A stretch of DNA of 59,575 nucleotides from an uncultured Planctomycetia bacterium. Lineage in GTDB: Bacteria; Omnitrophota; Gorgyraeia; VGKN01. Positions 1 through 59,575 of this stretch are shown here, one piece after another. Position numbers and translations under genes: made by a program. The stretch is taken from assembly GCA_964506845.1 (NCBI GenBank), contig CAZDNS010000006.1, positions 1-59,575 on the forward strand. The letters run 5' to 3'. The notes under the pieces are model-generated. The model was not told the DNA's origin and ran no database searches. It was given only the letters and a program-made list of their open reading frames with translations. Within the stretch, counting starts at the first letter, position 1. Every line of letters begins with the position of its first letter.

Positions 1-1330
1 AAGGGAACCTGTATAATTAGTTTTATCCTTTGAACGATTTAAAAGTTCTTTCATGGCAAATAAACCGTAGCCAAAGAAAAAATGAGTTTTACTGTCATCA
101 TCAGAATAATATTTGTCTCCTGTTTTTTTCATAGCAGCTCTGACAGCTTTTTTTAAGCTCTCAGCTTCTTTTGGATTTAATTCCTTTAGTTTTTGTTCAT
201 ATTGTATAAAGTTAATCCTTTCCTTTTTTCTGTTATACCAAGAACCTGTTTCTATTTCTAATTCATCAACGGTGATATATATATTTTCTTTCCCAACGTA
301 TTCTTCAATTTCCTCTAAGTAAATCAGGGTATTTTTGTCAAAGGCGCTCAGAATTACCTTTGTTTTTATTCCGCCCTTTAGTGTTTCTTTGATAATCCGC
401 AGGGCTTCTGCATATTGGCGTTGCTCAATATTAGCGTCAACAGAGGAAATAAAACTCTTAAACAAATGCTCTTCAAATCTTTCCCATATCCTATCAAGCC
501 CGGGATAAACCTCACGCTTCAAGAAAGCCTGCATCTCATTCCCATCGGCCTTAAGCGTTTCATCCTGCATCAACCTCTCAACCTTTTCAACAAGCACGGT
601 GAGCTCGTCAATAATTTCAGTGCCTGCTTTTTGTTCTTGGGCATAGGCAATAAACCTTTTTAAGCCTTCAGGCACTTTATCAAATTCCTTTTTATCCAAG
701 GCATCGCTAATTTCTTTTATTAAATCCGGCATTGGCAGTCTTATCTCGCTTAGGGTATTATTTATCCTTATTACAAGATTCTTAATGCCACCTGCTACAT
801 CTTCGCCATCTTTAAGGCTGCCAAGATACTCTAACAGGCCTGTTATTTCCTTATCCAACTTTGCCCTTGCCCGTACAATAGAGACGATAGTAGGTATGGC
901 TCCGCCTAAACCTATGGTTAATACTTCGCCAACGAGCCCGGAAAATTTTGAGGGTTTTCCTGCAGGCCCATTTACACTAAAGAACCTGTCGCCTGCCTTC
1001 ATATTATTCATTATAACTGTAGAGATGCCGGCATCCTGAACGGCAAATCTTACAGTTCCCGGGATATCGCCATCGCCAAGATATGTAAGGGGTATTTTTT
1101 CGCCTGTCTCGTCTGACATTACTGTAAAGAACTGGCCTGGTTTTATCCTTCTGACAAGATACGGTGCATAGACAACAAATTCCACAATTCTTTGCCTTCC
1201 GTCTATCAAATATTTTACTAAAGGCATACTAGATAACAAATCCCTATATGCTATTTCTTTTATATCAAGTATCTCATACATCTCATATGGCTTTTTCTTA
1301 AAGAACAACTCTTCGGGATCCTCATCCTTT
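1..1330 (-). other. PyrK/NfnA-like FAD/NAD-binding module (domain, truncated by window edge)
   Basis: Translation gives 'RIKPGQFFTVMSDETGEKIPLTYLGDGD', 'GDRFFSVNGPAGKP' and 'VLTIGLGGAIPT', typical of the ferredoxin-reductase-type barrel plus Rossmann half of PyrK/NfnA/SudB proteins. There is a helical insertion before the last strands. Confidence 0.6.
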
Positions 1331-4300
1331 GACCTATTTTCTCGCGCTGGTTTATTGACGTCATTTTCAATAAAATAGAGCGCTGCATCTTTAGCCTGTG
1401 CAGCTGCTAATATAGCAGTGCCCTCTGCATCTTTTGGGTCCGTGGGACGCCTAGCTGCAACATCTCCTGATGCACATACAGACGCAAGCCCATCAGAACC
1501 ATCCAGTCCTTTAACCTGCATATTCACGTCTACATCAATGTATCTTCCATTGTTTAAAGGTATTGACGGACCATATGTCTCAGTTGCAGGAAATGTGCCC
1601 AAACATTCTACGACCTGATCCACATCTACAACATACCTCTTTTTTTCTTTTACAATTTCCTCGCCTTTTGGACCTTTAATAATTTCATACCTTATACATC
1701 TAATCCCTGTAATATTGCCCTCTTTGTCACCGATATATTCAATCGCCTGGTGCAACTCATAATCCTTCATGTTTATTACGCCGATACCTTCCTCTTTGGT
1801 ATGGCCTAATTCCTCTGCACGCGTTTTCAAACTCAGATATTCCTGGGAACGGCGGTATAAAAATAAGATATTCGGATCTACGTTTGTACCCAAGCGCCTG
1901 TTCAATACATTTATCCATCTGAGCGCAGTGCGCGCGCTATCCATTGCCACATTTCCAACGCCTAAAATTGCTATAGTTGTTTCTACTTTGATTTTATCAA
2001 GTTCTGAAGATAAGGCTTCTATCGCGTAATCAGAAAGAACTACATCATAAATAAATCCATTATTAGAAACAGGCCTTTTTTTAACAGCTTCTTCTAGCCT
2101 TTTTATAACCTCTTCTTCAAACCCGTATTGTCTTAAGCCGGATATTTCTCTAAGAAATTGCTCCCTTTCTCTCATCCCGCTGTCAATCATTCTCCTGATT
2201 TCTTCTAACTGGATAGATTTACTAAAAGCATCAAGCATCCTCTTTGCTAACGGAGCGGGCGTCTTATAGTTACGTCTCATTGCCTTCATAAGAAACGTCC
2301 ATGACAGGAAATGATACGCTGAGAATATGCCGTTTAGGTGCCTGCCGGGTATAGGGCTATACTCATTGGAACTTTCATAAAGCCTCTCTACGGCTTTTCT
2401 ATATTGTTCGTCCTCAGACAGTTTTAATAACGCCTCTTTTTCTTCCCTTGCCATTTTGCCTTTACATATCAGACGTTTTTTATCAGCATCATAAATAATC
2501 TTATACTTAAGGCTTTCGGGAAACTCTATTCCTGCGGGCAGGTTTTCAAGCCTTTCAAAAGCCTCCTTATATTCCATTACCTTTGACTTACCTGCTCCTG
2601 ATGAGATAAACACCACATCAAATATCCGCCTTAATTGGTTCATGGTAAAGGCGTTATCCTCGCCTATGGGAGTATCACGTACAAATTTTACACCCATATC
2701 TTCTTCCAAATATCTGATATGTTCTTCGACTACCCCTTCTTGCAACCTGAAGGTAGGTATGCCATATCGCAAAACACCACCTTCGCCTTTCAAAGGCAGG
2801 TGTTCAAAAACAACCACCTTATAACCGGCTCTAGCAAGGTTATATGCCTCTTGTAATCCTGCAGGGCCTGAACCAATAACCGCCGCATATTTACCGTTAT
2901 GTTTGGGTTTATCCTCTGGCCTTGGTTTAGGCAAACTTCCGTATAACTTGAAATAAGTCCTGAAGATAAGATACTCAAGTTTTCCTATATCTATGGGAAC
3001 AGGTCTTTCTTCTAATTTGCCAAATGTGCAGGCTGCCTGGCACAGATATTCCTGGGGACAGATAAGGCCAAGATATGCGCCGCCAAAACTCGCATCCATA
3101 AGCATACGCATAGCCTCTTCTATCTTTCCCTGCGCCATAAGGTCAAAGAGGATATTGATTGGCAGATGAAGCGGACAGCGGCTCTCTTTGGTCTTTACTC
3201 TTTCCCATATTTCGTTTGACTCATTCAAGAGTTTCTTTCGCTCTTGTTCAAGGCCTGCTTTATCCATAGCAAGCCATCTGTCAATTAATGCTATATTGGG
3301 TTCCCGCCTTAGACTCTCGTCACCTGCAATATTGTGTTTTGCTGAATTGCTTCTTAGTTTTCCGGATATATCCTCCTGCGTTTCTTTTGTTAAAAGACCT
3401 TTAAGGAATGAACCTATTGCCTGACCCTCTTTAAGTTCTGTCTCAACCAGATTACTCTGTATCTCTTCTTTAGAAAATTTACCCTTTCCATATTTTTCAT
3501 CAAGCTTCTGGCTTAACCATGCAATTGCTTCCTCTTTATCCTTTGCCAGGAAATTAAACTCAATCTCATCTGTTTTAAACTGGCACCTTTTCATCTGCGC
3601 AAGCGTTAGAATACCATTTATAAAACTCGCCTGATTTTTAAACCTTAGCGCAAGGCTGCCTTCCTGGCCAAATCCGCAAGCATTAGTTGCACACTTGTTG
3701 CAGAGAGTATAGTCCATTGCCTCAAATCCTGCTAAGGCCGCTCCGGGCTCGCCAAGGCTCTGACTGGTCATAGTTATATAAAAATCATAAATTCTGGTAT
3801 CTGCAGGCCTTTCGCCAAGCGACGAGCGAAAATCATGCCTATGTGCTTGTATCCACGCGCTAACGACAGCATGCTCATGGGCTATTTGCGCTACATTCTT
3901 TAGCACATTTTGGCGCTCTGTTTCCGGTTTTGTTTTACTGCCATAGTAGTAAAACCACGCCACAATCAAATTTTCTTTGAGGGTGTTAAGCAGGTTATAC
4001 CATGTTCCCGTTACATCTCCTGTAAATTGAAGATAGCTGAGGAGTTCCGGATAACCGCTCATAATACTATTAAATGCCTCATCCAATTCCTCCTTTGGAA
4101 TTGGAACATCTTCAGAATTCTTTAATCTCTCGGCAAAACCTGTAAATTCCCATGATTTAGAAAACTCACCTATCTGTTTTTCAACCTCGCTAATCCAGAA
4201 ACCCGGCCCTTTTTCGCTCGATGCAAGCGTTATAAAATAACTCATTGCTGCCTCTTTAAGGCCCTGGCTTGCCTCCTTAAAAGGCGTTGGCTCTCCAAAA

Positions 4301-5301
4301 TCCTGGCTGTAAAGCAGACTCTCTGCCTTGAATTTAAGCATATCCTTGTAGGTTTCATTTTCTTCCATACGCTCGGCAATATCAGATAGCATCTCAATAT
4401 CAGAGACCTTAAAGTTCTCTTTTGGACATATGCCGGCTTTATCCGGCGTAAGTATAACAACTTTCCATCTATCATAAAATGCCCTTCTTGCCATAGGAGT
4501 CAGCACAATACCGAGTTTTCTTACGCCTTTCTCATTTATAAAACACAGGCTTTCGTAAATGTTTAGTTCGCTGAATTTCGGATTTTTAAGGCTAAATTGG
4601 AATGCGGCTCTTGATACTCTCTGGGCTATGTTTAGCAGCTCCTTGGCCTGTTTCCCATCAAGTTTCCTGCCGGCAGGAATCCTCGCTATCTCATCCTTAA
4701 GTTCAACCATAGACGCAAGATGTCTCATAAGAGGCACCTTAACTCCGTTAATAGTAACATCCGTTTCAAAAACATTAGCCATGTGATTAACCAGCTCAAC
4801 TGCTCGGCTAAAGAGGTTTTTATGCCAAACTTCAAATCTTTTTAGATTTTCTATAAGGCGTATGAAAAGCTCGGGTGATAGGAGTCTGATATGGCTAAGC
4901 GATCCTATGACACCCTTTCTAAGAGATGCATCCCTTTGCATAGATTCATCTAACGTAGCTACGGATTCTTTCGATAAAGGTTTGCCCTGTAATCCCAGCG
5001 TTGATACAGCTTCTGCTGGAAGGAGGGTAGTTAACTCAACCGTGGCTGGCGCTGCATCATCGCCAACTACTTGTCCGCCAGTATTGACAAAACTAGTATT
5101 TGCAGCTACTTGAACTTGATGTCTCGCTCTCGTGCGCCTCTCCCCTGAACCATTATTTCCATCTTTATCTAAAATTAACGGTGGGACGAGCTTTGATGGG
5201 TCCTCGGCAAATGAGACTTCAGGACTAAAAGGCATGAGGCTTGATAGGAAAAAAGTCTCAATTAAGATTAAAGCAATTACCTTCTTTGTGTTTTTAAGCA
5301 C
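1..5301 (-). CDS. Leader-bearing multi-enzyme megaprotein, 3' end beyond window (>=1767 codons): signal/anchor leader + ~700 aa unassigned + GltD/NfnB-like Fe-S flavoprotein + PyrK/NfnA-like module
   Basis: Absent from the ORF track because it has no in-window stop. My reverse-complement translation from GTG 5301-5299 (GGAG 6 nt upstream) stays in one frame at every point checked (4500, 3000, 2898, 1500, 1440, 1149, 1). No competing minus-strand ORFs in that frame are listed. N-terminus VLKNTKKVIALILIETFFLSSLMPFSPEVSFAEDPSKLVPPLIL parallels the leader of the next gene. Confidence 0.8.
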   Translation of the reverse strand, partial: MLKNTKKVIALILIETFFLSSLMPFSPEVSFAEDPSKLVPPLILDKDGNNGSGERRTRARHQVQVAANTSFVNTGGQVVGDDAAPATVELTTLLPAEAVSTLGLQGKPLSKESVATLDESMQRDASLRKGVIGSLSHIRLLSPELFIRLIENLKRFEVWHKNLFSRAVELVNHMANVFETDVTINGVKVPLMRHLASMVELKDEIARIPAGRKLDGKQAKELLNIAQRVSRAAFQFSLKNPKFSELNIYESLCFINEKGVRKLGIVLTPMARRAFYDRWKVVILTPDKAGICPKENFKVSDIEMLSDIAERMEENETYKDMLKFKAESLLYSQDFGEPTPFKEASQGLKEAAMSYFITLASSEKGPGFWISEVEKQIGEFSKSWEFTGFAERLKNSEDVPIPKEELDEAFNSIMSGYPELLSYLQFTGDVTGTWYNLLNTLKENLIVAWFYYYGSKTKPETERQNVLKNVAQIAHEHAVVSAWIQAHRHDFRSSLGERPADTRIYDFYITMTSQSLGEPGAALAGFEAMDYTLCNKCATNACGFGQEGSLALRFKNQASFINGILTLAQMKRCQFKTDEIEFNFLAKDKEEAIAWLSQKLDEKYGKGKFSKEEIQSNLVETELKEGQAIGSFLKGLLTKETQEDISGKLRSNSAKHNIAGDESLRREPNIALIDRWLAMDKAGLEQERKKLLNESNEIWERVKTKESRCPLHLPINILFDLMAQGKIEEAMRMLMDASFGGAYLGLICPQEYLCQAACTFGKLEERPVPIDIGKLEYLIFRTYFKLYGSLPKPRPEDKPKHNGKYAAVIGSGPAGLQEAYNLARAGYKVVVFEHLPLKGEGGVLRYGIPTFRLQEGVVEEHIRYLEEDMGVKFVRDTPIGEDNAFTMNQLRRIFDVVFISSGAGKSKVMEYKEAFERLENLPAGIEFPESLKYKIIYDADKKRLICKGKMAREEKEALLKLSEDEQYRKAVERLYESSNEYSPIPGRHLNGIFSAYHFLSWTFLMKAMRRNYKTPAPLAKRMLDAFSKSIQLEEIRRMIDSGMREREQFLREISGLRQYGFEEEVIKRLEEAVKKRPVSNNGFIYDVVLSDYAIEALSSELDKIKVETTIAILGVGNVAMDSARTALRWINVLNRRLGTNVDPNILFLYRRSQEYLSLKTRAEELGHTKEEGIGVINMKDYELHQAIEYIGDKEGNITGIRCIRYEIIKGPKGEEIVKEKKRYVVDVDQVVECLGTFPATETYGPSIPLNNGRYIDVDVNMQVKGLDGSDGLASVCASGDVAARRPTDPKDAEGTAILAAAQAKDAALYFIENDVNKPARENRSKDEDPEELFFKKKPYEMYEILDIKEIAYRDLLSSMPLVKYLIDGRQRIVEFVVYAPYLVRRIKPGQFFTVMSDETGEKIPLTYLGDGDIPGTVRFAVQDAGISTVIMNNMKAGDRFFSVNGPAGKPSKFSGLVGEVLTIGLGGAIPTIVSIVRARAKLDKEITGLLEYLGSLKDGEDVAGGIKNLVIRINNTLSEIRLPMPDLIKEISDALDKKEFDKVPEGLKRFIAYAQEQKAGTEIIDELTVLVEKVERLMQDETLKADGNEMQAFLKREVYPGLDRIWERFEEHLFKSFISSVDANIEQRQYAEALRIIKETLKGGIKTKVILSAFDKNTLIYLEEIEEYVGKENIYITVDELEIETGSWYNRKKERINFIQYEQKLKELNPKEAESLKKAVRAAMKKTGDKYYSDDDSKTHFFFGYGLFAMKELLNRSKDKTNYTGSL
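1370..3200 (-). other. Glutamate-synthase small-subunit / NfnB-like FAD-NAD(P) oxidoreductase domain with N-terminal Cys-rich (Fe-S type) region
   Basis: 'ICPQEYLCQAACTFGKLEERPVPIDIGKLEY', 'KYAAVIGSGPAGLQEAYNLARAGYKVVVFEHLPLKGEGGVLRYGIP' and 'CASGDVAARRPTDPKDAEGTAILAAAQAKDAA', in the order seen in GltD/NfnB/SudA family proteins. Confidence 0.75.
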
Positions 5302-5416
5302 GGCTTACTCCGTTTTAGAATTGTAGAGTGAGATTATTGGCTTAAGCGTATAGTTTGAAAAGTATTTATACTTTGATTTTAGCATCGCCTGTATAACATT
5401 ATATAAATAATACCAC

Positions 5417-5440
5417 GGTTGAGGCCAAGATTTCTCAACC
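5417..5440 (-). terminator. Weak hairpin downstream of the 2295-aa gene
   Basis: ggttgag (5417-5423) pairs with ctcaacc (5434-5440). On the transcript the stem is followed by GUGGUAUUAUUUAUAU, which is U-rich but not a clean U-tract. Confidence 0.35.
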
Positions 5441-5492
5441 TCATCCTCAACCTTAATCCTTATCACTTATCACTTGTAACTTATAACTGTTC
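5441..5492. repeat. 7-nt-periodic degenerate spacer
   Basis: Minus strand reads AGTTACA AGTGATA AGTGATA AGGATTA AGGTTGA GGATGAG. The same style of heptad tract sits at many gene boundaries in this window. Confidence 0.5.
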
Positions 5493-5494
5493 TG

Positions 5495-8400
5495 TTACTT
5501 TGCTCCTAACTGCGCCTTGTATCCAGCCAACTGCTCTGAATAAACTGCTGAAACCTTTGTCGGGCTTAGGATATAGATATTACCTTCACCTGTTGTTACA
5601 ATATCTTCAAGTATCCATCCGCGGGCAACTCCTACAGCAACCGGCAGAATACCTATGTTAGCCGTATCCTGTGTCACTTTGGTATCCACCATTAGTTTCT
5701 TTATGTATGGATACGAGACCCAGCCCTCTAAATAAGTCTTGGTTCCTACCACAACTACATCGTCATCATCATTTGATTCAATTTGAGCAAGGGCTTTTTG
5801 TTTAAGAGATGCCACATCAACTGCGTCAGTTATTATGCTATATCCTTCACCTTTTATTTTTAAGCCTGTTGCTTGCATAAAACCTTCCAAATCCTCTATC
5901 TTACTTCCATCAATTACTATTTGGATTTTACCTTTTGTGGTCTGTATCAATCTCTCGAGAGAGATTTTAAAAAATAGCGCTTCTCCTATCATATGAGGCT
6001 GAAGCACAATTACCTTCTTAGAAATATGGGCAGTTGTTTCTTCTAATAACGGCCCATAATCAAAAGTAAGTGAAAAATCACTAAACGCCCAGTGCGTGAA
6101 TGAGCGTAGGTAATCAGGACCACCTGCCTTTGAGTCTCCTGAGCGCCTGCCTAAACCGCCGAAGGGCTGCCTGTCAACAACTGCGCCTGTAATCTTACGG
6201 TTAACATAGAGGTTTCCTACATAAAATTCCCTCTTTGCCTTTTCTATCTCACTCGGTGTTCGGGAATAAATCCCTCCTGTCAGGGCAAACGGTGACCTGT
6301 TTGCAATATTTAGCGCCTCATCAAAACTTTTAGCCTTCATAACTGCCAGAACCGGGCCAAATATTTCCTCCTGGCCTATTATTGAATCAGGCGGAACATT
6401 TTCTATAACCACCGGGTTTACAAAATATCCTTTGCCTTGAAATATCTCTGGCTTAACCAGAAAATGCGCTCTCCCGCCAAGTTTCTCTGCTTCTCCGATA
6501 TATTCCCATGTTTTCCTCTGGGCTCCTTCGTCAATTAATGGGCCCATATCTGTTCCAGGCTCTCTTGGGTTACCCACCTTTAAGGCACGAACCTTGCCCG
6601 CAAGTCTCTTTACAAACTCATCATATACCGCCTCGTGGACAATCACCCTTGAGCAGGCAGAGCACTTCTGGCCGCCATATCCGAAGCTAGATGCAACAAC
6701 TCCCTTTACAGCCGCATCAATATCTGCGCTCTCAGAAACAATAATGGCATTTTTACCTCCCATCTCAGCTAAAACCTGCTTGGGAGCCCTGTCAATGGAT
6801 GCAATAGCCGCATCCCTGTAAATACCAGAGCCTACCCCCCAGGAGCCGGTAAAGGTAATCATATCCACTTCTGGATGCTCAACAAGTTCTTTCCCGACTA
6901 TGCTACCCTCTCCCGGAAGATAATTGACAACCCCATCAGGAAGCCCTGCCTCTTTTAGAATCTCCATAAATTTGAAAGCCACAACCACAGACTGGCTGGA
7001 TGGTTTCATAATGACACTATTTCCTGCTGCCACTGCGCCTATTGTCATACCGGTAAGAATTGCAAGTGGGAAATTCCATGGCGCAATTACTGCTACCACA
7101 CCATTTGGCTCTCTTTTCCATCCTTCAGGTTTCCTTTTAGCGTCCTCTTTCTCCATCCGGACAGCCTCAAAGGCATAATAATTAATATAATCAATGGCTT
7201 CCTCTACATCACCCAATGCCTCCCGCCATGTCTTAGCCTCTTCTAAAACCATCCATGCGGCAAGTTCAAACTTTCGTTTTTGCATAATCTCTGCCGCCTT
7301 ATGAAGATACTGAGCGCGCTCCTTGGCTTTCTTTTCCTTCCAGGTCTCAAACGCCTGCCTGGCTATAGCAACAGTGTCTCCCGCATGTAATACAGCTGCC
7401 TTAGACACTATACCTATTATCTGTTCTGGATTGCTCGGATTAACTGACTGTATCCTGCCAAAAATATCTTCAGCAGGAATTACCCCTTTCCCGTCAATAA
7501 TCAGCGGATAGGGTTTATTACCTCTTTGCCTAATAGTATTTTCTACCTGTCTAATCGCATCAACCATTGCCTGACGGTTTTTAGGGTCAGAAAAATCTGC
7601 GGTTGGCTCATTTTTAAATCCCATCAGCCCGACTATTGAGGGACGCACCTCGCTGGATACAGTAATACCCCTGCGCATTGTGTTCTCTGTAATCGCCTTT
7701 GCCCTGACAAAATTAAATATGTAATCAGGCGTTATTTCTGTGATTATCCGCTTTATAGACAGGAGTTTCTCGGCTCTTATTGTGGCTCTTGTGCGAAGCC
7801 TTTGCTCCTCCTCTTGCGGCCCAGCAAATGATATCCACTCTATATCCTTATTTCCCAGAAGCGAATCAGCCGTTTCTGTCTGGTCAATAAGAGGTTGAAT
7901 AGCAGAAGAGGGAAGCTTCTCATCGCTGAGTAAGTGGGCTAACAATCTCGCCTCTTTAAGCGCCTGCTCCTTAGCATCAACAACCACTGTATTTCCGCCG
8001 GCAATAGCCGCTATCAACATCTCCGCCAGCATAGATAAACTTACATCCTCCTTGATAATAACCGCTCCCAGTCCTCGCGGCACATAAACATATTCGTTTG
8101 CCTCTCCGGGAAGGCTCTGAACCTTCTGCCAGCGCTCATCTGTCATATGTTCAAGCTGACGGGCATAGGTTTCTAAAATATCTATAATCCGGGCTACCTC
8201 TTTATCTGCCTCATCTACAGGTTTTGTCTGATGTGGCACATTTCCTCTTACAACCAAGAGCCCTGCTATAAAATCAATCCGCTGTTTTGAACCCTGTAAC
8301 CTCTCGGCAGTTTGCCTAAGTATCCTTGCGCGTTCCCTTGGAGTGGTATACCTAAATTTCTCAAATCCCTTAAATGCTACTTTAACAGCATCTGCTGCTG

Positions 8401-11400
8401 TAGTAGTTTTAATATCTGCATTAACCTCAGACCTCATACTACGCTTAAATGCATCTCGAAGGGCTTTTTCATTGGCTGGTATGTTGAAACCTATAAGAGG
8501 TCCTCCAATTTCAACCGGTAGGGTCGGCATAGGATGCCGGTCTGATAAATCAACCATAGGCGTTGTAACCCTTGTGTCTGGTTTTGGTATGCCTTGAGCA
8601 ATTCGCCTTCTATCCTCTCTCATATCATAAAGTATCTTTTTAATATCCTTTTCCTCCAAAAATGCTGCTCTAAGGAAGGATGACTGCGAGGTATTCTCTC
8701 GGATGCGCCTTGCTAAATAACCCATACCAGGCACTAAATCTCCAAAGGGCGTGTAGAAACGGACAGTATAGCCCCTTCCCCTTGCTACCAATGCCCTGCC
8801 GATATGCTCACCCATCCCCTTGAGCAATTGAAATTCAAAATATTTCTTATCTATACCTAATTCCTCGGCAAGTTCAATTACATAGGCAATATCGCCTATG
8901 TTGTGCGTGGCAAACGCAGGCTTTACCCTTATCTCTTCGCCCTTATCCAATCTTATCCTTATATATTCTAAGGATAATCTGGCTATCCTCTCAAAATTCC
9001 TGTCAGTGTCGTCCTTGCTCTTTCTAACAGGTATAGGACGGCCTTCCTGAATAGCCATAGCAATCTCGTATTCCAGATATGCGCCCTTTACAATCCTATT
9101 CGTAAGAAAAACCTCATTCTCATCCGCAAACGCAAATAACGCATTTAAATCATCCTCAGATTCCCGTATATTATCCTCAAGATAGGTCTGGGTAACAAAT
9201 CCCAAACCTTCTTGGTTTCTAAATTCTTTCTCCCTTAAAACATCTTTTAGGATATCCAAGGTAATCTGCCTAACAGCAAATTGCTCCATATCCACATGGA
9301 CAAAGACCCCCGCCTCTTTGGCAGCATTTAGCAATCTGCGCAACCTCTCCTTCACTGCTCTCTTAGTTCCCTCATAATCTATTGGGTCAAATGCCTCATA
9401 GAGCGAGGTAAACTTAATAGAAACATTCTTTAAAACCCCTCTCAATTTATTAAACAAATCCAGATAGGTGTTTAGATATCTGTCTGCCTCCTCCTTGCTT
9501 AATACCTCCTCTCCAAGCACATCTACGCTGTGTTTAAAACCTTCTTCATTCTGTTTTAGAATTGTCTTTCTTACATCCTCTATAGTTTCTCCGGCAAAAA
9601 ATTCCCGCGCTACAAGCGTTACTGAGAATCTTACAATCTTAGCAATTAACCTTGCCCCAAAGATTGGAAATCTTGCCGCAACACCACCGAATAAAACCAA
9701 GGTTCGCAATAATCTCGGCAAACGCTTGTCATTTCTTGGGAAATACTCCGCAAGGTGTTGAATAACGCCTCTATCGCTTAGTCTTGGAAGCACATCAATA
9801 AAACTTAGAAGTTGAAACATCGTGTGGTCATCCTTCATAGCCCAGCTCATAAGGATATTCTTGAAGCTAACCTTCTCTCTCCAGACATTTCTGTGCTTGC
9901 TTGCCTCCCTGAAAATAGCAAGCCCTGTCTCAGTGATTTTATCCTCCCTTTCCTCTGAATATATTTCCCTGAATATCTTGGGAGGAAGATACCCTCTTTT
10001 TTCAGCAGGGATTGTATTAAGTAATTGCGCGCGGCCTTGAACTGCCTTAGCGATAATATCCCTCCGCAGTTCTTCTGCTATAATAAGCGGTGAGATATTG
10101 CGCGCTTTTGCCTCAGTAAAAATTTTCCTCAGATTATTCGGGATAACCTGAAGTTGGTTGCTAACATCATAACCGAATATTCCGCTTAATACCGCAATCA
10201 AACCACCTGCGTTTATAACGAAATCTGGGGCATATAACATTCCATAATTATGCATAAGCTGGGCAAGCTCATACACCAAGTTTGCCGGCTCTCCCTTATC
10301 TGGTTCTGGCCGCTTTATCGGGTCATTAGAACTTCCTGCAATCAGTTTAACTCCAGATTTATGCAATCGTTCAATATTCTGCCTTGTCAACACCCATTCG
10401 GTAGAACACGGGCTGAACACATCTGCTCTAATATCATAGAGTTTATCAGCAATCTCAAAACCACGCTGCTCTACTGCCTTTTTCTCGGTATCATCTTTCT
10501 CTGCGCGTTCTAACCTCGCTACCAATTCGTCTGCTTCATCTGCGCCTAATATTACAAGCTGACCAGAATCAATAAAGGTTTTAAAACTCGCATTATCCTT
10601 TGCCTTCTTGACCTTACGAATATCTTTATCCGCTGCTGTTACCCTTGCGCCCTTATTCAATAAATGCACTAACTCCTCAGTCCCCACATTTCCAAGCCCT
10701 TGCAGTAGGATATGCTTACCTGACAATGTAGGTGCATCTGGAAAGGCAAACTCCACCCCCACCTCCATACCCAACACCACTCCTTCTCCTGTGCTTGGAG
10801 TAGGCGGTAACCCGCCCCTGCCTTTTCCCTCCACACCAATCATATCTGAAGGGTTAACATCAGCCATTGCCGCAGCAAGTTCCTTGCTAAGATTTTCATC
10901 CTGCCCTGTAAAAATTATACTCAGTTCTTTAAGCGCACCGGCTACGGCCTTTACCGCTATCTCCTTATCAGCGTATGATGCCTCTGGGTCATAAATTATA
11001 ACTACCTTCCCTCCTCCAACCCCCTGTTTTTTCTCTTCATCCCACAATAAACCTGCCATAGCAATCTTAGATGTCATATCCTCTGAAAGAAATAACCCGG
11101 GTCTGACCGCTGCCTCAAGCGAGGGATAAAGTTTTATTCTCGTTCCTCCGCATACGCGCGCTTCTATCTCGCCCCGCTCCATTAAGGGCAGAAATAGATG
11201 CGCTCCTGCAAAACCATAAAGACCAATCTTTAGATTTGAAAAAACATATAACGCATCGTGCTCCTTCCAGAGCGAGTGGACCTCCTTAGGCAGTTGCCAG
11301 GGTGCGTCCACGCGGTAAACCCCTGTTCCATCTTTCGTTGTAAACAGATGCACTCCCCATCTGTTTACTATGACGGCTGAGAGAATATTATCAATCCTTT

Positions 11401-12322
11401 TAATGAGTGAATCTAATCCCTTTTGACGAATCTCTTCAAATATTGAGGGATGCTTCAGGGCTTCAAGGTCTGTAATATAACCGAGTTGCTCCTCGGTTAA
11501 ACCTAAAAGGGTAAGGAGTTTTTTGGTGGGAAGGTATTCTCTGTTTTGCTTGGTAAAAAATCCTAATTCGACTAAGCCGTTAAACTCTTCTCTTATGATT
11601 TCGGCGCTTAAAGTTTCTGTATTGTCTTTTGCTCTCTTCCATCCACCTAATTGCTCACTGCCTCTTCTAACGGCTATTTTTCCTTCATCATTGACACTAA
11701 GAACAGAATCCTCTGTTACAGTGCTTTTATGATACCAAAAATCCTTAAGGGCTCCTGCTATTGAACCTCGAGCAGCTGTTCTTCTTGTCGGTTTTGGTTT
11801 GGCGGGTTTTACTACTGAACCGGCTGGCGATGAGACTGTGGAGGCTGAACTTGCCGCACCCCTGGTTCTAATTGCTTTCTCAACCTCATCCTTACTTGAT
11901 TTAACTACAGAGGGTTTTTCATCGCTAAGGTCTATCTTAAAAACTGATTCTCTCTTTTCCGTGCCAAATACAATAAAAAATGTTTTATCAGTTTCTATTA
12001 TGTCTAATTCAAAGCTTTTATCTCTGAGATTTGAGGTTGTGCCTTTTATAGCGCCTTCTAATTCAACCTTTGTGACAGCGCTACCTTTTTCTTCCAAAAT
12101 TTTTATAAGCGCTTCATAAACCACGTTGGCGCCAAGAGCCATACCAGCCAAAGTCAAGCGTTCTGACGTTGGAGAATCTGGCTCTTTTTTCTCTAACAGT
12201 AATTGTGGGGCGAGTTTTGATAGGTCTTTTGCAAATAAGTCTTCTGGGCTAAATGGCAAGATACTTGATAGGAAAAAAGTCTCAATTAAGAGTATAGTTA
12301 TTATTTTGTTAAATCTACGCAA
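5495..12322 (-). CDS. Leader-passenger-CTD megaprotein: Leu/Phe/Val-type amino-acid dehydrogenase + proline dehydrogenase + ALDH-like module + P5C dehydrogenase + shared C-terminal domain
   Basis: ORF track gives 5495..12382 (2295 aa). Preferred start is TTG 12322, with GAAGGAGAG 6 nt upstream. It gives MRRFNKIITILLIETFFLSS..., aligned with the neighbouring paralog. The track ATG 12382 lies inside an 18-nt palindrome of the 5' leader. Confidence 0.9.
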   Translation of the reverse strand: MRRFNKIITILLIETFFLSSILPFSPEDLFAKDLSKLAPQLLLEKKEPDSPTSERLTLAGMALGANVVYEALIKILEEKGSAVTKVELEGAIKGTTSNLRDKSFELDIIETDKTFFIVFGTEKRESVFKIDLSDEKPSVVKSSKDEVEKAIRTRGAASSASTVSSPAGSVVKPAKPKPTRRTAARGSIAGALKDFWYHKSTVTEDSVLSVNDEGKIAVRRGSEQLGGWKRAKDNTETLSAEIIREEFNGLVELGFFTKQNREYLPTKKLLTLLGLTEEQLGYITDLEALKHPSIFEEIRQKGLDSLIKRIDNILSAVIVNRWGVHLFTTKDGTGVYRVDAPWQLPKEVHSLWKEHDALYVFSNLKIGLYGFAGAHLFLPLMERGEIEARVCGGTRIKLYPSLEAAVRPGLFLSEDMTSKIAMAGLLWDEEKKQGVGGGKVVIIYDPEASYADKEIAVKAVAGALKELSIIFTGQDENLSKELAAAMADVNPSDMIGVEGKGRGGLPPTPSTGEGVVLGMEVGVEFAFPDAPTLSGKHILLQGLGNVGTEELVHLLNKGARVTAADKDIRKVKKAKDNASFKTFIDSGQLVILGADEADELVARLERAEKDDTEKKAVEQRGFEIADKLYDIRADVFSPCSTEWVLTRQNIERLHKSGVKLIAGSSNDPIKRPEPDKGEPANLVYELAQLMHNYGMLYAPDFVINAGGLIAVLSGIFGYDVSNQLQVIPNNLRKIFTEAKARNISPLIIAEELRRDIIAKAVQGRAQLLNTIPAEKRGYLPPKIFREIYSEEREDKITETGLAIFREASKHRNVWREKVSFKNILMSWAMKDDHTMFQLLSFIDVLPRLSDRGVIQHLAEYFPRNDKRLPRLLRTLVLFGGVAARFPIFGARLIAKIVRFSVTLVAREFFAGETIEDVRKTILKQNEEGFKHSVDVLGEEVLSKEEADRYLNTYLDLFNKLRGVLKNVSIKFTSLYEAFDPIDYEGTKRAVKERLRRLLNAAKEAGVFVHVDMEQFAVRQITLDILKDVLREKEFRNQEGLGFVTQTYLEDNIRESEDDLNALFAFADENEVFLTNRIVKGAYLEYEIAMAIQEGRPIPVRKSKDDTDRNFERIARLSLEYIRIRLDKGEEIRVKPAFATHNIGDIAYVIELAEELGIDKKYFEFQLLKGMGEHIGRALVARGRGYTVRFYTPFGDLVPGMGYLARRIRENTSQSSFLRAAFLEEKDIKKILYDMREDRRRIAQGIPKPDTRVTTPMVDLSDRHPMPTLPVEIGGPLIGFNIPANEKALRDAFKRSMRSEVNADIKTTTAADAVKVAFKGFEKFRYTTPRERARILRQTAERLQGSKQRIDFIAGLLVVRGNVPHQTKPVDEADKEVARIIDILETYARQLEHMTDERWQKVQSLPGEANEYVYVPRGLGAVIIKEDVSLSMLAEMLIAAIAGGNTVVVDAKEQALKEARLLAHLLSDEKLPSSAIQPLIDQTETADSLLGNKDIEWISFAGPQEEEQRLRTRATIRAEKLLSIKRIITEITPDYIFNFVRAKAITENTMRRGITVSSEVRPSIVGLMGFKNEPTADFSDPKNRQAMVDAIRQVENTIRQRGNKPYPLIIDGKGVIPAEDIFGRIQSVNPSNPEQIIGIVSKAAVLHAGDTVAIARQAFETWKEKKAKERAQYLHKAAEIMQKRKFELAAWMVLEEAKTWREALGDVEEAIDYINYYAFEAVRMEKEDAKRKPEGWKREPNGVVAVIAPWNFPLAILTGMTIGAVAAGNSVIMKPSSQSVVVAFKFMEILKEAGLPDGVVNYLPGEGSIVGKELVEHPEVDMITFTGSWGVGSGIYRDAAIASIDRAPKQVLAEMGGKNAIIVSESADIDAAVKGVVASSFGYGGQKCSACSRVIVHEAVYDEFVKRLAGKVRALKVGNPREPGTDMGPLIDEGAQRKTWEYIGEAEKLGGRAHFLVKPEIFQGKGYFVNPVVIENVPPDSIIGQEEIFGPVLAVMKAKSFDEALNIANRSPFALTGGIYSRTPSEIEKAKREFYVGNLYVNRKITGAVVDRQPFGGLGRRSGDSKAGGPDYLRSFTHWAFSDFSLTFDYGPLLEETTAHISKKVIVLQPHMIGEALFFKISLERLIQTTKGKIQIVIDGSKIEDLEGFMQATGLKIKGEGYSIITDAVDVASLKQKALAQIESNDDDDVVVVGTKTYLEGWVSYPYIKKLMVDTKVTQDTANIGILPVAVGVARGWILEDIVTTGEGNIYILSPTKVSAVYSEQLAGYKAQLGAK
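5498..6076 (-). other. Shared C-terminal domain (CTD), copy 1
   Basis: 'LTFDYGPLLEETTAHISKKVIVLQPHMIGEALFF..IQIVIDGS..GYSIITDA..VVVVGTKTYLEGW..ANIGILPVAVGVARG..YSEQLAGYKAQLGAK-stop'. Colinear with the C-termini of ORFs 12642..15377 and 18519..38564. Confidence 0.85.
6089..7615 (-). other. L-glutamate gamma-semialdehyde (P5C) dehydrogenase-type ALDH domain
   Basis: 'VIAPWNFPLAI', 'IMKPSS', 'FTGSWGVG', 'LAEMGGKNAIIV' (catalytic Glu context), 'GYGGQKCSACSR' (catalytic Cys context), 'EEIFGPVLAV' and 'ALTGGIYS'. Confidence 0.85.
7658..8485 (-). other. Degenerate ALDH-superfamily-like module without the catalytic Cys/Glu motifs
   Basis: 'VYVPRGLGAVIIKEDVSLSMLAEMLIAAIAGGNTVVVDAKE' resembles the ALDH NAD-binding half. 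No EMGGKN or GQKCSA equivalents were seen. It sits between the PRODH and P5CDH domains. Confidence 0.5.
8663..9865 (-). other. Proline dehydrogenase (PutA-type PRODH) domain
   Basis: 'HSVDVLGEEV', 'VFVHVDMEQ', 'TNRIVKGAYLEYE', 'PAFATHNIGD', 'FEFQLLKGMGE', 'VRFYTPFGDLVPGMGYLARRIRENTSQSSFL'. Confidence 0.85.
10028..11365 (-). other. Glu/Leu/Phe/Val dehydrogenase family domain, LeuDH-like
   Basis: 'CGGTRIKLY', 'GVGGGKVVIIYDP', 'STGEGVVLGME', 'LLQGLGNVGTEL', 'IAGSSNDP', 'APDFVINAGGLI'. Confidence 0.8.
11378..11800 (-). other. Arg-rich segment + winged-helix-like linker module
   Basis: 'KPAKPKPTRRTAARGS' followed by 'EEFNGLVELGFFTKQNREYLPTKKLLTLLGLTEEQLGYITDLEALKHPSIFEEI'. Colinear with a module in the 6681-aa protein. 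Confidence 0.6.
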
Positions 12323-12494
12323 TGGGATCTCTCCTTCGTTTAGTACTGTGACTTGAAAAAAATACTGGAGCCCCACGTGCATGCACGTGGTCCCCTAAAA
12401 CTTTTACGCCACTCGTGGGGGCGACGTCCCGAACCACCATTCACCCACGGGCGTAGCCCGTGGTCCTCTGGCAACGGGATAAAAATGTCTGAGT
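12323..12494 (-). promoter_or_regulatory. GC-rich structured 5' leader of the 2295-aa gene
   Basis: Lies between a consensus promoter and the TTG start. It is visibly GC-rich against AT-rich flanks. It contains hairpins ccacgggc/gcccgtgg (12445-12463) and the palindrome ccacgtgcatgcacgtgg (12373-12390). Confidence 0.55.
12356..12395 (-). terminator. Terminator/attenuator-like hairpin inside the 5' leader
   Basis: Transcript reads GGGGACCACGUGCAUGCACGUGGGGCUCC. That is a 7-bp GC-rich stem plus 4 outer pairs, followed by AGUAUUUUUUU. It ends ~35 nt upstream of the TTG start. Confidence 0.5.
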
Positions 12495-12523
12495 ATTATA
12501 GTATTATAGCGTAGATGTGTCAA
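12495..12523 (-). promoter_or_regulatory. Consensus sigma70-type promoter
   Basis: Minus strand has TTGACA (12523-12518), a 17-nt spacer, then TATAAT (12500-12495). Confidence 0.7.
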
Positions 12524-12539
12524 AATTTTTCTTTGACAC
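12517..12539. promoter_or_regulatory. Inverted repeat overlapping the -35 box (candidate operator)
   Basis: gtgtcaaa-N7-tttgacac, with perfect 8-bp arms. The left arm contains the -35 hexamer. Confidence 0.45.
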
Positions 12540-12597
12540 TCATTACGATATATCGCATTAACGCTTACCATTTCACCATTAAATCACGAGGAAATAT

Positions 12598-12641
12598 GCC
12601 CCACCTACGAGGTGGGACATATACGCCATTTGCCATTTTCC
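12598..12641 (-). repeat. Conserved 3' block after a CTD stop codon (ATGGCRW heptads + CCCACCT hairpin), copy 1
   Basis: Transcript after TAG reads GGAAAAUGGCAAAUGGCGUAUAU, then hairpin GUCCCACCU-CGU-AGGUGGGGC. It is nearly the same as the sequence after the 6681-aa stop. Confidence 0.65.
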
Positions 12642-15377
12642 CTACTTCGCTCCTAACTGCGCCTTGTAGCCAGCCAACTGCTGGGAATAGGCTGCAGATA
12701 CGGCGGCTGCGGCAAGGACATAGGTGTTGGTACCGGGAAGTTGTTCAACAAGCTGTGATGCCGGAATACCCAGCGCTATACTGACCGCAACAGGTAAGAT
12801 ACCTAGATTCGCATTGCCTGTTTCCGGTTCATTCACCTGAAGTTTACGGATATCACCATATTGCTGCCAGTTAGTCAGATAATCACCTGTCCCTACTATT
12901 ACTATATCATTGTCGCTTTGTGATTCGACTGTAGTAAGGGCAGTGTTTCGTAACGCTTCTATATCTTTTGCATCGGTTACTATCTTGTAGCCTTCGCCTT
13001 CTTTGCTAAGACCGGTTAAACCAAGGAAACCGTCCATATCTTTTATCAAACTACCATCAATAATCACGCTGACTTTGCCGTTTGTACTTGCTATTAGATG
13101 TTCAAGATATGCCCTAAATCCCAGCGCCTCTCCTATCATATGAGGCTGAATGACAATGACTTTCCGTGCGTTATCTTGCGCCCTAGATAAGAGACTTGCA
13201 TTATAGTCATAGACGAGTAAGGAATCGCCTAACCAGGTTGCCAGTTTAGTGTTCATATCTTTTTCTAACTCTCCAAGCTCTAAATTTGTCAGCGAGGGTT
13301 TGTTTAACAGTTCATTATCTGCTAATTCCTTAAACTGTTCATCTGTTAATGCTCCGAGCCTTTCGTCAAACATATAAGTTGCAGCCTTATTACCACGGGC
13401 AGAACTGAACTGCCTGACTAATTTTGATGCTTGCAATACATTAATCTCCGCTCGCGTGGTGGTTTCTTTGGCTTTAGGTATATCTCCCAGCTCTTGTTGG
13501 GTCATTTTGAGTAAATCTTGAACTGTAAATGTAGTCTTATCTGGGAACGTTGCAAAATATTTCTTGATATGCCTAAGCCCTCTTGCCGGGGTACCTGCGC
13601 CACGTGCCAGGCGTGTGGTGGCAGGTTCTGGCAGTGCGGCGGCTACTGCAAAAAGTTGTGCAGTTTCAGGAATTATACCTGTAGGCCTTGTAGCCCTTTC
13701 TTCTTTAGGTTTATTCTTAACCAAGAAAGGCGAGTCCGGAGCCTGAAGGGCTCTAAGCAGTTTTGCCAACGGATAGGCTGCCTCTACTGTTCGCCAGTTA
13801 GTCCCATAAGGTTCAAATTGTCCTCCCAGGCAAGCCTTCTTAAATTCAAAATTAAATTTAAACATCCTCCGCCTGATTGAGCTATAATCTCTACTTCCAA
13901 AAATATCTTTAACGCCAGCTAATGCCTTACCATCATCGGATAGCGTGTATTGTAAGCCTACTAATATGGGATGGCTTTCCTTGTTGGCTACCGCATATTT
14001 AGCTGCCGTGGGAATAGCCGCCAGCCAGTGCGAGCCATTCATATCTCCCTGGATAATAAGGGGATTTATCCTTAAGAATTCATAGATATGGCTCATCAGT
14101 TTCATACTTCCCACCATAACAGGGTCATCCTTGCCGATATATTCTCCTCCTGCTAATATTCCCAATTTTGTAACCGAACTGCCTAACACCGGTTTATCTA
14201 AATAAACTTGCGGGTTCTCAATATCCCATCCTGCATTCTTTTTTCTCCATACCTGTTTGATATTAAAGCGGTCAGAATCAGCAAGATAAAGATAGACTGC
14301 ACTCTTATCTCTCTCGGCGTCAAGGAATATCCTTTTACTTGGAACATAGCCGGATTTCTTTAGCAATCTCGCCAAATTTTGACTATCACCATCTTTGCCG
14401 ACATAATCACCTGCCTTCATCTGTCGTAATGGCTTTAGGTATTCCTTAAGAAAACCATCTGCCCCATAGCAGTTTTTAACAAACTCTTGCTCAGCTGTAT
14501 CTTTTAATTGAGTTATGGCATCTGCTACATCAGCAAACAATTCCGGCAATTCTTCTATAGGAATATTACCATGTTCGTCAAATGCCTTTGCATCCCATAT
14601 CTCAAACACCAGGCCGTTTGCAAACTCACCTTTAGCTAATGCAGCATATACCCCTTCTCTTATCAGCCTGTTTAGGGCTGCGGGTCCCATTTTATCTCCG
14701 GCCAGTATGCCAAAAGTCCTCTCGCCGCCGGCTATATCAACTAAATAGCGGGCTGAGCCAATACCCTGTTGGGAGACATTCCCAGAAAAAGGATCAAGAA
14801 GGGCTGTTTCTTGTTTTGTACTTTGCCAATGCCTCCAGCCTTTTTCCATATTATCAACCATCTGCATATAGTCCTGAGGCATAACTTCTCTTAATATCTC
14901 AAAGAAGCGTCCGCTAAGCTGGGAATAAAAATAAGGATTGGCCATAGCTAGCTTTGCTTCTTTACCTGCAAAATCCTGACCGCGGCCATAAGGTTTCTTG
15001 GGCTTCTTAAATCCCTTTGCAGGGTCAAACTTACCGGTGTTGCCTACCATAGAGGCAAGATATCCTCGCGTAAATGCTAAGAACGATAATTGATGGCCCT
15101 GTGCGCTGTTGCGCGATTTATCTCCTAACATTAAAATATGGCTATCATCTCCGATACTTAAAGTTATTCCTCTTCTTAAGCGCTTTTGATCCTTTGCGCC
15201 AATAATATTACCGTCTGTAAGCATTTCTTTTTCTTTGGCTTCTAGAACCGTTGCCAAATCAATCGCTAACATATATTGCGGCGTAAAGTTATGCCCGAAC
15301 ATTCCTCCCATATCGGCTTTATCATCAGTAACTGACAATAACTCACCTGCGGCTACTCTTGCCTCTACCTCATCCAT
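12642..15377 (-). CDS. FBP aldolase/phosphatase (class V FBPase)-like module + Arg-rich/winged-helix linker + shared C-terminal domain; no leader of its own
   Basis: ORF track (911 aa). It lies in the same frame as the upstream 466-aa ORF, separated only by TAG plus 26 sense codons. No good SD sits at normal spacing before its ATG. Confidence 0.85.
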   Translation of the reverse strand: MDEVEARVAAGELLSVTDDKADMGGMFGHNFTPQYMLAIDLATVLEAKEKEMLTDGNIIGAKDQKRLRRGITLSIGDDSHILMLGDKSRNSAQGHQLSFLAFTRGYLASMVGNTGKFDPAKGFKKPKKPYGRGQDFAGKEAKLAMANPYFYSQLSGRFFEILREVMPQDYMQMVDNMEKGWRHWQSTKQETALLDPFSGNVSQQGIGSARYLVDIAGGERTFGILAGDKMGPAALNRLIREGVYAALAKGEFANGLVFEIWDAKAFDEHGNIPIEELPELFADVADAITQLKDTAEQEFVKNCYGADGFLKEYLKPLRQMKAGDYVGKDGDSQNLARLLKKSGYVPSKRIFLDAERDKSAVYLYLADSDRFNIKQVWRKKNAGWDIENPQVYLDKPVLGSSVTKLGILAGGEYIGKDDPVMVGSMKLMSHIYEFLRINPLIIQGDMNGSHWLAAIPTAAKYAVANKESHPILVGLQYTLSDDGKALAGVKDIFGSRDYSSIRRRMFKFNFEFKKACLGGQFEPYGTNWRTVEAAYPLAKLLRALQAPDSPFLVKNKPKEERATRPTGIIPETAQLFAVAAALPEPATTRLARGAGTPARGLRHIKKYFATFPDKTTFTVQDLLKMTQQELGDIPKAKETTTRAEINVLQASKLVRQFSSARGNKAATYMFDERLGALTDEQFKELADNELLNKPSLTNLELGELEKDMNTKLATWLGDSLLVYDYNASLLSRAQDNARKVIVIQPHMIGEALGFRAYLEHLIASTNGKVSVIIDGSLIKDMDGFLGLTGLSKEGEGYKIVTDAKDIEALRNTALTTVESQSDNDIVIVGTGDYLTNWQQYGDIRKLQVNEPETGNANLGILPVAVSIALGIPASQLVEQLPGTNTYVLAAAAVSAAYSQQLAGYKAQLGAK
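12645..13220 (-). other. Shared C-terminal domain (CTD), copy 2
   Basis: 'LVYDYNASLLSRAQDNARKVIVIQPHMIGEALGF..VSVIIDGS..GYKIVTDA..IVIVGTGDYLTNW..ANLGILPVAVSIALG..YSQQLAGYKAQLGAK-stop'. Confidence 0.85.
13278..13625 (-). other. Arg-rich segment + helical/winged-helix-like linker
   Basis: 'PATTRLARGAGTPARGLRHIKKYF' followed by 'FTVQDLLKMTQQELGDIPKAKETTTRAEINVLQASKLVRQF'. Same position (before the CTD) and same Arg-rich style as the linkers in the other megaproteins, but similarity is weaker. Confidence 0.4.
13743..15350 (-). other. FBP aldolase/phosphatase catalytic module with insertions
   Basis: 'DDKADMGGMFGH', 'SIGDDSHILMLGD', 'LLDPFSGNVSQQGIGS', 'GILAGDKMGPAA', 'LAGGEYIGKDDPVMVG', 'IQGDMNGSHW'. 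These are colinear with the motifs I recall from archaeal bifunctional FBP aldolase/phosphatases (KADIGS..GHH, VGDD, DSFSGNV, ADKTEPGA, GKYVGKDDPVM, GWMRGSH). Confidence 0.75.
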
Positions 15378-15381
15378 AAAC

Positions 15382-15456
15382 GGGTCAACCTGTGCCTCTT
15401 TGGGTGCTTGTCTAAAAAGAGGGCTTTGCGCCTTTCTTAAAGGGTCAACCTGTGCC
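15382..15456 (-). repeat. 15-nt direct repeat flanking the read-through spacer
   Basis: gggtcaacctgtgcc occurs at 15382-15396 and 15442-15456, exactly 60 nt apart. It encodes AQVDP twice in the read-through frame. Confidence 0.8.
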
Positions 15457-15458
15457 TA
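15456..15458 (-). other. Single in-frame TAG separating the 466-aa and 911-aa ORFs
   Basis: 15378-15455 is 78 nt (26 codons) with no further stop. It translates as AQVDPLRKAQSPLFRQAPKEAQVDPF, directly in frame with MDEVEARV... Confidence 0.9.
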
Positions 15459-16856
15459 TGCTGCAAATGGGGCAATATAAGGTTGGTCATGCTGATGAGT
15501 GATCATAACTTTTGCAAGGAAATCTGCCAATTCTCTCTCTGGGCCCAAAGCCGGAGGATTAATAGCTACGTGATCAATTACTTCTTCCTCTTCTCTAGGT
15601 ATGACTCCGCCTAATTCACTCTGCCAGCCATAGACCACAACATGAGCAATCCCTTCTTTAGGGGCTCTCCTTGCCTCTTTCAATGTTACCGGCTTTGTAA
15701 CCACATAACGTTCGCCGTTAGCACCGCCGGGAACAAAATTGACATCGTAAAACATACTGGCAACCCCACCCACAGCATCTGCTCCGCTCTGGCTTCTGCA
15801 TATGAATGTGGGGTTAAGCGTCCGTAAATTTCCTTCCTCTCCGTAGGCTGGTTGATAGACAACGCTCACTATCGGCTCAGTTGAAGTTATGGTACTGCCC
15901 TCTACAGTATAAATACCAGTAATAAGAAAATCATTGGGTTGGCTTGCAAGTGCCAGAAGCTCCAGACTCTCATCCTTAGAGGAATATTTTTTACCATCCG
16001 CGTCTTCAAAGGCTGAGGACACTTCAAATTCCCAGACAGGTCCGTCAAATTTTCCCTTTAAAACATCCTCGGTTTTTCTGACTATGGCTCTAAAACCACG
16101 GACACCCTTCTTGCCCTTAGGGGTAAACCCCAGTTTTTTCAGTGGCGTAGACCCGGGCATAAAAAACTCGTGATAGAGTTTAATATTGGCTGCTCCGATA
16201 CCGGCGCCCACCATTTTTGCCATAACCACAGGCTCAGAACCACGTTCGGTTATGGAATGTGCTTGGTATTTCACTCTAAGCACTTTGGCTAAATCAGTCA
16301 GACTCATAGAGGCTATTTCTATTTCCTCCTTTAGCAAGCCAAGTTCCTGGGCTTTTAAAACTCCCTCTCTCATTGCCTCAAGTATCAGTCTCTGCACCGT
16401 GGCATTTACTTCACCATACCTGTGGGTCACATGAATATCTATATCCGTGGCGCCAAAATCCTTTACTACGGCACCTAATAGCTTTCCATCGGATATATAT
16501 TCGTCTAATTTCTTCGTGATTGCTTTCACCACTGCATCGGGAATCTGCTCAACTGGTTTTGCCAATAACTCAGCTATTCTATATCCGTGAATATCATTGG
16601 TGAAAAATCCCTCTTTCTGTCCTTCCGGCTCTTTTAGTTCCGTTCTTATCCTGCTGTCTAAAACTAATCTTGCCAGTTCTGCTGTTTTTCCATTGGCCTG
16701 TTTTCCTAAAGTGAGTGGCGGTGCCAATTTACTCTTTTCCAAACCGCTGGTAGCGCTTGCATTTGCGGTGTCAAAAAAAGTGGGTGAAACTACTAAATTA
16801 AAAGACACCAAAACCGTAACCAGGATGTGCCAGAATTTTTTATACTCTTTACCCAT
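15456..16856 (-). CDS. Leader + divergent FBP aldolase/phosphatase-like module (Y-x-G-K-DDP motif absent); no CTD
   Basis: ORF track (466 aa), with AGGAGGGG 6 nt upstream of the ATG. Leader is MGKEYKKFWHILVTVLVSFNLVVSPTFFDTANASATSGLEKSKLAPPLTLGKQANG. The body aligns with FBPA/P: 'GATDIDIHVTHRYGEV', 'SEPVVMAKMVGAGIGAANIKLY', 'GFRAIVRK', 'LELLALASQP'. Where 'GKYVGKDDP' is expected it reads 'AYGEEGNLRTLNP'. Confidence 0.8.
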   Translation of the reverse strand: MGKEYKKFWHILVTVLVSFNLVVSPTFFDTANASATSGLEKSKLAPPLTLGKQANGKTAELARLVLDSRIRTELKEPEGQKEGFFTNDIHGYRIAELLAKPVEQIPDAVVKAITKKLDEYISDGKLLGAVVKDFGATDIDIHVTHRYGEVNATVQRLILEAMREGVLKAQELGLLKEEIEIASMSLTDLAKVLRVKYQAHSITERGSEPVVMAKMVGAGIGAANIKLYHEFFMPGSTPLKKLGFTPKGKKGVRGFRAIVRKTEDVLKGKFDGPVWEFEVSSAFEDADGKKYSSKDESLELLALASQPNDFLITGIYTVEGSTITSTEPIVSVVYQPAYGEEGNLRTLNPTFICRSQSGADAVGGVASMFYDVNFVPGGANGERYVVTKPVTLKEARRAPKEGIAHVVVYGWQSELGGVIPREEEEVIDHVAINPPALGPERELADFLAKVMITHQHDQPYIAPFAA

Positions 16857-16898
16857 TTTAAACCCCTCCTGTTTTTAAAAGGTTAAAAGTTAAACAAA

Positions 16899-16929
16899 AA
16901 GTCATAAGTTTTAAGTCACAAGTCATAGG
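16899..16929. repeat. Heptad-type spacer element, also present at 38372-38402
   Basis: aagtcataagttttaagtcacaagtcatagg here, against aagtcataggttttaagtcacaggccataag upstream of the 6681-aa leader. Confidence 0.55.
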
Positions 16930-17322
16930 TTAAAAGCTTTTGTAAAATTTCCAGAGAAGACGCCCTACTTCTTTACGTAAAGCCTGTAATGTTTCATAAT
17001 CCTTTTGTTTTAGATAGCCTAATCTTAAAGAGAAATCCAAAAGATATGTTACCTCTGCTAATGAACCCAAGGCAATAGATGAGAACTGTTTTATCTCACC
17101 CTTACTCTGTCTTCCTGAGCCTTCTACTAAATTTGTAGGAACTGATAATGCCGCTCTTCTCAATTGCGATGTAATGCCGTATAATTCGTCTTTTGGAAAA
17201 TCTTTAGTTGCAACATAAACTTTATAGGCTAAATCATCCGCCTTTTGCCACACGATTAATCTCTTATAGCCTTTTTCACTTGTGACTTTTGACTTAAGAC
17301 TTGCGTATCCTTTTTCTTCCAT
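16930..17322 (-). CDS. Four-helix-bundle protein (23S rRNA intervening-sequence protein family)
   Basis: 'YKRLIVWQKADDLAYKVYVATKDFPKDELYGITSQLRRAALSVPTNLVEGSGRQSKGEIKQFSSIALGSLAEVTYLLDFSLRLGYL' matches the characteristic pattern of this family. Confidence 0.85.
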   Translation of the reverse strand: MEEKGYASLKSKVTSEKGYKRLIVWQKADDLAYKVYVATKDFPKDELYGITSQLRRAALSVPTNLVEGSGRQSKGEIKQFSSIALGSLAEVTYLLDFSLRLGYLKQKDYETLQALRKEVGRLLWKFYKSF

Positions 17323-17397
17323 TTTTACTTGTGTCTTCTGACTTATACCTTATGACTTCTAATTTGTTGCTTGATTGTGACTTACAACAGGGTTAGT
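17323..17397. repeat. 7-nt-periodic degenerate spacer
   Basis: Minus strand reads GTAAGTC ACAATCA AGCAACA AATTAGA AGTCATA AGGTATA AGTCAGA AGACACA AGTAAAA. Confidence 0.5.
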
Positions 17398-17799
17398 CTA
17401 AAACGGCATATCTACTTCAGTATGAAGCGCCTTGATTTTCGCAAGTTTTTCCCTCTCTACCTTTGCAATAAAATTATAGATTCGGCTTCTGGAGGGATTA
17501 TCTATATCCAGAAACTGGATGCCGCTTTCTATCTTATCTCGCTCATTTTGAACAGAGCCTCTCTCTATAAACGGCCTCTGCCACACATCCTTGCCTTTAA
17601 CCCTTAAGGGTAAAAATCTGCTATCAAAATTAAGTTCTATGTCTAAGGTATCGCCTGTGTTAATACCCTTATCGGATATAATCCTAATGCCTCCTGAGCT
17701 CATATCCACGCACTTTACAATAAATGCGGCCCCATTCTCATCCTGGCATCTAATATTGAACGAGTATCTGAAACGCCTGTATTTTCTATGTTCTCTCAT
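17398..17799 (-). CDS. PilZ-domain protein, paralog 1
   Basis: ORF track gives 17398..17817. The internal ATG 17799 gives MREHRKYRRFRY..., the same length (133 aa) as paralog 2. It carries the RxxxR ('RKYRR') and D-x-S-x-x-G ('DMSSGG') PilZ signatures. Confidence 0.8.
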   Translation of the reverse strand: MREHRKYRRFRYSFNIRCQDENGAAFIVKCVDMSSGGIRIISDKGINTGDTLDIELNFDSRFLPLRVKGKDVWQRPFIERGSVQNERDKIESGIQFLDIDNPSRSRIYNFIAKVEREKLAKIKALHTEVDMPF

Positions 17800-17810
17800 A
17801 ATTCTATCTC

Positions 17811-17838
17811 TTGACAATGTTCATTTTTATGCTATACT
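17811..17838 (+). promoter_or_regulatory. Sigma70-type promoter of the AbrB/RelE-like cassette
   Basis: TTGACA (17811-17816), 16-nt spacer, TATACT (17833-17838). AGGGGG Shine-Dalgarno precedes ATG 17896. Confidence 0.6.
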
Positions 17839-17850
17839 TAATTTTGGAAA

Positions 17851-17865
17851 ATAAGAAATTCTTAT
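17851..17865. promoter_or_regulatory. Perfect 7+1+7 palindrome between promoter and antitoxin start (candidate operator)
   Basis: ataagaa-a-ttcttat. Confidence 0.45.
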
Positions 17866-17895
17866 ATTCTGACATTTCGTAAAGGGGGTATAAAA

Positions 17896-18165
17896 ATGGT
17901 TCTACAGATAAGACATAATTTCCAAATAACCCTGCCTGCTTCCATCCGTAAAAGGCTGGGCTTAAACATTGGAGACCTGCTGGAGACAGAAATCAAGGAT
18001 GGAAAGATTATCATTGTTCCTAAAAAGACTATAGATGCTGAGCAGGCCTGGTTTTGGACTAAGGAATGGCAAGAGCAAGAATTAGAGGCTGAGGCTGATA
18101 TTAAAGCCGGAAGAGTGAAGAAGTTTAAAAATGTAGAGGAATTAATCAGGGAATTGGATAAGTGA
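17896..18165 (+). CDS. AbrB/MazE/SpoVT-family antitoxin
   Basis: 'IRHNFQITLPASIRKRLGLNIGDLLETEIKDGKIIIVPKK' is a SpoVT-AbrB looped-hinge-helix pattern. It overlaps the downstream toxin gene by 4 nt. Confidence 0.85.
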   Translation: MVLQIRHNFQITLPASIRKRLGLNIGDLLETEIKDGKIIIVPKKTIDAEQAWFWTKEWQEQELEAEADIKAGRVKKFKNVEELIRELDK

Positions 18166-18422
18166 ATTTTATACTGACTTCGCACTTTAAAAAGGCCTAT
18201 AAGTCTCTGCCGCAAGAGGTTAAAAACCGTGTTAAAGAAACCCTGCGAACCTTCTCTACCAACCCTCGATATCCATCTCTGCATACAAAGAAAATCAAAA
18301 GCACTAAAAATATCTGGGAGATGCGCGTAAGTTCTGACTATAGAATTACCTTTCAGATGGTTAAAGATTATCTCATTCTTCGCAATGTTGGTCATCATGA
18401 GCCTACCTTAAAAAATCCGTAA
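18162..18422 (+). CDS. RelE/ParE-superfamily toxin
   Basis: 86 aa with a GTG start overlapping the antitoxin stop. 'FKKAYKSLPQEVKNRVKETLRTFSTNP..SLHTKKIKSTKNIWEMRVSSDYRITFQMVKDYLILRNVGHH' fits the RelE/YafQ-like pattern. Confidence 0.75.
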   Translation: MNFILTSHFKKAYKSLPQEVKNRVKETLRTFSTNPRYPSLHTKKIKSTKNIWEMRVSSDYRITFQMVKDYLILRNVGHHEPTLKNP

Positions 18423-18460
18423 ATTTTTCTGAACCCTGCTTCCTTAAGCAAGAACAGTCT

Positions 18461-18518
18461 TGTCCCACCTCGTAGGTGGGACAGAATACTACTTGCCATA
18501 CGCCATTTGCCATTTCCC
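18461..18518 (-). repeat. Conserved 3' block after a CTD stop codon, copy 2
   Basis: Transcript after TAG reads GGGGAAAUGGCAAAUGGCGUAUGGCAAGUAGUAUUCU, then hairpin GUCCCACCU-ACG-AGGUGGGAC (18461-18483). It lies between the convergent 6681-aa and RelE-like genes. Confidence 0.65.
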
Positions 18519-21500
18519 CTACTTAGCTCCAAGCATTGCCCTGTATGAATTCAACTGGTCTGAATAACCTTGTGGAATATTTCCTGTTGGTATTAACGCG
18601 AAGGTTGTATCGCTAAGTTTTTTAACAAGCCCTTCTATTGGCGCATTTAAAGCTATGCTACGGACAGCAGGGAAAATACCTAAATTAGCCGTGTTTTCTG
18701 GAGCTTCATTTACCTGCAGGTTAAACAGATTTTCTCTCTCCAGTCTCCACCCATCTAAATATTCCTTAGTTCCAGCTCTAACTATCTTGTTATATTCTCC
18801 TGAACCCATAAGCTCTTCTATTCCCCTCTTGGTCTTTAACTGAACTTTTCCAGAAGAAACCAAATCTTTCAAACCTGCCAATTCTAAATAGCTATCTATT
18901 TCTCCCTCTTGTATTCCCTCTTTATCAACAACAACCGTTATTCCTTCATCGCTCGCTAACAAACTATTGATAGAAAGTTGCAAGCCAAGCGCCTGCGCCA
19001 GCATATGGGGCTGTAGAACGATAAGATTCCTAAATCCTTCTTTAGGTTTTTGAAAATTGGTGGCGTAATTAAACGTTAGCCAGTTATCAGTATTAATAAT
19101 GGTTTGGGCTCTATCCATAATAGAATTATAGTAAGCTGCGAATAATAGTAACGGGCCAAGCGGCGCTGGTGTGAGTGCTGCTGGCCACGTTGATAATATT
19201 GCTTCAAACTCACTCTTCGCATTACTTAAGACATTTATCACACCTTGAGGATTAGTATTAATAAGTTGCTCTGCCTTAAAAAGTTTCTGCATATGGTTTT
19301 CAAACTCCCAGCTTATATAAATAATGTTGGCTTCTTCGTTGTAAACGAGCGGTTCCTTTTGAGTCTTTGGACCCAAGAATATGTGGGCAGAGGTAATTGT
19401 CTCTGTTTCTGGTAATAGTTTAAGAAGAAGTTTCTGAATTTCTGAATTGGCAAACCAATCAGGCATAGTATCAACCTCTAAACCTCTCTGGTATTGAGCC
19501 TGCTTTCTATCAAGGATTTTATCTCTGTCAATTAAAGATGGGTCGTTTGTTCTCATTTTGGCAATATAAGCAGCTGTATTCGGCATATCTGGTTCTTCTG
19601 TGTCTCCTTTTGCTAATTCAAAGAACATCTTCGGATGCACCTCACCAATCGCATTGCTCAATATTGCACTTATTCTGGCATCAGCAGTTGATGGATAGGA
19701 TTTAATCCTTGCCTCGGTGCCGGATGGTCTGATTATCTCCCAGGTACCGTTACTAAATTCCATATAAACTGCATCCCCTGTAAAAAGATAACGTTGTAAA
19801 TCATCTATTTGTTTTAATAAATCCTCAAGTGCCTTATCATCAGTTACAGCCTTAATCTTTGCTACCATAACCTCATCCTTTACAAGGACTTCTTTTAGAA
19901 TCGCCTTCACATCATTTAATGTGATATTGCCACTTTCTAGGGCAAATGCTAAACTCAAAAAGAAGGCAAAATTGTTATCACGCCATTCAAAACCAACATC
20001 CAACATTTCTTTCCTTCTTTCAGGCGTAGCCTGCGCAGTAGCTAAGACATCCACAAGGTCTACATCTGTCCTGAGTTCTGCTGTATTTTGCATCTGTTTT
20101 TGTTCAATAATCTTTTGGAGCATATTGCTTAAAGATATATCTTGCAAGAATTCTGCATCTTGATATAGGCCTGTTTCATTTACACCGCGCTTTAAAGCAG
20201 CCTCCCTTGCTTTATTGAACCTTTTACTTATCATAATAAACGTAAGAACGCTTGCTTCAACAGCATTCTTTTCCCTCCAGCTTAAATACCTGCGCAAACC
20301 ATCTTCTGTAGTAAGTAGTTCTGTTGAGCCAACTACCATACCGCCCGATTCTTCTCCGGCGAACAATAACCGTGGATTATAGCCAAGCCTGATAGGATTT
20401 CCAAAAATATCGTGTATAACCACCATTCTTGGCTTAAGCCCAAGTTTATGCCTTACTTCATTTATCATAAGCTGTAATTCTACTTTCCGCATAATGGAGC
20501 CTATCTCTTTAAAACCAACTGGAACTTGAACCACAGGTATATCTTCACCATTAGATAATTCAAGCCATGCACTTGAAGAAACGGTTGTTTTTATTGAAAA
20601 AAATGTGGCTGCATTGGGATCTTCAATATTCTGGCTCCATTTTCCTTCTTCTTTAAGTTGTTCTATATAGGCATCCTGAATCTGAAGGAACGTCTGATTG
20701 GGCACATAAACCGCCAAAATCTTCTCATCTGAAAGAACTAAGTATGCTATATTTAAATGTTCTAATCTCTGCTTGGTTTCTTTATCATTTTTCTCCACCT
20801 GCATTAAAACAAATCTGTCTCCATCAGGGTCTGTGGTAGGGTATACAAAACCTATTGGCTGATTCAGCATAAAAACAGGTAATTTAGACGCTGCAACAAC
20901 CTGAAGTAAACTTACATCCTCGGAAATATCGGCCATTTTTGGTCTATAATAAGCAAGCAGATTGCTATTGGCAAGTTTTCGATAGGGCACGCCCAATCTT
21001 TTGAGTAGACCTTCCTCTTCTTTTGCATATATTTTAAATTTAATATTAACTACATCGTTTTCTTTGTCCTGTCTTGGTGTTTCGCCTATATTTGAAGCAA
21101 GCTCTCTTTCGGAAATTGTTGCCACTAACACGTAGGTTAAAGGAAGGTTTCCAAAGAATTCGTCAAGCCTTGTACTGATTTTTTCAACATATCTCTTTAC
21201 GAATTCATCTGGCGGCTGTTTCTGGTTAAAATCTGTCATACCCGTATCGCCAAAGAAAGAATCGGGTATTGTGCCTGTCCAGACTATTTTACCAACAGTC
21301 TCTCTATTAAAAACCTTCTCAAATACACCTCTAAAAAACTGGTAAGCAGAGCCCCTTGCTTGGTCAAATCCAATCTTCAAGCCATTAGCCAATGCCTCTT
21401 GGACGGCTTGTATATTTGAAGAAGTAACATATGAGCCCCTTAAATATTTTGCATATTTATCGCTCACGGGTATATTGTTAGCATCAACTGGACTTTCAAT

Positions 21501-24500
21501 ATCAAAATGAATATGCTCATCACTGCTGGATGCAAACTCTATAATTAAAGGCTTACCTGTTTCAAGAATATCATCTATCTTCCTGCCGATATTATCTGCA
21601 AGGGCTACCATATCTTCTATTAAAAGCTGTGCGCCCTCACTTCTCGCTCTTCTATAAGCCTTAACATCTATACCTAATTTCTCAAGATTTGCCTCAATAA
21701 AAGGAGAAATAGGCGGCCTCAAATTCCCCATCAATTTTGAAGCATAAATATTACGGGCAGAATGACTCGCTGTATCATACATTGTAAACATTATATTTAA
21801 TACAGTTGTAATAAAAGATGTGGCTCCTATGGGCAGATAGGTTCCTCGTGATGGGCTATGCACTATTATGCCTAATTTGGCAAATCTTCTGCGCAACATC
21901 TCGCTTACCAAAGGTGTGTTATATCTAACCTCACCACCTATTATTGTTTCTGTCATGGTTGCTTCTTGTTCGGCGGCAATTTTAAGTGCCGTCTCAGCCA
22001 ACTCATTGCCCAAAAGAAGTGTTAATAAAATATTCATAGGTGAATTTAGGTCAAAAGGAGCAAGTGGGTTTTGTGAATTTCTCATTCCGGCAACAGCAAT
22101 AGGCGCCATTGCTTTGACTACATCTGCCAGTCCTTTTTTGAGATTCCATTTTTCGGCAAGTTCTTTTGTAATCTCAAGTTTAAATGGGCCGCTGTTTGGG
22201 TCTTTCAGATGCTCAATAAGCGCTGCAAGTTCAGGATATTGCGTTCGCGCCTTTTCAGCCGCTTTTTCAAAACCTTTAAGAAATTCTATTTCAAGCTTTG
22301 CGCCAAAAATAAACCTCTGCATAAGCGGTGTGATTGAATATGCAGGTTCTTCATAAGTTAAACCATCTGCAATTTTTTTCTTCTCAGTTATAAGATTAGC
22401 TACAATCTGGCGAATCATCTCTCGCCTTGCAGCTGGCTCGCTGGCAGCAATTGAAATTCTCGTAACAGTTCCTATGTCAACATCTTCACTAACTAATTCA
22501 GCTTCAGAAACCTCAACAACTTTTTTGATTCCTTCTGATATGCCTGCCTGCTTATTCGGGTTTATTCGCATAAAAACCTGCGGCTTATCCTCCTGTTCAG
22601 GTCCCACAATCCAGAGCCCGTCGCTACAAACCATAAAACTCAGTTCACTGATTTTTATATAGGGTGGAAGGCTAACAGCTATCTGTTGAGCAAGCCCGTC
22701 AAAACCATCTTTAAATGTTTTCTCTAAGTATGGCAGTAAATCAACCAAGCGAATAGCAATCTCTGCGGCTTGTGGTAATTTTTGCCAAATCCCACCCATA
22801 GTTGACGGTTGGACAACTACCTTTCCCGGCGGGTCTTCATCGCCTTTAGCCATTGCCGTTATGTAGGAAGGTAATCCCCTCAAGTCTATTTTGGTTGAAA
22901 CTAACCTTTCAAAAGGAAGTTCGGGATTTTGTAATAAACCAAAAGCTTTTTGAAAATCAGGCGACTCTGCTCCATATGCACCACTAAGAAATAGCATTTT
23001 ATCATCAATCATAGCTCGTTCTTTGGTTTCATTCCTCCTTATCGAGTCTATATCTGCTCCAGCAAATATATCTCCTTTTCTTGTCCCGCCATAAAGATGA
23101 ATAACTCCATCATTAGTAATAAGTTGTGATGCCACTCTAAGGGTCTTGGGTGTAATCGCAGTAGGAACTACAATAACCACATCAAACTTTCCGCCATCCT
23201 CACCAAGATTTTCTTCTATACCTTCTTTGTTAAATAACTTGGTGCGACCATCAAATAATCCCTGTTTTCTTAAGAAGTCAAGCCGATTACTATCTATATC
23301 TAATGCAACTATCTCCTCTGCGCCAAGATTTTTGGCTAAAAGAAGATGCATTGTCCCAACGTTACCGGCACCAATAACAGCAACCCTTTTACCTCTTAAA
23401 TCACTAACTCCCATATGAGATAAAAGTTTATCTACGCTCCTGACAACACAAGCCAAGGGTTCTGACAATACAGCCTTTTCTAATGGGATTTCTTCGGGAA
23501 CAATATTAAGCGCCTCTTTCACTCTTGCGCCCCTTACGCTAAAATACTCTGCAAAGCCTGTGGTTCTATCTGGTGTAATATTTGGATTAAAGGTTATTCT
23601 GTCACCCACTTTAAATCCTGTATCCTTTCCAGCCGCAACTATCTCACCAACTAACTCATGGCCAAATAGTGGTCCTCTATCCTCTGGAATATCCCTTGAA
23701 CTCGTTACCTCTTTTACATCCGCCCTGCAAATTCCTGCCAGAGCAACCCTTACAATAACCTCGTCTTTTGCACATTTTGAAAGGTCTATTTGTTTTTCTT
23801 GGACCGTAACCACGCCGTTTTTCAATGCACAAAATTTACAATCAACCACAGAATCAGATCTACGACCTAATGAGTCTATCATATACTTTGTCAATCCCTC
23901 ACAAGCAGGGCCGTATTTGCCAAGAATTATAGTTATTCTATCCCTAAGACCAGCCAGGAAGGGATCATCATCTAGCGGTGTTTTTTCTGGAACCAATAAA
24001 CCTCTGGCTTTATCTGCATTGTTAATTTCTTCTGAAGAGGCATTGGCAATTCCACTTAACATCGCTACCAAACTTGACGGACTATCCTCGCCAACCAAGA
24101 TTTCCAACCCATCTATTTTCCTTCCTAATAATCCTTCTATCAAACCCCTATCAATTATCGCAGTAGTCACCACCCTCTTGTTAATACCTTCGATACCTGT
24201 ATCTAAAGCACCTGTTCCTGGTAATGATAAACCTAAATTAGTTAAAGCAATTCCTTTTTCTCTTTCTGTTTTCTTATAAAGGAACTGCAAGTATTCCTTC
24301 AAAGGTATTCGCAAATCATATTTTTCGTCACTAAGACTTAACTGAGGGATATTCGCTTCAGAATTTTGTTGATTAAAGTCACGGATTCTTCTATTTAACT
24401 CCTCAACAACCTGCTGTTTTTTTTGCCCTGCCAAGCTATTCAAAGCAGCATTACGACTATCAAACTCAAAGGTTACCTGAACTGGATGCCCCTGCTGATA

Positions 24501-27500
24501 CCCCCTGCGGTCATACCGCCTATCTACTCTCACCCGAGGTATGCTAACCTCAACAACCTCAGTGCTGTCTAAACTAAAAAATTCTGCTGCCTTATCTATT
24601 GCTGCCATCCATTCCCTTTCAAAACTCGCTCTACCTTCTTCATCTATTTTTCTTTCTTCGAAGAATTCGGCCACAAAATCAATAGCTGGTCTATCTACAA
24701 GATTGCCTTGCTCATCAAACGTATAAACTTGTTTACCGCCGCAATGCGCAATAATAATCTGCCTGCGTAGATGCGCTGGTAATATATCAACAACCCTGAG
24801 TAATAAATTATTTAAATCACCACCAGAAAGAATAACCAATATTCCGCCGCGACTTAGATATTTCGTAAGCAAAACATAGTTATCAGGGGAAAGCCGATAC
24901 TTTGCTGGCATGGGTTTCTTCCCTTTAATTATCTCTTCTAATTCCTCAGCGGATAAATCAATAACCGGCCATGTAAGAAACTGGTCATTGTCAAATATCA
25001 ATACATTTGTCCCTGGCATAACATCTTCTATCTCCTCATATCTCTGCTCTGCCTCTCTAAGGGCTCCGCTTGAGAAGAAAGCTTCAACTGTATCGCCTCT
25101 ACCAAAGATACGCGCTTGGCTAATAAGTTCAGCGCTTTTGGCAAAAATATCCGAGAGTGTCCTTATTGTAGCTTGGTCCAATTTATCAACCGTGATCACA
25201 ATAGTGGGAGATTTTGCTGCTAAAGCATTGGCATTTCCCTTTGCCAAGCCATAATTCACATCAGCAACACTTAACCCTATGTGATGTGGCGTATGCACAT
25301 CATCTACTTTCAATAGAGATTCTAATGCTTTGCCCTCTGGGCGTTCATAATCACGGGCAAGGATAAGAATATCTAAAAACCGCGCGCTTTGTCCTATAAC
25401 ACCTTCAATATATGAATGTGAATCAGTCGGAAGCTCTCCTGTAAAAACAATCATTCCATTTTTTCCGGATACACTTTCCTTAAATGCTCTTGTAAGTAGC
25501 TTTAAACTGCTGTTATTAACAAGGAAATTTATATACTGACGTGCGGGATCCTCAGCATAAGCCAACGCTAAAAAGGTTGCAAGCTGTATAGCCAACAAGG
25601 TTTTTTGATCGCCCTGAGCCTCTGCCCTTTGAATGATAGGAGAAATCTGTGCTTCAAATTGTTCTCTCCTTGCTTTCACAGCAGACTCGTTATAACTTGC
25701 TTCGCCTAATGATATATTCACATCTATTCCAAGCGCTTGCGCTGCGGTATTTAAAACGCCTGTTTTAACAAAAACATCCGCCTTCGCCACCCCTGCTTTT
25801 AAGCTAACTGCATTTTTATATCGTGGAGTAAGCCTTCCAAAAATGGGCAGATTTTGAATCTTGTTCGCCATACTTATGCTTCTTAACATTTTTGCATTTT
25901 CAGCAGAATCCACGCAAAACTTAAACGCATTAATAGCCTCATCAAATAATACTGCCAGCATATCTTCATAAGAAATGCCAATTTCTTCTGCCAATAGTGA
26001 AAATTGTTTCCATAAAGAAATAGCTGCTTCATCCGGTTTAACTTCTTCATCGCCACGAAGAATATCTGTCTCATCAGGTCGTCCTTTGGCAACAGGCAAT
26101 TCGCCTACTTCTACCGTAATCCTATGTCTTTCTCTCGTTCTCTCTCCCAATTGAGCTAAAGCCACAGCGCCTTCATTCCTGACCCTTCTTACCATAGGAT
26201 TTGAATAATGGTCCTGGTTCACCATATGGCTGTAAGAGGCGATTGTATCCTCAAACAGAGTTGTCAATTCAGCGCTAGATTCTATCGTCATTTTCTCTAT
26301 CTCTATAACTATAACTGGCATTCTCTGTTTTAAAGACTCTGCCTTCTTAGATGCCTCGGCATAACCTGGGTCGCTCTTATCTAAGAGAACTATTACTATA
26401 TGGTCATCAGCCATATTCTCTGCCACTCTATCAAGTGATTTATCGCCAGGGGGATAGATACTAAGCAGTGTGGGTGAAAGTGCCTCTGGTTTATTGACAC
26501 CCTCCATAACCCACTGCCTCAATTCTTTTGCCTTGGGCATTAGGCGCTCACTGCCGATAACCATAGCTATATTCTGACGTCTTCCTAAGCGCATATTGAC
26601 GTCAATAAATCGGGCAAGCTGAAAAGCAAAGCCGTCTTTTTTTGTGAAACTAAGTTTCTGGTCAGCCGTATCGGTCACCTCTACATATCTCTGTGTAATC
26701 TTCGGGCCAAAGGCTAAATAGAAAGGCCCATATACCATTTCCGTCTTTCGGCGCATAAACCTGCCTCCTATATTGCGTTTTGGGCTAAACGGAAAAACCC
26801 TTGCGCCTGCATCAGCAAAACGTTCTCCTAATATCTTAAGCGCACCCTGGTTAGCAAATGCAATATTATGCGTAAATTTATTATGCGTAAATCCAAGAAC
26901 TTTCTCTGTCTCGGTAGTTTCACCACTACGGGACAGATAAATCCACAGACTATTGTCATCTTGAATATCGGGATGTTCTGAAAGAATCCTTTCAAGCTCA
27001 ACAGGGTTATTGACTAAAATCAATCTCGGCCTCTTTCCAAGGGTGCCTCCTTCTCTCATTTCTTCCTGCAACCTCATCATTTCATGAAGTAGGAATTCAT
27101 TTGCTCCCATACCCATAACAAAGAGCCAGTCAACATTTTCAATGCCTCTAAAATGTTCCGCAACATATTCATCTAATTGTTCTGCTACAGCAGAAAATTC
27201 CTCGTTATAATATTCTTTAACCTCTCCACGATAATTTAAATTGCCTCTTCTTTCTTCCGGCTGGCTTTCTTTATTTTGCATAATATCCTGCACTTCACTA
27301 TGAAGCCTTCTGACAACTGCAAGTTCTTCTCTATCTACTATAACCTCATCCTTGGGCAGGCTTACGCTAATAGCTACGCCGTGTTTGGAATACCCAGAGA
27401 CCTTCTCAGCATCAACTAAATCGCCTGCTTTTAAACGGGTTTGCCTTTCTGCAGGTATGGTGGGAGGAACATCGGTTGCAGCAATTTGCTCTAATTTATA

Positions 27501-30500
27501 CCGGCTGACCAATCCTTTAAGTAACGGCTGTTTTGATAAAATGTTTAAAATATCCTCTGGGTTCTTTCTAGAAAGCTCAGCCAATCTGGTAATAAACACC
27601 TGCACAGCTGTGGCATTTAGCAGAATTTCTGTCAACTGGGAAGAGGGGAGCCCTGTTGTTTGCACAATTCTTGCAAACTCTTCGCTTACGGTTTGCAGTA
27701 AGGATTCAGAAGGCTTTGATACCGGAGCAGGATGGCCACTCCCAGAAGAAGTGCGGCTTGCAGCCATATCATTCAGTGTGCTAACATAATGTAAACTATG
27801 AAAGGCTTCGCTTACTCGTGGCTCGGCATTCTCTATCAATCTGGATAGCCGAGCGGAAATATCCTTAAACCTATCTTCTTTGTTTAAGGCACTTTCATCG
27901 GTGCTCAGACGGCCTAAAATGCGCACCTGCCCTTTTTCCATCTGATATGCTAAATCACCTGCCTCGACTAAAGATATAGCCTCTCCTGAAGCGGCAGGCC
28001 AATTGAGGAAAAAGTTAATGCCATCAATACTTCCTAAAGAGATATAGAAGCGCCTGTTGCGATAATCCTTATCTACAGCATAATATATCTTGCCTATGGA
28101 AACTTGGGTTTTAATCTCGTGTCTATCAATATTCTCTCTCTCATAGTGACGGAGATTATATAAAGGTAGCAGTATCTCATCCAGCGCCTCCTTATGCCTT
28201 AATAATATCTCTGCCATCTTTCGCTTTCCTTCAGCACTTAAGTCCCATACATTAGATATACTCCCCCTAAAATCATCTTGCAAAATCAAACCTTTAAGTC
28301 TTCTTAAAAGCTCCTCAGGGTTTGGTGGTTCTTTACTCTTTAAAAGATATACAAGCGGCGCCATTGCATCAGGGACAAGGTAAAAATCCTCGCCTGCCTT
28401 TCCCTGGTCAAAGCATAATGCCACAAAAATATCTCTTAACTTATCCAAAATCTGAGCTGCAATTTCAAAGTTACCTTTTTCTATTAAGCCCGTTTCTACA
28501 GCGCGCCCTGCCTGACGCAGCTCTTCCTGCATCATAAATCTGATAATTGCCTTCTTTTTATCCTCCGCATATTTATTCCAGTTCTTTTCCAAAAATGCAA
28601 AATAGGGCTGTCTTGCTAATTCTGGATGAGCCTTAAGCGCCGCTTCTAATTCTTCGCTGCGATTTTTCTTTAGCCAGGCGTAGAAGAGAAGGTCTTCATC
28701 CAAAGCAACCGATTCGGTGAGGTTAGCCTCGTGGTTTAAAAGCAATGTCTGCAGTATTGCGGGCAACATCGTCCATTCATCGTCTATCTCTAAGAACCCA
28801 TCCCCGGGATTTGAGATATAAAATTCATTGTCAGGGTCAACGAAAAATCTTGTTTTAAAAGAATATGAGCTACCAGGAAATCTACGAGCTGCATAAGAAG
28901 AATTTACCCCATGGGAGTTTAAGTAAGCCTGCCAGGTAGCAAGGGCTCCAGAAAGATTAGCATTTATTCGCCTGAGTTCTTCAGCGGTATACAAAGGCCG
29001 TGGTTCTTTGGCAAATTTATGACTAACCTTAACCAAACCTTCAACTACTAATTCTAACTGACCCTCGGCCTTATAGCTCTTATATACACCCTTTTCTTTA
29101 ACAACTGTTTTTCTTAAAGGCGCTCTATGAGCAACTGTAAGAGGGATAGTAGACGCATACACATATGCCTCGCGGGCTAAGCTCGGAGGTATGACTATTA
29201 AACAATTTTTATAACTACCTTCTTCTACAACCTCTTTAAGTAAGTCTCTTAAATAAACTAAATCTGATATCAAGACAATATTTTTTTCTCTTAGCCCAAC
29301 TACTTTCAATCCCGCCTCTTCTGCCCTTATAACCCTTGGGTCATCCTCAGTAACTTCGTCCGCAACTATTACATGCTTTACACCTGCCAACCTTAGAGCC
29401 TCTGCGGTAATATCAGAGGTATGGGCACCTGGTTTAAATGGAGAAAGCCATTTTATATCCACGGCCAATTCCATTCCATTAGGCAGTGTGGCTTGGTTTA
29501 AATCAAACAGGTCTGCTGGGCTTTCACCCCTTAGGGCGCGGTCAAAAAGCGATATATCTGTATCCGATACAGCAAAAAAGATACGGATATCATTTTCAAG
29601 GTCAATATCAGAAAGGTTTGCTTCAATAAATTTAAAAATATCCATTAGCTCTCTTAAATATGCGGCTTCCATTTTAGCGCCGCCAACCTCAGCCTTGAGA
29701 TTAAAACCCAAAGTCGGAATGCGGCCTGAAAAGGTTCCTGATTTTTTCTGCGCTCGCACTGTCTCAACTATAGCCCTTATCAGGCTAAGAGCGGCCTCTT
29801 TTGTAAGGGATGCTCCGCCAATAAGGCCGCCGTCAATATCAACCTCAACCATAAGGCCAGCGGCATTCTTTGCATTCATACTGCCGCCATACTGAATGAC
29901 CACTTTATCTGCATCGCCACCAACTAACTCCCTAAGTATTCCCTTGATAAACCCTTGCACCTCTTCTGCTTCTTGTGGCGTAGCGGGCCGTATGGCTTTT
30001 TCGCCAATAGCCCAAATCGGCTCATAGGCTATAATAGTGTTAAGAATCTGCTCTCTTGTACGACCGGCTAAACCATTAACTACCTGACTACGAATAAAGT
30101 TCCATCCTTCCTCTTTAAGTTTCCCTTCATTTGCATCGTCCTTTGGATAGCGCATCTCTGCTGGTTCGCCTACTGCCAACACATTAATACCACCCATTAT
30201 CCCATCAGCTTGCTTTAAAAGCGCATTGACATCTTCATCAGTCAATTCATGAGCAACTCTTGATTCAGAGTGGCCGCTTAGGATACCATCCGCGCCTAAG
30301 GATTTAAGAAGTTTTATGTTCGTTTTTTCGTTTGCCTGAGCCATAAGCCGCATAGGTCGGTAAAAATAACGAACTTCGCCATCCACGATTTCCTTTTTGA
30401 CTATCCATTTAGAGCGTGCCAATGCCTCCAATACCTCTTCTGCAGAATAACTCCCTGCTACTCCACTCTCCTCTAACTCTTTTACACTTAAAGACTTTCT

Positions 30501-33500
30501 TTGCTTTAAAATCTCAAAGACTCTATCTTCTGCAATTTTTAACAAAATATTGTTAATCCCTAAAATTAATTCAGTTAAATTTTTTGTTGAAAATGCTTCA
30601 AAAACTGAGGGGTGTTGGAAGGCGGGTAGATTTGCAATCTCATTAAGTTGTGCTTGTCGAGCCTCGAGTAAAATAAAGAATTTCTCGGTGGGGCGGTATT
30701 CTAAGCGTTGGCCTTTGTCTGTTTTGACCTTTTCTTTGGTGAAGAATCCTAAACTTGCAAGACCATCTAATTCCCATGTGAGGGTGGTGCGGGAGAAGGG
30801 CTTAGCTTCTCTTCTTGGCGCGCCGCGAGTCCTATGCAACTTTCTCCACCTCTTCTTTTTCCCATCCGTTTCAACATAACCATCAGTAGTAATAATAGAG
30901 TTCGCGTTAATAAGCCCCTTTCTCCCAGCCGAATACAAATCCAAAATTGCCTCTGCCAAAGAACCTTGAGTAGGTGTAGTCGGCACTGTCATTGCGTAGG
31001 ATTCTGTGGTTGTGTTTTGTGAGGTAATCTTAACATACTGCGCTGCCTCGCCATTTATAAGCGCCCTTGCAGCAAGTCCTGTCCTATCCCATTTATTCTC
31101 TCTATCCATACCCCAATAGCGGCCCATAGCATCAACTATTCTTCCAACGCCTAACTCATCGCACTTAGTTTGCAGTTCATCAAGATATTTCTTAGCGCTA
31201 TCAGGCGAAGTATCTCTGCCGTCTAAGAAGGCGTGTATAACAACCTGTTCACTCTTAAGACCTAAGCGTTTTGCCAATTCAAGAGTAGCAAACCAATGCT
31301 CCATTGAGGAATGAACATTTCCGTCGGACAAAAGCCCTAAAAGATGAAGGGTTGTACCTTTTTGTTTAACTTGTTGCATGGCCTGTACAAGAGTTTCATT
31401 TTGAAAAAACGAGCTATCTTGAATACTTTCATTAATTAGTTCACGGGCTGTCATTAACCTCCTGCCAGCACCTATTTCTCTATGACCATTTTCTGAACTT
31501 GGAATCTCTGAAGCCTTAAGCGAGGTATGCGGATATTGCTTCCAAAAAGTATCCATATTTGGTGTATTTGCCTGCGCAATGGCATTTCCCTCTGTCTCTT
31601 TCCTTATACCCCATCCATCAAGAACAATGGTTAATATCTTATTATGGGTCGTGTTAAGTGGGCTGGTAATTAGACTCTCTTGATCCATTTCCTGCGGCTT
31701 TTCAATTCTGCGCAGATGTAACAATGTAGGTGCAACATTTGTTAAGTTACCGCCTTCTCTAAGACTAACCTGTCCATCTAAACCAATAATGATAAAGGGA
31801 ACCGGATTTGAGGTATGAGAAGTAAGCAGTTTACCTGATTTATCAACCATCTGCTCTGCGTTACCGTGGTCGGCAGTAATAACAACAATATAACCTTGCC
31901 TCTTTGCCTCTTCTATAAGCCTTCCGAGTTGTTCATCAACTACCTCTATTCCTTTTTTGGCTGCCTCAAAATCACCCGTATGACCAAGCATATCCGCATT
32001 TGCAAAATTAAGAACAATGTCTTCAATGCCTGATCTCATATCGCTAATTACTGCATTCGCTAATTCGACTGCTTTCATCTCAGGCGCTGAATTATAAGTT
32101 GCCACTTGTTGGGAAGGAATAAGCCCCCATTCTTCTCCTTCTGATTTCTCCTGTTTTTCTCCATCTAAGAAATAGGTTACATGCTTAATCTTTGCATCCT
32201 CAGCCCTTCTCATCTGGCGGATACCATGCGCAGCAAGCACCTCGCCATAGGTATTTGTTAACGGTGGTGTCTTTAAAACTACTGGAACTGTAAAAGCACC
32301 GTCATATTGAGTCATTGTTACAAATTCTACTTGAGGTACTTTGCCACGCTCAACATCTCCAGCGCGGTCTTCATAATTCTGCCCTGTAAACCACCATATT
32401 AACTGACGTGGCCTATCTGTGCGGAAGTTTACGAAAAATAGAGTATCTCCATCTTTGACTCTACCTATCGGATTCCCGTCTTCGTCAACTACTACAATAG
32501 GCAGAACAAATTCATCTCCTTTAGCCTTTCCTTTAAAATGGTCTTCTACAAGTTTATATGCACTGGCCAAAACATCACTGATTCTCTTAACTAACTTAAC
32601 CTTCTTAGTCTGTTCTTCAATCTCTATCATTCTCAGATACTTAACCCTGCGGACTAATGGCTGTCCTTGGTACTGTCCACCTTCAGCAAAATCATATGGT
32701 GGCTGCGGGTCGCCTGTCTTCAATCCAAAGGCATTTGTGGCATACGCCAAGTCTGCAATACCATTATCCATGGTTTCGCCAGAGCGATGCGATATTATCC
32801 ATCCCATACCTGCACGTTTTGCAGCCTTTATAGCCTCTAATGTTCCATACATTGTTCCATTCTGATTTACCTTTATTAAAATATCCGTGGCTGCCTCCAT
32901 CTCTATCCCTTTATTTAAGCGTTGTAGCTGTGTCACAAATAAATCATCCCCGACTGTTCTAATGCCACGTTTTGTTCTAACGCCACGTCTCATCATTTCC
33001 TTTGTCAATTTCTGCCAGCCTTCCCAGTCATTCTCTGCTAAACCGTCTTCAATGGATATAATTTTTCCAGCATATTGCTCAGCCAATTGAACATAGTAAT
33101 CTATCATCTTGTCTGAAGTCCAAGCTTTGCCTTGAAAATTATATACTCCTCTGTCTTTATCATAGAAGGAGCTTGCTGCTACATCCAAAGCCAATTTCAC
33201 ATCCTCGCCAACTCTATAACCTGCTTTTTCTATGGCTTCAAATACATATCCGATTGCTTCTGTACTATTGCCTAATCCTTTAACTGAGAATCCTGCCTCA
33301 TCTGCACGCTTTATTGTTTTTGCATCAAATCTTCCCAATAATATCTCCTTTAAGGCACTGTCTATCATGTCGCCCATTTCTAATTGTTCACGATAACTCT
33401 TAGCGCCAACTGGAACTATCATTATCTCCTGAATATCTATGCGGTCTTTGCCTAATACTTCGCCTTCTGCTTTCTTTAAGGCGTGAAGGCCCCCATTATA

Positions 33501-36500
33501 GATATTCATATAGAAATACACTGGTTCTGTTTTATCGCTAACTGCATCGGGCTCGTATTTACGAATATATTCCCATAACTCCATTCCTTGTAACTTTGCT
33601 GCCATTTTCCACAATGCCCAAGAGACAGGAACAACAGCATTAGCGCCCAAAACTGCAAAATTCTCTCCTGCTTTCTCTATTATCAATTGTTCCATTTTTA
33701 TTAAGTCTTCATACTTTCTTAAATCTAACCCGCTTTGCATTAGCAATTGAGTAATTATCTCATTAACATTCCTGATAGCCTGTTCTGTGGTTACAGTCTT
33801 TGCCTCATCTTCACCTTTAGATGCACCTGCAGGCACAGTGCCAGTCACTTCAATATCGCCTAATCTCAGCACCGCTTCTACTGTTGATTTACCGCGAGAA
33901 TCAAAAGCCTCTCTTGCCACTAAGTTAAGTTGAATTGGCGCATTACGATTGATTAAGAACTGTATTTCTGGATACTCACCGGCTATTCCTTTAGCAGAAT
34001 CAACTTGTAATGTTCTCCAATTCAGTTGGCGAGGATGTTCAAAATTTTTGGGCTCATCATCTATTAATATTAATTCTTCGGCTGAGGTTATTCCAAATTC
34101 TCTTTTAAGTATTTTAAATGCTTCGTCAAATGCCTTTGACTCCGGTTTTAGTTCACCCAATTCTGCTGAGGTGATAATACGAACATTTTGTAAAAATGGA
34201 AATTTTTTCTTTAGATATTCCGCTCTCTCTTTTTCCATATTAGTAAGGATTGCTAAATTATAACCGCGCTCTGAAATGGCTTTAACTAACTCGGCAACTC
34301 CCGGGATTTCCTTGTATGCGTCATATAAATATAACTTAAGTGTTTCTTTACGCTTATCTTTGCCTAATTCAAAAAACTCTATTGCCTTCTTAGTTTTAGG
34401 TTTTCCTATGGTTTCTCTTAAAAGCTTATTTAACACATAAGACCAGTATTCATCTGCGGAAATCTTACCCAGCCTGAAGTCTTTTGCCTCATTGCTTGTT
34501 TGAAGCCACACGCGCAATGTATCTTCATCAACGCCAAATATCTTATTCATCTTATCTATACAATCATTAAGCCCGTCTGTCAGCAACGTCCCGGTTAAAT
34601 CAAAAAGGACGGTATTGACTTTGGATAACTCAGTTGTCAGCTCTTCTGTTGCCTCCCTTATAAGCTCTTGATAGAGCGGCTGTAACTCATCAGGAAGTTG
34701 GAAGCCTTTTGCTTCTATCTCTTTCAGGAATAAAACCCACCGAAGCGCCTCGCTTGCCCCATATCTATGGTGATAACTAAACATATCAACGATGACTTCT
34801 GGAGCAATGTTTAACCCTTTAAGAAATAGCTTCACCGCTTCAGGATTTGGAATCCGACCGATTGGAGTATCAATTGCTTCTACTTTCATACCTTCAAACT
34901 TACCCGCCATTGCTAGTGCAAGCATAATGAGCCGCACATCCTGACGAAAACCTGGCCAACCTTTTCGGAATTGGTCAAAATGGAAAAAGGCAGGAGCTTT
35001 GCCATTTTGTTTGGCTTGTTTCATAACATAAAGCCAAGTATCAAGATGCTGCCGTTCAGTAGTGGCATAGAATGGCCTTAATGCAAATGGATCTGGCCTT
35101 CGTCTTCCGACTACAGCGCCTTCAACGGCAAATGTTTCCTCTGGAGCCATAAAGAATGCATCTAATATTGCTCTCTCAGGAGTATTCAGTTGGACAAGCG
35201 GAGGTTGCCCGTCTGGAATTTTGCCGCCAAAGAAAATCGCATCAATCCGTCCGCCTTTATGCCAATTGGGTGAGCGGGTTTCAAGATTTACCTTGTTCAA
35301 TGTGAAACGGGCATTTGGATGAGCCCATTTTTCACCCCGTTTGCCTTGTGGGCGTTCTGCAATAGGTTGACCTGTCCAATCCTGCCATCCCTCCAGGCTC
35401 TTTGGAGGAGTGTCTGTTTCACCTTTTACCCAGCGCTCATATTGCTCTAACTCACTCACGTCAATTGGCACAGTATCAGTTAATTCCTCCCACCATACTT
35501 TACCTGTCTTTCGGTTAATGGCAGTGTTAGTAAAGATTACGGGTTTATTTCCAGGTTTAACTTTTGGGCTGAGTGTAGCCTCAACAAGCCTTGCGTTCGT
35601 TCTGGGGCTTGTTTTTGGTGCCACAGCAAAAAGCCCGTCCTCGGGATTTGCACCCACAAGATAACCCTCCTCATCAAACCACATACCTACTAGGTCATCG
35701 CTGATTGTAAGAACCTCCCAATCATCCGCTAATTCATCAGGAGGAAGATAGGTTGCAAACGTGCTTTTACCTGAGGCGCTTGGACCGAATAACATAATAC
35801 GGTATGTTTTGCTGGTTTTCTTATTTATTAATTCAATTAAAGCCGCATGCTCTGCCAGCACAAGCGTATTCGGAGGTATTGACTCTCCTTTATCGCGAGC
35901 TCGTTTTACATTTTGATACGCTATATACTGGGCTAAACGAAGCCCAAATTTCTTTGGACCTAAGAGATTGCCGCCATAGGCTGACCCAAAAAGGCCAACC
36001 TCTCTCTCTTTTGGAAATTCAACAAACAATCTGTCCTCTGGTTCATCAGGCTTAGTGGCTCGTCTAATTTTATCCAAATCTCCTGTGGAGTGCCAAATTT
36101 TTAAAACCTCATCCGGATTAGCCGAATTAAGCTTCTGTAATGCACTATCGCCAATAACCGCCTGTCCGACTTTAACCAGTTCCAATAAACTTATCGCCCC
36201 ATAGATACTGTCTGTAACCTGCACACCCACCATCTCAATCGGAGAACCTGGGAACATAATAAATGGTATTACATACATCTTCTTTCCTTTATAGCTTCCA
36301 TACGCCCTATCTTTAAGCTGTTTTTTTGCTTCATCTGCATGCATCCAGTTATTAAAAATTCCCTTATCAGCTGGGTCGTCAGTCGCAATATGGGTCGGAG
36401 CTTCGGCGCGGGCAGTATCCTTTGGATGAGACCTATGATGGTAATTACCATCGGGAAGCGCGGTTAAAACTCCTTCCTTAACAGCAAGGTCAAAAAGACG

Positions 36501-38564
36501 CTGTTCATCTGTCGCATCAATAACTTCAATCCCTCCGGCTCCGAGAAACCCTGCCTTGCCATTAATCCATTCCTTAATAGGAGCATTCTGAATCGTATCT
36601 ATAGCTTTTCCAATGGCTAAATAATCCTCCGGATGTTTGATAGTTTGCCTTGCAGCTACTACTCTGCGAATAGCGATGCGGGTGGCTGCTTTACGCAAGG
36701 ATATGTTCTCACTCTTAACCAATGACCACATCTCACTAAAGTTAGTGCGCATACGTGTATTTACATCTTCAGCAATCTCATCATCCGTCATCCGTTTATT
36801 CGCAGGGTCATTGAGCCACCATTCCCAGAAAGAGACAATCACTCCGCCTGCACTGGCTAAGATGTCTGGAAGGACAAATACCCCCCTACTTGAGAGTTCT
36901 TGGTCAGCTTGTCTGGTAATAGGTCCATTTGCTGCTTCGGCAATCAAGCGCGCTTTGACACGGCCTACATATCCCGGACGCTCTGGGTCAGTATGAATAA
37001 CATCTTCTACGCTGGCAAGTAATAGAATGTCCGCATCTGCTTCAAGAACTGCCCTATCTCCCTCATCCTTACCTCTAACTGCTTTTGCTCCTACCTTATC
37101 AGCAACATCCACAACCGATTGTTTGTTCTCCTTTGCCTTTATAAGGATATTAATATCATCCTCAGAAAAACCCTTTTCTTTAAGAACTGCTCCACCTGTA
37201 TCATTAATCGCAACTATTTTTTTACCACGCTTAATCTCCTCAAGGGCTCCGAAACGACCTGCATTTCCAAAACCAGTAATGGCTTCAATGGGTGCATCCG
37301 GATTTTTCATCTTAGAGCGTATCTCAGGCTCTTCTAATGCCCGGCTAATTACATATGAGGCACCCAAGCCGGTAGCGATATTACGCACCTTCAAGCCACC
37401 TAAGTCAGTGGGTTTTCCAGTAATCATTCCAATCTCACGCGCTTCTTTGCGATGGGCAGCCACTAAATATGGAACATCGAGGGAATGCTTTTTATCTTCA
37501 TTTGTTGGTGTTAACCCAAGCTCTTTAGCCCTAACCTCCAGTGCTCCATCCAATATCCAAGCCATATCTTCACCTGTTGTGTTGACATCAGGCGCTGGAA
37601 TATCTATGTCATATCTAATTATGCCTTGTCTTGCCCAATCAGCTCCAATAGCTCGCATCATATTCCTTCGGTCATCTCTTAAAAGCTCTTTTTGCCTAAG
37701 AGGTTTAACCTCTACAATACGTCCTTCTCTATTCCTTCTATACAATACTCCAAGAATCTGGGCTTTACCGCCGCCATATAGAAGGTTAGCCAAGGCAACT
37801 TTCCACGTCATATCCTTTGACATCGCTCGCCCCTCTTGAGTTGTCCATTCTTGTGAATCCTCCACAAGCACCTGTAACTCCTCTTGGGTATGTGGACGTT
37901 GACTTAATGCCTCAAGACGCTCATTAAGTGCTCTGCCCAAAGGGTCATCTCCTGCAAATATAAGTCTAATCCCACCCTTAAATTGTCCTCGCCAGTTGTT
38001 ATCCTGACAACGGACAACAAAGAGATTCCATTCTTCACCATTCACTTTTACGGGAATTTCTGCTTTGTGGATGTTCTGGGTTTGTAAGAGTGCTTCAGCA
38101 ATATCATCAGAAATTCCTTCTGTTTTAATAGCCTCTTTCGTCTCAGCCAGCACCTTGGTAAGAAATGGATTTAAGTATCCATTACTGCCTCTCCTCATAC
38201 TACCTTGTTTTCCTAAGAATAGGGGTGGTGCAAGGTGAGAATCTGGCTTTTGAGTTAAGGAATAAGCAGGGGAAGGTAGAATCAGGGATGTAACAAGAAA
38301 AGTCTGTGCCACAATCAACGCTACAAGTTTTTTAAAATATTTTCTAAAGCCTTTAGTTTTGTGCCATAATAAAGTCATAGGTTTTAAGTCACAGGCCATA
38401 AGTAAAGGGGTTACCGCTTGTGGCTTGTAACTTGTCCAGAATGAAGTTGCTTTCTTAAGTAGTACTTCGGAATCCCGAAGCTTAATTCTATCAGACCGTA
38501 TCATTGGGGATGACTTTTGGCTTCTATTTTCTATTGTCTGTTTTCTGTCTTCCGCCATTTCCAC
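18519..38564 (-). CDS. Leader-passenger-CTD megaprotein (6681 aa): GDH + GTP-PEPCK + HAD + enolase + permuted iPGM + WH linker + permuted TIM + PGI + HAD-IIB + Zn-ADH + phosphohexomutase + shared C-terminal domain
   Basis: Single uninterrupted ORF in the track. The start is uncertain. GTG 38564 / ATG 38558 have an AAGGA upstream. ATG 38378 (M63) gives MTLLWHKTKGFRKYFKKLVALIV..., aligned with the paralog leaders, and 38379-38564 is built from intergenic-type repeats, but that ATG lacks an SD. Confidence 0.9.
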   Translation of the reverse strand: MEMAEDRKQTIENRSQKSSPMIRSDRIKLRDSEVLLKKATSFWTSYKPQAVTPLLMACDLKPMTLLWHKTKGFRKYFKKLVALIVAQTFLVTSLILPSPAYSLTQKPDSHLAPPLFLGKQGSMRRGSNGYLNPFLTKVLAETKEAIKTEGISDDIAEALLQTQNIHKAEIPVKVNGEEWNLFVVRCQDNNWRGQFKGGIRLIFAGDDPLGRALNERLEALSQRPHTQEELQVLVEDSQEWTTQEGRAMSKDMTWKVALANLLYGGGKAQILGVLYRRNREGRIVEVKPLRQKELLRDDRRNMMRAIGADWARQGIIRYDIDIPAPDVNTTGEDMAWILDGALEVRAKELGLTPTNEDKKHSLDVPYLVAAHRKEAREIGMITGKPTDLGGLKVRNIATGLGASYVISRALEEPEIRSKMKNPDAPIEAITGFGNAGRFGALEEIKRGKKIVAINDTGGAVLKEKGFSEDDINILIKAKENKQSVVDVADKVGAKAVRGKDEGDRAVLEADADILLLASVEDVIHTDPERPGYVGRVKARLIAEAANGPITRQADQELSSRGVFVLPDILASAGGVIVSFWEWWLNDPANKRMTDDEIAEDVNTRMRTNFSEMWSLVKSENISLRKAATRIAIRRVVAARQTIKHPEDYLAIGKAIDTIQNAPIKEWINGKAGFLGAGGIEVIDATDEQRLFDLAVKEGVLTALPDGNYHHRSHPKDTARAEAPTHIATDDPADKGIFNNWMHADEAKKQLKDRAYGSYKGKKMYVIPFIMFPGSPIEMVGVQVTDSIYGAISLLELVKVGQAVIGDSALQKLNSANPDEVLKIWHSTGDLDKIRRATKPDEPEDRLFVEFPKEREVGLFGSAYGGNLLGPKKFGLRLAQYIAYQNVKRARDKGESIPPNTLVLAEHAALIELINKKTSKTYRIMLFGPSASGKSTFATYLPPDELADDWEVLTISDDLVGMWFDEEGYLVGANPEDGLFAVAPKTSPRTNARLVEATLSPKVKPGNKPVIFTNTAINRKTGKVWWEELTDTVPIDVSELEQYERWVKGETDTPPKSLEGWQDWTGQPIAERPQGKRGEKWAHPNARFTLNKVNLETRSPNWHKGGRIDAIFFGGKIPDGQPPLVQLNTPERAILDAFFMAPEETFAVEGAVVGRRRPDPFALRPFYATTERQHLDTWLYVMKQAKQNGKAPAFFHFDQFRKGWPGFRQDVRLIMLALAMAGKFEGMKVEAIDTPIGRIPNPEAVKLFLKGLNIAPEVIVDMFSYHHRYGASEALRWVLFLKEIEAKGFQLPDELQPLYQELIREATEELTTELSKVNTVLFDLTGTLLTDGLNDCIDKMNKIFGVDEDTLRVWLQTSNEAKDFRLGKISADEYWSYVLNKLLRETIGKPKTKKAIEFFELGKDKRKETLKLYLYDAYKEIPGVAELVKAISERGYNLAILTNMEKERAEYLKKKFPFLQNVRIITSAELGELKPESKAFDEAFKILKREFGITSAEELILIDDEPKNFEHPRQLNWRTLQVDSAKGIAGEYPEIQFLINRNAPIQLNLVAREAFDSRGKSTVEAVLRLGDIEVTGTVPAGASKGEDEAKTVTTEQAIRNVNEIITQLLMQSGLDLRKYEDLIKMEQLIIEKAGENFAVLGANAVVPVSWALWKMAAKLQGMELWEYIRKYEPDAVSDKTEPVYFYMNIYNGGLHALKKAEGEVLGKDRIDIQEIMIVPVGAKSYREQLEMGDMIDSALKEILLGRFDAKTIKRADEAGFSVKGLGNSTEAIGYVFEAIEKAGYRVGEDVKLALDVAASSFYDKDRGVYNFQGKAWTSDKMIDYYVQLAEQYAGKIISIEDGLAENDWEGWQKLTKEMMRRGVRTKRGIRTVGDDLFVTQLQRLNKGIEMEAATDILIKVNQNGTMYGTLEAIKAAKRAGMGWIISHRSGETMDNGIADLAYATNAFGLKTGDPQPPYDFAEGGQYQGQPLVRRVKYLRMIEIEEQTKKVKLVKRISDVLASAYKLVEDHFKGKAKGDEFVLPIVVVDEDGNPIGRVKDGDTLFFVNFRTDRPRQLIWWFTGQNYEDRAGDVERGKVPQVEFVTMTQYDGAFTVPVVLKTPPLTNTYGEVLAAHGIRQMRRAEDAKIKHVTYFLDGEKQEKSEGEEWGLIPSQQVATYNSAPEMKAVELANAVISDMRSGIEDIVLNFANADMLGHTGDFEAAKKGIEVVDEQLGRLIEEAKRQGYIVVITADHGNAEQMVDKSGKLLTSHTSNPVPFIIIGLDGQVSLREGGNLTNVAPTLLHLRRIEKPQEMDQESLITSPLNTTHNKILTIVLDGWGIRKETEGNAIAQANTPNMDTFWKQYPHTSLKASEIPSSENGHREIGAGRRLMTARELINESIQDSSFFQNETLVQAMQQVKQKGTTLHLLGLLSDGNVHSSMEHWFATLELAKRLGLKSEQVVIHAFLDGRDTSPDSAKKYLDELQTKCDELGVGRIVDAMGRYWGMDRENKWDRTGLAARALINGEAAQYVKITSQNTTTESYAMTVPTTPTQGSLAEAILDLYSAGRKGLINANSIITTDGYVETDGKKKRWRKLHRTRGAPRREAKPFSRTTLTWELDGLASLGFFTKEKVKTDKGQRLEYRPTEKFFILLEARQAQLNEIANLPAFQHPSVFEAFSTKNLTELILGINNILLKIAEDRVFEILKQRKSLSVKELEESGVAGSYSAEEVLEALARSKWIVKKEIVDGEVRYFYRPMRLMAQANEKTNIKLLKSLGADGILSGHSESRVAHELTDEDVNALLKQADGIMGGINVLAVGEPAEMRYPKDDANEGKLKEEGWNFIRSQVVNGLAGRTREQILNTIIAYEPIWAIGEKAIRPATPQEAEEVQGFIKGILRELVGGDADKVVIQYGGSMNAKNAAGLMVEVDIDGGLIGGASLTKEAALSLIRAIVETVRAQKKSGTFSGRIPTLGFNLKAEVGGAKMEAAYLRELMDIFKFIEANLSDIDLENDIRIFFAVSDTDISLFDRALRGESPADLFDLNQATLPNGMELAVDIKWLSPFKPGAHTSDITAEALRLAGVKHVIVADEVTEDDPRVIRAEEAGLKVVGLREKNIVLISDLVYLRDLLKEVVEEGSYKNCLIVIPPSLAREAYVYASTIPLTVAHRAPLRKTVVKEKGVYKSYKAEGQLELVVEGLVKVSHKFAKEPRPLYTAEELRRINANLSGALATWQAYLNSHGVNSSYAARRFPGSSYSFKTRFFVDPDNEFYISNPGDGFLEIDDEWTMLPAILQTLLLNHEANLTESVALDEDLLFYAWLKKNRSEELEAALKAHPELARQPYFAFLEKNWNKYAEDKKKAIIRFMMQEELRQAGRAVETGLIEKGNFEIAAQILDKLRDIFVALCFDQGKAGEDFYLVPDAMAPLVYLLKSKEPPNPEELLRRLKGLILQDDFRGSISNVWDLSAEGKRKMAEILLRHKEALDEILLPLYNLRHYERENIDRHEIKTQVSIGKIYYAVDKDYRNRRFYISLGSIDGINFFLNWPAASGEAISLVEAGDLAYQMEKGQVRILGRLSTDESALNKEDRFKDISARLSRLIENAEPRVSEAFHSLHYVSTLNDMAASRTSSGSGHPAPVSKPSESLLQTVSEEFARIVQTTGLPSSQLTEILLNATAVQVFITRLAELSRKNPEDILNILSKQPLLKGLVSRYKLEQIAATDVPPTIPAERQTRLKAGDLVDAEKVSGYSKHGVAISVSLPKDEVIVDREELAVVRRLHSEVQDIMQNKESQPEERRGNLNYRGEVKEYYNEEFSAVAEQLDEYVAEHFRGIENVDWLFVMGMGANEFLLHEMMRLQEEMREGGTLGKRPRLILVNNPVELERILSEHPDIQDDNSLWIYLSRSGETTETEKVLGFTHNKFTHNIAFANQGALKILGERFADAGARVFPFSPKRNIGGRFMRRKTEMVYGPFYLAFGPKITQRYVEVTDTADQKLSFTKKDGFAFQLARFIDVNMRLGRRQNIAMVIGSERLMPKAKELRQWVMEGVNKPEALSPTLLSIYPPGDKSLDRVAENMADDHIVIVLLDKSDPGYAEASKKAESLKQRMPVIVIEIEKMTIESSAELTTLFEDTIASYSHMVNQDHYSNPMVRRVRNEGAVALAQLGERTRERHRITVEVGELPVAKGRPDETDILRGDEEVKPDEAAISLWKQFSLLAEEIGISYEDMLAVLFDEAINAFKFCVDSAENAKMLRSISMANKIQNLPIFGRLTPRYKNAVSLKAGVAKADVFVKTGVLNTAAQALGIDVNISLGEASYNESAVKARREQFEAQISPIIQRAEAQGDQKTLLAIQLATFLALAYAEDPARQYINFLVNNSSLKLLTRAFKESVSGKNGMIVFTGELPTDSHSYIEGVIGQSARFLDILILARDYERPEGKALESLLKVDDVHTPHHIGLSVADVNYGLAKGNANALAAKSPTIVITVDKLDQATIRTLSDIFAKSAELISQARIFGRGDTVEAFFSSGALREAEQRYEEIEDVMPGTNVLIFDNDQFLTWPVIDLSAEELEEIIKGKKPMPAKYRLSPDNYVLLTKYLSRGGILVILSGGDLNNLLLRVVDILPAHLRRQIIIAHCGGKQVYTFDEQGNLVDRPAIDFVAEFFEERKIDEEGRASFEREWMAAIDKAAEFFSLDSTEVVEVSIPRVRVDRRYDRRGYQQGHPVQVTFEFDSRNAALNSLAGQKKQQVVEELNRRIRDFNQQNSEANIPQLSLSDEKYDLRIPLKEYLQFLYKKTEREKGIALTNLGLSLPGTGALDTGIEGINKRVVTTAIIDRGLIEGLLGRKIDGLEILVGEDSPSSLVAMLSGIANASSEEINNADKARGLLVPEKTPLDDDPFLAGLRDRITIILGKYGPACEGLTKYMIDSLGRRSDSVVDCKFCALKNGVVTVQEKQIDLSKCAKDEVIVRVALAGICRADVKEVTSSRDIPEDRGPLFGHELVGEIVAAGKDTGFKVGDRITFNPNITPDRTTGFAEYFSVRGARVKEALNIVPEEIPLEKAVLSEPLACVVRSVDKLLSHMGVSDLRGKRVAVIGAGNVGTMHLLLAKNLGAEEIVALDIDSNRLDFLRKQGLFDGRTKLFNKEGIEENLGEDGGKFDVVIVVPTAITPKTLRVASQLITNDGVIHLYGGTRKGDIFAGADIDSIRRNETKERAMIDDKMLFLSGAYGAESPDFQKAFGLLQNPELPFERLVSTKIDLRGLPSYITAMAKGDEDPPGKVVVQPSTMGGIWQKLPQAAEIAIRLVDLLPYLEKTFKDGFDGLAQQIAVSLPPYIKISELSFMVCSDGLWIVGPEQEDKPQVFMRINPNKQAGISEGIKKVVEVSEAELVSEDVDIGTVTRISIAASEPAARREMIRQIVANLITEKKKIADGLTYEEPAYSITPLMQRFIFGAKLEIEFLKGFEKAAEKARTQYPELAALIEHLKDPNSGPFKLEITKELAEKWNLKKGLADVVKAMAPIAVAGMRNSQNPLAPFDLNSPMNILLTLLLGNELAETALKIAAEQEATMTETIIGGEVRYNTPLVSEMLRRRFAKLGIIVHSPSRGTYLPIGATSFITTVLNIMFTMYDTASHSARNIYASKLMGNLRPPISPFIEANLEKLGIDVKAYRRARSEGAQLLIEDMVALADNIGRKIDDILETGKPLIIEFASSSDEHIHFDIESPVDANNIPVSDKYAKYLRGSYVTSSNIQAVQEALANGLKIGFDQARGSAYQFFRGVFEKVFNRETVGKIVWTGTIPDSFFGDTGMTDFNQKQPPDEFVKRYVEKISTRLDEFFGNLPLTYVLVATISERELASNIGETPRQDKENDVVNIKFKIYAKEEEGLLKRLGVPYRKLANSNLLAYYRPKMADISEDVSLLQVVAASKLPVFMLNQPIGFVYPTTDPDGDRFVLMQVEKNDKETKQRLEHLNIAYLVLSDEKILAVYVPNQTFLQIQDAYIEQLKEEGKWSQNIEDPNAATFFSIKTTVSSSAWLELSNGEDIPVVQVPVGFKEIGSIMRKVELQLMINEVRHKLGLKPRMVVIHDIFGNPIRLGYNPRLLFAGEESGGMVVGSTELLTTEDGLRRYLSWREKNAVEASVLTFIMISKRFNKAREAALKRGVNETGLYQDAEFLQDISLSNMLQKIIEQKQMQNTAELRTDVDLVDVLATAQATPERRKEMLDVGFEWRDNNFAFFLSLAFALESGNITLNDVKAILKEVLVKDEVMVAKIKAVTDDKALEDLLKQIDDLQRYLFTGDAVYMEFSNGTWEIIRPSGTEARIKSYPSTADARISAILSNAIGEVHPKMFFELAKGDTEEPDMPNTAAYIAKMRTNDPSLIDRDKILDRKQAQYQRGLEVDTMPDWFANSEIQKLLLKLLPETETITSAHIFLGPKTQKEPLVYNEEANIIYISWEFENHMQKLFKAEQLINTNPQGVINVLSNAKSEFEAILSTWPAALTPAPLGPLLLFAAYYNSIMDRAQTIINTDNWLTFNYATNFQKPKEGFRNLIVLQPHMLAQALGLQLSINSLLASDEGITVVVDKEGIQEGEIDSYLELAGLKDLVSSGKVQLKTKRGIEELMGSGEYNKIVRAGTKEYLDGWRLERENLFNLQVNEAPENTANLGIFPAVRSIALNAPIEGLVKKLSDTTFALIPTGNIPQGYSDQLNSYRAMLGAK
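18522..19082 (-). other. Shared C-terminal domain (CTD), copy 3 (most divergent)
   Basis: 'WLTFNYATNFQKPKEGFRNLIVLQPHMLAQALGL..ITVVVDKEG..KIVRAGTKEYLDGW..ANLGIFPAVRSIALN..YSDQLNSYRAMLGAK-stop'. Confidence 0.8.
19635..22112 (-). other. alpha-D-phosphohexomutase (PGM/PMM) domain with large insertions
   Basis: All four family loops occur in canonical order: 'YDTASHSARN' (phosphoserine loop), 'TTDPDGDRFVL' (metal loop), 'FAGEESGGMV' (sugar loop), 'IIRPSGTEARIK' (phosphate loop). Spacing between loops is much larger than in free-standing enzymes. Confidence 0.75.
22800..23852 (-). other. Medium-chain Zn-dependent alcohol/polyol dehydrogenase-like domain
   Basis: 'VRVALAGICRADV', 'LFGHELVGEIVAAGK', 'VAVIGAGNVGTMHLLLAK'. 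No structural-zinc Cys cluster was seen. Confidence 0.65.
24075..25022 (-). other. HAD-IIB-like (sugar-phosphate phosphatase/PMM-type) domain
   Basis: 'NVLIFDNDQFLT' (DxD motif I), 'GGILVILSGGD', 'IEGINKRVV', 'EILVGEDSPSS' in place of GDxxND. Confidence 0.5.
25095..27182 (-). other. Glucose-6-phosphate isomerase-like (two SIS halves split by a long insertion)
   Basis: 'WLFVMGMGANEF', 'LWIYLSRSGETTETEKV' and 'NIGGRFMRRKTEMVYGP' form SIS-1. 'MIVFTGELPTDSHSYIEGVIGQSARF' forms SIS-2. Confidence 0.65.
29175..30311 (-). other. Triosephosphate isomerase, permuted / one-and-a-half copy
   Basis: First come beta4 to the C-terminus: 'LGADGILSGHSESR', 'IIAYEPIWAIGEKA', 'VIQYGGSMNAKNA', 'DIDGGLIGGASL'. 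Then the N-terminal half follows: 'IPTLGFNLKAEVGG', 'IRIFFAVSDTDISLF', 'FKPGAHTSDITAEALRLAGVKHVIVADE'. Confidence 0.75.
30345..30869 (-). other. Arg-rich segment + two winged-helix-like modules
   Basis: 'GKKKRWRKLHRTRGAPRREAKPF', then 'LTWELDGLASLGFFTKEKVKTDKGQRLEYRPTEKFFILLEARQAQLNEIANLPAFQHPSVFEAF', then 'RVFEILKQRKSLSVKELEESGVAGSYSAEEVLEALARSKWIVKKEIVDGEVRYFYRP'. Confidence 0.6.
31047..32564 (-). other. Cofactor-independent phosphoglycerate mutase (iPGM), circularly permuted
   Basis: The canonical C-terminal part comes first: 'GDEFVLPIVVVDEDG', 'FFVNFRTDRPRQ', 'NFANADMLGHTGD', 'VVITADHGNAEQM', 'TSHTSNPVPFI'. A ~10-aa linker follows. Then comes the canonical N-terminus: 'ILTIVLDGWGIRKETEGNAIAQANTPNMD', 'SSENGHREIGAGR', 'HLLGLLSDGNVHSSMEH', 'FLDGRDTSPDSA', 'GRYWGMDRENKWDR'. 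Confidence 0.8.
32610..33938 (-). other. Enolase domain, catalytic motifs intact
   Basis: 'AREAFDSRGKSTVEA', 'VPAGASKGEDEA', 'NIYNGGLHA', 'ADEAGFS', 'LALDVAASSFY', 'IISIEDGLAE', 'TVGDDLFVT', 'ILIKVNQNGT', 'IISHRSGETMD', 'FGLKTG'. Confidence 0.9.
33990..34622 (-). other. HAD-superfamily domain with P-type-ATPase-like D-x-T-G-T motif I
   Basis: 'TVLFDLTGTLLTD', 'NLAILTNMEKE', 'ELILIDDEPKN'. Confidence 0.6.
34695..36587 (-). other. GTP-type phosphoenolpyruvate carboxykinase domain
   Basis: 'KKMYVIPFIMFPGSPIEMVGVQVTDS', 'FGSAYGGNLLGPKKFGLRLA', 'IMLFGPSASGKST', 'GANPEDGLFAVAP', 'KWAHPNARFT', 'IDAIFFGGK', 'FHFDQFRKGWPGF'. Confidence 0.85.
36645..38072 (-). other. Glutamate dehydrogenase-like (ELFV family) domain
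   Basis: 'WRGQFKGGIRL', 'LLYGGGKAQI', 'YDIDIPAPDVNTTGEDMAW', 'ITGKPTDLGG', 'AITGFGNAGRFGA', 'EAANGPIT', 'LPDILASAGGVIVSFWEW'. Confidence 0.85.
38190..38378 (-). other. Family leader of the 6681-aa protein
   Basis: MTLLWHKTKGFRKYFKKLVALIVAQTFLVTSLILPSPAYSLTQKPDSHLAPPLFLGKQGSMRRGSNG. Confidence 0.7.
38435..38510. repeat. ~75-nt palindromic intergenic repeat, diverged copy E3
   Basis: tccagaatga...cttcggaatcccgaag...tcattgggga is colinear with E1 (50426-50500). It lies inside the N-terminal extension of the 6681-aa ORF. Confidence 0.7.
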
Positions 38565-38625
38565 TTTTCCTTTAATTACTCGTTACGCGTTACTGATTAC
38601 TATTTTTTATCACTTATAGCTCTCA
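38565..38625. repeat. 7-nt-periodic degenerate spacer
   Basis: Minus strand reads AGTGATA AAAAATA GTAATCA GTAACGC GTAACGA GTAATTA AAGGAAA. Confidence 0.5.
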
Positions 38626-41600
38626 TTATATCGCCAGCTTCATATTCATTTTCTTCATAGCGGTTTTGGTTATGGCTACAGGTTTTTTCAAAATTCGCAT
38701 CATTTGTTCTTCGCTAAACAATGGAATCTTTTTCCCATCATAAAGCTCAACCATATTCAGCAAATCCACCATCAGATGGTCCTGACCCAACTGCTCATCA
38801 TCTATCCTGCAGAAGGATATTATTTTTTTCTTGGCATATTCCATAAGATAATCATAGATTCTTATGTAGTTACCTATGGAGCTTATGCTGAAACCTATCT
38901 GGTCTTTCCCTTCGCCAAGTTCAAACCCCGCCTGTTCTAAAAACTCAATGGCAGATTTCAGTATCTTTGGATTGTGCGCCATATTTAACTGAATTGCCAC
39001 TTTATCTCTTCCATGTTCGTTGATTGACTTTTTCGTTGCCCTTAGAAACATTATGAACACTTCGTTATATCCGGGCGACATATTCTTAATAAGCCCTCTA
39101 AAACCTAATGGCGAATTTGTGGTTGACCTTTCATATCTATCGCCAAATTTAAGACCTTTAAGCAATACTTGACCACCTACAGTGCTACCTTTGAAAAAAT
39201 CTGGCTCCTGCTGCGAGGTCTCAAAAACCACTAATTCCCCCTTTTCTGTTGCTTCTCTTACTGCCGCATCAATGTGTTCTTTGACCACTTTATTAATAAA
39301 ATCTTGAATGGAGCTCGCCTCATATCTCCCTAATAACTCTTCCACAGCTCTAACGGTATCTCTCTCTACGGCTTCGTCAATTACTATCCCCTTTTCTTTC
39401 TGAAAAGCCCTCAAGTCATTATAGGCCTCTTCGAATGTCTCTTTTGCAAGTCCTGATAATTGTCCAGTTTTGTAGAGATAAATAGCAAAAGCAAAAGGAT
39501 GTAAACCTAATTCGACAAATATATCATCCATGCTTACTACTTTAACATTTACCTTCTCAGGCTCTGCAGTATAATCTATATTTTCAGGAGTAAATATAGT
39601 GTTGTCTACAATCTTCTCGGTATAGAGTTTTATGCTCTTTTCTAAATACACAAAACCTCTCTGAAAATCAACCACATAGTCTCTATTATCTTCTAAAGCC
39701 CTGAAAGGATCCTGAGCAGTATCAACAAGAATAGCGGGTTTTCGCCAGTTTACTCTTAACCACTCCATGACAGGAGAATCCTCTCTAACACCACTTGTTA
39801 TAATCCCGCTTGCCTTTGAAAGCTGTATAGCAAGAATGCTTTCTTTTTTAGCATCTGTCTCTGTAAAATCCACATCTGGACCCAAGATAACGATATCCCC
39901 CTCAACAATCTTTGGCACTTCAACTTTTTTACCATCCGGCAATTTTTCTAAATATGTTAAATCTCTATTGTTTTTTATAAAAACTACTCTGCGTAATGCA
40001 GCGCCCTTTTGCTCCTCTCTAAGTTTTTTGCCTGTTACTATCTTAGTTAGTGGTCCGACATCCTTTGAATCTATATAATTTGTTTCTAAGTGGCTATCTG
40101 CTGTGAGGCTGACAGTCTGACCAAATGCAGGGATACTAGTTCCAACAGAATCCAATACTGCGACTATCTGCATAGCGGCTCTTCTGGCTTCAGGGGTGGG
40201 TTTTCTTAGCAAGTTTATTATGGCATTACCGCATAAACCCAGTGTAAAATCCACCAATGCCTCTCCTGTCTTTGGGTCTGTAAATTCCTCTTCAATAACT
40301 CTCTTTGCCTCAAGCGCGCTATGTAATATAGCGTCTATAACCTCTGGGTCTCCTTCGTCAAAGACTGATATCTCGCTGACCTTATCTGTTCCTGGAATAT
40401 ATATTTTTGTCTTTTTGAATCCCTTCTCATCCCTGTCTGCCTTTTTAACGGACTGGGTAAGGTCATTTGTCCCATATGAAAAGAAGGTATGGACATTGTA
40501 TTTCCTGGCAAAATTAGCCAGAATTCTTGCGTAATCAGCTGCCAGAGGAACGTTATTTCCAAGCTCAAGCATCATACCTATATATGGAGGAAGCTCTATC
40601 TCACCTGCTTCATAAAGTTTTGCTATCCTATCTAAACCCTTCTCTAAATCCTCGGGCGACCTTAAGAACACAAAGAAGAATCCAAACGTTCCCACATTTG
40701 TCCCCTTTGTGGCTTTTATGGCATCGTTCATAGCCTTAAGTTGAATATCCACGGCATAGATATTCTCATCCCTGACCTCAAGGCCTGTGCCTCTGTCACC
40801 CACCATAGAAGCCCTCTCCTCATTGTAAAATAACTCGGCACCAATCAAATCTTTTATAATCTCGTTCTTTTTAAAATCCCTTGCCCTGACTAAAACCAAT
40901 TGTTCTGGTGTAACTGTTCTTGCCAAGCCAATAAAATGTGCCTTTAGTTTATCTCTCAGATATGCCTCTGCTGTGGGATAGCCTGCTATCTTTTCTCTGA
41001 TTTTAGCCTGTATATCCTTTCGCGGTCTTAACTTCTCTACATCCGCCATCATTCTCTTTTGCCTTGCTATTTCTGCTGGTCCTTGGGGATTTTCTAATAG
41101 GTAGAGTTGCTTTTTATTGGCTCTTAAAATAGCCAATTCCCAGAGTTGTTCTCTTATCCTGTTATTCTTATGTAATTTTATACCCCGTAAAAGCCCCATA
41201 GTGTACTCAACTGGTCCAACAACCTCTCCTCCTTCGGAAACGGCAAAGTTCCTTATTGTCTCTTCATTATCCAACAGGTCTTCCACATTGGCTATTATCC
41301 ATTCTCGCCTTTCCTCTCTCGGCACCTCAAGCCATTCGCCGTTAATCTCTATCTTAGAAGGCCCGAGCTCAGTCTTATCCAAGATTATATTAAGTGCACC
41401 TTCAAGTTCCTCTTTTGCTGTAATCAACTCCGCTTCTAAACCTTCTAACTCTTTTAAACGTGCCAAAATCTTCTCCTTATTATTGAGAATCTGTAGATTG
41501 TCATAGGCCTCGCCTGCCCTGAAATCCACTCCGATAGCTAAAAGTGCCTCTTCTATTCTATCGAGACTGAATCCATAATAACCGCTTAGTTTTTTCTTTA

Positions 41601-44600
41601 ACTCTTTAATAAATTTGGGCGCCCAGAGACTAAGCTTTGAGACTCGTTCTGCATCGAGAACAGATGCCAGTATAAGACCTACCTTTGTCTTAAAATGCTG
41701 CCATCTGGTTGGCGAGTAAAATATAATCTCTTCAATAATAGGATATTTACCCAAGTATATTCTTCCCTGATTTGCATCTACAGTGAGTTCTATCTCTGAT
41801 TTTTTAACCTTGTTTAAAATATCCTTATCCTCAGAAAGCAATGCAGGATTTATTACTAACCCCACAACTGCAGGAATTCCCCTTTCTCCGCAAAAGATTG
41901 TGGCATGGGAGGTTTCAGAGCCAGTTAGGGTAACCACGTAACTTGCCACCATCATCGCTCTGTCATATTCAGGTTTTGGGTCAGCTGCCAGCATACCCAC
42001 AGTCTCTCCCGCATTCTTTAATAAATCTACCACCTCTATAAACCTGTCTATCTGTCGCGATAAAATTTCAGACACAAAAACATTAACTTCGCTTGTAAAA
42101 AGGTGATTTGAAATATCTATATTCGTCCTTATGTCAATAAAAATAGTAAGTAAAAGGGATTGCCTGTCTTGGGATACCTGTCTCTTGGCCTCAGGGCTTA
42201 GCTCACCTTCAACTGGTAAACTTAGCTCGGTTAATAAGTTTTTAAGGCCTCGTTTAAATCCTTCTTTATTTTGGACTTTATCTGGTAAGGTTAATTCTTC
42301 TATAGCCCTATCTATCTGTGATGCAGAAACCCCTACTAAATCCTCTCTTCCTATAAATGACAAAATCTTCTCAAAATCCTCTTTATTTATATCTCCTAAG
42401 TCTGCAAAATCCTTTTCTAACTCAATCTCTTTAATCCTCTTTGCCCTTTTATAACGCCAGATTATGTCTTTTAGTTCCTCATCTGTAAACCATTCTTTAT
42501 CCAGAGCCTTCTTAACATTTTCGAAATCCTTAAAAGGCTCAGAATATCTTCCAGGTAAGAGTGCTTTTAAAATCGCAATTCCCTCTTGAAGCTTTCTTCC
42601 AACGCTTTGAGTTAATGCTTCGGCTACATCCCTTTTGCTTTTTTCATCAATGTAAATTGCCCTACCTGCTCCTGCATTTGAGGTAGCCACACCTTCTCCG
42701 AATTTCTTGGCATGCTCTATCTGCTCTGGGTCCGGAATTGTTCTTTTAAGCCTTAGATTTTTCGGGTCATCCTTATCCAAATCCGGAATAGCAACTGCTC
42801 GCATCTGGACAGTATTAAAACGCAGTCTTCCTTTATACTCGTAATATAAACATTCGGTATCAACGGTCTTTCCAAGCGCCCCTTGTATCTCTACAATCCA
42901 TCTGGCTATTTCAATGGCTTTCTGTTCTATATCCGATTCATATAAACTCTCGGTTATGCAAAAGCGTTCCCTCATTTCTTGAGGAACTTCTATTCCCTCA
43001 GGATGTTCTTTTGTCATCATACGCTCTTTTTTGCCACGGTGTTTAAAATTAACTACCGCCTTTCCTGTTTTAAGGTCGATATAAACCTCAAGCCTGTCAG
43101 GTTCAACCTTTCCTTCAACCAAGAATGGACCAAGTCCGTATGTAGCATCAAAGGTTATAGTCAAGGTGTTATTGCTAAAACCTGTCATCTTACTTGCCTT
43201 TTTCACAGTAAAACCTGTGATACAGAATTTACTCTGTCTCATAGCCTGTACGCCAAGACCCATCCCAACATTAAGCGGATCTACAATTCTGCTTCTGATA
43301 TCAGTCAATGATTTTCTTAGACGTGAAACTTCCACAGGTGCTTCCTGTTCAATTAAAGAGAGTATCTTTAGCAATCTATAAGTGGAGACAAACTGCTCCT
43401 TTCTTTCGCCCTGGTCCTTAATTGCCTTATTTAACCTTAAAATGACATCTCTGGTAGACGCAGTTTTTCCTTCCTTAATCTCAATCCAAGTTATGTTAGA
43501 ATTTGCCTCGTCTGACTCAAAAGCATTTATAACCAAGTCTCTATCTAATGTTTCAACAAACCTTCTCTTCAAATCTATTTCGCTAATCCCATCCGTCTCT
43601 TTCTGCTGAGTCTTCCAAATCTCAAATGTAGTATTATGCTTAGCTTCTACCTTATTAACCAAATCAGCTATATTTTCTCTTACCCATCTATCGTAAGCAG
43701 AGTTATATCTCTTTTCTAATATAGTTATAACCGTTTGTAAATCCCGCTTGTCTATACTCTGGGTAAGCCACTCATCAAACACCAAAAGGTCTCTATATAC
43801 AATTGGCATTGACTTCCATAATGAAGCGAATCCCTTTAAAACATTAGCAAAAAGCGCTTCAAATGTGACATTTAAATATGTATCCTGCAAGCCTGCAGCT
43901 GCGCCAATTGGACGGTCTTCATAATAAGAGGAACTTCTTACAGCCATAAGTAAGCCAATGAGATTAGTTACTTCTTCTTCATTTAAAATCTTGCCTTCTT
44001 TAGCTCCTTCGAAGAAATCCTTGACTTTTATTTCTTCCTGAGAATTCTTAAGTTCCATAAGTTTTTCTATCTTATCTTTTGTTATAATTCCTTCCTGAAC
44101 AGCAAGCAGTAAAAACTCGGCAAATAATTCATCTGCAAGCGATTCTGGAACTGTGGCACTTTGATGCCAACCGCTTATCAATCCTTCGGCAATGCTTGGC
44201 TCATAGGCATCCTGCGCATCAAGGTCTATAATAACCTCTCTGATTTTTTTCAACATACTTTCGTTCTCTACTGTATTAAGCCGCAAAAAGAAATTATGCC
44301 CTGCGCCAGTAATGCCGAATACGCTCGGAACAGGCGGTTTATCCAAACCCATCCTTAAAAGACGCTTGGCAACAATCTCAGTAAGGAAATACCGCACCAT
44401 CTTAAAAAGGTTATGCACCTTACCGCCAACTGTATCAAGCGTGCTTAACTCCTCAGGCACATCCGCTCTTTGAACAAGATAACCTGCCTTTGTCTTCTCA
44501 ATAGCCTCGGCTAATGCTTTGCAGTCAACTATGCGGTGGGCTAAAGGTGTATTTTTTAGGTCGGGTTGGGATAATATATATCTCTCTAAAGCTTGCTGCT

Positions 44601-45027
44601 TATCATCTGCAAGCTCTCCTACTGCCTTCATAATTACATATATCCGCCTGAAATCCCTGTTGATAGAACCAATAAGAACGGCTAATACATTATTTAAGTC
44701 CGTTTCCTTACCAGTTTTTAAAAGCTCTATAGCATCTTCAAGTTGTGCCTTAGCATGAGAGAAATCTCCTTTGTCTAAATACGCATCCATCTGCTGCCAG
44801 GTGATTGAACCTCCGATAGCGGGACCTGGCGCAGTGCTTAAAGTTTTTCTTGCGCCATTTCTTCTGCCCGCGCCCTGCTCACCTAACATAATAGGAGGTG
44901 CGAGCTTGTCTTTCTTTAAGGCAGTATTAGCATAGGCAGTATCAAAATAAGTGGGCGAGATTACTAAATTAAAAGAAACTAGAATTGTGATTACGGCTGA
45001 AAAAAATCTTTTATATCCTTTAAACAT
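38626..45027 (-). CDS. Leader-bearing PEP synthase / pyruvate-phosphate-dikinase-family megaprotein (2133 aa) with large insertions and a second, degenerate swivel + TIM-barrel unit; no CTD
   Basis: ORF track, with GAAGGGA 6 nt upstream of the ATG. Leader is MFKGYKRFFSAVITILVSFNLVISPTYFDTAYANTALKKDKLAPPIMLGEQGAGRRNG. Confidence 0.9.
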   Translation of the reverse strand: MFKGYKRFFSAVITILVSFNLVISPTYFDTAYANTALKKDKLAPPIMLGEQGAGRRNGARKTLSTAPGPAIGGSITWQQMDAYLDKGDFSHAKAQLEDAIELLKTGKETDLNNVLAVLIGSINRDFRRIYVIMKAVGELADDKQQALERYILSQPDLKNTPLAHRIVDCKALAEAIEKTKAGYLVQRADVPEELSTLDTVGGKVHNLFKMVRYFLTEIVAKRLLRMGLDKPPVPSVFGITGAGHNFFLRLNTVENESMLKKIREVIIDLDAQDAYEPSIAEGLISGWHQSATVPESLADELFAEFLLLAVQEGIITKDKIEKLMELKNSQEEIKVKDFFEGAKEGKILNEEEVTNLIGLLMAVRSSSYYEDRPIGAAAGLQDTYLNVTFEALFANVLKGFASLWKSMPIVYRDLLVFDEWLTQSIDKRDLQTVITILEKRYNSAYDRWVRENIADLVNKVEAKHNTTFEIWKTQQKETDGISEIDLKRRFVETLDRDLVINAFESDEANSNITWIEIKEGKTASTRDVILRLNKAIKDQGERKEQFVSTYRLLKILSLIEQEAPVEVSRLRKSLTDIRSRIVDPLNVGMGLGVQAMRQSKFCITGFTVKKASKMTGFSNNTLTITFDATYGLGPFLVEGKVEPDRLEVYIDLKTGKAVVNFKHRGKKERMMTKEHPEGIEVPQEMRERFCITESLYESDIEQKAIEIARWIVEIQGALGKTVDTECLYYEYKGRLRFNTVQMRAVAIPDLDKDDPKNLRLKRTIPDPEQIEHAKKFGEGVATSNAGAGRAIYIDEKSKRDVAEALTQSVGRKLQEGIAILKALLPGRYSEPFKDFENVKKALDKEWFTDEELKDIIWRYKRAKRIKEIELEKDFADLGDINKEDFEKILSFIGREDLVGVSASQIDRAIEELTLPDKVQNKEGFKRGLKNLLTELSLPVEGELSPEAKRQVSQDRQSLLLTIFIDIRTNIDISNHLFTSEVNVFVSEILSRQIDRFIEVVDLLKNAGETVGMLAADPKPEYDRAMMVASYVVTLTGSETSHATIFCGERGIPAVVGLVINPALLSEDKDILNKVKKSEIELTVDANQGRIYLGKYPIIEEIIFYSPTRWQHFKTKVGLILASVLDAERVSKLSLWAPKFIKELKKKLSGYYGFSLDRIEEALLAIGVDFRAGEAYDNLQILNNKEKILARLKELEGLEAELITAKEELEGALNIILDKTELGPSKIEINGEWLEVPREERREWIIANVEDLLDNEETIRNFAVSEGGEVVGPVEYTMGLLRGIKLHKNNRIREQLWELAILRANKKQLYLLENPQGPAEIARQKRMMADVEKLRPRKDIQAKIREKIAGYPTAEAYLRDKLKAHFIGLARTVTPEQLVLVRARDFKKNEIIKDLIGAELFYNEERASMVGDRGTGLEVRDENIYAVDIQLKAMNDAIKATKGTNVGTFGFFFVFLRSPEDLEKGLDRIAKLYEAGEIELPPYIGMMLELGNNVPLAADYARILANFARKYNVHTFFSYGTNDLTQSVKKADRDEKGFKKTKIYIPGTDKVSEISVFDEGDPEVIDAILHSALEAKRVIEEEFTDPKTGEALVDFTLGLCGNAIINLLRKPTPEARRAAMQIVAVLDSVGTSIPAFGQTVSLTADSHLETNYIDSKDVGPLTKIVTGKKLREEQKGAALRRVVFIKNNRDLTYLEKLPDGKKVEVPKIVEGDIVILGPDVDFTETDAKKESILAIQLSKASGIITSGVREDSPVMEWLRVNWRKPAILVDTAQDPFRALEDNRDYVVDFQRGFVYLEKSIKLYTEKIVDNTIFTPENIDYTAEPEKVNVKVVSMDDIFVELGLHPFAFAIYLYKTGQLSGLAKETFEEAYNDLRAFQKEKGIVIDEAVERDTVRAVEELLGRYEASSIQDFINKVVKEHIDAAVREATEKGELVVFETSQQEPDFFKGSTVGGQVLLKGLKFGDRYERSTTNSPLGFRGLIKNMSPGYNEVFIMFLRATKKSINEHGRDKVAIQLNMAHNPKILKSAIEFLEQAGFELGEGKDQIGFSISSIGNYIRIYDYLMEYAKKKIISFCRIDDEQLGQDHLMVDLLNMVELYDGKKIPLFSEEQMMRILKKPVAITKTAMKKMNMKLAI
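38743..39960 (-). other. Second, degenerate PEP-utilising unit (His-less swivel-like segment + partial TIM barrel)
   Basis: 'KASGIITSGVREDSPVMEWL' has no His where TSH is expected. 'FVELGLHPFAF', 'NSPLGFRGLI', 'IGFSISSIGN' and 'SFCRIDDEQLGQ' stand against the canonical F-S-I-G-[ST]-N-D-L-T-Q. Confidence 0.5.
40108..41700 (-). other. PEP-utilising enzyme TIM-barrel domain (with insertions)
   Basis: 'YGFSLDRIEEALLAIGV', 'MVGDRGTGLE', 'YIGMMLELG', 'TFFSYGTNDLTQS', 'TLGLCGNAI'. Confidence 0.7.
41848..42015 (-). other. Phosphohistidine swivel domain
   Basis: 'VVTLTGSETSHATIFCGERGIPAVVG'. Confidence 0.8.
42643..44505 (-). other. PPDK_N / ATP-grasp nucleotide-binding region (with insertions)
   Basis: 'LDTVGGKVHNLFKM', 'LMAVRSSSYYEDRPIGAAAGLQDTYLNV'. 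Confidence 0.7.
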
Positions 45028-45041
45028 TTCAAATCCCTTCT

Positions 45042-45074
45042 GTTTTTACCCTGTTAGAGATAGGAAACGCCTCA
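45042..45074 (-). promoter_or_regulatory. Conserved 33-nt upstream element, copy A (14 nt before the 2133-aa start)
   Basis: Minus strand TGAGGCGTTTCCTATCTCTAACAGGGTAAAAAC against TGAGGCATTTCGTATCTCTAACGGGGTAAAAAC at 47414-47446 (30 of 33 identical). Confidence 0.55.
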
Positions 45075-45222
45075 AGCGATTCCTAAGATATCGTTTACCC
45101 ATTCCTGTTTTTAGGTATTCTTCTCTAATAATAGGTAATAGGGTCAAATCTCAATATTCCACATTTTGGCTCATAATTATAAGCCTTTAGTGTTTACCGT
45201 AAGGAGCTGTTAACCGTAACTC

Positions 45223-45251
45223 TTGACATATTCTTTCCAATCTGTTATATT
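45223..45251 (+). promoter_or_regulatory. Sigma70-type promoter of the MNT/HEPN cassette
   Basis: TTGACA (45223-45228), 17-nt spacer, TATATT (45246-45251). AAGGAG precedes ATG 45272. Confidence 0.6.
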
Positions 45252-45271
45252 TCTCAGTTAAAGGAGCTTAA

Positions 45272-45682
45272 ATGAAAAATCTTCAAATCAACAAACATAT
45301 ATTCAAAAAGTTCAATGTAAAACTTGCCTATCTTTTCGGCTCACACGCAAAGGGTAATGCCGCCAAAGAAAGCGATTTTGATATTGCCGTGTTATTCGAA
45401 AAAGATGGCGGCCGCACAGATTATTTTGATAAAGCCATATACCTTGCGGAAGAATTAAGGGATTATTTCCCAGCCGAAATTGATATAGTGGCGTTAAACC
45501 AAGCAAGTAGTCTTCTGAAATATGAAGTGGTTGCCCACGGAAAACCCATTTACTGCGAAGATGAAGCTGAGCGAATAGACTTTGAAGTTGCCGTGACAAA
45601 AGAGTATATAGATGAACAATATGTGCGAGAGATTTATTACAATGCTTTGAAGGAACGAGTAGAAAAAGGGGTGTATAAATGA
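45272..45682 (+). CDS. Minimal nucleotidyltransferase (MNT/MntA-type antitoxin)
   Basis: 'LAYLFGSHAKGNAAKESDFDIAVLF' carries the GS-x(n)-DxD nucleotidyltransferase signature. It overlaps the HEPN gene by 4 nt. Confidence 0.85.
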   Translation: MKNLQINKHIFKKFNVKLAYLFGSHAKGNAAKESDFDIAVLFEKDGGRTDYFDKAIYLAEELRDYFPAEIDIVALNQASSLLKYEVVAHGKPIYCEDEAERIDFEVAVTKEYIDEQYVREIYYNALKERVEKGVYK

Positions 45683-46095
45683 CAAATCCCAGTATTATAA
45701 AAGAGCGGCTACAAGAAATAGATGAGAATTTAAAGATTCTATCAAAATTAAAACAATTGAGTAAAGAAAAATTTACGGCTAACCCTGAAATCTTTAAACT
45801 TGCTGAGCGTTGTTTAGAAATCAACATACAGGCACTCCTTGATATTTGTCATCATATAATTGCCGCCAACAACCTGATAAGGCCTCGCGACAACAAAGAT
45901 GTGTTTGAAATTATAGCTGCACAAAAAATAATCCCTCGCAATTTTGCCAAGCGCATCGAACCAATGGTGGGTCTGCGCAACATCCTTGTTCATGAATACA
46001 TTAAAATTAACCCTAAACAGATCTACCAACATCTCAAGCGCCTTGAAGACTTCCGCACCTTCCAAAAACATATTATCGCCTTCCTTAAAAAATAG
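45679..46095 (+). CDS. HEPN/DUF86 (HepT-type toxin)
   Basis: 'MVGLRNILVHEYIKI' carries the R-x4-H HEPN motif. It has the typical size and is paired with the MNT gene. Confidence 0.85.
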   Translation: MTNPSIIKERLQEIDENLKILSKLKQLSKEKFTANPEIFKLAERCLEINIQALLDICHHIIAANNLIRPRDNKDVFEIIAAQKIIPRNFAKRIEPMVGLRNILVHEYIKINPKQIYQHLKRLEDFRTFQKHIIAFLKK

Positions 46096-46125
46096 ATAAA
46101 AATAGGGCCAGACCCTTTTTATTTT

Positions 46126-46723
46126 CTATTGTAATCTCTCTAATTCCCAATTCCTGAATTCCATATCCAACAACCCCGTGCGGTTAAATAGAAGCGTCCC
46201 CTTTTTCCTTGTTTTAAGTGCTTCTATTTCCTCTGCGCTTGCCATTCTAAGTTTGCCAGAACTAACTAAATTGGCTAAGCCCGACTGCTTTAAGAAACCC
46301 TCTGTTTTTCCTTGCTCTATTCCTCTTTCATCAATAGAAAATCTGATACCCTTGGTTTCTGATAACCAGTGAAAAACCTAACTCATCTAACTCTCTATTT
46401 TGCTCTTTTAAAAGAATAATACCCTGTCTAATTTGCTCTGCTATTTGCTGCAAATCTGTTGTTGTCCTAACCACTTTTTCCGCCAGTTCTATCATTACCG
46501 CAGCACCCAGCGCACGTCTGGCTGCATTTAATTTTCCATCAGCACCATTTCTACGGCTACTATGCGCAGAGGTCATAGGAGGCGCAAGGCGAGATTTTTT
46601 CTTCTGGTTTAAGGAATAGGCAAAGACGGGGTCTATAAGGGATGTGGCGATAAAAACCTCGGCAACAATTAGCGCTATTAGCTTTTTAAAATAATTTCCA
46701 ATGTTATTACTTTCGGGCAACAT
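46126..46723 (-). pseudogene. Cargo-less family member: leader fused almost directly to the CTD, frameshifted and 3'-truncated next to the HEPN gene
   Basis: Frame A (track ORF 46331..46723) gives a leader, MLPESNNIGNYFKKLIALIVAEVFIATSLIDPVFAYSLNQKKKSRLAPPMTSAHSSRRNG, then 'GIILLKEQNRELDELGFSL', which aligns with CTD 'NLIVLQPHMLAQALGLQL'. Frame B (46377-46129) gives 'HWLSETKGIRFSIDERGIEQGKTEGFLKQSGLANLVSSGKLRMASAEEIEALKTRKKGTLLFNRTGLLDMEF', which aligns with CTD 'SLLASDEGITVVVDKEGIQEGEIDSYLELAGLKDLVSSGKVQLKTKRGIEEL..YLDGW'. The last ~75 CTD residues are missing. Confidence 0.65.
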
Positions 46724-46732
46724 AAAAAGCTC

Positions 46733-46921
46733 CTAATTCTTGGAAGAATAAACTAATTTAGTATCTCTTTTATTCACACCTGAAGGGATATTGCTCGTAT
46801 TCCAGATTTTTAACATCTCCTCTATCGAAGCAGTTAAAAGACGTATAGTCTCCTCATTCCTTTTTGATAAGGCTTGTATAACTATATCTCTGGGTTTAAG
46901 TTCAGATTTCTTGTCTTCCAT
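46733..46921 (-). CDS. Small hypothetical protein (62 aa)
   Basis: ORF track only, with no recognisable motif. It occupies the slot between PilZ-2 and a leader gene that the four-helix-bundle gene occupies after PilZ-1. Confidence 0.35.
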   Translation of the reverse strand: MEDKKSELKPRDIVIQALSKRNEETIRLLTASIEEMLKIWNTSNIPSGVNKRDTKLVYSSKN

Positions 46922-46999
46922 TTTTCACCATAATTGTAATGTATAATTACTTTGGTAGCGCTACCGTTGTAGTGTAAAAAAGTTTGTTAAATCACAAAA

Positions 47000-47401
47000 T
47001 TAAAACGGCATATCGATTTCGGCATGAAGCTCTCTCATTTTTTCCAGTTTTTCTCTCTCGACATTTGTAATAAAGTTATAGATTCTGCTTCTGGAATGAT
47101 TATCTATGTCCAGAAACTGGATGCCGCTTTCTATCTTATCTTGTCCATTTTGAATAGAACCTCTGTCTATAAACGGCCTCTGCCACACATCCTTGCCTTT
47201 AACCTTCAGGGGTAAAAATCTGCTATCAAAATTAAGTTCTATGTCTAAGGTATCGCCTGTGTTAATATTCTTATCGGATATAATCCTAACGCCTCCGGAG
47301 CTCATATCCACACACCTTGCAGTAAATATGGTTTTATCCCCGTTTTGACATTTAATATCAAAAGAGTATCTGAAGCGTCTGTATTTTCTATGTTCTCTCA
47401 T
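47000..47401 (-). CDS. PilZ-domain protein, paralog 2
   Basis: 133 aa, with 106 of 133 residues identical to paralog 1 by manual alignment. It has the 'RKYRR' and 'DMSSGG' motifs. Confidence 0.8.
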   Translation of the reverse strand: MREHRKYRRFRYSFDIKCQNGDKTIFTARCVDMSSGGVRIISDKNINTGDTLDIELNFDSRFLPLKVKGKDVWQRPFIDRGSIQNGQDKIESGIQFLDIDNHSRSRIYNFITNVEREKLEKMRELHAEIDMPF

Positions 47402-47413
47402 TACCGTAGATTA

Positions 47414-47446
47414 GTTTTTACCCCGTTAGAGATACGAAATGCCTCA
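47414..47446 (-). promoter_or_regulatory. Conserved 33-nt upstream element, copy B (12 nt before the PilZ-2 start)
   Basis: See copy A at 45042-45074. Confidence 0.55.
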
Positions 47447-47530
47447 TAATAAATTCTCAATTCCTTAATTACCAATTCCTAATTCCTTTTTTCACTCATC
47501 ACTTGTGACTTATCACTTCTAATCGTTCTG
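47447..47530. repeat. 7-nt-periodic degenerate spacer
   Basis: Minus strand reads AGAAGTG ATAAGTC ACAAGTG ATGAGTG AAAAAAG GAATTAG GAATTGG TAATTAA GGAATTG AGAATTT. Confidence 0.5.
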
Positions 47531-47587
47531 TTAGCGCTACCTTTTTTGTCTAAAAAAATAAAGTCCTATTTGGTTATTTAAGGGCTC

Positions 47588-49186
47588 TTATTTTATCTCT
47601 GTTTCGTCTTCCTCCTCAAGGAGTTTTTCAACAGGTATTTCCTGATTGGTCATAACAGAGTAATACAAATCCTCGTCTATATTGGTGACATTGGGAGAGA
47701 TTACTATATAGGATATGCCTTTTTCTTTTAATTGCTGGGTAAAACCCTTGGTGTGGTATCCTCCGGCAATCAGGGCAGAGAGATTAGCTTTATTAAAATC
47801 CATCTTGTCAAGTGCATTTCTAATCAATGCCTCGTCCCTTACTGTGGCTATCTCGTAAAATTCCTCCTCATCCTGCAGGCTTGAATCTATCGAGGATATG
47901 CTAGGGTCAAGAGAATAGCGTACATTGTATTTCGGCGCTGTCTCTTTTAAAAAATCGCTAAATGCTGTTGATTTAAACTCTTCTTTATGGTTATTATAAT
48001 ATTCCATTTCCTCGTTAGACATACTCATATCAAAAAATTTCTTAAGGAGTGCTACATTCTTTGAGAACCTTGCAAGGCGTTTTTGCTCTGGAGTTGTCAG
48101 GTAACTTTCTCTTATTGCATCTGCTACCCCGTCTAACTCAGTAAAAAGCAAAACCTTATTTATCCTCTCGGAATAATTGACATACTCAATATAATTCTTT
48201 AGATTCGGATAACCACCCAAATCCACATTATTCTCTTCGGCAGTCTCTTTCATAGTTGTAAAATACTCAAGTGCCGTTATCTCCCCTGATTTATAGGAAA
48301 GGCTTTTCTGGAAAAAGGTGCTGAATGCCTCTTTGGGAAGCGCCCTGCTTAAATCATCTATTGCTTGGCTGCGCTCTTTATCTACCTTGGCGAACTCAAT
48401 ATTTCCTTCAATGGATACTAATTTTGTAAGAAAATAAAAGTTCTCAAACTTTGAAAGGTCTATGTTTCTCGCCTCGGTCTTTTCCTTCATGTAATCCACG
48501 TAATCGGTTACCTCGAGCTCTTTGTTTTCATATGCGTCATATTTCTCATCCAATTCCATTATCTCTTCGGGATATATCGCCTTCTTTACCTTGGAAAGCG
48601 CTCCTTTAATATTATCGCAGAGTCTTTTAAGCTCCTTTGACTTTGGATAGGTTTTATTGAACACCTCTACATGCTTTAGATATGGTCCTTCATCCTCAAC
48701 GCCCCATAACTCTAAAGGATATTCTCCTTCGTTGTTTATCAAAAGGTATTCTGCGCCGGTAAGTTGTCCCTGTTTTAAGAAAAATCTGGTAATTTTTCTC
48801 TGCATCTTTTTATCCTTAAAGGTGAAAAGGGTGGGATCCACTGCTCCTGCAGCTCCCTCGCAATTTACCAGGCGAAGCCCATAGTTTTTCATAAGGTGCT
48901 TAAGTATCCTTACTATATTCATCTGGCAATCGTAATTACAATGAAGATCCTGGAGATGAACAATAACCCTATCGGATGACCCCTTGTAGGATTCTACCAC
49001 CTTTCCAAAACCCTCAGGAATTTTTAAATCAGAAACATCTGTTTTATCTTCTGAATTTAAGGCAGGAACGCTATCTGATAGAGCAGCTGAAAGGATATGG
49101 CTTTGAGATATAACTACGAAAAAAAGGACTATGATACCTATAAGAAAAGAAAAGACAACTCTTTTTTTAGTTGACCTGTCTGCCAT
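47588..49186 (-). CDS. Hypothetical membrane-anchored protein (532 aa)
   Basis: ORF track. It has an N-terminal hydrophobic segment, 'VVFSFLIGIIVLFFVVISQS'. 'RVIVHLQDLHCNY' near the N-terminus and 'ALIAGGYHTKGF' near the C-terminus faintly recall the GxxH motifs of the Tiki/TraB/GumN/ChaN superfamily. That link is low-confidence inference. Confidence 0.7.
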   Translation of the reverse strand: MADRSTKKRVVFSFLIGIIVLFFVVISQSHILSAALSDSVPALNSEDKTDVSDLKIPEGFGKVVESYKGSSDRVIVHLQDLHCNYDCQMNIVRILKHLMKNYGLRLVNCEGAAGAVDPTLFTFKDKKMQRKITRFFLKQGQLTGAEYLLINNEGEYPLELWGVEDEGPYLKHVEVFNKTYPKSKELKRLCDNIKGALSKVKKAIYPEEIMELDEKYDAYENKELEVTDYVDYMKEKTEARNIDLSKFENFYFLTKLVSIEGNIEFAKVDKERSQAIDDLSRALPKEAFSTFFQKSLSYKSGEITALEYFTTMKETAEENNVDLGGYPNLKNYIEYVNYSERINKVLLFTELDGVADAIRESYLTTPEQKRLARFSKNVALLKKFFDMSMSNEEMEYYNNHKEEFKSTAFSDFLKETAPKYNVRYSLDPSISSIDSSLQDEEEFYEIATVRDEALIRNALDKMDFNKANLSALIAGGYHTKGFTQQLKEKGISYIVISPNVTNIDEDLYYSVMTNQEIPVEKLLEEEDETEIK

Positions 49187-49241
49187 TTTAAGTTATCTCT
49201 GTTTTAATCTACTTTTTAAAATGTTTATTAATGTTGATTAA

Positions 49242-49270
49242 AATATAACACATAATCTACTATTTGTCAA
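49242..49270 (-). promoter_or_regulatory. Sigma70-type promoter upstream of the 532-aa gene
   Basis: Minus strand has TTGACA (49270-49265), a 17-nt spacer, then TATATT (49247-49242). Confidence 0.6.
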
Positions 49271-49367
49271 GAGATTGGATTAAAAAAAATATACGATTTA
49301 ACTATTTGAAAATAAATAAGTTATATTAATCGTTAAAAAAAAATTAAAGTAGGAAGCGCTTTCTTTA

Positions 49368-49817
49368 CTAAATCTTCAGGATTTCCAATGTTTTTAAAAT
49401 TAAATTGGTGTATATGCCGCTCATAATATCATCTAACATAATTCCGGCAGAACCTTTTATTTTTTCAATTTCCTTTATAGGATATGGCTTAAAAATATCT
49501 ATGACTCGGAAAAAAACAAATCCTGATATTATATGAAATGGCGATAACTCTATTAAAAAAAAACTCAAGAGAATGCCGCAGAATTCATCAATAACTACTT
49601 CTTTGGGGTCCTTTCTGTTAAAAATCTGCTCTGCTTTGCCCGATACTGCAAAACCTAAAATTAAGGATATTATTAATAATATATAATATATAATGTTATT
49701 ATTTTTAATTAATGTTATTCCTATAATTCCTATAAGACTTGCAAGTGTGCCGGGAAAATTAGAGTTATAACCCAGAAAATATAGGGTTGAGATTTTCTTA
49801 ATAAGGCTATCCCTCAA
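49368..49817 (-). CDS. pgpA: Phosphatidylglycerophosphatase A
   Basis: 'FPGTLASLIG', 'VVIDEFCG', 'FFRVIDIFKPYPI', 'GIMLDDIMSGIY'. Confidence 0.85.
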   Translation of the reverse strand: MRDSLIKKISTLYFLGYNSNFPGTLASLIGIIGITLIKNNNIIYYILLIISLILGFAVSGKAEQIFNRKDPKEVVIDEFCGILLSFFLIELSPFHIISGFVFFRVIDIFKPYPIKEIEKIKGSAGIMLDDIMSGIYTNLILKTLEILKI

Positions 49818-50413
49818 GCTATAACCTTCCTGTTCTTCCAGAAAAAGTTTATTCCGGAGTAAATGGTTAAAACCATTACAATCACCATAGAGGAATAAAT
49901 AATAATAGAAAGTATTCTCTCTGAGGAAATGTTCCAGAGGCCGAATTTTAAAAATGTATCCCTGAGTATGAGATACACCAAAATAGAAATTATGGCTATA
50001 AATTGTGAAACGGTTTTATGCTTTCCTTCTCTCTCTGCCGCGAGGATAATAGACCTTGATGCCGCAAAGAGCCTCAGGCTCGTTATGGTAAGCTCCCTCC
50101 ATATTATTATTGCCACCATCCACGCAGGAACTATCTTAAGTTCCACGAATGCCAGAAAACTTGCCAGTATCAGAACCTTATCCGCTATGGGGTCCATAAT
50201 CTTTCCGAAATTGGTGATAAGATTCTTCTTTCTTGCAATCCTTCCGTCATACAGGTCTGTGAGTGAGGCAATAATAAAGATAAAAAGCGCTATATACTTT
50301 GAAAGTATCCCTGATTTAAAAAGAAAGAACATATAAACAAAGGTGAGTAAAATTCGGGATATGGTTAGTTTATTGGGAAGGTTCATAAAAATAATCCAAA
50401 AATCAAAGTCCAA
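49814..50413 (-). CDS. pgsA: CDP-diacylglycerol--glycerol-3-phosphate 3-phosphatidyltransferase
   Basis: CDP-alcohol phosphatidyltransferase motif 'DLYDGRIARKKNLITNFGKIMDPIADKV'. It overlaps pgpA by 4 nt. Confidence 0.9.
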   Translation of the reverse strand: MDFDFWIIFMNLPNKLTISRILLTFVYMFFLFKSGILSKYIALFIFIIASLTDLYDGRIARKKNLITNFGKIMDPIADKVLILASFLAFVELKIVPAWMVAIIIWRELTITSLRLFAASRSIILAAEREGKHKTVSQFIAIISILVYLILRDTFLKFGLWNISSERILSIIIYSSMVIVMVLTIYSGINFFWKNRKVIA

Positions 50414-50425
50414 AAATCAAAATTA

Positions 50426-50500
50426 TCCCGAATGTAGCAACTTCTTAAGAAGCCCTTCGGGATCCCGAAGCTATGCTTCGCAGAAAAGCAACATTCGGGA
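50426..50500. repeat. ~75-nt palindromic intergenic repeat, copy E1
   Basis: tcccgaatgt...cttcgggatcccgaag (50455-50470)...acattcggga. It has 10-nt terminal inverted repeats plus a 16-nt central palindrome. Confidence 0.8.
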
Positions 50501-50576
50501 CATATCAAAATCCAAAATGTTTTAAACATTTTAAATTTTGGATTGTCATTTTGCATTTTAATTTTTGAATTTTGAA

Positions 50577-51980
50577 TTATACAGGTATTCCCACTAAATC
50601 ATACTCCAGCGTATCAATTATTTTAACTTTCACAAATTCCCCAATTTTCACTTTTAATTTTTGATTTTTAATTTTTGATTTTACATACACTATCCCATCC
50701 ACTTCCGGAGCATCAAACTCAGTCCGCCCAATAAAAAGAGCGGAGTCATTCTCGTCTTTCTCGTCGATAAGAACGTCTAAAACCATGCCTAAAAACTTTC
50801 TATTATTCCGTCTTGATATTTCCTGCTGCGTCTTCATTATTAAATCGAAACGCTCTTTTTTTATCTTTTCCGGGACCTGGTTTCTGAAACTAAAAGCAGG
50901 CGTCCCCTCTTCCCTTGAATATATGAATACCCCTAACCTGTCAAATTCTGTCTGACAGACAAAATCAAGAAGCTCCTTAAAGTCGCTTTCTGTTTCTCCG
51001 GGAAAACCTACTATCAGAGAGGTCCTTATGGCTATATCCGGAATTTCCTTCCTTAATTTCTCAATAAGTCCTATTATACCACCTCTAGAAATCCCTCTGT
51101 TCATCCTTTTGAGAATCCTATCGCTTATATGCTGAACAGGTAGGTCTATATACTTGCATATTGAAGGCTCATCTCTAACTACATCTATAAAATCTCTTTT
51201 GATATGGCTGGGGTGGGTATATAAAAGCCTGAGCCATTTAAAACGGTTTAGCGAACAAACCTCTCTTAGAAGTTTGGATATCTTAGGTTTTCCGTATAAA
51301 TCTACTCCATATAATGTTGTATCCTGACCTATAAGGACTATCTCTTTTAAGGGTTTATTCTCGGCTAATGCCTTAAGTTCCTTTAGTACTGATGGAAGAG
51401 GCCTGCTTCTAAAATCTCCCCTCAGCTTTTTAATAACACAATAGCTACAGTTATTTTTGCAGCCTTCGGATATCTTTAGGTAGGTATAATGGGAGGGGGT
51501 AAGTAAAAATCTCGGGCTCTTGTGGTCATAAACCCAGTTAGAAATCCCACGGCGCCTGACGTCATTTCTAACGGGGTAACTAAAATTGCCTGTTTTTATC
51601 TTTAACCTGTTTCCGTTGGACGGCAGGGATTTTATTGCATCGGCTATGTATTTAAATTCACTTGTGCCTAAAAAGACATCTACCTCAGGCAATTCTTTTT
51701 TAAGTTGGTCTTTATACCTCTGAGAAAGGCAACCGGTTACTATAAGGCCTCTAAGCGAACCTTCTTTTTTTAGAGCAGCTACTTTAAGTATCATTTCTAT
51801 AGATTCTTCTTTGGCGTCCTTGATAAAACCGCAGGTATTTACTACAGCAACATCCGATTGATTTATGTCTTCTTCGACTATGTAACCTGCGTTTTTAATA
51901 AGACCTAACATAACCTCTGTATCAACTAAATTTCGAGGACAGCCGAGACTTAGAAAGCCAATTTTGAGAGATGGGTTCAT
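50577..51980 (-). CDS. rimO: Ribosomal protein S12 methylthiotransferase
   Basis: 'IGFLSLGCPRNLVDTE', radical-SAM 'EGCKNNCSYCVI', 'DLPVQHISDRILKRMNRG', 'LIVGFPGETE', and a C-terminal TRAM-like 'EYDLVG'. Confidence 0.85.
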   Translation of the reverse strand: MNPSLKIGFLSLGCPRNLVDTEVMLGLIKNAGYIVEEDINQSDVAVVNTCGFIKDAKEESIEMILKVAALKKEGSLRGLIVTGCLSQRYKDQLKKELPEVDVFLGTSEFKYIADAIKSLPSNGNRLKIKTGNFSYPVRNDVRRRGISNWVYDHKSPRFLLTPSHYTYLKISEGCKNNCSYCVIKKLRGDFRSRPLPSVLKELKALAENKPLKEIVLIGQDTTLYGVDLYGKPKISKLLREVCSLNRFKWLRLLYTHPSHIKRDFIDVVRDEPSICKYIDLPVQHISDRILKRMNRGISRGGIIGLIEKLRKEIPDIAIRTSLIVGFPGETESDFKELLDFVCQTEFDRLGVFIYSREEGTPAFSFRNQVPEKIKKERFDLIMKTQQEISRRNNRKFLGMVLDVLIDEKDENDSALFIGRTEFDAPEVDGIVYVKSKIKNQKLKVKIGEFVKVKIIDTLEYDLVGIPV

Positions 51981-52066
51981 CGCTTATTTTAAAAAATAGT
52001 AACCAGTAAATGGTAATTGGGAATTAGTAACGTCAAAATTATTGATTACGGATTACTATTTACTAT
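51981..52066. repeat. 7-nt-periodic degenerate spacer
   Basis: Minus strand reads AGTGAAT AGTAAAT AGTAATC CGTAATC AATAATT ... TACTAAT TCCCAAT TACCATT TACTGGT TACTATT. Confidence 0.5.
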
Positions 52067-52804
52067 TCACTGCATTTTTTCTGGAAGTTTCATTCCTTCG
52101 TGGGTGATGAGGATATCCCTTTTGACGCCCCTGCCAGGTGGGCCTAAACTCTGGCCGTTTAAATTCAGCTCAAGTCCTGCGGCATTTCCAACCCATAGAA
52201 CTATCTGTTCTTTTGCCTGGAATAATTCGGATGAGCCTGTTTTTAAAATACTCTGATAAACAATCTTTCCGTCGCATTTAATGTGCATCCAGCTGTCCTG
52301 ATTCGCCGTTACGGTAAGTTTAAGCGGCTCGCTTTCCTTAACCAGAAGCGGTTTTGGCTTCTCTTTTTTTGAGGCTTTAACAGAAACTACTTTCTTTGCT
52401 TTTGGCGCTGAGGCAACCTTTCCTATCAATTTAGAAAGCCCGAGCCCTGCTACCAAAACTACTATTACGCTGGCCAGAATAATCGTGGTAAGGTTAGATT
52501 TTTTCTTTACTGGCGAGGCAGCGGTTTTTATCTTTTCATCCTCGCTTTTTACGGCTATTTCCTGCGGAGGCGTCTGAGGATTTAAGGAGGCATATTCGTT
52601 AAGCAAAGGCTCAGGGTCAAGGCCAAGATACTGGGCATACTGTTTGATAAAACCCTTCACATAGGTGGGATTTGGGAGCTTGCTAAAGGCGTCTGTTTCA
52701 AGGCTGGCTAATACTTTTAATTGAATCTTGGTGTCCCGCTGCGCCTGTTCAAGGGTTAGTTTTTTCTCTTCCCTTGCTTTTTTTAATACTTCACCGATAG
52801 ACAT
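52067..52804 (-). CDS. RodZ-like cytoskeleton protein (XRE HTH + TM + DUF4115-like C-terminus)
   Basis: 'IGEVLKKAREEKKLTLEQAQRDTKIQLKVLASLE', 'YVKGFIKQYAQYLGLD', a central hydrophobic segment, and a C-terminal beta-rich domain. Confidence 0.7.
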   Translation of the reverse strand: MSIGEVLKKAREEKKLTLEQAQRDTKIQLKVLASLETDAFSKLPNPTYVKGFIKQYAQYLGLDPEPLLNEYASLNPQTPPQEIAVKSEDEKIKTAASPVKKKSNLTTIILASVIVVLVAGLGLSKLIGKVASAPKAKKVVSVKASKKEKPKPLLVKESEPLKLTVTANQDSWMHIKCDGKIVYQSILKTGSSELFQAKEQIVLWVGNAAGLELNLNGQSLGPPGRGVKRDILITHEGMKLPEKMQ

Positions 52805-52844
52805 TTCTCGTTACTGATTTTGATTAACTGCTATTTCCTAATTA

Positions 52845-52918
52845 TCCCGAATGTAGTTTCTTTCGCAGTATTTCTTCGGGATCCCGAAGCTAAGCAGAAG
52901 CAGTCGCTACATTCGGGA
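52845..52918. repeat. ~75-nt palindromic intergenic repeat, copy E2
   Basis: tcccgaatgt...cttcgggatcccgaag (52874-52889)...acattcggga. Confidence 0.8.
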
Positions 52919-52931
52919 CTATTTACTATAT

Positions 52932-55139
52932 CTATATCTCTTCTTCCTTCTTCTGCCCTATTTCTTCCACATTATCAACTAAAATCTCTCTCGGCTTGCT
53001 CCCTCTGAAGGGCCCTATAATACCCTCCTCCTCCATCATATCTATAAGCCGTGCTGCGCGTGTATATCCGAGCCTCAGGCGCCTCTGGAGTATTGATATG
53101 GAGGCCTGGCCTGTCTCGACCACGAGCTTTGCCGCCTCTTCAAAGAGTTTGTCCTTTGGCTGGTCCTTCAGCGAATATCTTTTTTCCTGTTCCTTTAAAA
53201 TCTCCTCATCATAGAATGGCTCTCTCTGCTCCTTTATGAAATTAACCAACCGCTCTATCTCTTTGTCGGATATAAGGCAGCCCTGAGCCCTTATAGGTTT
53301 TGCCTGACCCGGTTTTAAAAACAGCATATCTCCTCTGCCTAATAGTTTATCCGCGCCGTTCATATCAAGGACTGTCCTTGAATCTACCTTGGAGGCTACC
53401 TTGAATGAAACCCTTGCAGGGAAATTTGCCTTAATCACGCCTGTTATTACATCCACAGATGGCCTTTGGGTTGCAAGAATAATGTGTATGCCAACCGCCC
53501 TTGATAGTTGCGCGAGCCTTGTTATTGCCTCTTCTATATCCCGCGATGCAATGAGCATAAGGTCAGCGAGTTCATCTATTATAACCACTATATATGGCAG
53601 CACTGCCCTTGTAATTTCCTTTTCCTCTTTCGGCTCCTTGGGCACCTGGAGTTTTTCGTTATAAATACTGATGTTCCTGACTCCGAGTTTTGCAAACAGT
53701 TTGTATCTTTCCTCCATCTCATTTACTACCCATGAGAGCGCTCCGGAGACCTTTTTGGGGTCAGTGAGCACTGGGCATAAAAGATGCGGTAAGCCGTTAA
53801 AAATAGCAAGTTCTACCATCTTGGGGTCAACCATTAAAAATTTTACTTCATCAGGGGTAGCGTTGAATAGAATGCTCGTTATAAGGCTGTTTACGCAAAC
53901 GGTCTTGCCTGAGCCGGTAGTGCCTGCTATCAAAATGTGCGGCATCTCTGCTAAGTCCGCTATTACTGCCTGGCCTGATACATCCTTTCCAAGCGCAAGG
54001 GTAAGCTTGCCGGATGAGCCCTGAAACTCCTGAGCGCTTAAGAGTTCCTTAAGATACACCAAAGTCATTGTGGAGTTTGGCACCTCTACCCCTACCCTTG
54101 ATTTACCCGGGATAGGCGCAACAATCCGGACACTCATTGCCTTCATAGCAAGCGCTATGTCATCGCTAAGGTTGGCTATCCTCTGCACCTTAACGCCTGG
54201 AGCCGGTTCAAGTTCATACATCGTTATAACAGGGCCCCTCTCTATATCCACCACCTTTGCCTCTATGCCGAAGTCTCCCAGCGTCTCCTCTAAGACCCTT
54301 GCGCTATTTTGAAGGTCCTCTTTAATCTTCCGCTCTTCTATGGGCGGAGGCGAATCTAAAATATCCAGGCTGGGCAATTTGTAATCTCCTGTATCCCTTC
54401 TTATAACCGCCTTCGCCGTAACAGGCTCTTTTCTTTCCTTAGGTTCTTTTATTTCCTTCTTAATAATTATGGCGGGTTTTAACCGCGGTTTTTCCTCAGG
54501 GATGGCTGCTTTTTCTTCTCTCTTGTCTTCTCTCTTTGTAGCAACAGGCCTTGGCTTTTCTTCGGAAAAAACAGTTTTCTTTCTTCTGTTAGAGAGAAAA
54601 CTTGAGATTGTTTCCTTAATGGCTTCAGCTATTCTGTTAATGTAAGGAAATATTATAAATTCAGTTGAAATCAATACCGAAAGCAACGCAAAGGTAAGAG
54701 ACAGTATATATGCGCCGACCTTTCCAAAATACCTGACCAGGATATTGGAGACAAAAAATCCCATATAACCGCCGAAATTAAATCTTCTTACGGGGTTTGG
54801 GCCAAACAGGAGGCTTAAGAGGCTACCTGAGGAACACAAAAAGATAACTGTGCCTATAATTTTTATATACAGCCTCTGAAACTCGCTCTGGAAAAATCGG
54901 CTTAATGCCCAGAGCAGGCACAGCGCCGGGACTAAAAATGCAGCCTTTCCGAATAAGAAAAAAAACATCCCGGAAATATAAGCGCCGAAAATCCCGATAA
55001 AATTTTTAGCAGGCCTGTTCGGGATTGAGGTGTAAAAAGGGATGTCGTTCGGGGTATAGGAAACAAAACTCAGAAAAAGCAGGACGGCAATAACAAAAAG
55101 CGCTATGGCATAAACTTGCCTTATATTTTCTTCTTTCAT
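52932..55139 (-). CDS. ftsK: DNA translocase FtsK/SpoIIIE
   Basis: N-terminal TM segments, Walker A 'GTTGSGKTVCVN', 'VVIIDELADLM', 'ILATQRPSVDVITG', and a C-terminal gamma domain 'ASISILQRRLRLGYTRAARLID'. Confidence 0.9.
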   Translation of the reverse strand: MKEENIRQVYAIALFVIAVLLFLSFVSYTPNDIPFYTSIPNRPAKNFIGIFGAYISGMFFFLFGKAAFLVPALCLLWALSRFFQSEFQRLYIKIIGTVIFLCSSGSLLSLLFGPNPVRRFNFGGYMGFFVSNILVRYFGKVGAYILSLTFALLSVLISTEFIIFPYINRIAEAIKETISSFLSNRRKKTVFSEEKPRPVATKREDKREEKAAIPEEKPRLKPAIIIKKEIKEPKERKEPVTAKAVIRRDTGDYKLPSLDILDSPPPIEERKIKEDLQNSARVLEETLGDFGIEAKVVDIERGPVITMYELEPAPGVKVQRIANLSDDIALAMKAMSVRIVAPIPGKSRVGVEVPNSTMTLVYLKELLSAQEFQGSSGKLTLALGKDVSGQAVIADLAEMPHILIAGTTGSGKTVCVNSLITSILFNATPDEVKFLMVDPKMVELAIFNGLPHLLCPVLTDPKKVSGALSWVVNEMEERYKLFAKLGVRNISIYNEKLQVPKEPKEEKEITRAVLPYIVVIIDELADLMLIASRDIEEAITRLAQLSRAVGIHIILATQRPSVDVITGVIKANFPARVSFKVASKVDSRTVLDMNGADKLLGRGDMLFLKPGQAKPIRAQGCLISDKEIERLVNFIKEQREPFYDEEILKEQEKRYSLKDQPKDKLFEEAAKLVVETGQASISILQRRLRLGYTRAARLIDMMEEEGIIGPFRGSKPREILVDNVEEIGQKKEEEI

Positions 55140-55170
55140 TAAGAAAATAGGGGTTCTCGTTACTGTTATA

Positions 55171-55947
55171 TCAAAATCTTAATACCGCAAACAATCCCAT
55201 CGATATACAATATACTACAAAAAGATGCAGCCTTCCCTTTAATATCATATTCTCTAAAATCTTCAGCGATATAATACCAAAGAAAAAGGCAGATAAAAAA
55301 CCAATAAGTGAATTTGTAAAATGCATACTTCCCAACATCGTTATCTCTCTACTCTTAAGTAAAGAAGCGCCTAAAACAGCGGGTATGGATAAAAGAAAAG
55401 AAAACCTGATCGCATTCTTGGCATTTACTCCGAGCAAAATCCCGCTTGAGATAGTCATCCCACTCCTTGAAATTCCGGGCACAATAGCCACACCCTGTGA
55501 AATACCTATCAGAAAGGCCTTGCCAATAGAAGGCCCGGTGGTTTCTTCCTTAAGTCTATTTTTAAATATTGAAAATCTCTCTTTTAATGCGGCCGCTAGC
55601 AGCACAAAGGCGGTGATAAAAAACATAAACCCCACCATCTTTGGTTTTGCAAAAAGCGCCTCAAATTTCTCTTTGAAGGCCAACCCTATAAATGCGGTTG
55701 GTATTGAGCCTATTATAATGGATAAACCAATAGCCTTCTGGGTACTAAAAATTTCCTTTATTTCTTTTCTAAAGAATATGACAACGGAGAAAATCGTGGC
55801 TATATGCAGCAGCACATCGAAATCTATCCTCGGCTTGGTTACGCCGAATAGGCTATGCAAAATAACAAGATGGCCGGAGCTTGATACGGGAAGGAACTCT
55901 GTTATACCTTGAAGGCAACCAGAGATAAACGCCTCAAGCGCGTTCAC
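55171..55947 (-). CDS. uppP: Undecaprenyl-diphosphate phosphatase
   Basis: 'GITEFLPVSSSGHL', 'GISRSGMTISSG'. It is polytopic and overlaps the pnp 3' end by 14 nt. Confidence 0.9.
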   Translation of the reverse strand: MNALEAFISGCLQGITEFLPVSSSGHLVILHSLFGVTKPRIDFDVLLHIATIFSVVIFFRKEIKEIFSTQKAIGLSIIIGSIPTAFIGLAFKEKFEALFAKPKMVGFMFFITAFVLLAAALKERFSIFKNRLKEETTGPSIGKAFLIGISQGVAIVPGISRSGMTISSGILLGVNAKNAIRFSFLLSIPAVLGASLLKSREITMLGSMHFTNSLIGFLSAFFFGIISLKILENMILKGRLHLFVVYCISMGLFAVLRF

Positions 55948-58051
55948 CGCTAGTCTCCTCTGGCGGCTCTTTTGCCTGCTTTCTGCTTAAGTTTATCCTG
56001 CCCTGGGAGTCAATCTCTATCACCTTTACCTGAACTTCTTCTCCAACGCTTACCTCATCTTCAACCTTTTCCACAAATTTGTTGGAGAGTTCTGATATAT
56101 GTATGAGCCCTTCTTTACCAGGCAATATCTCGCAGAAGGCGCCAAAGTTTAGTATGCGTTTTATTTTCCCCAGATAAATCTTCCCCACCTCAACGTCTTC
56201 GGTCAGGCCTTTTATTATATCAATTGCCTTCTTTGAAGCGCCTTCATCGCTTGAGGCAATCAATATCTTGCCGTCATCTTCTATGTCTATTGTAACGCCT
56301 GTTTCTTCTATTATCTTCTTTATTGTCTTGCCGCCAGGCCCTATAACCTCTCTTATCTTATCAGGATTTACCTTTATACTTACTATGCGAGGCGCATAAA
56401 CAGAAAGCGATTCCCTCGGAGCAGAAATACTCTTAAGCATCTTATCCAGAATAAACAACCTGTGTTCTTTTGATTCTATAAGCGCCTTTGAAATTAAATC
56501 CAGGTCTATCCCTTCTATCTTAATATCAAGCTGAAGGGCGGTAACACCTTTGACTGTCCCTGTAATCTTAAAATCCATATCTCCGAAATGGTCTTCAAGG
56601 CCGGATATGTCGGCAAGTATCGCTACCTTATCCTGCCCCTTTACGAGGCCCATCGCTATCCCGCTTACAGGCGCCTTTATCGGAACCCCTGCATCCATAA
56701 GGGAGAGTGTTCCCGCGCATACAGTAGCCATACTCGATGAGCCATTGGATTCTAAAATATCCGAAACCACCCTGACAGTATAAGGGAATTCCTCCTTCGA
56801 AGGCATAACGGGTTTAAGCGCCCTCTCGGCAAGCGCGCCGTGGCCTATCTCTCTTCTTCCAGGACCTCTTATGGGCCTGACCTCACCCACGCTAAAAGGC
56901 GGAAAGTTATAATGAAGCATAAAACTCTTCAACATCTCTCCTTCTAAGGCATCCACCATCTGCTCATCTGAGCTGGTGCCCAGGGTAGTAACCGAGAGGC
57001 TCTGGGTCTGGCCGCGGGTAAAAAGACCCGACCCGTGTGTTCTGGGGAGTATGCCCACTTCGCAACTTATTGGCCTTATGGTGCTGTAATCTCTGGCATC
57101 CGCCCTTATACCCTCTTCTAATATCCGGCGCCTTACCTCGGTTTTTTCAACCTCTATCAAGGCTAATTCTATATCTGCCTCAAGGTAATTCGGATTTTCG
57201 CTTGTAAGTTTTTGCACGAGGTCTTTTTTAATGATGCCCATAAGCTCTTCCCTGGTTTCTTTTGACGCTGTTTTATTAACCTCGGTAAGTTTTTCAAATG
57301 AAAGCAGCTTTACCTTTTCTAAAAGTTCCTTATCTATCGTCCTTAAAGACACCTCTTGTTTTTGTTTTCCGCATAGCAAGACGAGTTTTTCCTGAGCCTC
57401 TATTATATTTCTAATCTTTGAGTGGCCGAACCTTATAGCCTCTGCGAGCAGTTCCTCCGGGAGTTCGTTTGCACCTGCTTCAATCATAATTACGCTTTCT
57501 CTTGTGCCTGCAACCACAAGGTCAAGAGAACTCTTATCGAGCTGCGCATAGGTAGGATTTATTACAAATTCATTGTCTATTCTTCCTACTCGCACTGCGC
57601 CTATGGGATGTTTAAATGGGATACCTGATATGGAGAGGGCGCTGGAGGCGCCTACGCAGGCAAGGATATCGGGGTCGTTTTCTCCGTCGCTTGAAAGCAC
57701 GATAGCCACTATCTGAACCTCATTTAAAAACCCTTTGGGGAATAAGGGTCTTAGCGGCCTATCAATAAGACGGGCTGTCAGAATCTCCTTTTCGGAGGGC
57801 TTTCCTTCTCTTTTAAAGAAACCGCCTGGAATTTTACCCGCAGCGTATGTTTTTTCCTGATACTCAACGGTAAGCGGTAAAAAGGTATGGTCTTCCTTAG
57901 GCTCTTTTGACATAACGGCTGTTACCAGCACAACGGTTGCGCCGTACTGCACGGTAACCGCGCCGTCTGCCTGCTTTGCTATCTTGCCTGTCTCTATTAT
58001 GAGATTTTTGGAATCGAGGCTTACTTCAATCCTATGTGGCATATATATCAC
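55934..58051 (-). CDS. pnp: Polyribonucleotide nucleotidyltransferase (PNPase)
   Basis: Two RNase PH-like halves, '[15 protein letters not shown]', a KH domain ('[11 protein letters not shown]') and an S1 domain ('[18 protein letters not shown]'). Confidence 0.95.
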
Positions 58052-58326
58052 TTACGCAGGCTCAGCTTATCCAGGAGTTCTTGATATTTCTTGAGATTAT
58101 ACCGCTTTATATAATCCAAAAGGTACCTTCGTTGTCCCACCATTTTAAGAAGCCCGCGCCTTGAACCGTGGTCTTTCTTATGAGACTTGAAGTGCTCTGT
58201 CAGATTATTTATTCTCTCCGTAAGAAGCGCTACCTGGACACTCGCAGAACCCGTATCCTTTGCGTGTATCTTAAATTCATCTATCAGAGAGGTTTTCTTT
58301 TCCCTATTTAAACTCACCTTTCGCAC
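58048..58326 (-). CDS. rpsO: 30S ribosomal protein S15
   Basis: '[47 protein letters not shown]'. It overlaps the pnp start by 4 nt. Confidence 0.9.
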
Positions 58327-58476
58327 CTCCTTGTTGTTAATTATAACAAACGAATTTTTATAAGTAAAGAAAAATTATAGAACCAACCGCTGAAACGCGA
58401 AAATTCCGCAAAAGCGCAAAATTCGCTCGATTGTAAACTCTTTGCGTCTTTGCGGGTTTTTGCGACCTTTGCGGTA

Positions 58477-59454
58477 TCAAAGTAGGTTTTTCAGCGTAAC
58501 TAAAATTGCCTTTGCTATAACACTATCCTTTCTAAGCCTTTCCATAAGGCTGTGCCTATCTTTGAATTTCCTTTCATCCCTTATTTTTTTTACCGGAAAA
58601 ATCTCCATCTCTTTTCCATACAGAAATCTGTTAACTCCAAATAAATGCACCTCTATTTCTGGTTTTATAGCTAATTTACTCATCTTGCGGCTATGAGGTG
58701 TTTTTAAAAAAGTAGGTCTGGTTCCAATGTTCAACATACCCATATAGCAGCGTTTTTCTATATCGGCCATTACCGCATATACGCCGTTGGGCGGCAGCAC
58801 TTCCTGGTAAGTCTTTATATTGGCGGTCGGAAATCCGAGTCCTGCTCCTCTCTTTTCTCCCTTAACAACTACTCCGTAAATAGAATAAGGCTTTCCTAAC
58901 AGCCTGCCTGCCTCTGATAATTTTCCTTCTTCTGTCAGTCTTCTTATCGCTGTGCTGCTTATTGGTCTTCCTTTAACCTTAACCTCTCTTACAATCGTAA
59001 CCTTTAAACCTGCTTGTCTTGAGATTTTTTTAAGGAGGTTTATATCGCCCTTGGCTTTAAAGCCAAACCTGAAATTATACCCTATAAACAATTCTTTTAT
59101 CCTCAATCGCTTTATCAGTACCTTATGAACAAAATTTACAGCTGAAAGCCCGGCAAATATCTTGGTAAAATTTATAATTACACATAAATCAACACCTAAT
59201 TCCTCAAAAATCTTCAGTCTCTGCTCAAGCGACATTATTAGCGGCGGGCATAACTTAGTATTCAACCTCTTTAAAGGATGGGGATAAAAAGTAATTAAAA
59301 TAGATGAACCTTTACTTTGTCTTGCCTTATCTACACACTTAGCTATTATGTGCCTGTGACCTAAATGCACGCCGTCAAATATTCCTACGGTGGCGATAAC
59401 AGGCTGCCTCAGTTTCTCCTGTATTATATGTTTGTAATTTTTAATTATCACCAT
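58477..59454 (-). CDS. ribF: Bifunctional riboflavin kinase / FMN adenylyltransferase
   Basis: 'ATVGIFDGVHLGHRH', 'ITFYPHP', 'GFPTANI', 'EVHLF'. Confidence 0.9.
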   Translation of the reverse strand: MVIIKNYKHIIQEKLRQPVIATVGIFDGVHLGHRHIIAKCVDKARQSKGSSILITFYPHPLKRLNTKLCPPLIMSLEQRLKIFEELGVDLCVIINFTKIFAGLSAVNFVHKVLIKRLRIKELFIGYNFRFGFKAKGDINLLKKISRQAGLKVTIVREVKVKGRPISSTAIRRLTEEGKLSEAGRLLGKPYSIYGVVVKGEKRGAGLGFPTANIKTYQEVLPPNGVYAVMADIEKRCYMGMLNIGTRPTFLKTPHSRKMSKLAIKPEIEVHLFGVNRFLYGKEMEIFPVKKIRDERKFKDRHSLMERLRKDSVIAKAILVTLKNLL

Positions 59455-59575
59455 TTTGGATTTATAATATAATGCTTTGTCAAATAAATACCAATATGAT
59501 AACAGCGATTAAGAGAACGATTAGAGAGATAAATACCTCTTCAATAATCGTTGTAATCTTATTTTAAAATCGCTG

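Follow-up and report, generated by a model that had tools for sequence, protein, structure and literature searches.

A lineage-restricted C-terminal domain on unrelated enzyme chains of Omnitrophota and its possible role in docking

Omnitrophota are uncultured ultra-small bacteria that encode giant multi-enzyme proteins, and both why they do so and where these proteins act are puzzling. In the 59,575-nt stretch of Omnitrophota DNA analyzed here (the window), enzyme chains of unrelated content end in one and the same domain. What could such a shared C-terminal domain (CTD) contribute to the chains that carry it?

Copies of the domain and their host genes

Three minus-strand ORFs (5495–12382, 2295 aa; 12642–15377, 911 aa; and 18519–38564, 6681 aa) end in a homologous CTD of ~195 aa. 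Pairwise BLASTP confirms the homology that a first-pass annotation had proposed for the three copies, with E values from 3e-22 to 2e-59. The 911-aa and 2295-aa copies share 50% identity (E 6e-57 to 2e-59), the 911-aa and 6681-aa copies 35% (E 3e-27 to 2e-31), and the 2295-aa and 6681-aa copies 31% (E 3e-22 to 6e-24); at the level of sequence, this likeness is far beyond chance. The CTD of the 2295-aa protein lies at 5498–6091 and that of the 911-aa ORF at 12645–13238 (both minus strand). The CTD of the 6681-aa protein (18522–19100, minus strand; residues about 6489–6681, stop codon at 18519–18521) is the most divergent of the window copies. All copies are encoded on the minus strand, and the plus-strand frames are rich in stops. 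A plus-strand reading of the intervals first annotated was rejected, as it yields stops only and the minus strand yields the peptides described. A three-copy profile searched against the six-frame translation revealed no further full copy in the window. The sequence landmarks originally listed are all found in the three copies, save that the 6681-aa copy has VVVD in place of I-[IV]-[IV]-D.

The hosts had been described as three megaproteins. Three ORFs do end in the CTD, but the 911-aa one is the nonsense-split half of a larger, FBPase-like gene (12642–16856, minus strand). An in-frame TAG at 15456–15458 separates an N-terminal part (15456–16856, 466 aa) with a leader and FBPase_3 from a C-terminal part (12642–15377) with FBPase_3, a W module, and the CTD. 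The 911-aa ORF thus supplies only the C-terminal portion of an FBPase-like protein of ~1400 aa, for which relatives have a single uninterrupted ORF. The 6681-aa host comprises a leader, GDH, PEPCK(GTP), HAD, enolase, iPGM, TIM, Zn-ADH, and PGM-like domains and the CTD, with stretches lacking a domain assignment between TIM and Zn-ADH. The 2295-aa host comprises a leader, a weak W module (residues 252–341), ELFV dehydrogenase, PutA_N, Pro_dh, and Aldedh domains, and the CTD. A PPDK-like leader protein of the same cluster (38626–45027) carries no CTD. An Rfam scan of the window at gathering thresholds gave no matches.

That the CTD terminates otherwise unrelated enzyme chains, as first noticed in the window, holds for other Omnitrophota as well. 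Its cargo includes FBPase_3, ELFV_dehydrog with Pro_dh and Aldedh, and a GDH-PEPCK-enolase-iPGM-TIM-ADH-PGM series; further carriers combine HD with HEAT, FBPase with AlaDH, or iPGM with PGM, and one carrier of 364 aa consists of W and CTD only, with no enzyme. The CTD-bearing proteins are domain mosaics, yet the CTD is always terminal. It stops at the last residue of the protein in 11/11 complete copies and is never internal; two further copies, interrupted by contig ends, are C-terminal as far as they can be read.

Two other elements recur in the carriers. All seven N-terminally complete carriers (the 6681-aa and 2295-aa proteins, the split FBPase, the L001 FBPase, the 2829-aa L003 protein, P0006, and P0008) have at the N terminus a hydrophobic leader that contains a K-L-A-P-P motif. 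This leader resembles a Sec signal or a signal-anchor, often with an AXA-like site after the signal-like helix. In several leaders positive charges are more numerous after the helix than before it, a pattern that fits an N-out, C-in anchor. The W module, found upstream of the CTD in eight of 11 carriers but not immediately upstream of the 6681-aa copy, is exemplified at 13206–13682 (minus strand), where R-G-x-G-T-P-x-R, a winged-helix-like stretch, and L-L-N-K-P-S-L directly precede the CTD.

The first-pass annotation also reported a remnant of the domain at 46129–46400, and this piece is genuine. The fragment (46129–46377, minus strand) matches the three-copy profile with an E value of 3e-6 over profile positions about 49–101 (core match 46216–46365), and its closest relative is the 6681-aa copy, with 38% identity over 50 aa. 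Upstream lies a leader-only ORF of 130 aa (46331–46723, minus strand) with a hydrophobic helix and RLAPP; over 57 aa it shares 58% identity with the 6681-aa protein's leader. The fragment is in a frame different from that of the upstream leader ORF, and its end adjoins an MntA/HepT cassette. Leader ORF and CTD fragment together are the remnant of a leader–CTD gene.

The surroundings of this remnant indicate how such genes vary. Nearby, a 532-aa membrane protein (47588–49186, minus strand) possibly belongs to the Tiki/TraB/ChaN superfamily, and a Tiki/TraB-like gene is a conserved neighbor of enzyme proteins with a leader at seven further loci of Omnitrophota. In close relatives, the slot after the Tiki-like gene holds leader-X-CTD proteins in which X varies, with occupants of 2829 aa (L003), about 830 aa (P0008/L011), and about 800 aa (P0006/L012). 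The same slot in the window holds the leader and CTD remnant, for both ends of which the 6681-aa protein is the best match. The varying X and the two ends of the remnant thus argue that the ends are constant and the middle is exchangeable.

Conservation, predicted fold, and distribution

Twelve positions are invariant in the 11 members compared (numbered as in the 911-aa CTD): D6, D62, L78, G117, Y121, L134, A144, N145, Y185, L189, L196, and A198; K199 is kept in ten. The family is tiny (17 local matches, eight representatives), which makes these conservation statistics weak. Hydrophobic residues and glycine account for most of the near-invariant positions. The terminal helix presents one conserved face (Y185, L189, Y/W192, L196), and the conserved tail reads Y-S-x-x-L-x-x-[YW]-[KRQ]-x-x-L-x-A-[KM]. 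The G-T and Q-P-H-M landmarks vary once all 11 members are compared. Otherwise close members have SVDT, QAES, PIEV, QPEM, or EPQM in place of QPHM in the loop that follows strand 1 (LSVDT in P0004, IQAES in P0005, LPIEV in P0007, QPEM in L001).

The initial guess of an alpha/beta fold, made from the alternation of segments, was upheld by AlphaFold2, whose model on an eight-sequence alignment is confident (pLDDT 85.5, pTM 0.86); an earlier run on a three-sequence alignment was poor (pLDDT 55). The predicted fold is Rossmann-like beta/alpha, with a long helix last. A Foldseek search of PDB and BFVD, the check suggested at the outset, returned no match at E ≤ 1e-3 and generic Rossmann-like neighbors only. 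The best was the KTN protein TM1088A (2g1u; E 3.9e-3, probability 0.91), a weak match that superimposes with TM-scores of 0.28/0.35 and an rmsd of 5.6 over 123 columns, followed by transhydrogenase dIII, NadD, and SDRs; TM-scores overall were 0.28–0.38.

The initial failure to place the CTD in a known family stands. In Pfam, the three copies had no match at E ≤ 0.1, and the 11 members, taken one by one, had none at E ≤ 10; NCBIfam gave none, and neither did PDB sequences searched with the 11-member profile. Kinship with type I phosphoribosyltransferases or PRPP-synthetase-associated proteins was considered and rejected, as the E value went from 0.024 with a three-sequence profile to 1.3 with an 11-sequence profile and, of the PRPP-binding loop (a hydrophobic strand and two acidic residues followed by TG-T), the TG-T is missing. 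Likewise rejected was a transmembrane role for the stretch A-N-L-G-I-L-P-V-A-V-S-I-A-L-G, whose hydropathy reaches 1.78 in one copy: other copies have Arg there, and the AlphaFold2 model places the stretch in a helix inside the fold, which speaks against membrane insertion.

The question of what else carries the domain found its answer outside the locus, in other Omnitrophota. HMMER, run in full against 1.84 billion representative proteins, returned only eight carriers, and those of the eight with a named source all come from Omnitrophota MAGs; a metagenome scan added the CTD loci L003 and L004. Neither the CTD by itself nor the eight-sequence alignment gave matches in word-indexed searches for homologues, and literature searches found no description of the domain. 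The CTD is a previously undescribed, lineage-restricted module of one Omnitrophota sublineage. Copies are several per genome and lie on adjacent genes, as with the three and the remnant in the window; MAG DeMMO3_15 has two CTD genes side by side, and synteny there is conserved.

Elsewhere in Omnitrophota, FBPase-type leader proteins have other C-terminal modules of about 110–220 aa in the same position. One type, BC (P0012, P0016, P0018, P0029, P0054), aligns with the CTD in hhalign with a probability of 38–48% and E 2–3e-4 over about 168 colinear columns, against E 0.13 for a reversed control. Local HMMER iteration left the CTD unconnected to type BC and other-lineage modules, and hhalign gave no link between the CTD and module types D, E, F, X, and T. 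Homology of the CTD to the modules of other lineages is only suggestive; their shared position suggests a general 'C-terminal cap' design among Omnitrophota leader proteins.

Possible functions

We tentatively favor, with appreciable but less than even credence, a model of the CTD as a lineage-specific cap that lets modular leader–cargo–CTD proteins assemble or dock. Such proteins run from the K-L-A-P-P leader through a variable cargo of one to about ten fused enzymes of central-carbon or amino-acid metabolism, and often a W module, to the constant CTD. The CTD would serve as a protein–protein docking or oligomerization unit and gather the distal ends of N-terminally tethered chains, mutually or on a common partner, so that enzymes from different genes of the cluster would join a single membrane-associated metabolic assembly. 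Here we infer protein binding by the CTD, its binding target, and the side of the membrane on which it would act. Several observations point in this direction: the CTD is always terminal, sits on unrelated cargo, and occurs in several adjacent copies, and all complete carriers have a leader. Cargo swapping at the syntenic slot, the conserved face of the terminal helix, and the lack of a conserved catalytic signature are consistent with docking, as are the weak fold likeness to KTN/RCK domains, which work through dimer or ring assembly, and the other caps that other Omnitrophota leader proteins carry in the same position. The PPDK-like leader protein, having no CTD, implies that not every presumed member of an assembly requires one.

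The CTD could instead be a ligand-sensing regulatory domain, a possible though doubtful reading. It would use its C-terminal strand ends to bind a nucleotide or metabolite, for which NAD(P)(H), adenylates, and sugar phosphates are candidates, and would allosterically tune the chain or dimerize it conditionally, as KTN/RCK, ACT-type, or CBS-type domains do. Feedback control is plausible for a cargo of metabolic enzymes. The predicted beta-alpha-beta sandwich has nucleotide binders as its top Foldseek matches throughout; invariant D62 closes strand 2, the classic ribose-binding position, and invariant G117, Y121, and N145 lie at strand ends or helix starts. In the model, the four invariant polar residues (D62, which closes strand 2, and Y121, N145, and Y185) occupy typical Rossmann ligand sites, an arrangement that fits sensor and docking unit equally. 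The loop after strand 1 is neither glycine-rich nor conserved, with QPHM varying freely, and the fold matches stay at TM-scores of 0.28–0.38, none at E 1e-3, with no Pfam nucleotide-binding family at E 10. A sensor would need neither the strict C-terminal place nor the conserved last residue, and the CTD also occurs on the enzyme-free 364-aa protein.

A role of the CTD in sorting, export, or anchoring is unlikely. By analogy with T9SS C-terminal domains, secretion, surface-attachment, or quality-control machinery would recognize the CTD, perhaps through its conserved free ...L-G-A-K end, and leader-bearing proteins would thereby be directed to the envelope or into prey. Its strictly C-terminal position, near-invariant tail (A198 in all members, K199 in 10/11), and occurrence on many different proteins in one genome would suit a signal, and so would the N-terminal signal-like helix of all complete carriers, often followed by an AXA-like site. 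Two preprints portray the giant and multi-enzyme proteins of Omnitrophota as mostly signal-peptide or membrane proteins (10.64898/2026.06.07.730766, 10.1101/2023.11.21.568195). The cargo, however, depends on cytoplasmic cofactors (GTP-PEPCK, NAD(P) dehydrogenases, FAD PutA), an Fe-S/FAD glutamate-synthase-like unit in a neighboring protein is likewise of cytoplasmic-cofactor type, and it is difficult to see how such chains could be active after export by Sec. The leader charge bias fits, in several cases, an N-out, C-in anchor, the window contains no secretion-system gene, and known CTD signals do not resemble an alpha/beta fold of 195 aa, nor is any known sorting domain similar to the CTD.

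Catalysis by the CTD, such as phosphotransfer or hydrolysis that uses the Q-P-H-M histidine for one common reaction per chain, is very improbable: window copies do have polar residues at strand ends (Q-P-H, D-G-S, G-T) and weak Foldseek matches include HAD phosphatases and nucleotidyltransferases, but the His, Gln, and Thr are substituted in close members (P0004, P0005, P0007, L001), so that a catalytic His in a motif not kept across the family was rejected; no enzyme family emerged by sequence and none convincing by structure, and the absence of a conserved catalytic signature argues against it.

The docking model can be extended, quite speculatively, to a dedicated system in which leader, W module, and CTD would tether to the membrane most of the gluconeogenic/glycolytic and amino-acid-oxidizing enzymes of this ultra-small bacterium and zip them into a 'glycolysome-like' metabolon; the CTD would be a universal dock and the enzymes exchangeable cargo, with the conserved Tiki/TraB-like membrane protein as a processing protease and the PilZ neighbors (17401–17820 and 47000–47401) as c-di-GMP-dependent regulators. 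The CTD itself is a small, lineage-specific module, predicted to be well folded and common to several giants. It exposes a modular plan of constant leader, exchangeable enzyme cargo, and constant C-terminal cap. In isolation it offers a concrete handle on localization and assembly, and a new domain family for catalogues; were it a docking unit, it would represent a new way to build metabolons, and synthetic enzyme assemblies might gain a scaffold part from it.

Comparison with known systems

The dockerins of cellulosomal enzymes parallel the CTD in its proposed role: they too are one common C-terminal module on catalytically unrelated proteins, with several paralogous copies per genome, and the dockerin–cohesin pair gathers enzymes into one assembly, as we propose for the CTD. 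A dockerin (PF00404), however, is a calcium-binding duplicated EF-hand of about 70 aa that secreted enzymes carry and whose cohesin partner is known, whereas the CTD measures about 195 aa, is Rossmann-like, lacks a calcium motif and a Pfam dockerin match, and is attached to cytoplasmic-type central metabolism. No cohesin family is listed in the Pfam scans of the ORFs examined on the 59.6-kb contig.

Sorting signals such as T9SS CTDs (Por_Secre_tail), PEP-CTERM, and LPXTG are likewise strictly C-terminal, common to unrelated signal-bearing proteins, and lineage-restricted. T9SS CTDs (Por_Secre_tail/TIGR04183) are beta-sandwiches of about 80–100 aa, unlike the alpha/beta CTD, which has no Pfam or NCBIfam match. 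PEP-CTERM and LPXTG signals consist of a short motif, a TM helix, and a basic tail; the CTD ends instead in an amphipathic helix (...L-G-A-K), and hydropathy reveals no terminal TM segment. Encapsulin and microcompartment targeting relies on a short terminal peptide or helix and a shell gene. The terminal helix of the CTD is, in the AlphaFold2 model, the last element of a 195-aa fold, and the Pfam matches of the window ORFs scanned include no shell family.

KTN/RCK domains (TrkA_N, PF02254) share with the CTD a Rossmann-like fold in which an acidic residue ends strand 2; they sense ligands and assemble into dimers or rings. The CTD differs in having no GxGxxG loop, no sequence-profile match, and no Pfam match at E ≤ 10.

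Two Omnitrophota preprints describe multi-enzyme giants (Archaeovorins, 'multi-enzyme metabolic clusters') that are enzyme-tiled, including PPDK and sugar-metabolism domains, and predicted to be membrane-anchored; a term search of both returned no mention of a shared C-terminal domain, K-L-A-P-P leader, or W module (10.64898/2026.06.07.730766, 10.1101/2023.11.21.568195). The window proteins come from the same phylum and represent the same phenomenon, but they are smaller than the reported giants (0.9–6.7 kaa) and are encoded in a tandem gene cluster.

A shared C-terminal domain on leader-bearing proteins

A domain of ~195 aa (CTD) forms the C-terminus of three ORFs on the minus strand of the window: 18519-38564 (6681 aa), 5495-12382 (2295 aa) and 12642-15377 (911 aa). 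The first-pass annotation had placed the copies correctly; minus-strand translations yield the peptides it described, each reaching a stop codon, and a plus-strand reading was ruled out by its stop-filled translations. Pairwise BLASTP gives 31-50% identity among the three copies (E 3e-22 to 2e-59). When the window is translated in six frames, a profile of these copies detects no additional complete one; it does match the previously claimed fragment, at 46129-46377(-), with E 3e-6 (profile positions 49-101), a stretch that shares 38% identity with the 6681-aa copy over 50 aa. Together, the BLASTP similarity and the profile match confirm that the shared domain is real, far beyond chance.

The chains that the CTD terminates differ. 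Pfam identifies Glu/Leu/Phe/Val dehydrogenase, GTP-PEPCK, HAD, enolase, cofactor-independent PGM, TIM, Zn-ADH and a PGM-like unit in the 6681-aa protein, ELFV dehydrogenase with PutA-like Pro_dh and Aldedh in the 2295-aa protein, and FBPase_3 (class V FBP aldolase/phosphatase family) in the 911-aa ORF. All three had been called megaproteins; the CTD is present on each, but the 911-aa ORF is an incomplete gene, separated solely by an in-frame TAG at 15456-15458(-) from a 466-aa ORF (15456-16856) that holds a leader and the N-terminal part of FBPase_3. The frame is open and conserved through the TAG (...PFAA*AQVDPLRKAQSPLF... in the window versus ...PFAAEERVAELRREQSPLW... in the related protein P0004), and in relatives a single ORF of ~1400 aa is present. 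Recent nonsense mutation, an error in sequencing or read-through could account for the TAG.

Every CTD carrier in the window starts with one strongly hydrophobic helix followed, 6-15 residues on, by [KDE]-L-[AV]-P-[PAQ]-[LIM]; we call this the leader. It comprises a positively charged start, a ~20-aa hydrophobic helix, often with an internal E/Q/N, frequently an AXA-like site, the motif and often an R-R-N-G stretch. Leaders of six window ORFs lie at 38220-38327, 12197-12313, 16683-16829, 44878-45006, 5155-5280 and 46574-46690, all on the minus strand, and CTD carriers from elsewhere (locus L003, proteins P0006 and P0008) share the feature. Three other products also have it: a PPDK-like 2133-aa protein (38626-45027(-); PPDK_N, PEP-utilizers, PEP-utilizers_C) that lacks the CTD and is encoded immediately upstream of the 6681-aa gene; a multi-enzyme protein that continues beyond the window, which holds its N-terminal 1768 aa (1-5304(-); Fer4_20, Pyr_redox_2, glutamate-synthase-small-subunit-like); and the 130-aa ORF 46331-46723. 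Directly N-terminal of the CTD, 8 of 11 carriers contain a W module, seen at 13206-13682(-) as R-G-x-G-T-P-x-R, a winged-helix-like stretch and L-L-N-K-P-S-L. Weak internal copies occur at residues 252-341 of ORF 5495-12382(-) and 2592-2686 of ORF 18519-38564(-). The module matches no Pfam family, the only weak matches being to CopY/ArsR (E ~0.08) in the related protein P0005.

Distribution and related C-terminal modules

Run without an index against 1.84 billion representative proteins, an HMMER search with the profile of the three copies returned only eight CTD proteins (E<=1e-3). Each is a singleton cluster, and two belong to the window itself. Those with a source name all come from Candidatus Omnitrophota or Omnitrophica MAGs. 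Among 185,579 species-representative genomes scanned, only the MAG DeMMO3_15 carries the CTD; JGI metagenomes contributed two contigs, and local iteration closed the family at 17 matches. The CTD occupies the extreme C-terminus in every case, and the earlier claim that it terminates unrelated enzymes extends to further cargo: HD plus HEAT, FBPase plus alanine dehydrogenase, iPGM plus PGM, and a multi-enzyme chain of 2829 aa. One protein, of 364 aa, is made up of the winged-helix-like module and the CTD alone.

The full-length FBPase query has 48 homologues at E <= 1e-10, all from Omnitrophota MAGs where a source is named, and a signal-like helix opens most of those that start at Met. The CTD is the last domain of the DeMMO3_15 orthologue alone; the rest end in other modules of ~110-220 aa, shared among FBPase-type leader proteins from other lineages of Omnitrophota (P0012-P0054; 12827-17815 in locus L005; 6243-7217 and 7696-13083 in locus L007). 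One such module is ~200 aa long, alpha/beta-patterned and ends in ...Y-[RE]-x-x-[MI]-x-x-[AIV]; those ending in ...A-K-S-A or ...V-A-A are mutually related (hhalign probability 90%), and a further type is the ~110-aa 'GGIDFR' module. Two proteins of L007, one leader-only (324 aa) and the other an SIS protein (1795 aa), look alike by eye over their C-terminal ~200 aa. One of these module types is colinear with the CTD over ~168 columns (E 2-3e-4; reversed control E 0.13); as the hhalign probability is only 38-48%, a wider superfamily embracing both is suggested as no more than a possibility.

Gene neighbourhood and cargo exchange

A ~530-aa single-TM membrane protein (47588-49186(-)) neighbours the leader-bearing enzymes here and in seven other Omnitrophota loci (25-86% identity). 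Its homologues of ~510-555 aa, from divergent Omnitrophota, lie at L003 54-1658, L005 6884-8551, L009 8415-9983, L010 8461-9987, L011 8394-10007 and L012 1-657, and the conserved motifs of the protein are V-x-[IL]-Q-[DES]-x-H-x-[ND]-Y, W-G-[IV]-E, R-[DE]-E-[AS]-L and GG[FY]H. Towards the C-terminus, the region around GG[FY]H matches Tiki-superfamily Pfam models below threshold (ChaN, E 0.035; TraB/PrgY/GumN, E 0.05), so that a role for this protein as a processing protease is possible.

The Tiki-like gene is followed immediately, in each of the close relatives L003, L011 and L012, by one encoding leader-X-(W)-CTD, with X wholly different from locus to locus; L011 and the window share the upstream order PNPase, UppP, FtsK, RodZ, MiaB, PgsA. 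In the window, this slot holds a PilZ gene and a leader/CTD remnant, whose leader ORF (46331-46723) matches the 6681-aa protein's leader at 58% identity and whose CTD fragment is closest to the CTD of that protein. The truncated end abuts a toxin-antitoxin pair on the opposite (plus) strand, an MntA-type nucleotidyltransferase (Polbeta; 45272-45682) and a HepT-like RNase (45679-46095), the insertion of which may have destroyed the gene. With X differing at the slot, and leader and CTD fragment kept in the remnant, what stays constant in the architecture is its two ends; the enzymes between them are exchangeable cargo.

Small stand-alone PilZ genes separate or adjoin the genes for the megaproteins (17401-17820(-), 47000-47401(-)) and likewise occur at the distant Omnitrophota locus L005 (6500-6739, 18424-18753), which hints that control of these proteins is c-di-GMP-linked. 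Between a PilZ gene and the FBPase gene lies a four-helix-bundle '23S rRNA intervening sequence protein'/bAvd-like ORF (16933-17349(-)). The 911-aa and 6681-aa genes share an element that begins right behind their stop codons, at 12600-12638 and 18464-18515: GGG[AG]AAATGGCAAATGGCGTAT, with an identical 18-mer (0.08 chance matches expected), together with a hairpin of 7 bp, CCCACCT-NNN-AGGTGGG, in which the loop of one copy is inverted relative to that of the other. The element occurs neither behind the 2295-aa gene nor in any of the loci fetched; a terminator and a small repeat are both conceivable.

Fold, conservation and possible function

The first-pass annotation had found no family for the CTD and guessed an alpha/beta fold. 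Sequence searches of Pfam (to E 10), NCBIfam and PDB indeed give no match; an early weak similarity to PRPP-synthetase-associated protein (E 0.024) fell to E 1.3 with an 11-sequence profile. The AlphaFold2 model (8-sequence alignment; pLDDT 85.5, pTM 0.86; 5/5 models at pLDDT >=81) shows a Rossmann-like sandwich in which beta and alpha elements alternate, then a beta hairpin and, at the very end, a helix of 16 residues. Foldseek against PDB and BFVD yields no match at E<=1e-3; TM1088A, a KTN domain, ranks first (E 3.9e-3, TM 0.28/0.35), followed by generic Rossmann-like neighbours (transhydrogenase dIII, NadD, GT-B, SDR and HAD folds). Invariant in 11 members are D6, D62 (at the end of strand 2), L78, G117, Y121, L134, A144, N145, Y185, L189, L196 and A198, with K199 nearly so (911-aa ORF CTD numbering). 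Along the terminal helix one face stays hydrophobic (Y185, L189, Y/W192, L196) and the final L-x-A-K is conserved.

The best-supported reading, which we put forward tentatively, makes the CTD a cap through which leader-cargo-CTD proteins would assemble or dock by protein-protein contact. Its strictly terminal position, the several divergent paralogues on adjacent genes, the unrelated cargo and its swapping at a fixed slot, co-occurrence with the leader, the lack of a conserved catalytic motif and the enzyme-free W + CTD protein all argue for this role, in which the CTD would join the far ends of enzyme chains that are tethered at the N-terminus. That the CTD senses a nucleotide or metabolite is possible, if on the improbable side: the fold class and the invariant D62, N145 and Y121 at strand ends fit it, but the loop after strand 1 is variable and the CTD strictly terminal. 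A sorting or anchoring role, which the leader and the conserved free C-terminus support, is doubtful; export is hard to square with cargo requiring GTP, NAD(P), FAD and Fe-S clusters, and the charges around several leaders would also permit an N-out, C-in anchor. A catalytic CTD is decidedly unlikely, since the Q-P-H-M landmark, previously listed as conserved, is replaced by SVDT, QAES, PIEV, QPEM or EPQM in otherwise close members, which disfavors catalysis by its His.

Giant multi-enzyme, membrane-associated Omnitrophota proteins have been described (10.64898/2026.06.07.730766; 10.1101/2023.11.21.568195; PMC10066038); in term searches these texts yield no mention of a shared C-terminal domain, a K-L-A-P-P leader or a W module. 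Specialists should find it notable that the CTD is extremely rare and that the proteins follow a modular plan of leader, cargo and CTD; the domain, its function being inferred, offers an experimental handle on Omnitrophota megaproteins. Dockerins and T9SS C-terminal domains are likewise common terminal modules on unrelated proteins, but the CTD fails every defining feature of theirs tested; we conclude that it is a new domain family serving as a common terminal module.

Follow-up and report, generated by a model that had tools for sequence, protein, structure and literature searches.

Can a triosephosphate isomerase (TIM) whose C-terminal part is encoded ahead of its N-terminal part still make up one barrel enzyme, and how would such an order have arisen? 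The most widespread of all enzyme folds is named after TIM, which also serves as a standard model in work on folding, on catalysis that depends on dimers and on protein design. Permuted barrels have been made by engineering, and natural cases are known from other families of barrels. The locus that raises the question lies in a 59,575-nucleotide stretch of DNA from an uncultured bacterium of the Omnitrophota (the window, meaning this whole stretch), in which one open reading frame of the ORF list (18519-38564, minus strand) encodes a protein of 6,681 amino acids. A Pfam scan of this host protein yielded domains of central-carbon enzymes throughout, i.e. GDH, GTP-PEPCK, HAD, enolase, permuted iPGM, the TIM module, ADH-like and PGM-like. 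We consider it probable that residues 2735-3140 represent a natural circularly permuted TIM module, whose barrel is composed of a first part (A) and the beginning of a second part (B1), with a dead second copy (B2-B3) behind it.

Location of the module and soundness of the sequence

The module, the sole TIM detected inside the window with a local HMM, starts at YRPMRLMAQAN (aa 2735, nt 30362) and extends to about aa 3140 (nt 29145). All eight motifs quoted in a preliminary description of this DNA were recovered where it had placed them, on the minus strand and within the single 6,681-aa frame: GHSESR (aa 2764-2769, nt 30258-30275), AYEPIWAIG (aa 2846-2854), DGGLIGGASL (aa 2911-2920), IPTLGFNLKAEVGG (aa 2949-2962), IRIFFAVSD (aa 2993-3001), GAHTSDITAEALRLAGVKHVIVADE (aa 3046-3070), GLKVVGLRE (aa 3085-3093) and CLIVIPPSLA (aa 3121-3130, nt 29175-29204). 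The module had been thought to begin at beta4 with GHSESR; its real start lies about 29 residues earlier and includes a short beta3 (RLMAQAN) and alpha3. As the sequence comes from a metagenome assembly, the order of the parts might reflect an assembly or gene-calling artefact, e.g. a chimeric contig fusing two TIM genes. However, per-run contigs from three runs of one groundwater metagenome span the whole module (nt 28900-30600) with 0 differences and no joints, the identical order occurs in four further assemblies from other samples, and one unbroken reading frame extends across 20 kb. The chance of an artefact is thus negligible, and the part order is not a product of assembly. The runs found for the groundwater site were of DNA only.

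Homology of the two parts to TIM

Part A (aa 2735-2942; 29739..30362, minus strand) comprises a short beta3' without loop 3, alpha3, and beta4 through alpha8. It is matched by the Pfam profile PF00121 at aa 2750-2931 with 128.8 bits (cut-off 20.1; E 3e-37), a match restricted to profile positions 76-244, and the local TIM HMM gave the same outcome for the module. In hhalign part A aligned with TIM 75-247 (Prob 100, E 5e-54), and its identity with stand-alone TIMs of bacteria is 41-48%. On the minus strand it encodes His2765 (nt 30270-30272), Glu2767 (nt 30264-30266) and Glu2848 (nt 30021-30023), equivalent to His95, Glu97 and Glu165, respectively, and its phosphate loops 7 (IQYGGSMNAKNA) and 8 (DGGLIGGASL) are identical to those of bacterial TIM. 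Loop 6 (PIWAIGEKAIRPAT) is altered, reading AIGEKAIRPAT versus the canonical AIGTGKTAT: Gly171 is kept, Thr172 and Gly173 (the T-G of AIGTG) are replaced, and the loop is two residues longer. This altered lid could affect catalysis.

Part B (aa 2943-3140) aligned colinearly with bacterial TIM 1 to ~196 in hhalign (Prob 94%, E 1.1e-7), with a score of 54.5 versus 28.5 for the best of 20 column-shuffled controls, a resemblance above chance level, and gave E 6e-5 against four archaeal PDB TIMs. In the chain TIM 75-247 (A) precedes TIM 1 to ~196 (B), as had been claimed, and alignment returned this non-colinear order instead of a normal colinear TIM. Two swapped HMM matches had also been expected. 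The first is strong, and the second, found by plain HMM over TIM 59-96, is a weak one to beta3-beta4 (E 0.07-0.3), while recognition of beta1-beta2 and beta5-beta6 takes profile-profile comparison. When a de-permuted test sequence was scored, the Pfam score rose from 127 to 148 bits.

Segment B1 (aa 2943-3014; 29523..29738, minus strand) consists of the linker SGTFSG, beta1 (TLGFN), alpha1, beta2 (RIFFAVS) and alpha2, and represents the N-terminal quarter of the barrel in its new position. Its beta1 carries the residues that alignment equates with Asn11 and Lys13, namely Asn2955 (nt 29700-29702, minus strand) and Lys2957 (nt 29694-29696, minus strand), so that the catalytic residues are divided between the partial copies as previously described, His/Glu/Glu in the first and N-x-K in the second. 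Compared alone with the canonical TIM N-terminus, B1 gave a weak match (E 1e-3 to 1e-2). With the beta1-beta2 tails of trimmed permuted TIMs (see below) it aligned at E 1.7e-4 with N-x-K in register, and these tails in turn matched the canonical N-terminus at E 6.7e-7 (hhalign). MAFFT placed GRIPTLGFNLKAE of B1 under GRVPYIGANWKTY, and with the archaeal TIM profile NLK was aligned with NFK.

Segment B2 (aa 3015-3070; 29355..29522, minus strand) contains a second beta3, loop 3, alpha3 and beta4 (ELAVDIK...KPGAHTSDITAEALRLAGVKHVIVADE). Alone it aligned with TIM 52-95 in hhalign (Prob 93, E 3e-7) and with positions 61-89 of the Pfam TIM profile at E 0.067, and its top PDB matches are the TIMs 1hg3, 2h6r and 4y90. 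It retains the G-A-x-T motif of loop 3 as PGAHT, the sole loop 3-like motif of the module, and the second beta4 has indeed lost its histidine, the His95 equivalent being Asp3069. Segment B3 (aa 3071-3140; 29145..29354, minus strand) covers a degenerate alpha4, beta5 (GLKVVG), alpha5, beta6 (CLIVIPPSLA) and alpha6, with which the conserved module ends; past ...LARQAYxxA the relatives can no longer be aligned. The suspected degenerate beta5/beta6 are thus in place, with Pro3126 at the position of Glu165. No significant match to the TIM profile was obtained with B3 alone in hhalign; when B as a whole is aligned colinearly, B3 is covered, both against bacterial TIM (to position 196) and against archaeal TIM, the latter with IPPSLAR under EPPELIG. 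An origin of part B from an archaeal-type TIM, an idea based on the PGAHT, NxK-type and PPxL motifs and on archaeal TIMs as top PDB matches, was rejected, as the score was 37 against four archaeal TIMs versus 41-52 against random sets of four bacterial ones.

Predicted fold

We propose that a catalytic (beta/alpha)8 barrel would be formed from one chain by beta3'-beta4-...-beta8 of part A followed by beta1-beta2 of B1, the two being joined by an extended alpha8 and a short linker, which is possible because both termini of a TIM barrel adjoin. The active site would receive Asn2955/Lys2957 from the relocated beta1, and His2765, Glu2767, Glu2848 and the phosphate-gripping loops from part A, while the chain past beta2 would run into the second, catalytically dead beta3-beta6 (B2-B3) as an extra alpha/beta subdomain.

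The AlphaFold (AF2) prediction of the module from a 110-row alignment (pLDDT 83.1, pTM 0.72), prepared without the rows of the tandem proteins P0133 and P0134 and without canonical N-terminal fragments, which MAFFT had misplaced, contains an uninterrupted run of eight beta-alpha units predicted with confidence (beta3 to beta8, then beta1-beta2), with strand pLDDT of 79-98. Another 4-5 units follow as an extra alpha/beta subdomain. By part, pLDDT is 79-98 in A, ~83-93 in the B1 strands and 66-90 in the beta-alpha units of B3, with low values at loop 1 (58) and the B1-B2 linker (49). Foldseek aligned the model with TIM crystal structures over 200-212 columns (rmsd ~2.9 A, TMt 0.63-0.66). The program aligns sequentially and lists only TIM matches, and is therefore blind to whether a permuted barrel closes. 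As to the single closed barrel in question since the preliminary description, the prediction thus delivers the eight consecutive units, and we infer closure itself from their secondary structure and confidence.

Which copy supplies beta3 is a point on which the composition of the barrel could be read differently. The only loop 3 motif, PGAHT, lies in B2, where constraint equals that on the catalytic parts; Pfam picks up A only from profile position 75-76 onwards, and the N-terminus of A was disordered in an AF2 run from a 3-sequence alignment, too shallow and with pLDDT 63. The barrel might accordingly take beta3'' of B2 (order beta4-beta8, beta1, beta2, beta3''), which would place the permutation point ahead of beta4, with RLMAQAN as a linker and only beta4''-beta6'' as surplus. 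We find this unlikely, as part A has its own alpha3 just before beta4, so that alpha3'' would clash or be left over. Moreover, the deeper alignment models RLMAQ as a strand (pLDDT ~79-88), the columns aligned by Foldseek are enough to take in beta3, and the R, L, Q, A and N in RLMAQAN never vary and line up with xxGAQN of canonical beta3. A barrel beginning with beta3' of part A is therefore preferred, although at loop 3 this part has a gap of 9-11 residues in each of the five modules.

Conservation, selection and relatives

The same A-then-B module was found in four other assemblies (P0007/L002, L003, L004 and P0008), always inside megaproteins, mostly of Omnitrophota, in which the neighbouring enzymes differ. 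The five module sequences are 56-64% identical overall. All of them share N-x-K, GHSE, AYEP, YGGS and GGAS without variation, and likewise the equivalents of the catalytic residues (Asn2955, Lys2957, His2765, Glu2767 and Glu2848). The dN/dS ratio is 0.09-0.10 for A, 0.08-0.12 for B1, 0-0.10 for B2 and 0.2-0.34 for B3. Purifying selection on B2-B3 indicates that the extra piece is maintained and is no mere decaying remnant.

These data also bear on whether the module is an enzyme at all. Two incomplete TIM fragments might serve as a scaffold or spacer and never join up to complete an active site, which would suit the altered loop 6 and the absence of loop 3 in the catalytic copy, all the more as relatives contain TIM units that are dead (the first one in P0133/P0134). 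However, neither the five catalytic residues nor loops 7 and 8 vary despite the divergence of the modules, dN/dS is ~0.1, and the 41-48% identity of part A to ordinary bacterial TIMs is far beyond the needs of a scaffold. A purely structural module is for these reasons very improbable, and the permuted barrel is predicted to be catalytically active.

When part B was searched against 1.84 billion representative proteins, two clusters only were found, both of megaproteins, and no canonical TIM was matched at E 0.001. Among proteins of 233-740 aa, a search for stand-alone copies of the whole module found none among the best 120 of 4,137 matches, which were ordinary TIMs of ~250 aa with 40-46% query coverage. 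Related megaproteins often contain a permuted TIM in trimmed form (beta3-8, then beta1-2). In P0003, P0129, P0130, P0131, P0006, P0133, P0134 and P0135, only beta1-beta2 follow beta8. Relatives with such a tail show that the N-x-K segment after beta8 is a recurrent, conserved solution.

Origin of the order and role of the second copy

The order may go back to two TIM units placed in tandem by duplication or by fusion, of which the first would have lost beta1-beta2 and the second beta7-beta8 and its catalytic residues. Such an origin by duplication and trimming, already put forward in the preliminary description, fits because TIM ~59-170 is present twice, active in A and dead in B2-B3; given its purifying selection, the redundant piece is more than a remnant of trimming. 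Direct comparison of A and B by hhalign gave no signal (Prob 0.1, E 0.48), each being related only to TIM profiles; the two units may come from one duplicated gene or from two diverged TIMs that were fused.

The role of B2-B3 is most likely structural, because the only loop 3 motif of the module lies there: the piece would replace the loop 3 and the interface contributed by a partner subunit, both of which canonical TIM obtains through dimerisation. It is possible, though doubtful, that the dead beta3-beta6 is an in-chain stand-in for a second TIM subunit, docked onto the active barrel with PGAHT inserted beside Asn2955/Glu2767, which would make the module a fused pseudo-dimer and also a living intermediate of permutation by duplication. 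If true, the pseudo-dimer would be self-sufficient and could function by itself as one module of a megaprotein, and canonical, tandem (P0133/P0134), half-trimmed (the window's module) and fully trimmed (P0003 type) stages would be represented in one bacterial group.

Comparison with known systems

Canonical TIM (TpiA, EC 5.3.1.1, PF00121; 5ibx, 1b9b, 4iot) has the Asn, Lys, His, Glu, Glu set and the loop 7 and loop 8 sequences in common with the module, whose predicted structure superposes on it over ~200 residues. It is colinear from beta1 to beta8, whereas the module runs from beta3 to beta8 and then beta1-2; it has the loop 3 (GAFTGE, with Thr75; dimer interface) that the catalytic copy of the module lacks; and it is a 250-aa dimer subunit without an appended dead beta3-beta6 copy of ~125 aa, whereas the module sits within a 6,681-aa protein.

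Permutation by duplication is a model reportedly due to Ponting and Russell and to Jeltsch, and Peisajovich et al. are said to have tested it experimentally on DNA methyltransferases. Like the intermediates of this model, the module has tandem partial copies, a predicted complete fold in mid-tandem and a redundant segment at one end, and it has the appearance of such a circular rearrangement preserved halfway. In contrast to the model's intermediates, purifying selection acts on the redundant segment, which seems to have acquired a role of its own, and the likeness between the two copies can no longer be recognised. The case therefore goes beyond plain permutation, as a redundant partial copy is kept, as the model predicts, while being under selection and holding the only loop 3.

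Other natural permutations of (beta/alpha)8 barrels, a topic mentioned in reviews, include those of GH70 glucansucrases versus GH13 and of transaldolase versus class I aldolases. The order of the eight units is rotated in these as in the module, and the catalytic geometry is kept, as it presumably is in the module; but they involve other families and other cut points, and to our knowledge none concerns TIM. Among ~8.4 million searchable papers, none was found that describes a natural permutant of TIM itself, be it the half-trimmed or the trimmed form. If confirmed, the module would provide a natural test case for the course of permutation, for a TIM without dimerisation and for the adaptation of an enzyme to being strung into the giant multi-enzyme proteins of Omnitrophota.

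The closest likeness is to the trimmed permuted TIMs ([beta3-beta8][beta1-beta2]; P0003, P0129, P0130, P0131 and P0006), which share with the module the start at beta3, beta1-beta2 after alpha8 with a junction in the style G-R-x-P...G-x-N-x-K, and multi-enzyme megaproteins, mostly of Omnitrophota, as hosts. They differ in ending after alpha2 and in keeping loop 3 in the first part, whereas the module of the window has lost this loop there and continues for ~125 aa. A maximum likelihood tree of the shared beta3-beta8 region, with 51-66% support at its deeper nodes, is compatible with one or with several origins of the permutation; in it each of the two types falls into a well-supported clade of its own (100 and 96).

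Host ORF and order of the TIM parts

The triosephosphate isomerase (TIM) module (aa 2735-3140) lies in an uninterrupted minus-strand ORF of 6,681 aa (window 18519-38564), in which Pfam recognises a chain of central-carbon enzymes listed as glutamate dehydrogenase, GTP-PEPCK, HAD hydrolase, enolase, cofactor-independent phosphoglycerate mutase, TIM, ADH-like and PGM-like domains. An assembly error is excluded as the source of its part order, since per-run contigs from three groundwater metagenome runs cover window 28900-30600 with 0 differences and 0 joints, and the same order, part A (aa 2735-2942) before part B (aa 2943-3140), is present in four other assemblies.

All eight motifs of the preliminary description, which placed a C-terminal TIM half before an N-terminal one, were located on the minus strand where it had put them. 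Part A matched the Pfam TIM profile (E 3e-37) at positions 76-244 only, aligned with 114 stand-alone TIMs over TIM 75-247 (hhalign Prob 100, E 5e-54) and shares 41-48% identity with ordinary bacterial TIMs. Of the two partial HMM matches anticipated, this one was thus found as such, whereas plain HMMs matched part B only to TIM 59-96 (E 0.07-0.3) and the rest emerged from profile-profile comparison. A three-sequence profile of part B is colinear with TIM 1-196 (Prob 94, E 1.1e-7), the best of 20 column-shuffled control profiles scoring 28.5 against 54.5 for the real one. A separate, independent profile built from four archaeal PDB TIMs also aligned colinearly with part B (TIM 3-153, E 6e-5), with NLK under NFK and IPPSLAR under EPPELIG. 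Within part B, B2 (beta3-loop3-alpha3-beta4, aa 3015-3070) is significant alone (E 3e-7), and B3 (beta5-beta6, aa 3071-3140) alone gave no significant match to TIM. B1 (beta1-beta2, aa 2943-3014) matches canonical TIM weakly (E 1e-3 to 1e-2); its link to TIM is by way of the tails (beta1-beta2) found in a second permuted TIM group: B1 matches these tails at E 1.7e-4, the N-x-K motifs being in register, and they in turn match the canonical N-terminus at E 6.7e-7. No similarity between parts A and B was detectable. The interpretation of swapped TIM parts is supported, with refinements.

Catalytic residues, selection and predicted structure

As proposed earlier, two partial copies share the catalytic residues between them: Asn2955 and Lys2957 of beta1 (GFNLK) lie in part B, and His2765 and Glu2767 (GHSESR) and Glu2848 (AYEPIW) in part A, together with loop 7 (IQYGGSMNAKNA) and loop 8 (DGGLIGGASL). 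The second beta4 indeed has no His, Asp3069 standing at the His95 position and Pro3126 at that of Glu165 in the repeated region of part B. GHSESR is where it was reported but does not start the module, which begins at the conserved YRPMRLMAQAN (aa 2735); its RLMAQAN aligns under canonical beta3 (xxGAQN), loop 3 being removed by a gap of 9-11 residues. The module's only loop 3-like motif, KPGAHTSDIT, is in the dead copy.

Among three close relatives (L002, L003 and L004), dN/dS was 0.09-0.10 for part A, 0.08-0.12 for B1, 0-0.10 for B2 and 0.2-0.34 for B3, so that the redundant partial copy is not a decaying remnant, and the loop 3 block of B2 is under constraint as strong as that on the catalytic parts.

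AlphaFold performed poorly on an alignment of three sequences (pLDDT 63, pTM 0.47). A 110-row alignment, in which 100 canonical TIMs accompanied the five module sequences and five trimmed permuted modules, gave pLDDT 83.1 and pTM 0.72, the five models agreeing (79.6-83.1). In this model eight beta-alpha units follow one another without interruption, in the order beta3', beta4 to beta8, beta1 and beta2 (strand pLDDT 79-98), and after a low-confidence linker B2-B3 adds four or five more (pLDDT 60-90). Foldseek superposed 200-212 columns on TIM crystal structures (about 2.9 A, TM 0.63-0.66 per target length), which corresponds in length to beta3 through alpha8. Since the eight units are contiguous and confidently modelled and the catalytic residues are conserved, we infer that beta1-beta2 close the barrel. 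The TIM barrel would be completed by these strands arriving after alpha8, and the rotated chain would form a normal active site. We regard the permuted-TIM architecture as quite probable and, given the altered loop 6, catalytic competence as somewhat less so.

For the dead beta3-beta6 segment at the end of the module, a structural role is the most plausible one. In canonical TIM, loop 3 of the partner subunit reaches into the active-site region and full activity needs dimerisation. The removal of loop 3 from the putatively active copy and its retention in the dead one favour the idea, still a doubtful one, that the dead copy would substitute for the dimer partner within the chain.

Relatives and wider family

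Part B alone, searched against 1.84 billion representative proteins, found just two clusters, the megaproteins P0007 and P0008, both 58-61% identical to it; pattern scans contributed L003 and L004, and the L001/L002 sequence is that of P0007. The module-bearing records are labelled Candidatus Omnitrophota except one MAG labelled Planctomycetales. This record, L003 (CAZPNW010000082.1, 'uncultured Planctomycetales bacterium'), has a module that shares about 90% identity with the modules of two Omnitrophota MAGs, and its label could reflect a binning or labelling error, or transfer. The module behaves as a portable cassette, since its neighbouring enzymes differ: in P0007, L003 and L004 class II aldolase lies upstream of it and PGI downstream, and in P0008 it comes after GAPDH and PGK and before an iPGM-like region. 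A winged-helix-like segment (FEILKQRKSLSVKELEES...VRYFYRP; window 30363-30500, aa ~2690-2734) directly precedes the module, likewise in P0007 and P0008. Its absence from L003 and L004, where a short linker joins class II aldolase to the module, fixes the N-terminal boundary at YRP.

Other megaproteins carry a canonical TIM (P0002, P0004, P0005 and P0132) or a trimmed permuted form (P0003, P0129, P0130, P0131, P0006 and P0135), which runs from beta3 to beta8, then GRVPYIGANWKTY...beta2, with nothing beyond. The occurrence of this trimmed form in Omnitrophota was confirmed. P0133 (aa ~1679-2250) and P0134 (aa ~1351-1930) have tandem permuted units, a dead one first (GSGT for GHSE, INGD for YGGS, FSPN for GNWK) and an apparently active one second. 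Like the window's module, they keep a canonical-looking loop 3 (GGFTG) in the dead unit and a shortened one in the presumed active unit. In a maximum-likelihood tree of the shared region, a long branch leads to the window's type (support 100), and the trimmed modules group in a clade of their own (support 96), a separation not decisive on a shared permutation event.

Taken together, sequence and model suggest a permuted TIM retaining a selected partial duplicate, a putative enzyme and variant of TIM that is of real interest both to the study of protein evolution and to that of the Omnitrophota megaproteins. The full-text literature searched contained no description of a natural TIM permutant. 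TIM, PGI, FBPase, PGM and aldolase domains of giant Omnitrophota proteins are listed by West-Roberts et al. (bioRxiv 10.1101/2023.11.21.568195), and a 2026 preprint (10.64898/2026.06.07.730766) defines a 'multi-enzyme metabolic' class among these giant proteins; the word stem 'permut' is absent from the searched passages of both.

Other features of the ORF

The ~650 aa downstream of the module (aa ~3141-3790, window 27195-29144) gave no Pfam match at E 0.01 and are not common to P0007 or P0008, which have PGI or the iPGM-like region there. The megaprotein N-terminus (aa 1-105, window 38250-38564) is hydrophobic and resembles a leader (KKLVALIVAQTFLVTSLILPSPAYS...HLAPP), which is odd in a protein made up of cytoplasmic-type enzymes. 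Phosphoglycerate mutase (aa ~2000-2530, window 31047-32564) also has its Pfam matches in swapped order and looks like a second circularly permuted enzyme in this protein, since the Metalloenzyme match (profile 65-250, aa 2099-2287) precedes that of iPGM_N (profile 1-145, aa 2377-2524).

What the first reader, a model, noticed from the sequence alone, without database searches (positions are those of the whole stretch)
31047..32564. Circularly permuted cofactor-independent phosphoglycerate mutase
Residues ~2001-2299 align with the C-terminal ~290 residues of canonical iPGM: 'DEFVLPIVV', 'NFRTDR', 'ADMLGHTG', 'ITADHGNAE', 'HTSNPVP', ending '...ESLI' like the native C-terminus. A ~10-residue linker (TSPLNTTHNK) follows. 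Then residues ~2310-2506 align with the canonical N-terminal ~215 residues: 'ILTIVLDGWG', the catalytic Ser context 'SSENGHREIGAGR', 'LLSDGNVHS', 'FLDGRDT', 'MDRENKWDR'. The native termini both lie in the phosphatase domain, so joining them and opening the chain elsewhere is structurally plausible. I am not aware of a described permuted iPGM.
Basis: partly seen in the sequence, partly recalled or inferred. Interest (0 to 1): 0.7.

Follow-up and report, generated by a model that had tools for sequence, protein, structure and literature searches.

The report
Circularly permuted phosphoglycerate mutase domain
A 6,681-residue multi-enzyme gene of an Omnitrophota bacterium contains a phosphoglycerate mutase whose two halves are in swapped order; this rearranged form looks intact, is widespread in bacteria, and appears never to have been described.

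Summary
On the minus strand, residues 2005-2300 of a 6,681-aa ORF (window 18519-38564) match canonical cofactor-independent phosphoglycerate mutase (iPGM, PDB 1EJJ) residues 219-510. A 9-residue linker follows, then residues 2310-2510 match canonical 6-213. Nothing is lost or duplicated, and all 16 catalytic, metal and substrate residues I checked are kept. An AlphaFold model is confident (pLDDT 90, pTM 0.86) and its best structural matches are all iPGM crystal structures.

The permutation is not unique to this window. A junction-specific DNA pattern found at least 84 permuted iPGM genes among the first 120 hits in species-representative genomes. They include complete genomes of cultured bacteria ([Clostridium] asparagiforme, Syntrophus buswellii) and other giant ORFs. 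NCBI's curated iPGM model (TIGR01307) scores them above its cut-off, so they would be named ordinary iPGM. I found no paper describing the permutation.

The host ORF fuses glutamate dehydrogenase, PEPCK, a HAD hydrolase, enolase, the permuted iPGM, TIM and a phosphoglucomutase-like region. It belongs to the multi-enzyme giant-protein class already reported for Omnitrophota. Activity is inferred, and a unique 8-9-residue deletion beside the catalytic serine leaves some doubt.

Verdict: a real and moderately interesting, undescribed topological variant of a known enzyme.

The parts
18519..38564 (-). Host ORF, 6,681 aa. Pfam domains in order: glutamate dehydrogenase (res 239-640), GTP-PEPCK (665-1285), HAD hydrolase (1317-1519), enolase (1548-1953), permuted iPGM (2005-2510), TIM C-terminal part (2750-2931), zinc-ADH-like (~4930-5230), phosphoglucomutase-like (~5520-6290).
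32706..33923 (-). Enolase module directly upstream of the iPGM module (Enolase_N plus Enolase_C, colinear).
   Evidence: It is 70% identical to the enolase modules of Omnitrophota multi-domain proteins P0241/P0398.
32553..32705 (-). Connector of about 51 residues between enolase and the new N-terminus of the iPGM module.
   Evidence: Boundaries. The model shows a helix at model residues 2-21, with low-to-moderate confidence (block-mean pLDDT 49-70).
31665..32552 (-). First segment of the iPGM module (res 2005-2300), equal to canonical residues 219-510. It comprises the last third of the transferase domain plus the C-terminal part of the phosphatase domain. It carries R261, R264, K336, D403, H407, D444, H445 and H462 (1EJJ numbering).
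31638..31664 (-). Nine-residue linker (SPLNTTHNK) joining the canonical C-terminus to the canonical N-terminus.
   Evidence: Linkers of similar length occur in all permuted homologs. The junction pattern matches the window once, at 31609-31736.
31035..31637 (-). Second segment of the iPGM module (res 2310-2510), equal to canonical residues 6-213. It comprises the N-terminal part of the phosphatase domain plus the first two thirds of the transferase domain. It carries D12, S62, H66, H123, R153, D154, R185 and R191.
31494..31496 (-). Codon of Ser2357, the equivalent of the phosphoserine nucleophile Ser62. Immediately upstream in the protein, 8-9 residues (1EJJ 48-56) are missing.
38265..38336 (-). 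The only transmembrane-like or signal-like hydrophobic segment of the host ORF (res 77-100).
38208..38234 (-). LAPPLFLGK motif after the hydrophobic segment. The same motif follows the N-terminal hydrophobic segment of four other metabolic ORFs of the window.

Best explanation
The interval encodes a genuine circular permutant of cofactor-independent phosphoglycerate mutase, embedded as one module of a 6,681-aa multi-enzyme protein of an Omnitrophota bacterium.

Shown: the chain order is transferase part 2 (canonical 219-~310), phosphatase part 2 (~311-510), a 9-residue linker, phosphatase part 1 (6-~76), then transferase part 1 (~77-213). The phosphatase domain therefore becomes contiguous and the transferase domain is split. 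All of the canonical sequence is present exactly once.

Inferred: both inter-domain hinges are left untouched. The module therefore most likely works like canonical iPGM. That mechanism is Mn2+-dependent transfer of the phosphate of 3-phosphoglycerate to the catalytic serine (here Ser2357) and back to the other hydroxyl after domain closure, interconverting 3PG and 2PG.

Inferred: because enolase is fused directly upstream and PEPCK lies further upstream, the module probably handles the 2PG made or used by its neighbour within a pathway-ordered polypeptide.

Inferred: the module was probably recruited already permuted, from the pool of stand-alone permuted iPGM genes found in many bacteria. 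The permutation itself most plausibly arose by fusion of a tandem gene pair followed by trimming of both ends. Such tandem pairs exist in nature, but no link to the permuted genes was demonstrated.
For: - Swapped, complementary, non-overlapping matches to 1EJJ with E-values of 1e-57 and 1e-66, reproduced by BLASTP. TIGR01307 scores above its cut-off in two stretches.
- 16 of 16 metal, nucleophile and substrate residues are conserved in a 237-sequence alignment.
- The AF2 model has pLDDT 90.3 and pTM 0.86. Its top 22 Foldseek PDB hits are all iPGM. RMSD is 2.4-2.5 A over 278 colinear columns and TMq is 0.47-0.48, as expected when a sequential aligner can use only about half of a permutant.
- The same topology and the same breakpoint (canonical ~212-220) occur in 16 of the 146 iPGM-like proteins examined from the protein searches.
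- The same topology occurs in at least 84 of 120 genomic loci found with a junction-specific pattern. Of these, 63 are complete single ORFs with a median of 532 aa, including complete genomes of cultured bacteria.
- One stand-alone homolog sits directly after a pgi gene.
- In 200 of 200 NJ bootstraps the window sequence's nearest clade consists only of permuted sequences.
- Other giant ORFs carry the same permuted module: P0351, P0343 (where it is next to enolase) and Elusimicrobia locus L022.
- Tandem canonical iPGM gene pairs occur in 25 loci.
- Host organism and protein class: PNPase is 81% identical to that of an Omnitrophota MAG, and the multi-enzyme giant-protein class is described in bioRxiv 10.64898/2026.06.07.730766.
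Against: - No enzymatic or expression data exist.
- The window's module alone lacks 8-9 residues of a near-universally conserved loop just before the catalytic Ser. This is seen in 1 of 237 sequences, apart from one degenerate paralog.
- Foldseek is not permutation-aware, so the full two-domain superposition was not done.
- The alignment used for the model was partly built from split fragments of canonical proteins.
- The host ORF starts with a signal-like hydrophobic segment. If this leads to export, the enzyme would be away from cytoplasmic substrates.
- GAPDH and PGK, the next pathway steps, are not detectable in the ORF.
- Monophyly of all permuted iPGMs was not recovered (0 of 200 bootstraps, crude NJ). 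A single origin is therefore unproven.
- The halves of permuted genes show no special affinity to present-day tandem copies.
Confidence: 0.8

Rival explanations
1. The module is permuted but is no longer a phosphoglycerate mutase. It would be an inactive structural spacer or a phosphatase/phosphotransferase with another substrate, altered by the deletion next to the catalytic serine.
For: - There is a unique 8-9-residue deletion in the otherwise near-invariant loop preceding Ser62.
- H125 of the VHSH motif is Ser.
- Identity to any homolog is no more than 49%.
- The alkaline-phosphatase superfamily readily changes specificity (general knowledge).
- The largest permuted clade has itself changed D154 to G or S in 71 of 71 members. 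Functional drift therefore does occur among permuted forms.
Against: - All 16 catalytic, metal and substrate residues are retained, including every 3PG/2PG-binding arginine and D154.
- The model is confident through the shortened loop, with pLDDT 87-98 at model residues 340-380.
- The module sits beside enolase, the enzyme that uses its product.
Confidence: 0.17
2. The permutation arose in place, by duplication of an iPGM module inside the giant gene, rather than being inherited from a stand-alone permuted gene.
For: - Modules are clearly shuffled among related giant proteins.
- An Omnitrophota 2,349-aa protein (P0384) carries a canonical-order iPGM module.
- The weak NJ tree does not unite all permuted sequences.
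Against: - The breakpoint and linker position are the same as in dozens of stand-alone genes from many phyla.
- The nearest neighbours of the window module are always permuted sequences (200/200).
- No remnant of a duplicated half flanks the module.
Confidence: 0.08
3. The apparent permutation is an artefact: a misassembly, a chimeric contig, or two unrelated partial gene fragments read through.
For: The window is a metagenome-derived contig. No near-identical copy of the giant ORF was found elsewhere, so the junctions are not independently confirmed for this organism.
Against: - A single stop-free frame runs for 20 kb, with strong in-frame domain hits on both sides.
- The two halves are exactly complementary.
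- The identical topology is found in at least 84 independent genomes, including finished chromosomes.
Confidence: 0.02

Closest known systems
Canonical cofactor-independent phosphoglycerate mutase (GpmI/iPGM; TIGR01307; Pfam PF01676 with nested PF06415; structures 1EJJ, 1O98, 1O99)
   Same: - 41-49% sequence identity over both halves.
- The same 16 active-site residues.
- The same predicted folds for both domains.
- Both hinge segments intact.
   Different: - The chain starts at canonical residue ~219 and ends at ~213, with the native termini joined by 9 residues.
- An 8-9-residue deletion precedes the catalytic Ser.
- It is a module of a 6,681-aa protein rather than a ~510-aa monomer.
Stand-alone permuted iPGM genes in public genomes. 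Examples: [Clostridium] asparagiforme DSM 15981 NZ_CP102272.1 (locus L072), Syntrophus buswellii DM-2 NZ_CP175563.1 (L108), Butyricicoccus pullicaecorum ET57 (L011), NCBI MCK5535057.1 (P0257), and P0267 next to pgi.
   Same: - The same breakpoint, linker position and module length.
- A single colinear alignment to the window module over residues 28-523 of the 531-residue query (giant residues 1990-2520).
   Different: - They are separate ~510-600-aa genes.
- The large clade (71 sequences, bootstrap 191/200) has D154 changed to G or S and other motif changes, and is only 32-40% identical to the window module.
- The window groups loosely with P0257, P0259 and modules of other giant ORFs.
Multi-enzyme metabolic giant proteins of Omnitrophota (bioRxiv 10.64898/2026.06.07.730766; West-Roberts et al. 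2023, bioRxiv 10.1101/2023.11.21.568195)
   Same: - The same phylum.
- Many distinct metabolic Pfam domains tile one polypeptide.
- An N-terminal signal or transmembrane segment.
- HAD and phosphoglucomutase domains are typical content.
   Different: - At 6.7 kAA it is below the 10-kAA threshold of that survey.
- That preprint does not mention gluconeogenesis or gene fusion and names enolase only as a genome-level marker gene. I did not search either preprint for phosphoglycerate mutase or permutation.
Known fusions of glycolytic enzymes, e.g. the PGK-TIM fusion protein of Thermotoga maritima (from my own knowledge, not checked here)
   Same: Consecutive or nearby pathway enzymes are joined in one chain. 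Relatives found here carry TIM-(GAPDH)-PGK-enolase.
   Different: The scale is far larger (at least 8 enzyme modules), the protein has a signal-like leader, and one module is circularly permuted.
Natural circular permutants explained by the duplication-and-trimming model, e.g. DNA methyltransferases and swaposins (from my own knowledge)
   Same: The sequence is cleanly rotated, with the native termini joined by a short linker. Tandem gene pairs, the postulated intermediate, occur in nature for iPGM.
   Different: No intermediate linking tandem pairs to permuted genes was found.

Membership tests
iPGM / GpmI (TIGR01307 equivalog) | Whole-protein score above the curated cut-off of the family model. 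| tested here: met
   512.9 bits against a cut-off of 330.65, summed over two stretches. NF003897 is not reached (413.7 against 862).
iPGM / GpmI | Catalytic Ser nucleophile plus the two-metal site (D12, S62, D403, H407, D444, H445, H462). | tested here: met
   All are present at the aligned positions. The residue list comes from my knowledge of the 1EJJ literature.
iPGM / GpmI | Substrate-binding residues (H66, H123, R153, D154, R185, R191, R261, R264, K336). | tested here: met
   9 of 9 are conserved.
iPGM / GpmI | Canonical chain order: phosphatase part 1, transferase domain, phosphatase part 2. | tested here: not met
   The order is rotated, with canonical 219-510 preceding 6-213. This is the finding itself.
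iPGM / GpmI | Two-domain fold with the active site at the interface. | tested here: inconclusive
   The model is confident (pLDDT 90.3, pTM 0.86). The colinear half fits 1EJJ at 2.5 A. No permutation-aware superposition of the whole module could be run.
iPGM / GpmI | Mn2+-dependent 3PG/2PG mutase activity. | not testable with these tools
   This needs an enzyme assay.
Permuted iPGM group (defined here) | New N-terminus at canonical ~214-220, and native C- and N-termini joined by a short linker in one ORF. | tested here: met
   The module aligns colinearly with 8 permuted homologs. The junction DNA pattern matches once in the window, against 0 expected by chance.
Permuted iPGM group (defined here) | Common descent of all permuted members. 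| tested here: inconclusive
   NJ gives a clade of 71 with 191/200 support. The window-containing clade of 7 has 18/200 and the union of all permuted sequences 0/200. The window's nearest clade is always permuted.
Omnitrophota multi-enzyme giant proteins | Omnitrophota origin, with many different metabolic domains tiling one very long polypeptide. | tested here: met
   PNPase is 81% identical to that of an Omnitrophota MAG and the flanking genes are syntenic. At least 8 enzyme families lie in one ORF. The length is below the 10-kAA limit used in the preprint.

The most novel reading that the evidence does not exclude
The permuted iPGM is one working station of a pathway-ordered set of central-metabolism megaproteins. 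The set comprises a PPDK-like ORF, the giant ORF (GDH-PEPCK-HAD-enolase-iPGM-TIM...PGM), an FBP aldolase/phosphatase and a PutA+GDH ORF. All carry the same Sec-like leader plus an LAPPLxLGK motif. On this reading they are co-targeted, either tethered together on the membrane as a channelling metabolon or exported or injected to act on a host or prey cell's metabolites. The leader-plus-motif would then be a previously unrecognised sorting or processing signal of Omnitrophota.
Probability: 0.15. Interest if true: 0.85.

Novelty: new variant of a known kind. Interest (0 to 1): 0.5.

Why it matters
iPGM is a textbook glycolytic enzyme and a drug target in nematodes and trypanosomatids. Its two-domain hinge mechanism is well studied.

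A natural, widespread form exists in which the chain is rotated so that the inserted domain and the host domain swap roles. It gives a ready-made test of how chain connectivity affects domain closure and folding. It also gives a clean case for studying permutation by gene duplication, because tandem gene pairs and permuted genes both exist.

Practically, these genes would be annotated as ordinary GpmI, because they score above the cut-off of TIGR01307, the curated model NCBI uses to name iPGM. Pipelines that expect colinear domain order, or that split two-stretch hits, can mis-handle them. The largest permuted clade also carries a fixed D154 to G/S change that may signal a different activity.

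For Omnitrophota, the finding shows that the giant multi-enzyme proteins are assembled from modules of diverse origin and contain apparently intact catalytic sites.

Tried and rejected
- **Plus-strand reading of the interval.** It contains only stop codons.
- **Close relatives of the giant ORF.** The search for related loci with the unique region (res 3100-3700) found nothing in genome contigs or metagenome contigs. The syntenic Omnitrophota MAG contig ends before the giant gene. An exact look-up of the neighbouring FBPase found only a 2.8-kb contig.
- **Profile search with an alignment of permuted sequences.** It was swamped by canonical iPGMs and added only two permuted proteins, P0428 and P0441.
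- **First AF2 model, 17-row alignment.** It was mediocre (pLDDT 71; RMSD 8.7 A to 1EJJ) and was superseded.
- **First NJ tree, 145 sequences.** It scattered the permuted sequences. Denser sampling resolved one robust clade but not overall monophyly.
- **Test of descent from present-day tandem pairs.** There was no signal.
- **Possible second permutation in the TIM module.** The only evidence is a weak Pfam hit (E = 0.063) and a non-significant pairwise score using TIM sequences I recalled from memory (z = 2.2).
- **Region res 3601-4131, which I read as SIS/PGI-like.** It has no Pfam or PDB sequence match, so it is left unassigned.
- **Literature.** Searches combining circular permutation or 'permuted' with phosphoglycerate mutase, iPGM or alkaline phosphatase superfamily found nothing relevant. 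The main evolutionary survey of bacterial PGMs does not contain the word 'permut'.
Full report
**Where the finding lies.** The interval 31047-32564 is non-coding on the plus strand. On the minus strand it is residues 2001-2506 of one uninterrupted ORF, 18519..38564, 6,681 aa. Pfam finds the following in order in that ORF:
- glutamate dehydrogenase (res 239-640)
- GTP-dependent PEPCK (665-1285)
- a HAD hydrolase (1317-1519)
- enolase (1548-1953)
- the iPGM-like region
- the C-terminal two thirds of triosephosphate isomerase (2750-2931)
- a zinc-ADH-like domain
- a phosphoglucomutase-like region

The neighbouring genes on the same strand are a 2,133-aa PPDK-like ORF, two class-V FBPase (FBP aldolase/phosphatase) ORFs and a 2,295-aa PutA+GDH ORF. 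Ordinary bacterial housekeeping genes follow. The PNPase is 81% identical to that of an Omnitrophota MAG whose flanking genes are syntenic. The window is therefore an Omnitrophota contig.

**The observation.** phmmer against PDB sequences gives two strong, swapped matches to G. stearothermophilus iPGM (1EJJ). Giant residues 2005-2300 match chain 219-510 (5.8e-66). Giant residues 2310-2510 match chain 6-213 (5.2e-57). Only canonical residues 1-5, 214-218 and 511 are unaligned, so the rotation is clean, with no loss or duplication. BLASTP with a canonical iPGM finds the same two segments and nothing else in the ORF. TIGR01307 is exceeded (512.9 against 330.65 bits) in two stretches. In Pfam terms the cut lies inside the nested iPGM_N (phosphotransferase) domain, at about profile position 145 of 217. 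The chain order is therefore transferase part 2, phosphatase part 2, the linker SPLNTTHNK, phosphatase part 1, transferase part 1.

**Integrity of the module.** In a 237-sequence alignment the window module keeps all 16 residues I checked: D12, S62, H66, H123, R153, D154, R185, R191, R261, R264, K336, D403, H407, D444, H445 and H462. The numbering is that of 1EJJ and the list comes from my knowledge of the 1EJJ literature.

A first AlphaFold model with a shallow alignment was mediocre. A 47-row alignment was then built from natural permuted homologs plus split halves of canonical proteins. With it, the model reached pLDDT 90.3 and pTM 0.86. Foldseek against the PDB returns iPGM structures as the top 22 hits. 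The match to 1EJJ/1O99 covers 278 columns at RMSD 2.4-2.5 A with TMq 0.47-0.48. That is what a sequential aligner can achieve on a permutant, because 278 of 531 is 0.52. A permutation-aware superposition could not be run.

One oddity remains. The window module lacks 8-9 residues (1EJJ 48-56) just before the catalytic serine. Among the 237 sequences this is otherwise seen only in one degenerate paralog.

**The permutation is not unique.** An exhaustive HMMER search of 1.84 billion cluster representatives used giant residues 1540-2739 as query. It returned several proteins that match the whole iPGM module in one colinear stretch. BLAST against a canonical iPGM shows that 16 of the 146 iPGM-like proteins examined have the same rotated order, with the same breakpoint at canonical 212-220. 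They align colinearly with the window module. They include:
- stand-alone proteins of 514-602 aa
- NCBI MCK5535057.1, annotated simply as iPGM
- a sequence from a Salpingoeca helianthica (choanoflagellate) transcriptome set (EukProt)
- modules inside two other giant proteins: P0351 (5,027 aa) and P0343 (4,312 aa, where enolase follows the module)

One stand-alone gene lies immediately after a pgi gene.

I then wrote a DNA pattern that requires the iPGM C-terminal motif, a short gap and the N-terminal LDGWG-type motif in that order. It matches the window once, with none expected by chance, and it matches the known permuted loci. The 120 loci break down as follows:

| Category | Loci |
|---|---|
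| Clearly permuted iPGM genes | 84 |
| Probably permuted but cut by the locus edge | about 6 |
| Tandem pairs of canonical iPGM genes | 25 |
| No iPGM match | 2 |

Sixty-three of the permuted genes are complete single ORFs with a median length of 532 aa. By record title they come from:
- Anaerolineae, Aminicenantes and many Clostridia
- Syntrophales, Thermoanaerobaculaceae, Elusimicrobia and Omnitrophota
- Phycisphaerales, Gemmatimonadota, Bipolaricaulota, WOR-3, Zixiibacteriota and Kosmotogaceae
- one Hodarchaeota MAG

Isolates or finished genomes are among them: [Clostridium] asparagiforme DSM 15981, Syntrophus buswellii DM-2 and Butyricicoccus pullicaecorum ET57. The Elusimicrobia locus L022 has the module inside an ORF longer than 2,666 aa. 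NCBIfam has no separate model. Permuted proteins pass the TIGR01307 equivalog, so they would be named ordinary iPGM.

**Relationships.** A simple neighbour-joining analysis of un-permuted sequences gives three results:
- One large, purely permuted clade of 71 sequences has 191/200 bootstrap support.
- The window module falls in a weakly supported group of seven (18/200). Its partners are P0257, P0259/P0391, P0377 and the giant-ORF modules L022 and P0351.
- The window's nearest clade is made only of permuted sequences in 200/200 replicates, but monophyly of all permuted sequences is never recovered.

The large clade carries D154 changed to G or S in 71 of 71 members. The window group keeps D154. 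An Omnitrophota MAG (L009) has a large-clade-type gene that is only 40% identical to the window module. The halves of permuted genes show no special similarity to the first or second copies of present-day tandem pairs.

My reading is that the module was already permuted when it was recruited into the giant gene. The number of origins of the permutation is open. Duplication followed by trimming is plausible but not demonstrated.

**How it most likely works.** The sequence, the conserved site and the model all point to a normal iPGM mechanism: a phosphoserine intermediate on Ser2357, two Mn2+ ions, and closure of the two domains. The cut leaves both hinge segments intact. It places both chain ends, and hence the attachment points to the upstream enolase and the downstream spacer, on the transferase domain.

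The order PEPCK, enolase, iPGM ... TIM ... PGM matches the order of the gluconeogenic pathway. So do the flanking PPDK-like and FBP aldolase/phosphatase genes. This suggests hand-over of intermediates between fused neighbours. That is inference, and GAPDH and PGK are not detectable in this ORF. Related proteins carry TIM-(GAPDH)-PGK-enolase fusions.

**Comparison with what is known.** Multi-enzyme metabolic giant proteins of Omnitrophota are described in a 2026 preprint. West-Roberts et al. noted PPDK domains in giant proteins. The host protein therefore belongs to a known class. For the permuted iPGM I found no description. Six literature searches returned nothing relevant. The main evolutionary survey of bacterial PGMs does not mention permutation and calls iPGM paralogs rare. 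The library searched excludes most subscription journals, so absence is not proof.

**Verdict.** The permutation is real, clean and apparently functional, but it is a member of a widespread, unremarked natural group rather than a one-off. I rate it a new variant of a known kind with moderate interest (0.5). The stranger observations lie around it: the shared signal-like leader and motif on five metabolic megaproteins of the locus, and the pathway-ordered fusion itself.

Noticed in passing
window 38208-38336, 44878-44904, 16701-16727, 12188-12214, 5164-5190 (all minus strand): Five metabolic ORFs share an N-terminal leader. They are the giant ORF, the PPDK-like ORF, the 466-aa FBPase_3 ORF, the PutA+GDH ORF and the ORF running off the left end. 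The leader has basic residues, then a ~20-aa hydrophobic, Sec-signal-like helix (AxA-like sites in two of them), then 15-25 residues later the motif L[AV]P[PQ][LI]xL[GDE][KE]. The motif occurs exactly 5 times in the six-frame translation and 0 times in 100 shuffles. It may be a common tethering, export or processing signal for central-metabolism enzymes.
   Followed up: partly
window 18519-38564 (-), with neighbours 38626-45027, 12642-16856, 5495-12382: The module order of the giant ORF (GDH, PEPCK, HAD, enolase, iPGM, TIM..., PGM-like) follows the order of gluconeogenesis from amino acids. So do the flanking PPDK-like, FBP aldolase/phosphatase and PutA+GDH genes. GAPDH and PGK are not detectable. 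About 2,500 residues have no family match, mainly 3100-4900 and parts of 5230-5980.
   Followed up: partly
window 29205-30317 (-), giant residues 2750-3120: The TIM match covers only profile positions 76-244, including the GHSE and YEPIWAIG motifs. A weak hit to TIM positions 61-89 lies about 110 residues downstream of the C-terminus of the match (E = 0.063), and by eye a beta-1-like 'GFNLK' precedes it. This hints at a second permuted or partly duplicated enzyme, but pairwise tests were not significant. In related fusion proteins Pfam also sees only TIM positions 118-244.
   Followed up: partly
window 31497-31520 (-), giant residues ~2349-2356: An 8-9-residue deletion (1EJJ 48-56, 'CGEAVGLPE') lies immediately before the catalytic Ser of the iPGM module. 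It is unique among 237 iPGM sequences, apart from one degenerate tandem copy.
   Followed up: yes
loci L008, L012, L020, L025, L026, L029, L030, L034, L035, L038, L042-L044, L052, L055, L056, L062, L064, L084, L093, L100, L104, L105, L121, L123: These loci hold tandem pairs of full-length canonical iPGM genes on the same strand, 10-40 nt apart. By record title they come mostly from Patescibacteria/CPR MAGs and from MAGs labelled Gammaproteobacteria. This is the gene arrangement from which a permutant could arise, although Foster et al. 2010 call iPGM paralogs rare. No phylogenetic link to the permuted genes was found.
   Followed up: partly
71 permuted iPGM sequences, mostly from loci L006-L125 (e.g. 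L072 2792-4327 (-), L108 236-1774 (+), L009): The large, well-supported permuted clade (191/200) has D154 replaced by G or S in 71 of 71 members. Other motifs also change: NFRPDR becomes xxRGERE, LDGRD becomes xGRRG or DGRS, and GGVHSH becomes xSSHGS. This is possibly a subfamily with an altered reaction or substrate, although these proteins still pass the TIGR01307 cut-off and would be named GpmI.
   Followed up: partly
window 30348-31034 (-), giant residues 2511-2739: The spacer between the iPGM and TIM modules has no family match. By eye it contains winged-helix-like repeats (e.g. 'VFEILKQRKSLSVKELEE...EVRYFYRP'). It may be a structural linker or a binding module.
   Followed up: no
window 16933-17349 (-) and L001 215-607: A small ORF between the giant gene and the FBPase gene corresponds to a gene carrying Pfam 23S_rRNA_IVP/bAvd hits on an independent Logan contig from SRR4343426. 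That contig carries the identical FBPase. This four-helix-bundle family is also used by diversity-generating retroelements.
   Followed up: no
window 47588-49186 (-) and P0351 residues ~90-140: The 532-aa ORF has a signal-like N-terminus and a 'LQDLHCNY...VNCEG' segment. That segment resembles the N-terminal region of P0351, the 5,027-aa giant protein that also carries a permuted iPGM. This similarity was seen by eye only.
   Followed up: no
window 1-5304 (-): Another large ORF (at least 1,768 aa) runs off the left end of the contig. It has the shared leader and only Fer4_20 plus Pyr_redox_2 hits (glutamate-synthase small-subunit-like or DPD-like) around residues 707-867.
   Followed up: partly
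P0377 (EukProt, Salpingoeca helianthica transcriptome): A 599-aa permuted iPGM is recorded for a choanoflagellate transcriptome. It could be a eukaryotic gene acquired from bacteria or contamination from bacterial prey.
   Followed up: no

Follow-up and report, generated by a model that had tools for sequence, protein, structure and literature searches.

A shared signal-peptide-like leader with a lineage-specific K-L-A-P-P motif precedes giant central-carbon enzymes in one Omnitrophota clade

Introduction

Why should giant enzymes of central carbon and amino-acid metabolism begin with an N-terminus of the export type? The question is raised by a 59,575-nucleotide stretch of contig CAZDNS010000006.1 from an uncultured Omnitrophota bacterium, referred to here as the window. 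The original prediction had described six leaders with a common K-L-A-P-P motif in front of enzymes that need cytoplasmic cofactor loading, and had proposed that a dedicated factor recognises the motif. We confirm this observation, and its interpretation is partly supported. Proteins exported by Sec are unfolded and cofactor-free, so such passengers would be expected to be non-functional outside the cytoplasm.

The window is a real instance of a puzzle already recorded for the phylum, that of cytoplasm-type enzymes bearing an export-type leader, and the resulting paradox between export and cofactor supply has already been reported for Omnitrophota giant proteins. In West-Roberts et al. 2023 (10.1101/2023.11.21.568195), regions of these giants that are predicted to be extracellular include TIM, GPI, FBPase, PGM and FBP aldolase, and PPDK domains are noted as frequent; the authors doubted the predicted localisation. 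According to the 2023 preprint and a 2026 complete-genome preprint, Omnitrophota giant genes have predicted extracytoplasmic sugar-metabolism domains and pilZ downstream, and published DeepTMHMM/TMHMM calls put such domains of the giant proteins outside. New here are a clade-restricted leader cassette, motif-free orthologues that nevertheless have signal-peptide-like N-termini, a different motif of its own in another lineage and the recurrence of a homologue of a 532-aa membrane protein.

Results

Six minus-strand genes open with a related leader

A related leader opens six ORFs of the window (A to F; Table 1), all on the minus strand and at the starts originally predicted: GTG in A (5301), TTG in B (12322) and ATG in C (16856), D (38378), E (45027) and F (46723). 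In all but D, a purine tract resembling a Shine-Dalgarno sequence precedes the start codon by 5-9 nt. The first ~15 codons of D can be aligned with the 5' UTR and Shine-Dalgarno sequence of E, as can the 5' UTR and Shine-Dalgarno sequence of C.

Table 1 Leader-bearing genes and neighbouring features in the window.
Feature	Position	Strand	Description	Motif (position)
Leader of E, codons 1-60 exactly	44848..45027	-	MFKGYKR / FFSAVITILVSFNLVI / SPTYFDTAYA, predicted cleavage site, NTALKKD-KLAPPIML-GEQGAGRRNG	
A	1..5301	-	>1,767 aa, runs off the window; GltD-like Fer4_20 + Pyr_redox_2 module	KLVPPLIL (5170-5193)
B	5495..12322	-	2,275-aa fusion: GDH-like, PutA_N, Pro_dh, Aldedh, C-terminal LGAK domain	KLAPQLLL (12194-12217)
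C+B2	12642..16856	-	One FBP aldolase/phosphatase gene (FBPase_3 x2), terminal LGAK domain	KLAPPLTL (16707-16730)
PilZ-domain gene, downstream of D	17398..17817	-	From Pfam	
D	18519..38378	-	6,619-aa fusion: GDH, PEPCK(GTP), HAD, enolase, iPGM, TIM, Zn-ADH-like, PGM/PMM	HLAPPLFL (38214-38237)
E	38626..45027	-	2,133-aa PPDK-type: PPDK_N, PEP-utilizers mobile domain (catalytic ETSHA), PEP-utilizers_C	KLAPPIML (44884-44907)
F	46331..46723	-	130-aa ORF: D-type leader + short helical tail	RLAPPMTS (46568-46591)
PilZ-domain gene, between the 532-aa gene and F	47000..47401	-	From Pfam	
532-aa protein	47588..49186	-	N-in membrane anchor, large predicted extracytoplasmic domain	

Each leader consists of a basic n-region, a hydrophobic core of 16-17 residues with a central Glu, Gln or Asn, an invariant Pro and an A-x-[AGS] box, and the motif is followed by a Gly/Asn/Arg-rich linker. 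The n-regions (KKV, RRFNK, YKKFW, RKYFKK, YKRFF and YFKK; net charge +1 to +6) are of an aromatic-K-K type and all carry a basic cluster, K-K in four, K-R in one and R-R (+K) in B. Hydropathy over 12 residues reaches 2.5-2.85 in the leaders, against 0.8-2.0 in cytosolic housekeeping proteins of the window, and in all six proteins the leader provides the one convincing hydrophobic segment. The polar residue of the core stands at a fixed register (E in A, B and F; Q in D; N in C and E). In the ten known copies the -3/-1 box reads AYA, ANA, AYS, AYS, SFA, LFA, AYG, ADA, AYG and AYA, that is small and aliphatic (A/S/L-x-A/G/S), in a fixed alignment column 5-9 residues past the invariant Pro; c-region and box were assigned by inspection and the cleavage site is a prediction. 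By inspection, the leaders show the n-, h- and c-regions of a Sec-type signal, and their A-x-[AGS] box is conserved. Typical Sec h-regions comprise ~7-15 uninterrupted residues, which puts these cores at the long end, and a conserved central Glu, Gln or Asn is unusual in Sec signal peptides and commoner in interacting transmembrane helices.

Other N-terminal signals fit less well. Tat would be the expected route for passengers with Fe-S or flavin cofactors, and these leaders do resemble Tat signals in having polar residues that lower the hydrophobicity of the h-region and a basic pair right before it. Unlike Tat signals, they have no S/T-R-R-x-F-L-K, and the largest passenger, at 730 kDa, lies far beyond known Tat cargo. 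The predicted lack of a twin-arginine motif thus stands as far as the consensus goes, which no leader has, but not for the bare pair, since B has RR (RRFNK) outside the consensus context. A lipoprotein (SPase II) signal was rejected, since residues 1-60 of all six leaders are free of Cys, which a lipobox requires at +1. So was a type IV prepilin, whose signal reads [KR]-G|F-T-L-I-E and is cut ahead of the hydrophobic helix: there is no G-F junction, an acidic residue lies 8 past the basic pair, and NCBIfam returned neither a prepilin nor any other signal-domain model for the N-termini. Inspection and the empty NCBIfam result likewise spoke against KxYKxGKxW/YSIRK and sortase/exosortase-like readings.

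The passengers are intact, cofactor-dependent enzymes of one pathway

Pfam upheld the predicted passenger types, namely PRODH/PutA, a GltD-like Fe-S flavoprotein and NAD(P)- and nucleotide-dependent enzymes. Together they form a coherent ATP/GTP/NAD(P)H-dependent pathway that leads from Pro via Glu to 2-oxoglutarate, from oxaloacetate/pyruvate to PEP, 2-PG and 3-PG and from triose-P via FBP to F6P, with a hexose-P mutase. Catalytic motifs are intact in GDH, PEPCK, enolase, iPGM, TIM, FBP aldolase/phosphatase, PPDK and PutA. Compared with a canonical GltD in L009, A has all seven Fe-S cysteines (C534, C537, C542, C709, C748, C754, C758); B retains the PRODH and ALDH catalytic Cys and the Aldedh motifs GGQKCSA and EMGGK. 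The claim that cofactor-needing passengers sit behind an export-type leader therefore holds, and the paradox is real because the leaders are of Sec type, have neither Tat signal nor lipobox and precede cofactor-dependent enzymes.

A leaderless 911-aa ORF (15377-12642) is the continuation of C beyond a single in-frame TAG (15456-15458) that breaks the gene; the orthologue in L004 is an uninterrupted ORF of 1,398 aa. All giant enzyme genes of the row consequently bear the leader, as this leaderless ORF belongs to C. Like B and C, D ends in a domain of ~200 aa terminating in LGAK. An AlphaFold model of this domain (pLDDT 68) has a Rossmann-like alpha/beta fold; nothing in the PDB matched, either by Foldseek at E <= 0.001 or by sequence search.

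The giants are poor in cysteine (0.18-0.33%, against 0.4-1.9% in cytosolic neighbours). Cys is absent from the enolase domain of D and from the enolase domains or fragments of two further Omnitrophota proteins, the leader-bearing P0089 and P0127, whose N-terminus was not seen; in 103 leaderless relatives the median is 2 Cys, and 11 of the 103 have none.

The motif is N-terminal, single and conserved at the protein level

The motif, [KRHQ]-L-[AV]-P-[PQ]-Φ-x-Φ, sits 6-11 residues past the predicted cleavage site. Each of the six proteins contains L-[AV]-P-[PQR]-[LIMFV] exactly once, at residues 37-49; the remaining 13,811 residues hold no copy, against 0.3 expected from shuffles, and translation of the window in all frames reveals no other copy. 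With internal copies lacking, the idea that the motif marks repeated cleavage or linker sites within a polyprotein was rejected.

K-L-A-P-P had been called invariant. The motif is indeed present in all six leaders, but only the Leu and the first Pro are invariant, the second Pro being replaced by Q in B and P0009 and by R in P0002. No other column of the leader, the h-region included, is as well conserved as these two. Across the ten known copies L, A/V and P are written with differing synonymous codons, so conservation acts on the protein, and between C of the window and its counterpart in L004 the signal-peptide part is ~50% identical and the motif region identical. Within the clade, purifying selection acts on the motif.

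The cassette is confined to one clade

Seven genome loci encode relatives of C, every one of them in an Omnitrophota MAG, with identity reaching 88%. The closest relative, in L004, retains the motif, as does L013/P0004, and the cassette as a whole is confined to one clade, comprising the window, MAG DeMMO3_15 and a Lake Tanganyika contig. An exhaustive search of 1.84 billion representatives with a leader profile found this lineage alone; four of its nine hits were repeat or low-complexity noise (P0006-P0008) or borderline (P0009). A word-indexed homologue search, which has a short reach for the leader family, returned only F and a 60-aa fragment with the leader alignment and three proteins with C. 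A metagenome scan with a C/E-type sub-alignment yielded a single JGI contig.

Among FBP aldolase/phosphatase orthologues the motif is absent in six of the seven Omnitrophota MAG loci, where other signal-peptide-like N-termini are retained. No general machinery would then rely on the motif, as most orthologues lack it. In L010, PGK, enolase and FBPase each have a canonical-looking signal-peptide-like N-terminus, with short hydrophobic cores of 13 to 15 residues in FBPase and enolase; GltB/GltD and CTP synthase of L009 have none. A second lineage has a differing post-leader motif in common, NLR[TV]SA[IT]K.

A 532-aa membrane protein is the candidate reader

The only candidate reader of the motif seen is the family of the 532-aa protein, whose C-terminus has a homologue in L015, encoded immediately ahead of an enolase fusion that bears a leader. 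The 532-aa protein matched nothing in Pfam (also at E <= 10), in NCBIfam or in the PDB, searched by sequence and by profile. The TIKI fold is an alpha/beta fold with a 2His/2Glu constellation (PMC6254334). The 532-aa protein has D79-x-H81, E110 (31 residues on) and GGYH477, and GG[YF]HT is kept in the L015 homologue; this pattern is a lead towards the TIKI / TraB / ChaN / erythromycin-esterase superfamily, short of an assignment. A single-sequence AlphaFold model was unusable (pLDDT 40.6).

Discussion

A targeting cassette as the preferred reading

Our preferred reading, tentative and in our judgement slightly short of an even chance, is that the leader is a Sec/SRP-type signal peptide which, combined with a lineage-specific short linear motif, makes up a shared targeting cassette. 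Together with part of a 5' UTR and a ribosome-binding site, this cassette would have been set before otherwise unrelated giant multi-enzyme genes, which in one Omnitrophota clade make up a row of genes for gluconeogenesis and amino-acid catabolism. The leader would draw the ribosome and the giant nascent chain to the cytoplasmic membrane early in translation, insert N-in and probably be cut at the A-x-A box. K-L-A-P-P would come to lie near the new N-terminus and might be read on the outer face of that membrane, so that the protein is retained, docked or trimmed. That the leader is cleaved, which face of the membrane the enzymes occupy and that the motif has a reader are inferences; no processing enzyme was identified for the leader.

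The likeness to substrates of Sec and SPase I, or to N-in anchors, lies in the n/h/c layout, the basic n-region, the helix breaker before a small -3/-1 box and the position at the extreme N-terminus of soluble-type passengers. Unlike in that class, the h-region is long with a polar centre, an extra, unusually strongly conserved motif stands 6-11 residues into the mature part, and the leader precedes central-metabolism enzymes of a cytoplasmic kind that depend on cofactors and reach 6,619 aa. The long, polar-centred h-region and the intact cofactor-dependent passengers speak against our preferred reading. Furthermore, a net-positive early mature region disfavours Sec translocation in E. coli, and the values in E (+2) and F (+4) count against export of these two proteins.

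Signals in the early mature region are familiar from N22 of curli CsgA, the Bacteroidota lipoprotein export signal and the Tiki trimming of the Wnt N-terminus. Such analogies share with our case a short conserved segment just past the cleavage site that would be read after translocation; they differ in that we see no sequence similarity to them, our passengers do not belong to the lipoproteins and a matching machinery was not identified here.

Alternative readings of leader and motif

An uncleaved tether is possible, although we consider it unlikely on balance. As a permanent anchor, perhaps oligomerising through its conserved mid-helix E/Q/N, the helix would hold the giant gluconeogenic fusions to the cytoplasmic membrane from the inside, and K-L-A-P-P would be a cytoplasmic juxtamembrane contact or spacer. 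This would suit a coherent pathway that consumes ATP, GTP and NAD(P)H, the retained catalytic residues and Fe-S cysteines of A, and the polar residue at its fixed helix register. PutA, moreover, is normally a peripheral inner-membrane enzyme, which agrees with a tether. The doubts of West-Roberts et al. 2023 (10.1101/2023.11.21.568195) about their own localisation calls point the same way. Counts of charges around the helix are divided: K/R clusters follow it in C-F, and the C-flank of F is more positive than its N-flank, as a tether would have it, whereas the N-side flank is the more positive one in five of the six leaders, which implies N-in, C-out. Insertion N-out would require the charged tail (+2 to +6) to cross the membrane. 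Without cleavage, the conservation of A-x-[AGS] is left unexplained, and the cores of FBPase and enolase in L010 are too short to span the membrane stably; the Cys depletion of the giants also counts against a tether. The remaining rivals concern the motif. That it is functionless, and conserved since the whole cassette was copied among the genes of one clade, strikes us as improbable: the inclusion of 5' UTR and Shine-Dalgarno sequence in the cassette, its narrow distribution and the many orthologues that manage without the motif are what copying would predict, but synonymous sites are saturated across the copies while L, A/V and P are retained, Leu and Pro exceed the h-region in conservation, and the L004 comparison shows an unchanged motif region behind a half-diverged signal part.

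A dedicated route that is neither Sec nor Tat, exporting folded or cofactor-loaded passengers by recognition of K-L-A-P-P as in the original prediction, appears very improbable. A motif under purifying selection, strictly N-proximal and common to cofactor-dependent passengers would suit it, as would a membrane protein family that recurs beside leader genes; the NLR[TV]SA[IT]K of the second lineage is the pattern expected from co-evolution with a lineage-specific reader. Against it, the window has no linked transporter genes, nothing in the 532-aa protein, with its one anchor helix, resembles a transporter, and a folded 730-kDa D would exceed anything known for folded-protein export. The six orthologue loci that lack the motif yet have ordinary signal-peptide-like N-termini also weigh against it, absence from orthologues being what the prediction itself had named as telling against a dedicated recognition role. 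That part of the claim is not established; selection on the motif, the second lineage's own post-leader motif and the 532-aa homologue found again beside a leader gene nevertheless keep the idea of a reader in view. Finally, the motif might be a translational pause (Pro-Pro or RAPP-like) ~35 codons past the start of the core that lets SRP capture the giant chain, a reading to which we give very little credence. A-P-P is an EF-P-dependent slow tripeptide, and in each of the six leaders ~33-37 codons separate P-P from the point where the h-region begins. RAPP-type arrest peptides (ApdA, ApdP, SecM-like), which are linked to Sec/YidC monitoring (PMC7897499, PMC10951233), likewise have x-A-P-P downstream of an N-terminal membrane-targeting segment. 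RAPP arrest needs its Arg, however, and AAPP variants are read through (PMC12992588), whereas an invariant Leu takes the place of Arg here; P-P gives way to P-Q in B and P0009 and to P-R in P0002, the invariant residues being Leu and the first Pro. RAPP (R-[AG]-P-P) also lies near the C-terminus of small regulatory ORFs that stand upstream of localisation genes, unlike our motif near the N-terminus of giant ORFs. RAPP or polyproline stalling was rejected because the essential Arg is absent and P-P varies.

What export or tethering would mean

If the leaders do export, an ultra-small episymbiotic or predatory bacterium would operate, beyond its cytoplasm, a set of central-carbon enzymes that looks free-living and depends on ATP, NAD(P)H, FAD and Fe-S; this would overturn a basic view of the places in which glycolysis and gluconeogenesis are possible and would explain the role of the phylum's giant proteins. 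In a far-reaching form of this idea, which we regard as distinctly doubtful, Omnitrophota would place much of glycolysis/gluconeogenesis (PGK, enolase, iPGM, TIM, FBP aldolase/phosphatase, PEPCK, PPDK, GDH, PutA) outside the cytoplasm, be it the periplasm, the cell surface or the prey interface. Sec-type leaders would do the exporting, and a membrane-anchored factor of the 532-aa family, possibly a protease of TIKI type, would have co-evolved with the lineage tags (K-L-A-P-P, N-L-R-x-S-A-x-K) that it reads or trims. The giant fusions would assemble into an extracytoplasmic metabolon running on metabolites and nucleotides from a lysed or tapped host. If the leaders tether instead, the row would be a compact natural assembly line of covalently fused, membrane-scaffolded enzymes, and standard topology predictors would systematically mislocalise a class of Omnitrophota proteins, affecting published conclusions.

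Relation to other giant proteins of the phylum

The proteins of the window share with the Archaeovorins, the Omnitrophota giants of the two preprints, the phylum, fused domains of the TIM/FBPase/PGM/PPDK type, pilZ downstream and an N-terminal signal peptide or TM segment. They differ in size (0.13-6.6 kaa, not at least 30 kaa), in having a single hydrophobic segment and not tens of TM helices, and in forming one coherent pathway, almost to the exclusion of anything else, with no HEAT, GT, TPR or peptidase domains detected. We found no mention of the K-L-A-P-P cassette or the LGAK domain in the searched passages of West-Roberts et al. 2023 or of the 2026 preprint. At most, the window proteins are smaller relatives of Archaeovorins. 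Being small, with one helix each and a leader and motif that are clearly delimited, they lend themselves to reporter fusions and N-terminomics far better than the 40-147-kaa proteins on which work has centred to date. The smallest, F, could be either a remnant or a short leader protein that stands alone, and an identical copy of it occurs on two Logan contigs.

A shared leader cassette on the giant enzymes

The original prediction described six related leaders, on the minus-strand ORFs A to F, and all six were recovered where it had placed them; the feature is real and was correctly described. Each leader consists of a basic n-region, a 16-17-residue hydrophobic core, an invariant Pro and an A/S/L-x-A/G/S box, followed by the K-L-A-P-P motif and a Gly/Asn/Arg-rich stretch, and a Shine-Dalgarno-like tract precedes five of the six. 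The motif, [KRHQ]-L-[AV]-P-[PQ]-Φ-x-Φ, sits 6-11 residues past the box. Two leader sub-types were distinguished, namely KK-hhALIhhE/Q-xF (A, B, D and F) and YK[KR]F...VSFNLV-SPT (C and E). Every protein carries a single copy of the motif, at residues 37-49, with none in the remaining 13.8 kaa of the six proteins, and scanning the window in every frame gave no further copy. Chance does not account for the motif. The ten known copies encode L, A/V and P with varying synonymous codons, indicating selection on the peptide and not on the DNA or RNA.

Around 25 nt covering 5' UTR and ribosome-binding site are common to C and E, which means that the translation signals were copied along with the cassette (leader plus motif). 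The first ~15 codons of D can be aligned with the untranslated leader and Shine-Dalgarno tract of E, and a former 5' UTR may therefore be the origin of the D n-region. A 13-mer with a TGTGA core, TGTGACTTAAAAC, was also noted near the starts of C and D; allowing up to two mismatches, it has 8 matches in the window against 1.7 expected.

Gluconeogenic enzymes with catalytic signatures kept behind an export-type leader

Taken as a whole, the Pfam content of the row describes a gluconeogenic set that leads from proline, glutamate, pyruvate and oxaloacetate to PEP, 3-PG, triose-P, F6P and hexose-P and depends on ATP/GTP, NAD(P)H, FAD and Fe-S clusters. The enolase signature SHRSGET is present and all catalytic residues are kept in an alignment to B. 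subtilis enolase. Signatures of TIM (GHSESR, YEPIWAIG), ALDH (GGQKCSA, EMGGK), PPDK (ETSHA) and GDH (KGGIR) were likewise found. A retains the complete canonical GltD set of seven cysteines, judged against the canonical GltD of another Omnitrophota locus (L009), and 166 residues are inserted between the third and the fourth. Compared with protein matches P0013-P0126, the enolase domain of D falls in a divergent clade whose nearest relatives (57-64% identity) are stand-alone, leaderless proteins of ~437 aa annotated in Myxococcota/Deltaproteobacteria MAGs; it is only ~45% identical to the canonical B. subtilis enolase.

The FBP aldolase/phosphatase gene C is split by a TAG into two ORFs. The second, apparently leaderless, is in frame with C and the TAG is the sole separator. 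An orthologue in MAG DeMMO3_15 (L004), 88% identical, has CAG at this position and a continuous 1,398-aa ORF. The TAG may reflect a nonsense mutation or a sequencing error, or it may be read through.

That cofactor-dependent enzymes stand behind an export-type leader had been put forward as a paradox, and with catalytic residues kept in the passengers the paradox holds. The general phenomenon has already been published for Omnitrophota; the problem is known and open, not new. West-Roberts et al. 2023 (10.1101/2023.11.21.568195) name the giant proteins of Omnitrophota "Archaeovorins" and describe in them domains of TIM, GPI, FBPase, PGM/PMM and FBP aldolase, for which an extracellular location is predicted, as well as frequent PPDK-type domains; they also state that pilZ homologues usually come after the giant genes and that a predicted localisation may be wrong if a transmembrane segment was overlooked. 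In a 2026 preprint, DeepTMHMM was applied to 916 long Omnitrophota proteins, with the conclusion that an SP+TM giant has its metabolic content on the periplasmic or extracellular face. The searched passages of these two sources make no mention of a shared leader motif.

Distribution of the leader, the motif and a C-terminal domain

An exhaustive search of 1.84 billion cluster representatives with a leader-profile HMM matched few proteins: those of the window itself, a 60-aa fragment (KSKLVPRF) and two others. A Lake Tanganyika orthologue of C, with KLAPP kept, and one borderline 667-aa protein (EQLAPQLL) were found in this search. The remaining sources of leader and motif are a JGI contig (L013) and MAG DeMMO3_15. 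A ~200-residue C-terminal domain ending in ...QLGAK is confined to the same three sources as the K-L-A-P-P leader (the window, L004 and L013); AlphaFold gives it a Rossmann-like model (pLDDT 68) that matches nothing significantly in the PDB.

A genome-collection scan with C returned Omnitrophota MAGs only. At six other Omnitrophota MAG loci, the enzyme part of the FBP aldolase/phosphatase orthologues shows 67-72% identity; their N-termini are all signal-peptide-like, of different sequence, and lack the K-L-A-P-P motif. On one Omnitrophota MAG contig (L010), canonical-looking signal peptides stand at the N-termini of PGK (MKRSILKVVGLVVGVMLVVFSVANA|TL), enolase and FBPase. No signal-peptide-like N-terminus was seen on GltB/GltD or CTP synthase of L009. 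Judged from the sequences of the nine loci sampled, such N-termini on glycolytic/gluconeogenic enzymes appear to recur in several Omnitrophota MAGs. The K-L-A-P-P box is specific to one clade. In another lineage (L015), two leader-bearing genes, one of them an enolase fusion whose leader is of the D type, share a motif after the A-Y box, NLR[TV]SA[IT]K, which differs from K-L-A-P-P.

The cassette belongs to a recently recognised Omnitrophota phenomenon. What is new here is a defined, clade-specific leader cassette under protein-level selection; evidence for other post-leader motifs in other lineages; leaders on further enzymes, namely PGK and enolase as stand-alone proteins in L010 and an enolase fusion on L015; the recurrence of a membrane protein, of the 532-aa family, in the neighbourhood; and small single-helix test cases, with the topology question sharpened and directly testable.

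A separate ~370-residue domain (...FWVNL[RK]P...LLEADLQLKKD...YAALRQVF.SLILARWFK...) follows the signal peptide of the FBPase fusions of L005-L007 and L009, at about residues 30-400, and is also encoded as a separate 407-aa gene on contig L014. The latter has no precomputed Pfam family, and for the L007 fusion Pfam gives TIM and FBPase_3 only, with nothing for this domain.

Topology of the leader

The sequence features speak for a signal peptide of Sec/SRP type, which would insert N-in and then be cleaved. Charge balance favours N-in for five of the six leaders, the A-x-[AGS] box is kept in 10 of 10 leader copies, each leader-bearing protein has one hydrophobic segment, and the short, canonical signal peptides of the L010 orthologues count in the same direction. 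Cysteine makes up 0.18-0.33% of the giants versus 0.4-1.9% of cytosolic neighbours. It is missing altogether from the enolase domain of D and from the enolase domains or fragments of two other Omnitrophota proteins, P0089 (leader-bearing) and P0127 (N-terminus not seen), compared with a median of 2 in 103 leaderless relatives, 11 of which have none. This depletion points toward an N-in, cleaved Sec/SRP-type leader. The explanation we rank first, tentatively, is a Sec-type leader that exports or anchors the proteins, with the motif early in the mature part.

A tether on the cytoplasmic face would fit the cofactor needs of the pathway and the retained Fe-S ligands. The E/Q/N conserved in the middle of the helix and the positive charge early in the mature part of E and F are unusual in Sec substrates. 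We nevertheless consider the tether less likely, since charge balance, the A-x-[AGS] box, the L010 signal peptides and cysteine depletion all favour the Sec-type reading. It is improbable that the motif is inherited ballast, and more doubtful still that it marks a dedicated route for folded export. Least credible of all is a translational pause: Arg is essential for RAPP-type arrest (PMC12992588) and the position is an invariant Leu here, which weakens this reading.

A neighbouring membrane protein as candidate reader

If the motif is read by a dedicated factor, the 532-aa protein is the only candidate, because its family recurs beside leader-bearing genes: the ORF immediately upstream of the L015 enolase fusion is homologous to its C-terminus (43% identity over 86 residues, E = 8e-16). 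These are two observations and not a demonstrated association. The protein combines a strong N-in anchor with a large domain for which an outside location is predicted. Pfam, NCBIfam and PDB sequence/profile searches gave no match, and the AlphaFold model was unusable. Its D79-x-H81, E110 and GGYH477 pattern resembles the 2His/2Glu constellation of the TIKI/erythromycin-esterase superfamily (PMC6254334), a likeness of pattern alone.

Organisation of the gene row

Features of the gene row, from high to low coordinates, and of two other contigs
Feature	Position	Strand	Remarks
ribF, pnp, uppP, ftsK, rodZ, rimO, pgsA, pgpA		minus	housekeeping; high-coordinate end of window
532-aa membrane-anchored protein	47588-49186	minus	after housekeeping genes
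PilZ gene		minus	after 532-aa gene
F (130 aa)	start 46723	minus	after PilZ gene
MNT (nucleotidyltransferase, Polbeta) and HepT ribonuclease	45272-46095	plus	toxin-antitoxin pair between F and E
E (2,133 aa)	start 45027	minus	PPDK or PEP-synthase type enzyme (Pfam)
13-mer, second site	38381-38393	minus	directly abuts ATG of D
D (6,619 aa)	start 38378	minus	GDH, GTP-PEPCK, HAD, enolase, iPGM, TIM, Zn-ADH-like domain, PGM/PMM (Pfam)
Enolase domain of D	32598-33923	minus	
LGAK domain of D	18519-19178	minus	ends ...Y[KR]A[QM]LGAK-stop
178-aa ORF	17862-18398	minus	between D and PilZ gene
Second PilZ gene		minus	downstream of D
23S-rRNA-intervening-sequence-protein/bAvd-like gene	16930-17322	minus	four-helix bundle; between PilZ gene and C
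13-mer, first site	16908-16920	minus	52 nt upstream of C start
C (466 aa)	start 16856	minus	duplicated class V FBP aldolase/phosphatase (Pfam)
TAG in C	15456-15458	minus	
Continuation of C, B2 (911 aa)	15377-12642	minus	
LGAK domain of C/B2	12642-13301	minus	same ending
B (2,275 aa)	start 12322	minus	GDH-like domain and full PutA (PRODH, ALDH) (Pfam)
LGAK domain of B	5495-6154	minus	same ending
A (>1,767 aa)	start 5301	minus	GltD-like Fer4_20 and FAD/NAD(P) module (Pfam); leaves window
L010: iPGM, PGK (1,056 aa), enolase, FBP aldolase/phosphatase	20-7252		in a row; iPGM N-terminus lost at contig end
L014: 407-aa gene	1262-2485		between enolase fusion and PilZ gene

The whole window is a single gene row on the minus strand, save for the MNT/HepT pair. 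Diversity-generating retroelements can have bAvd-like proteins alongside; no reverse transcriptase was seen within the window. The 178-aa ORF is Cys/Ser-rich and of low complexity, has no family match and may not be a real gene. The MNT/HepT pair lies between F and E as an insertion on the opposite strand, and F may be what is left of a longer gene that carried a leader.
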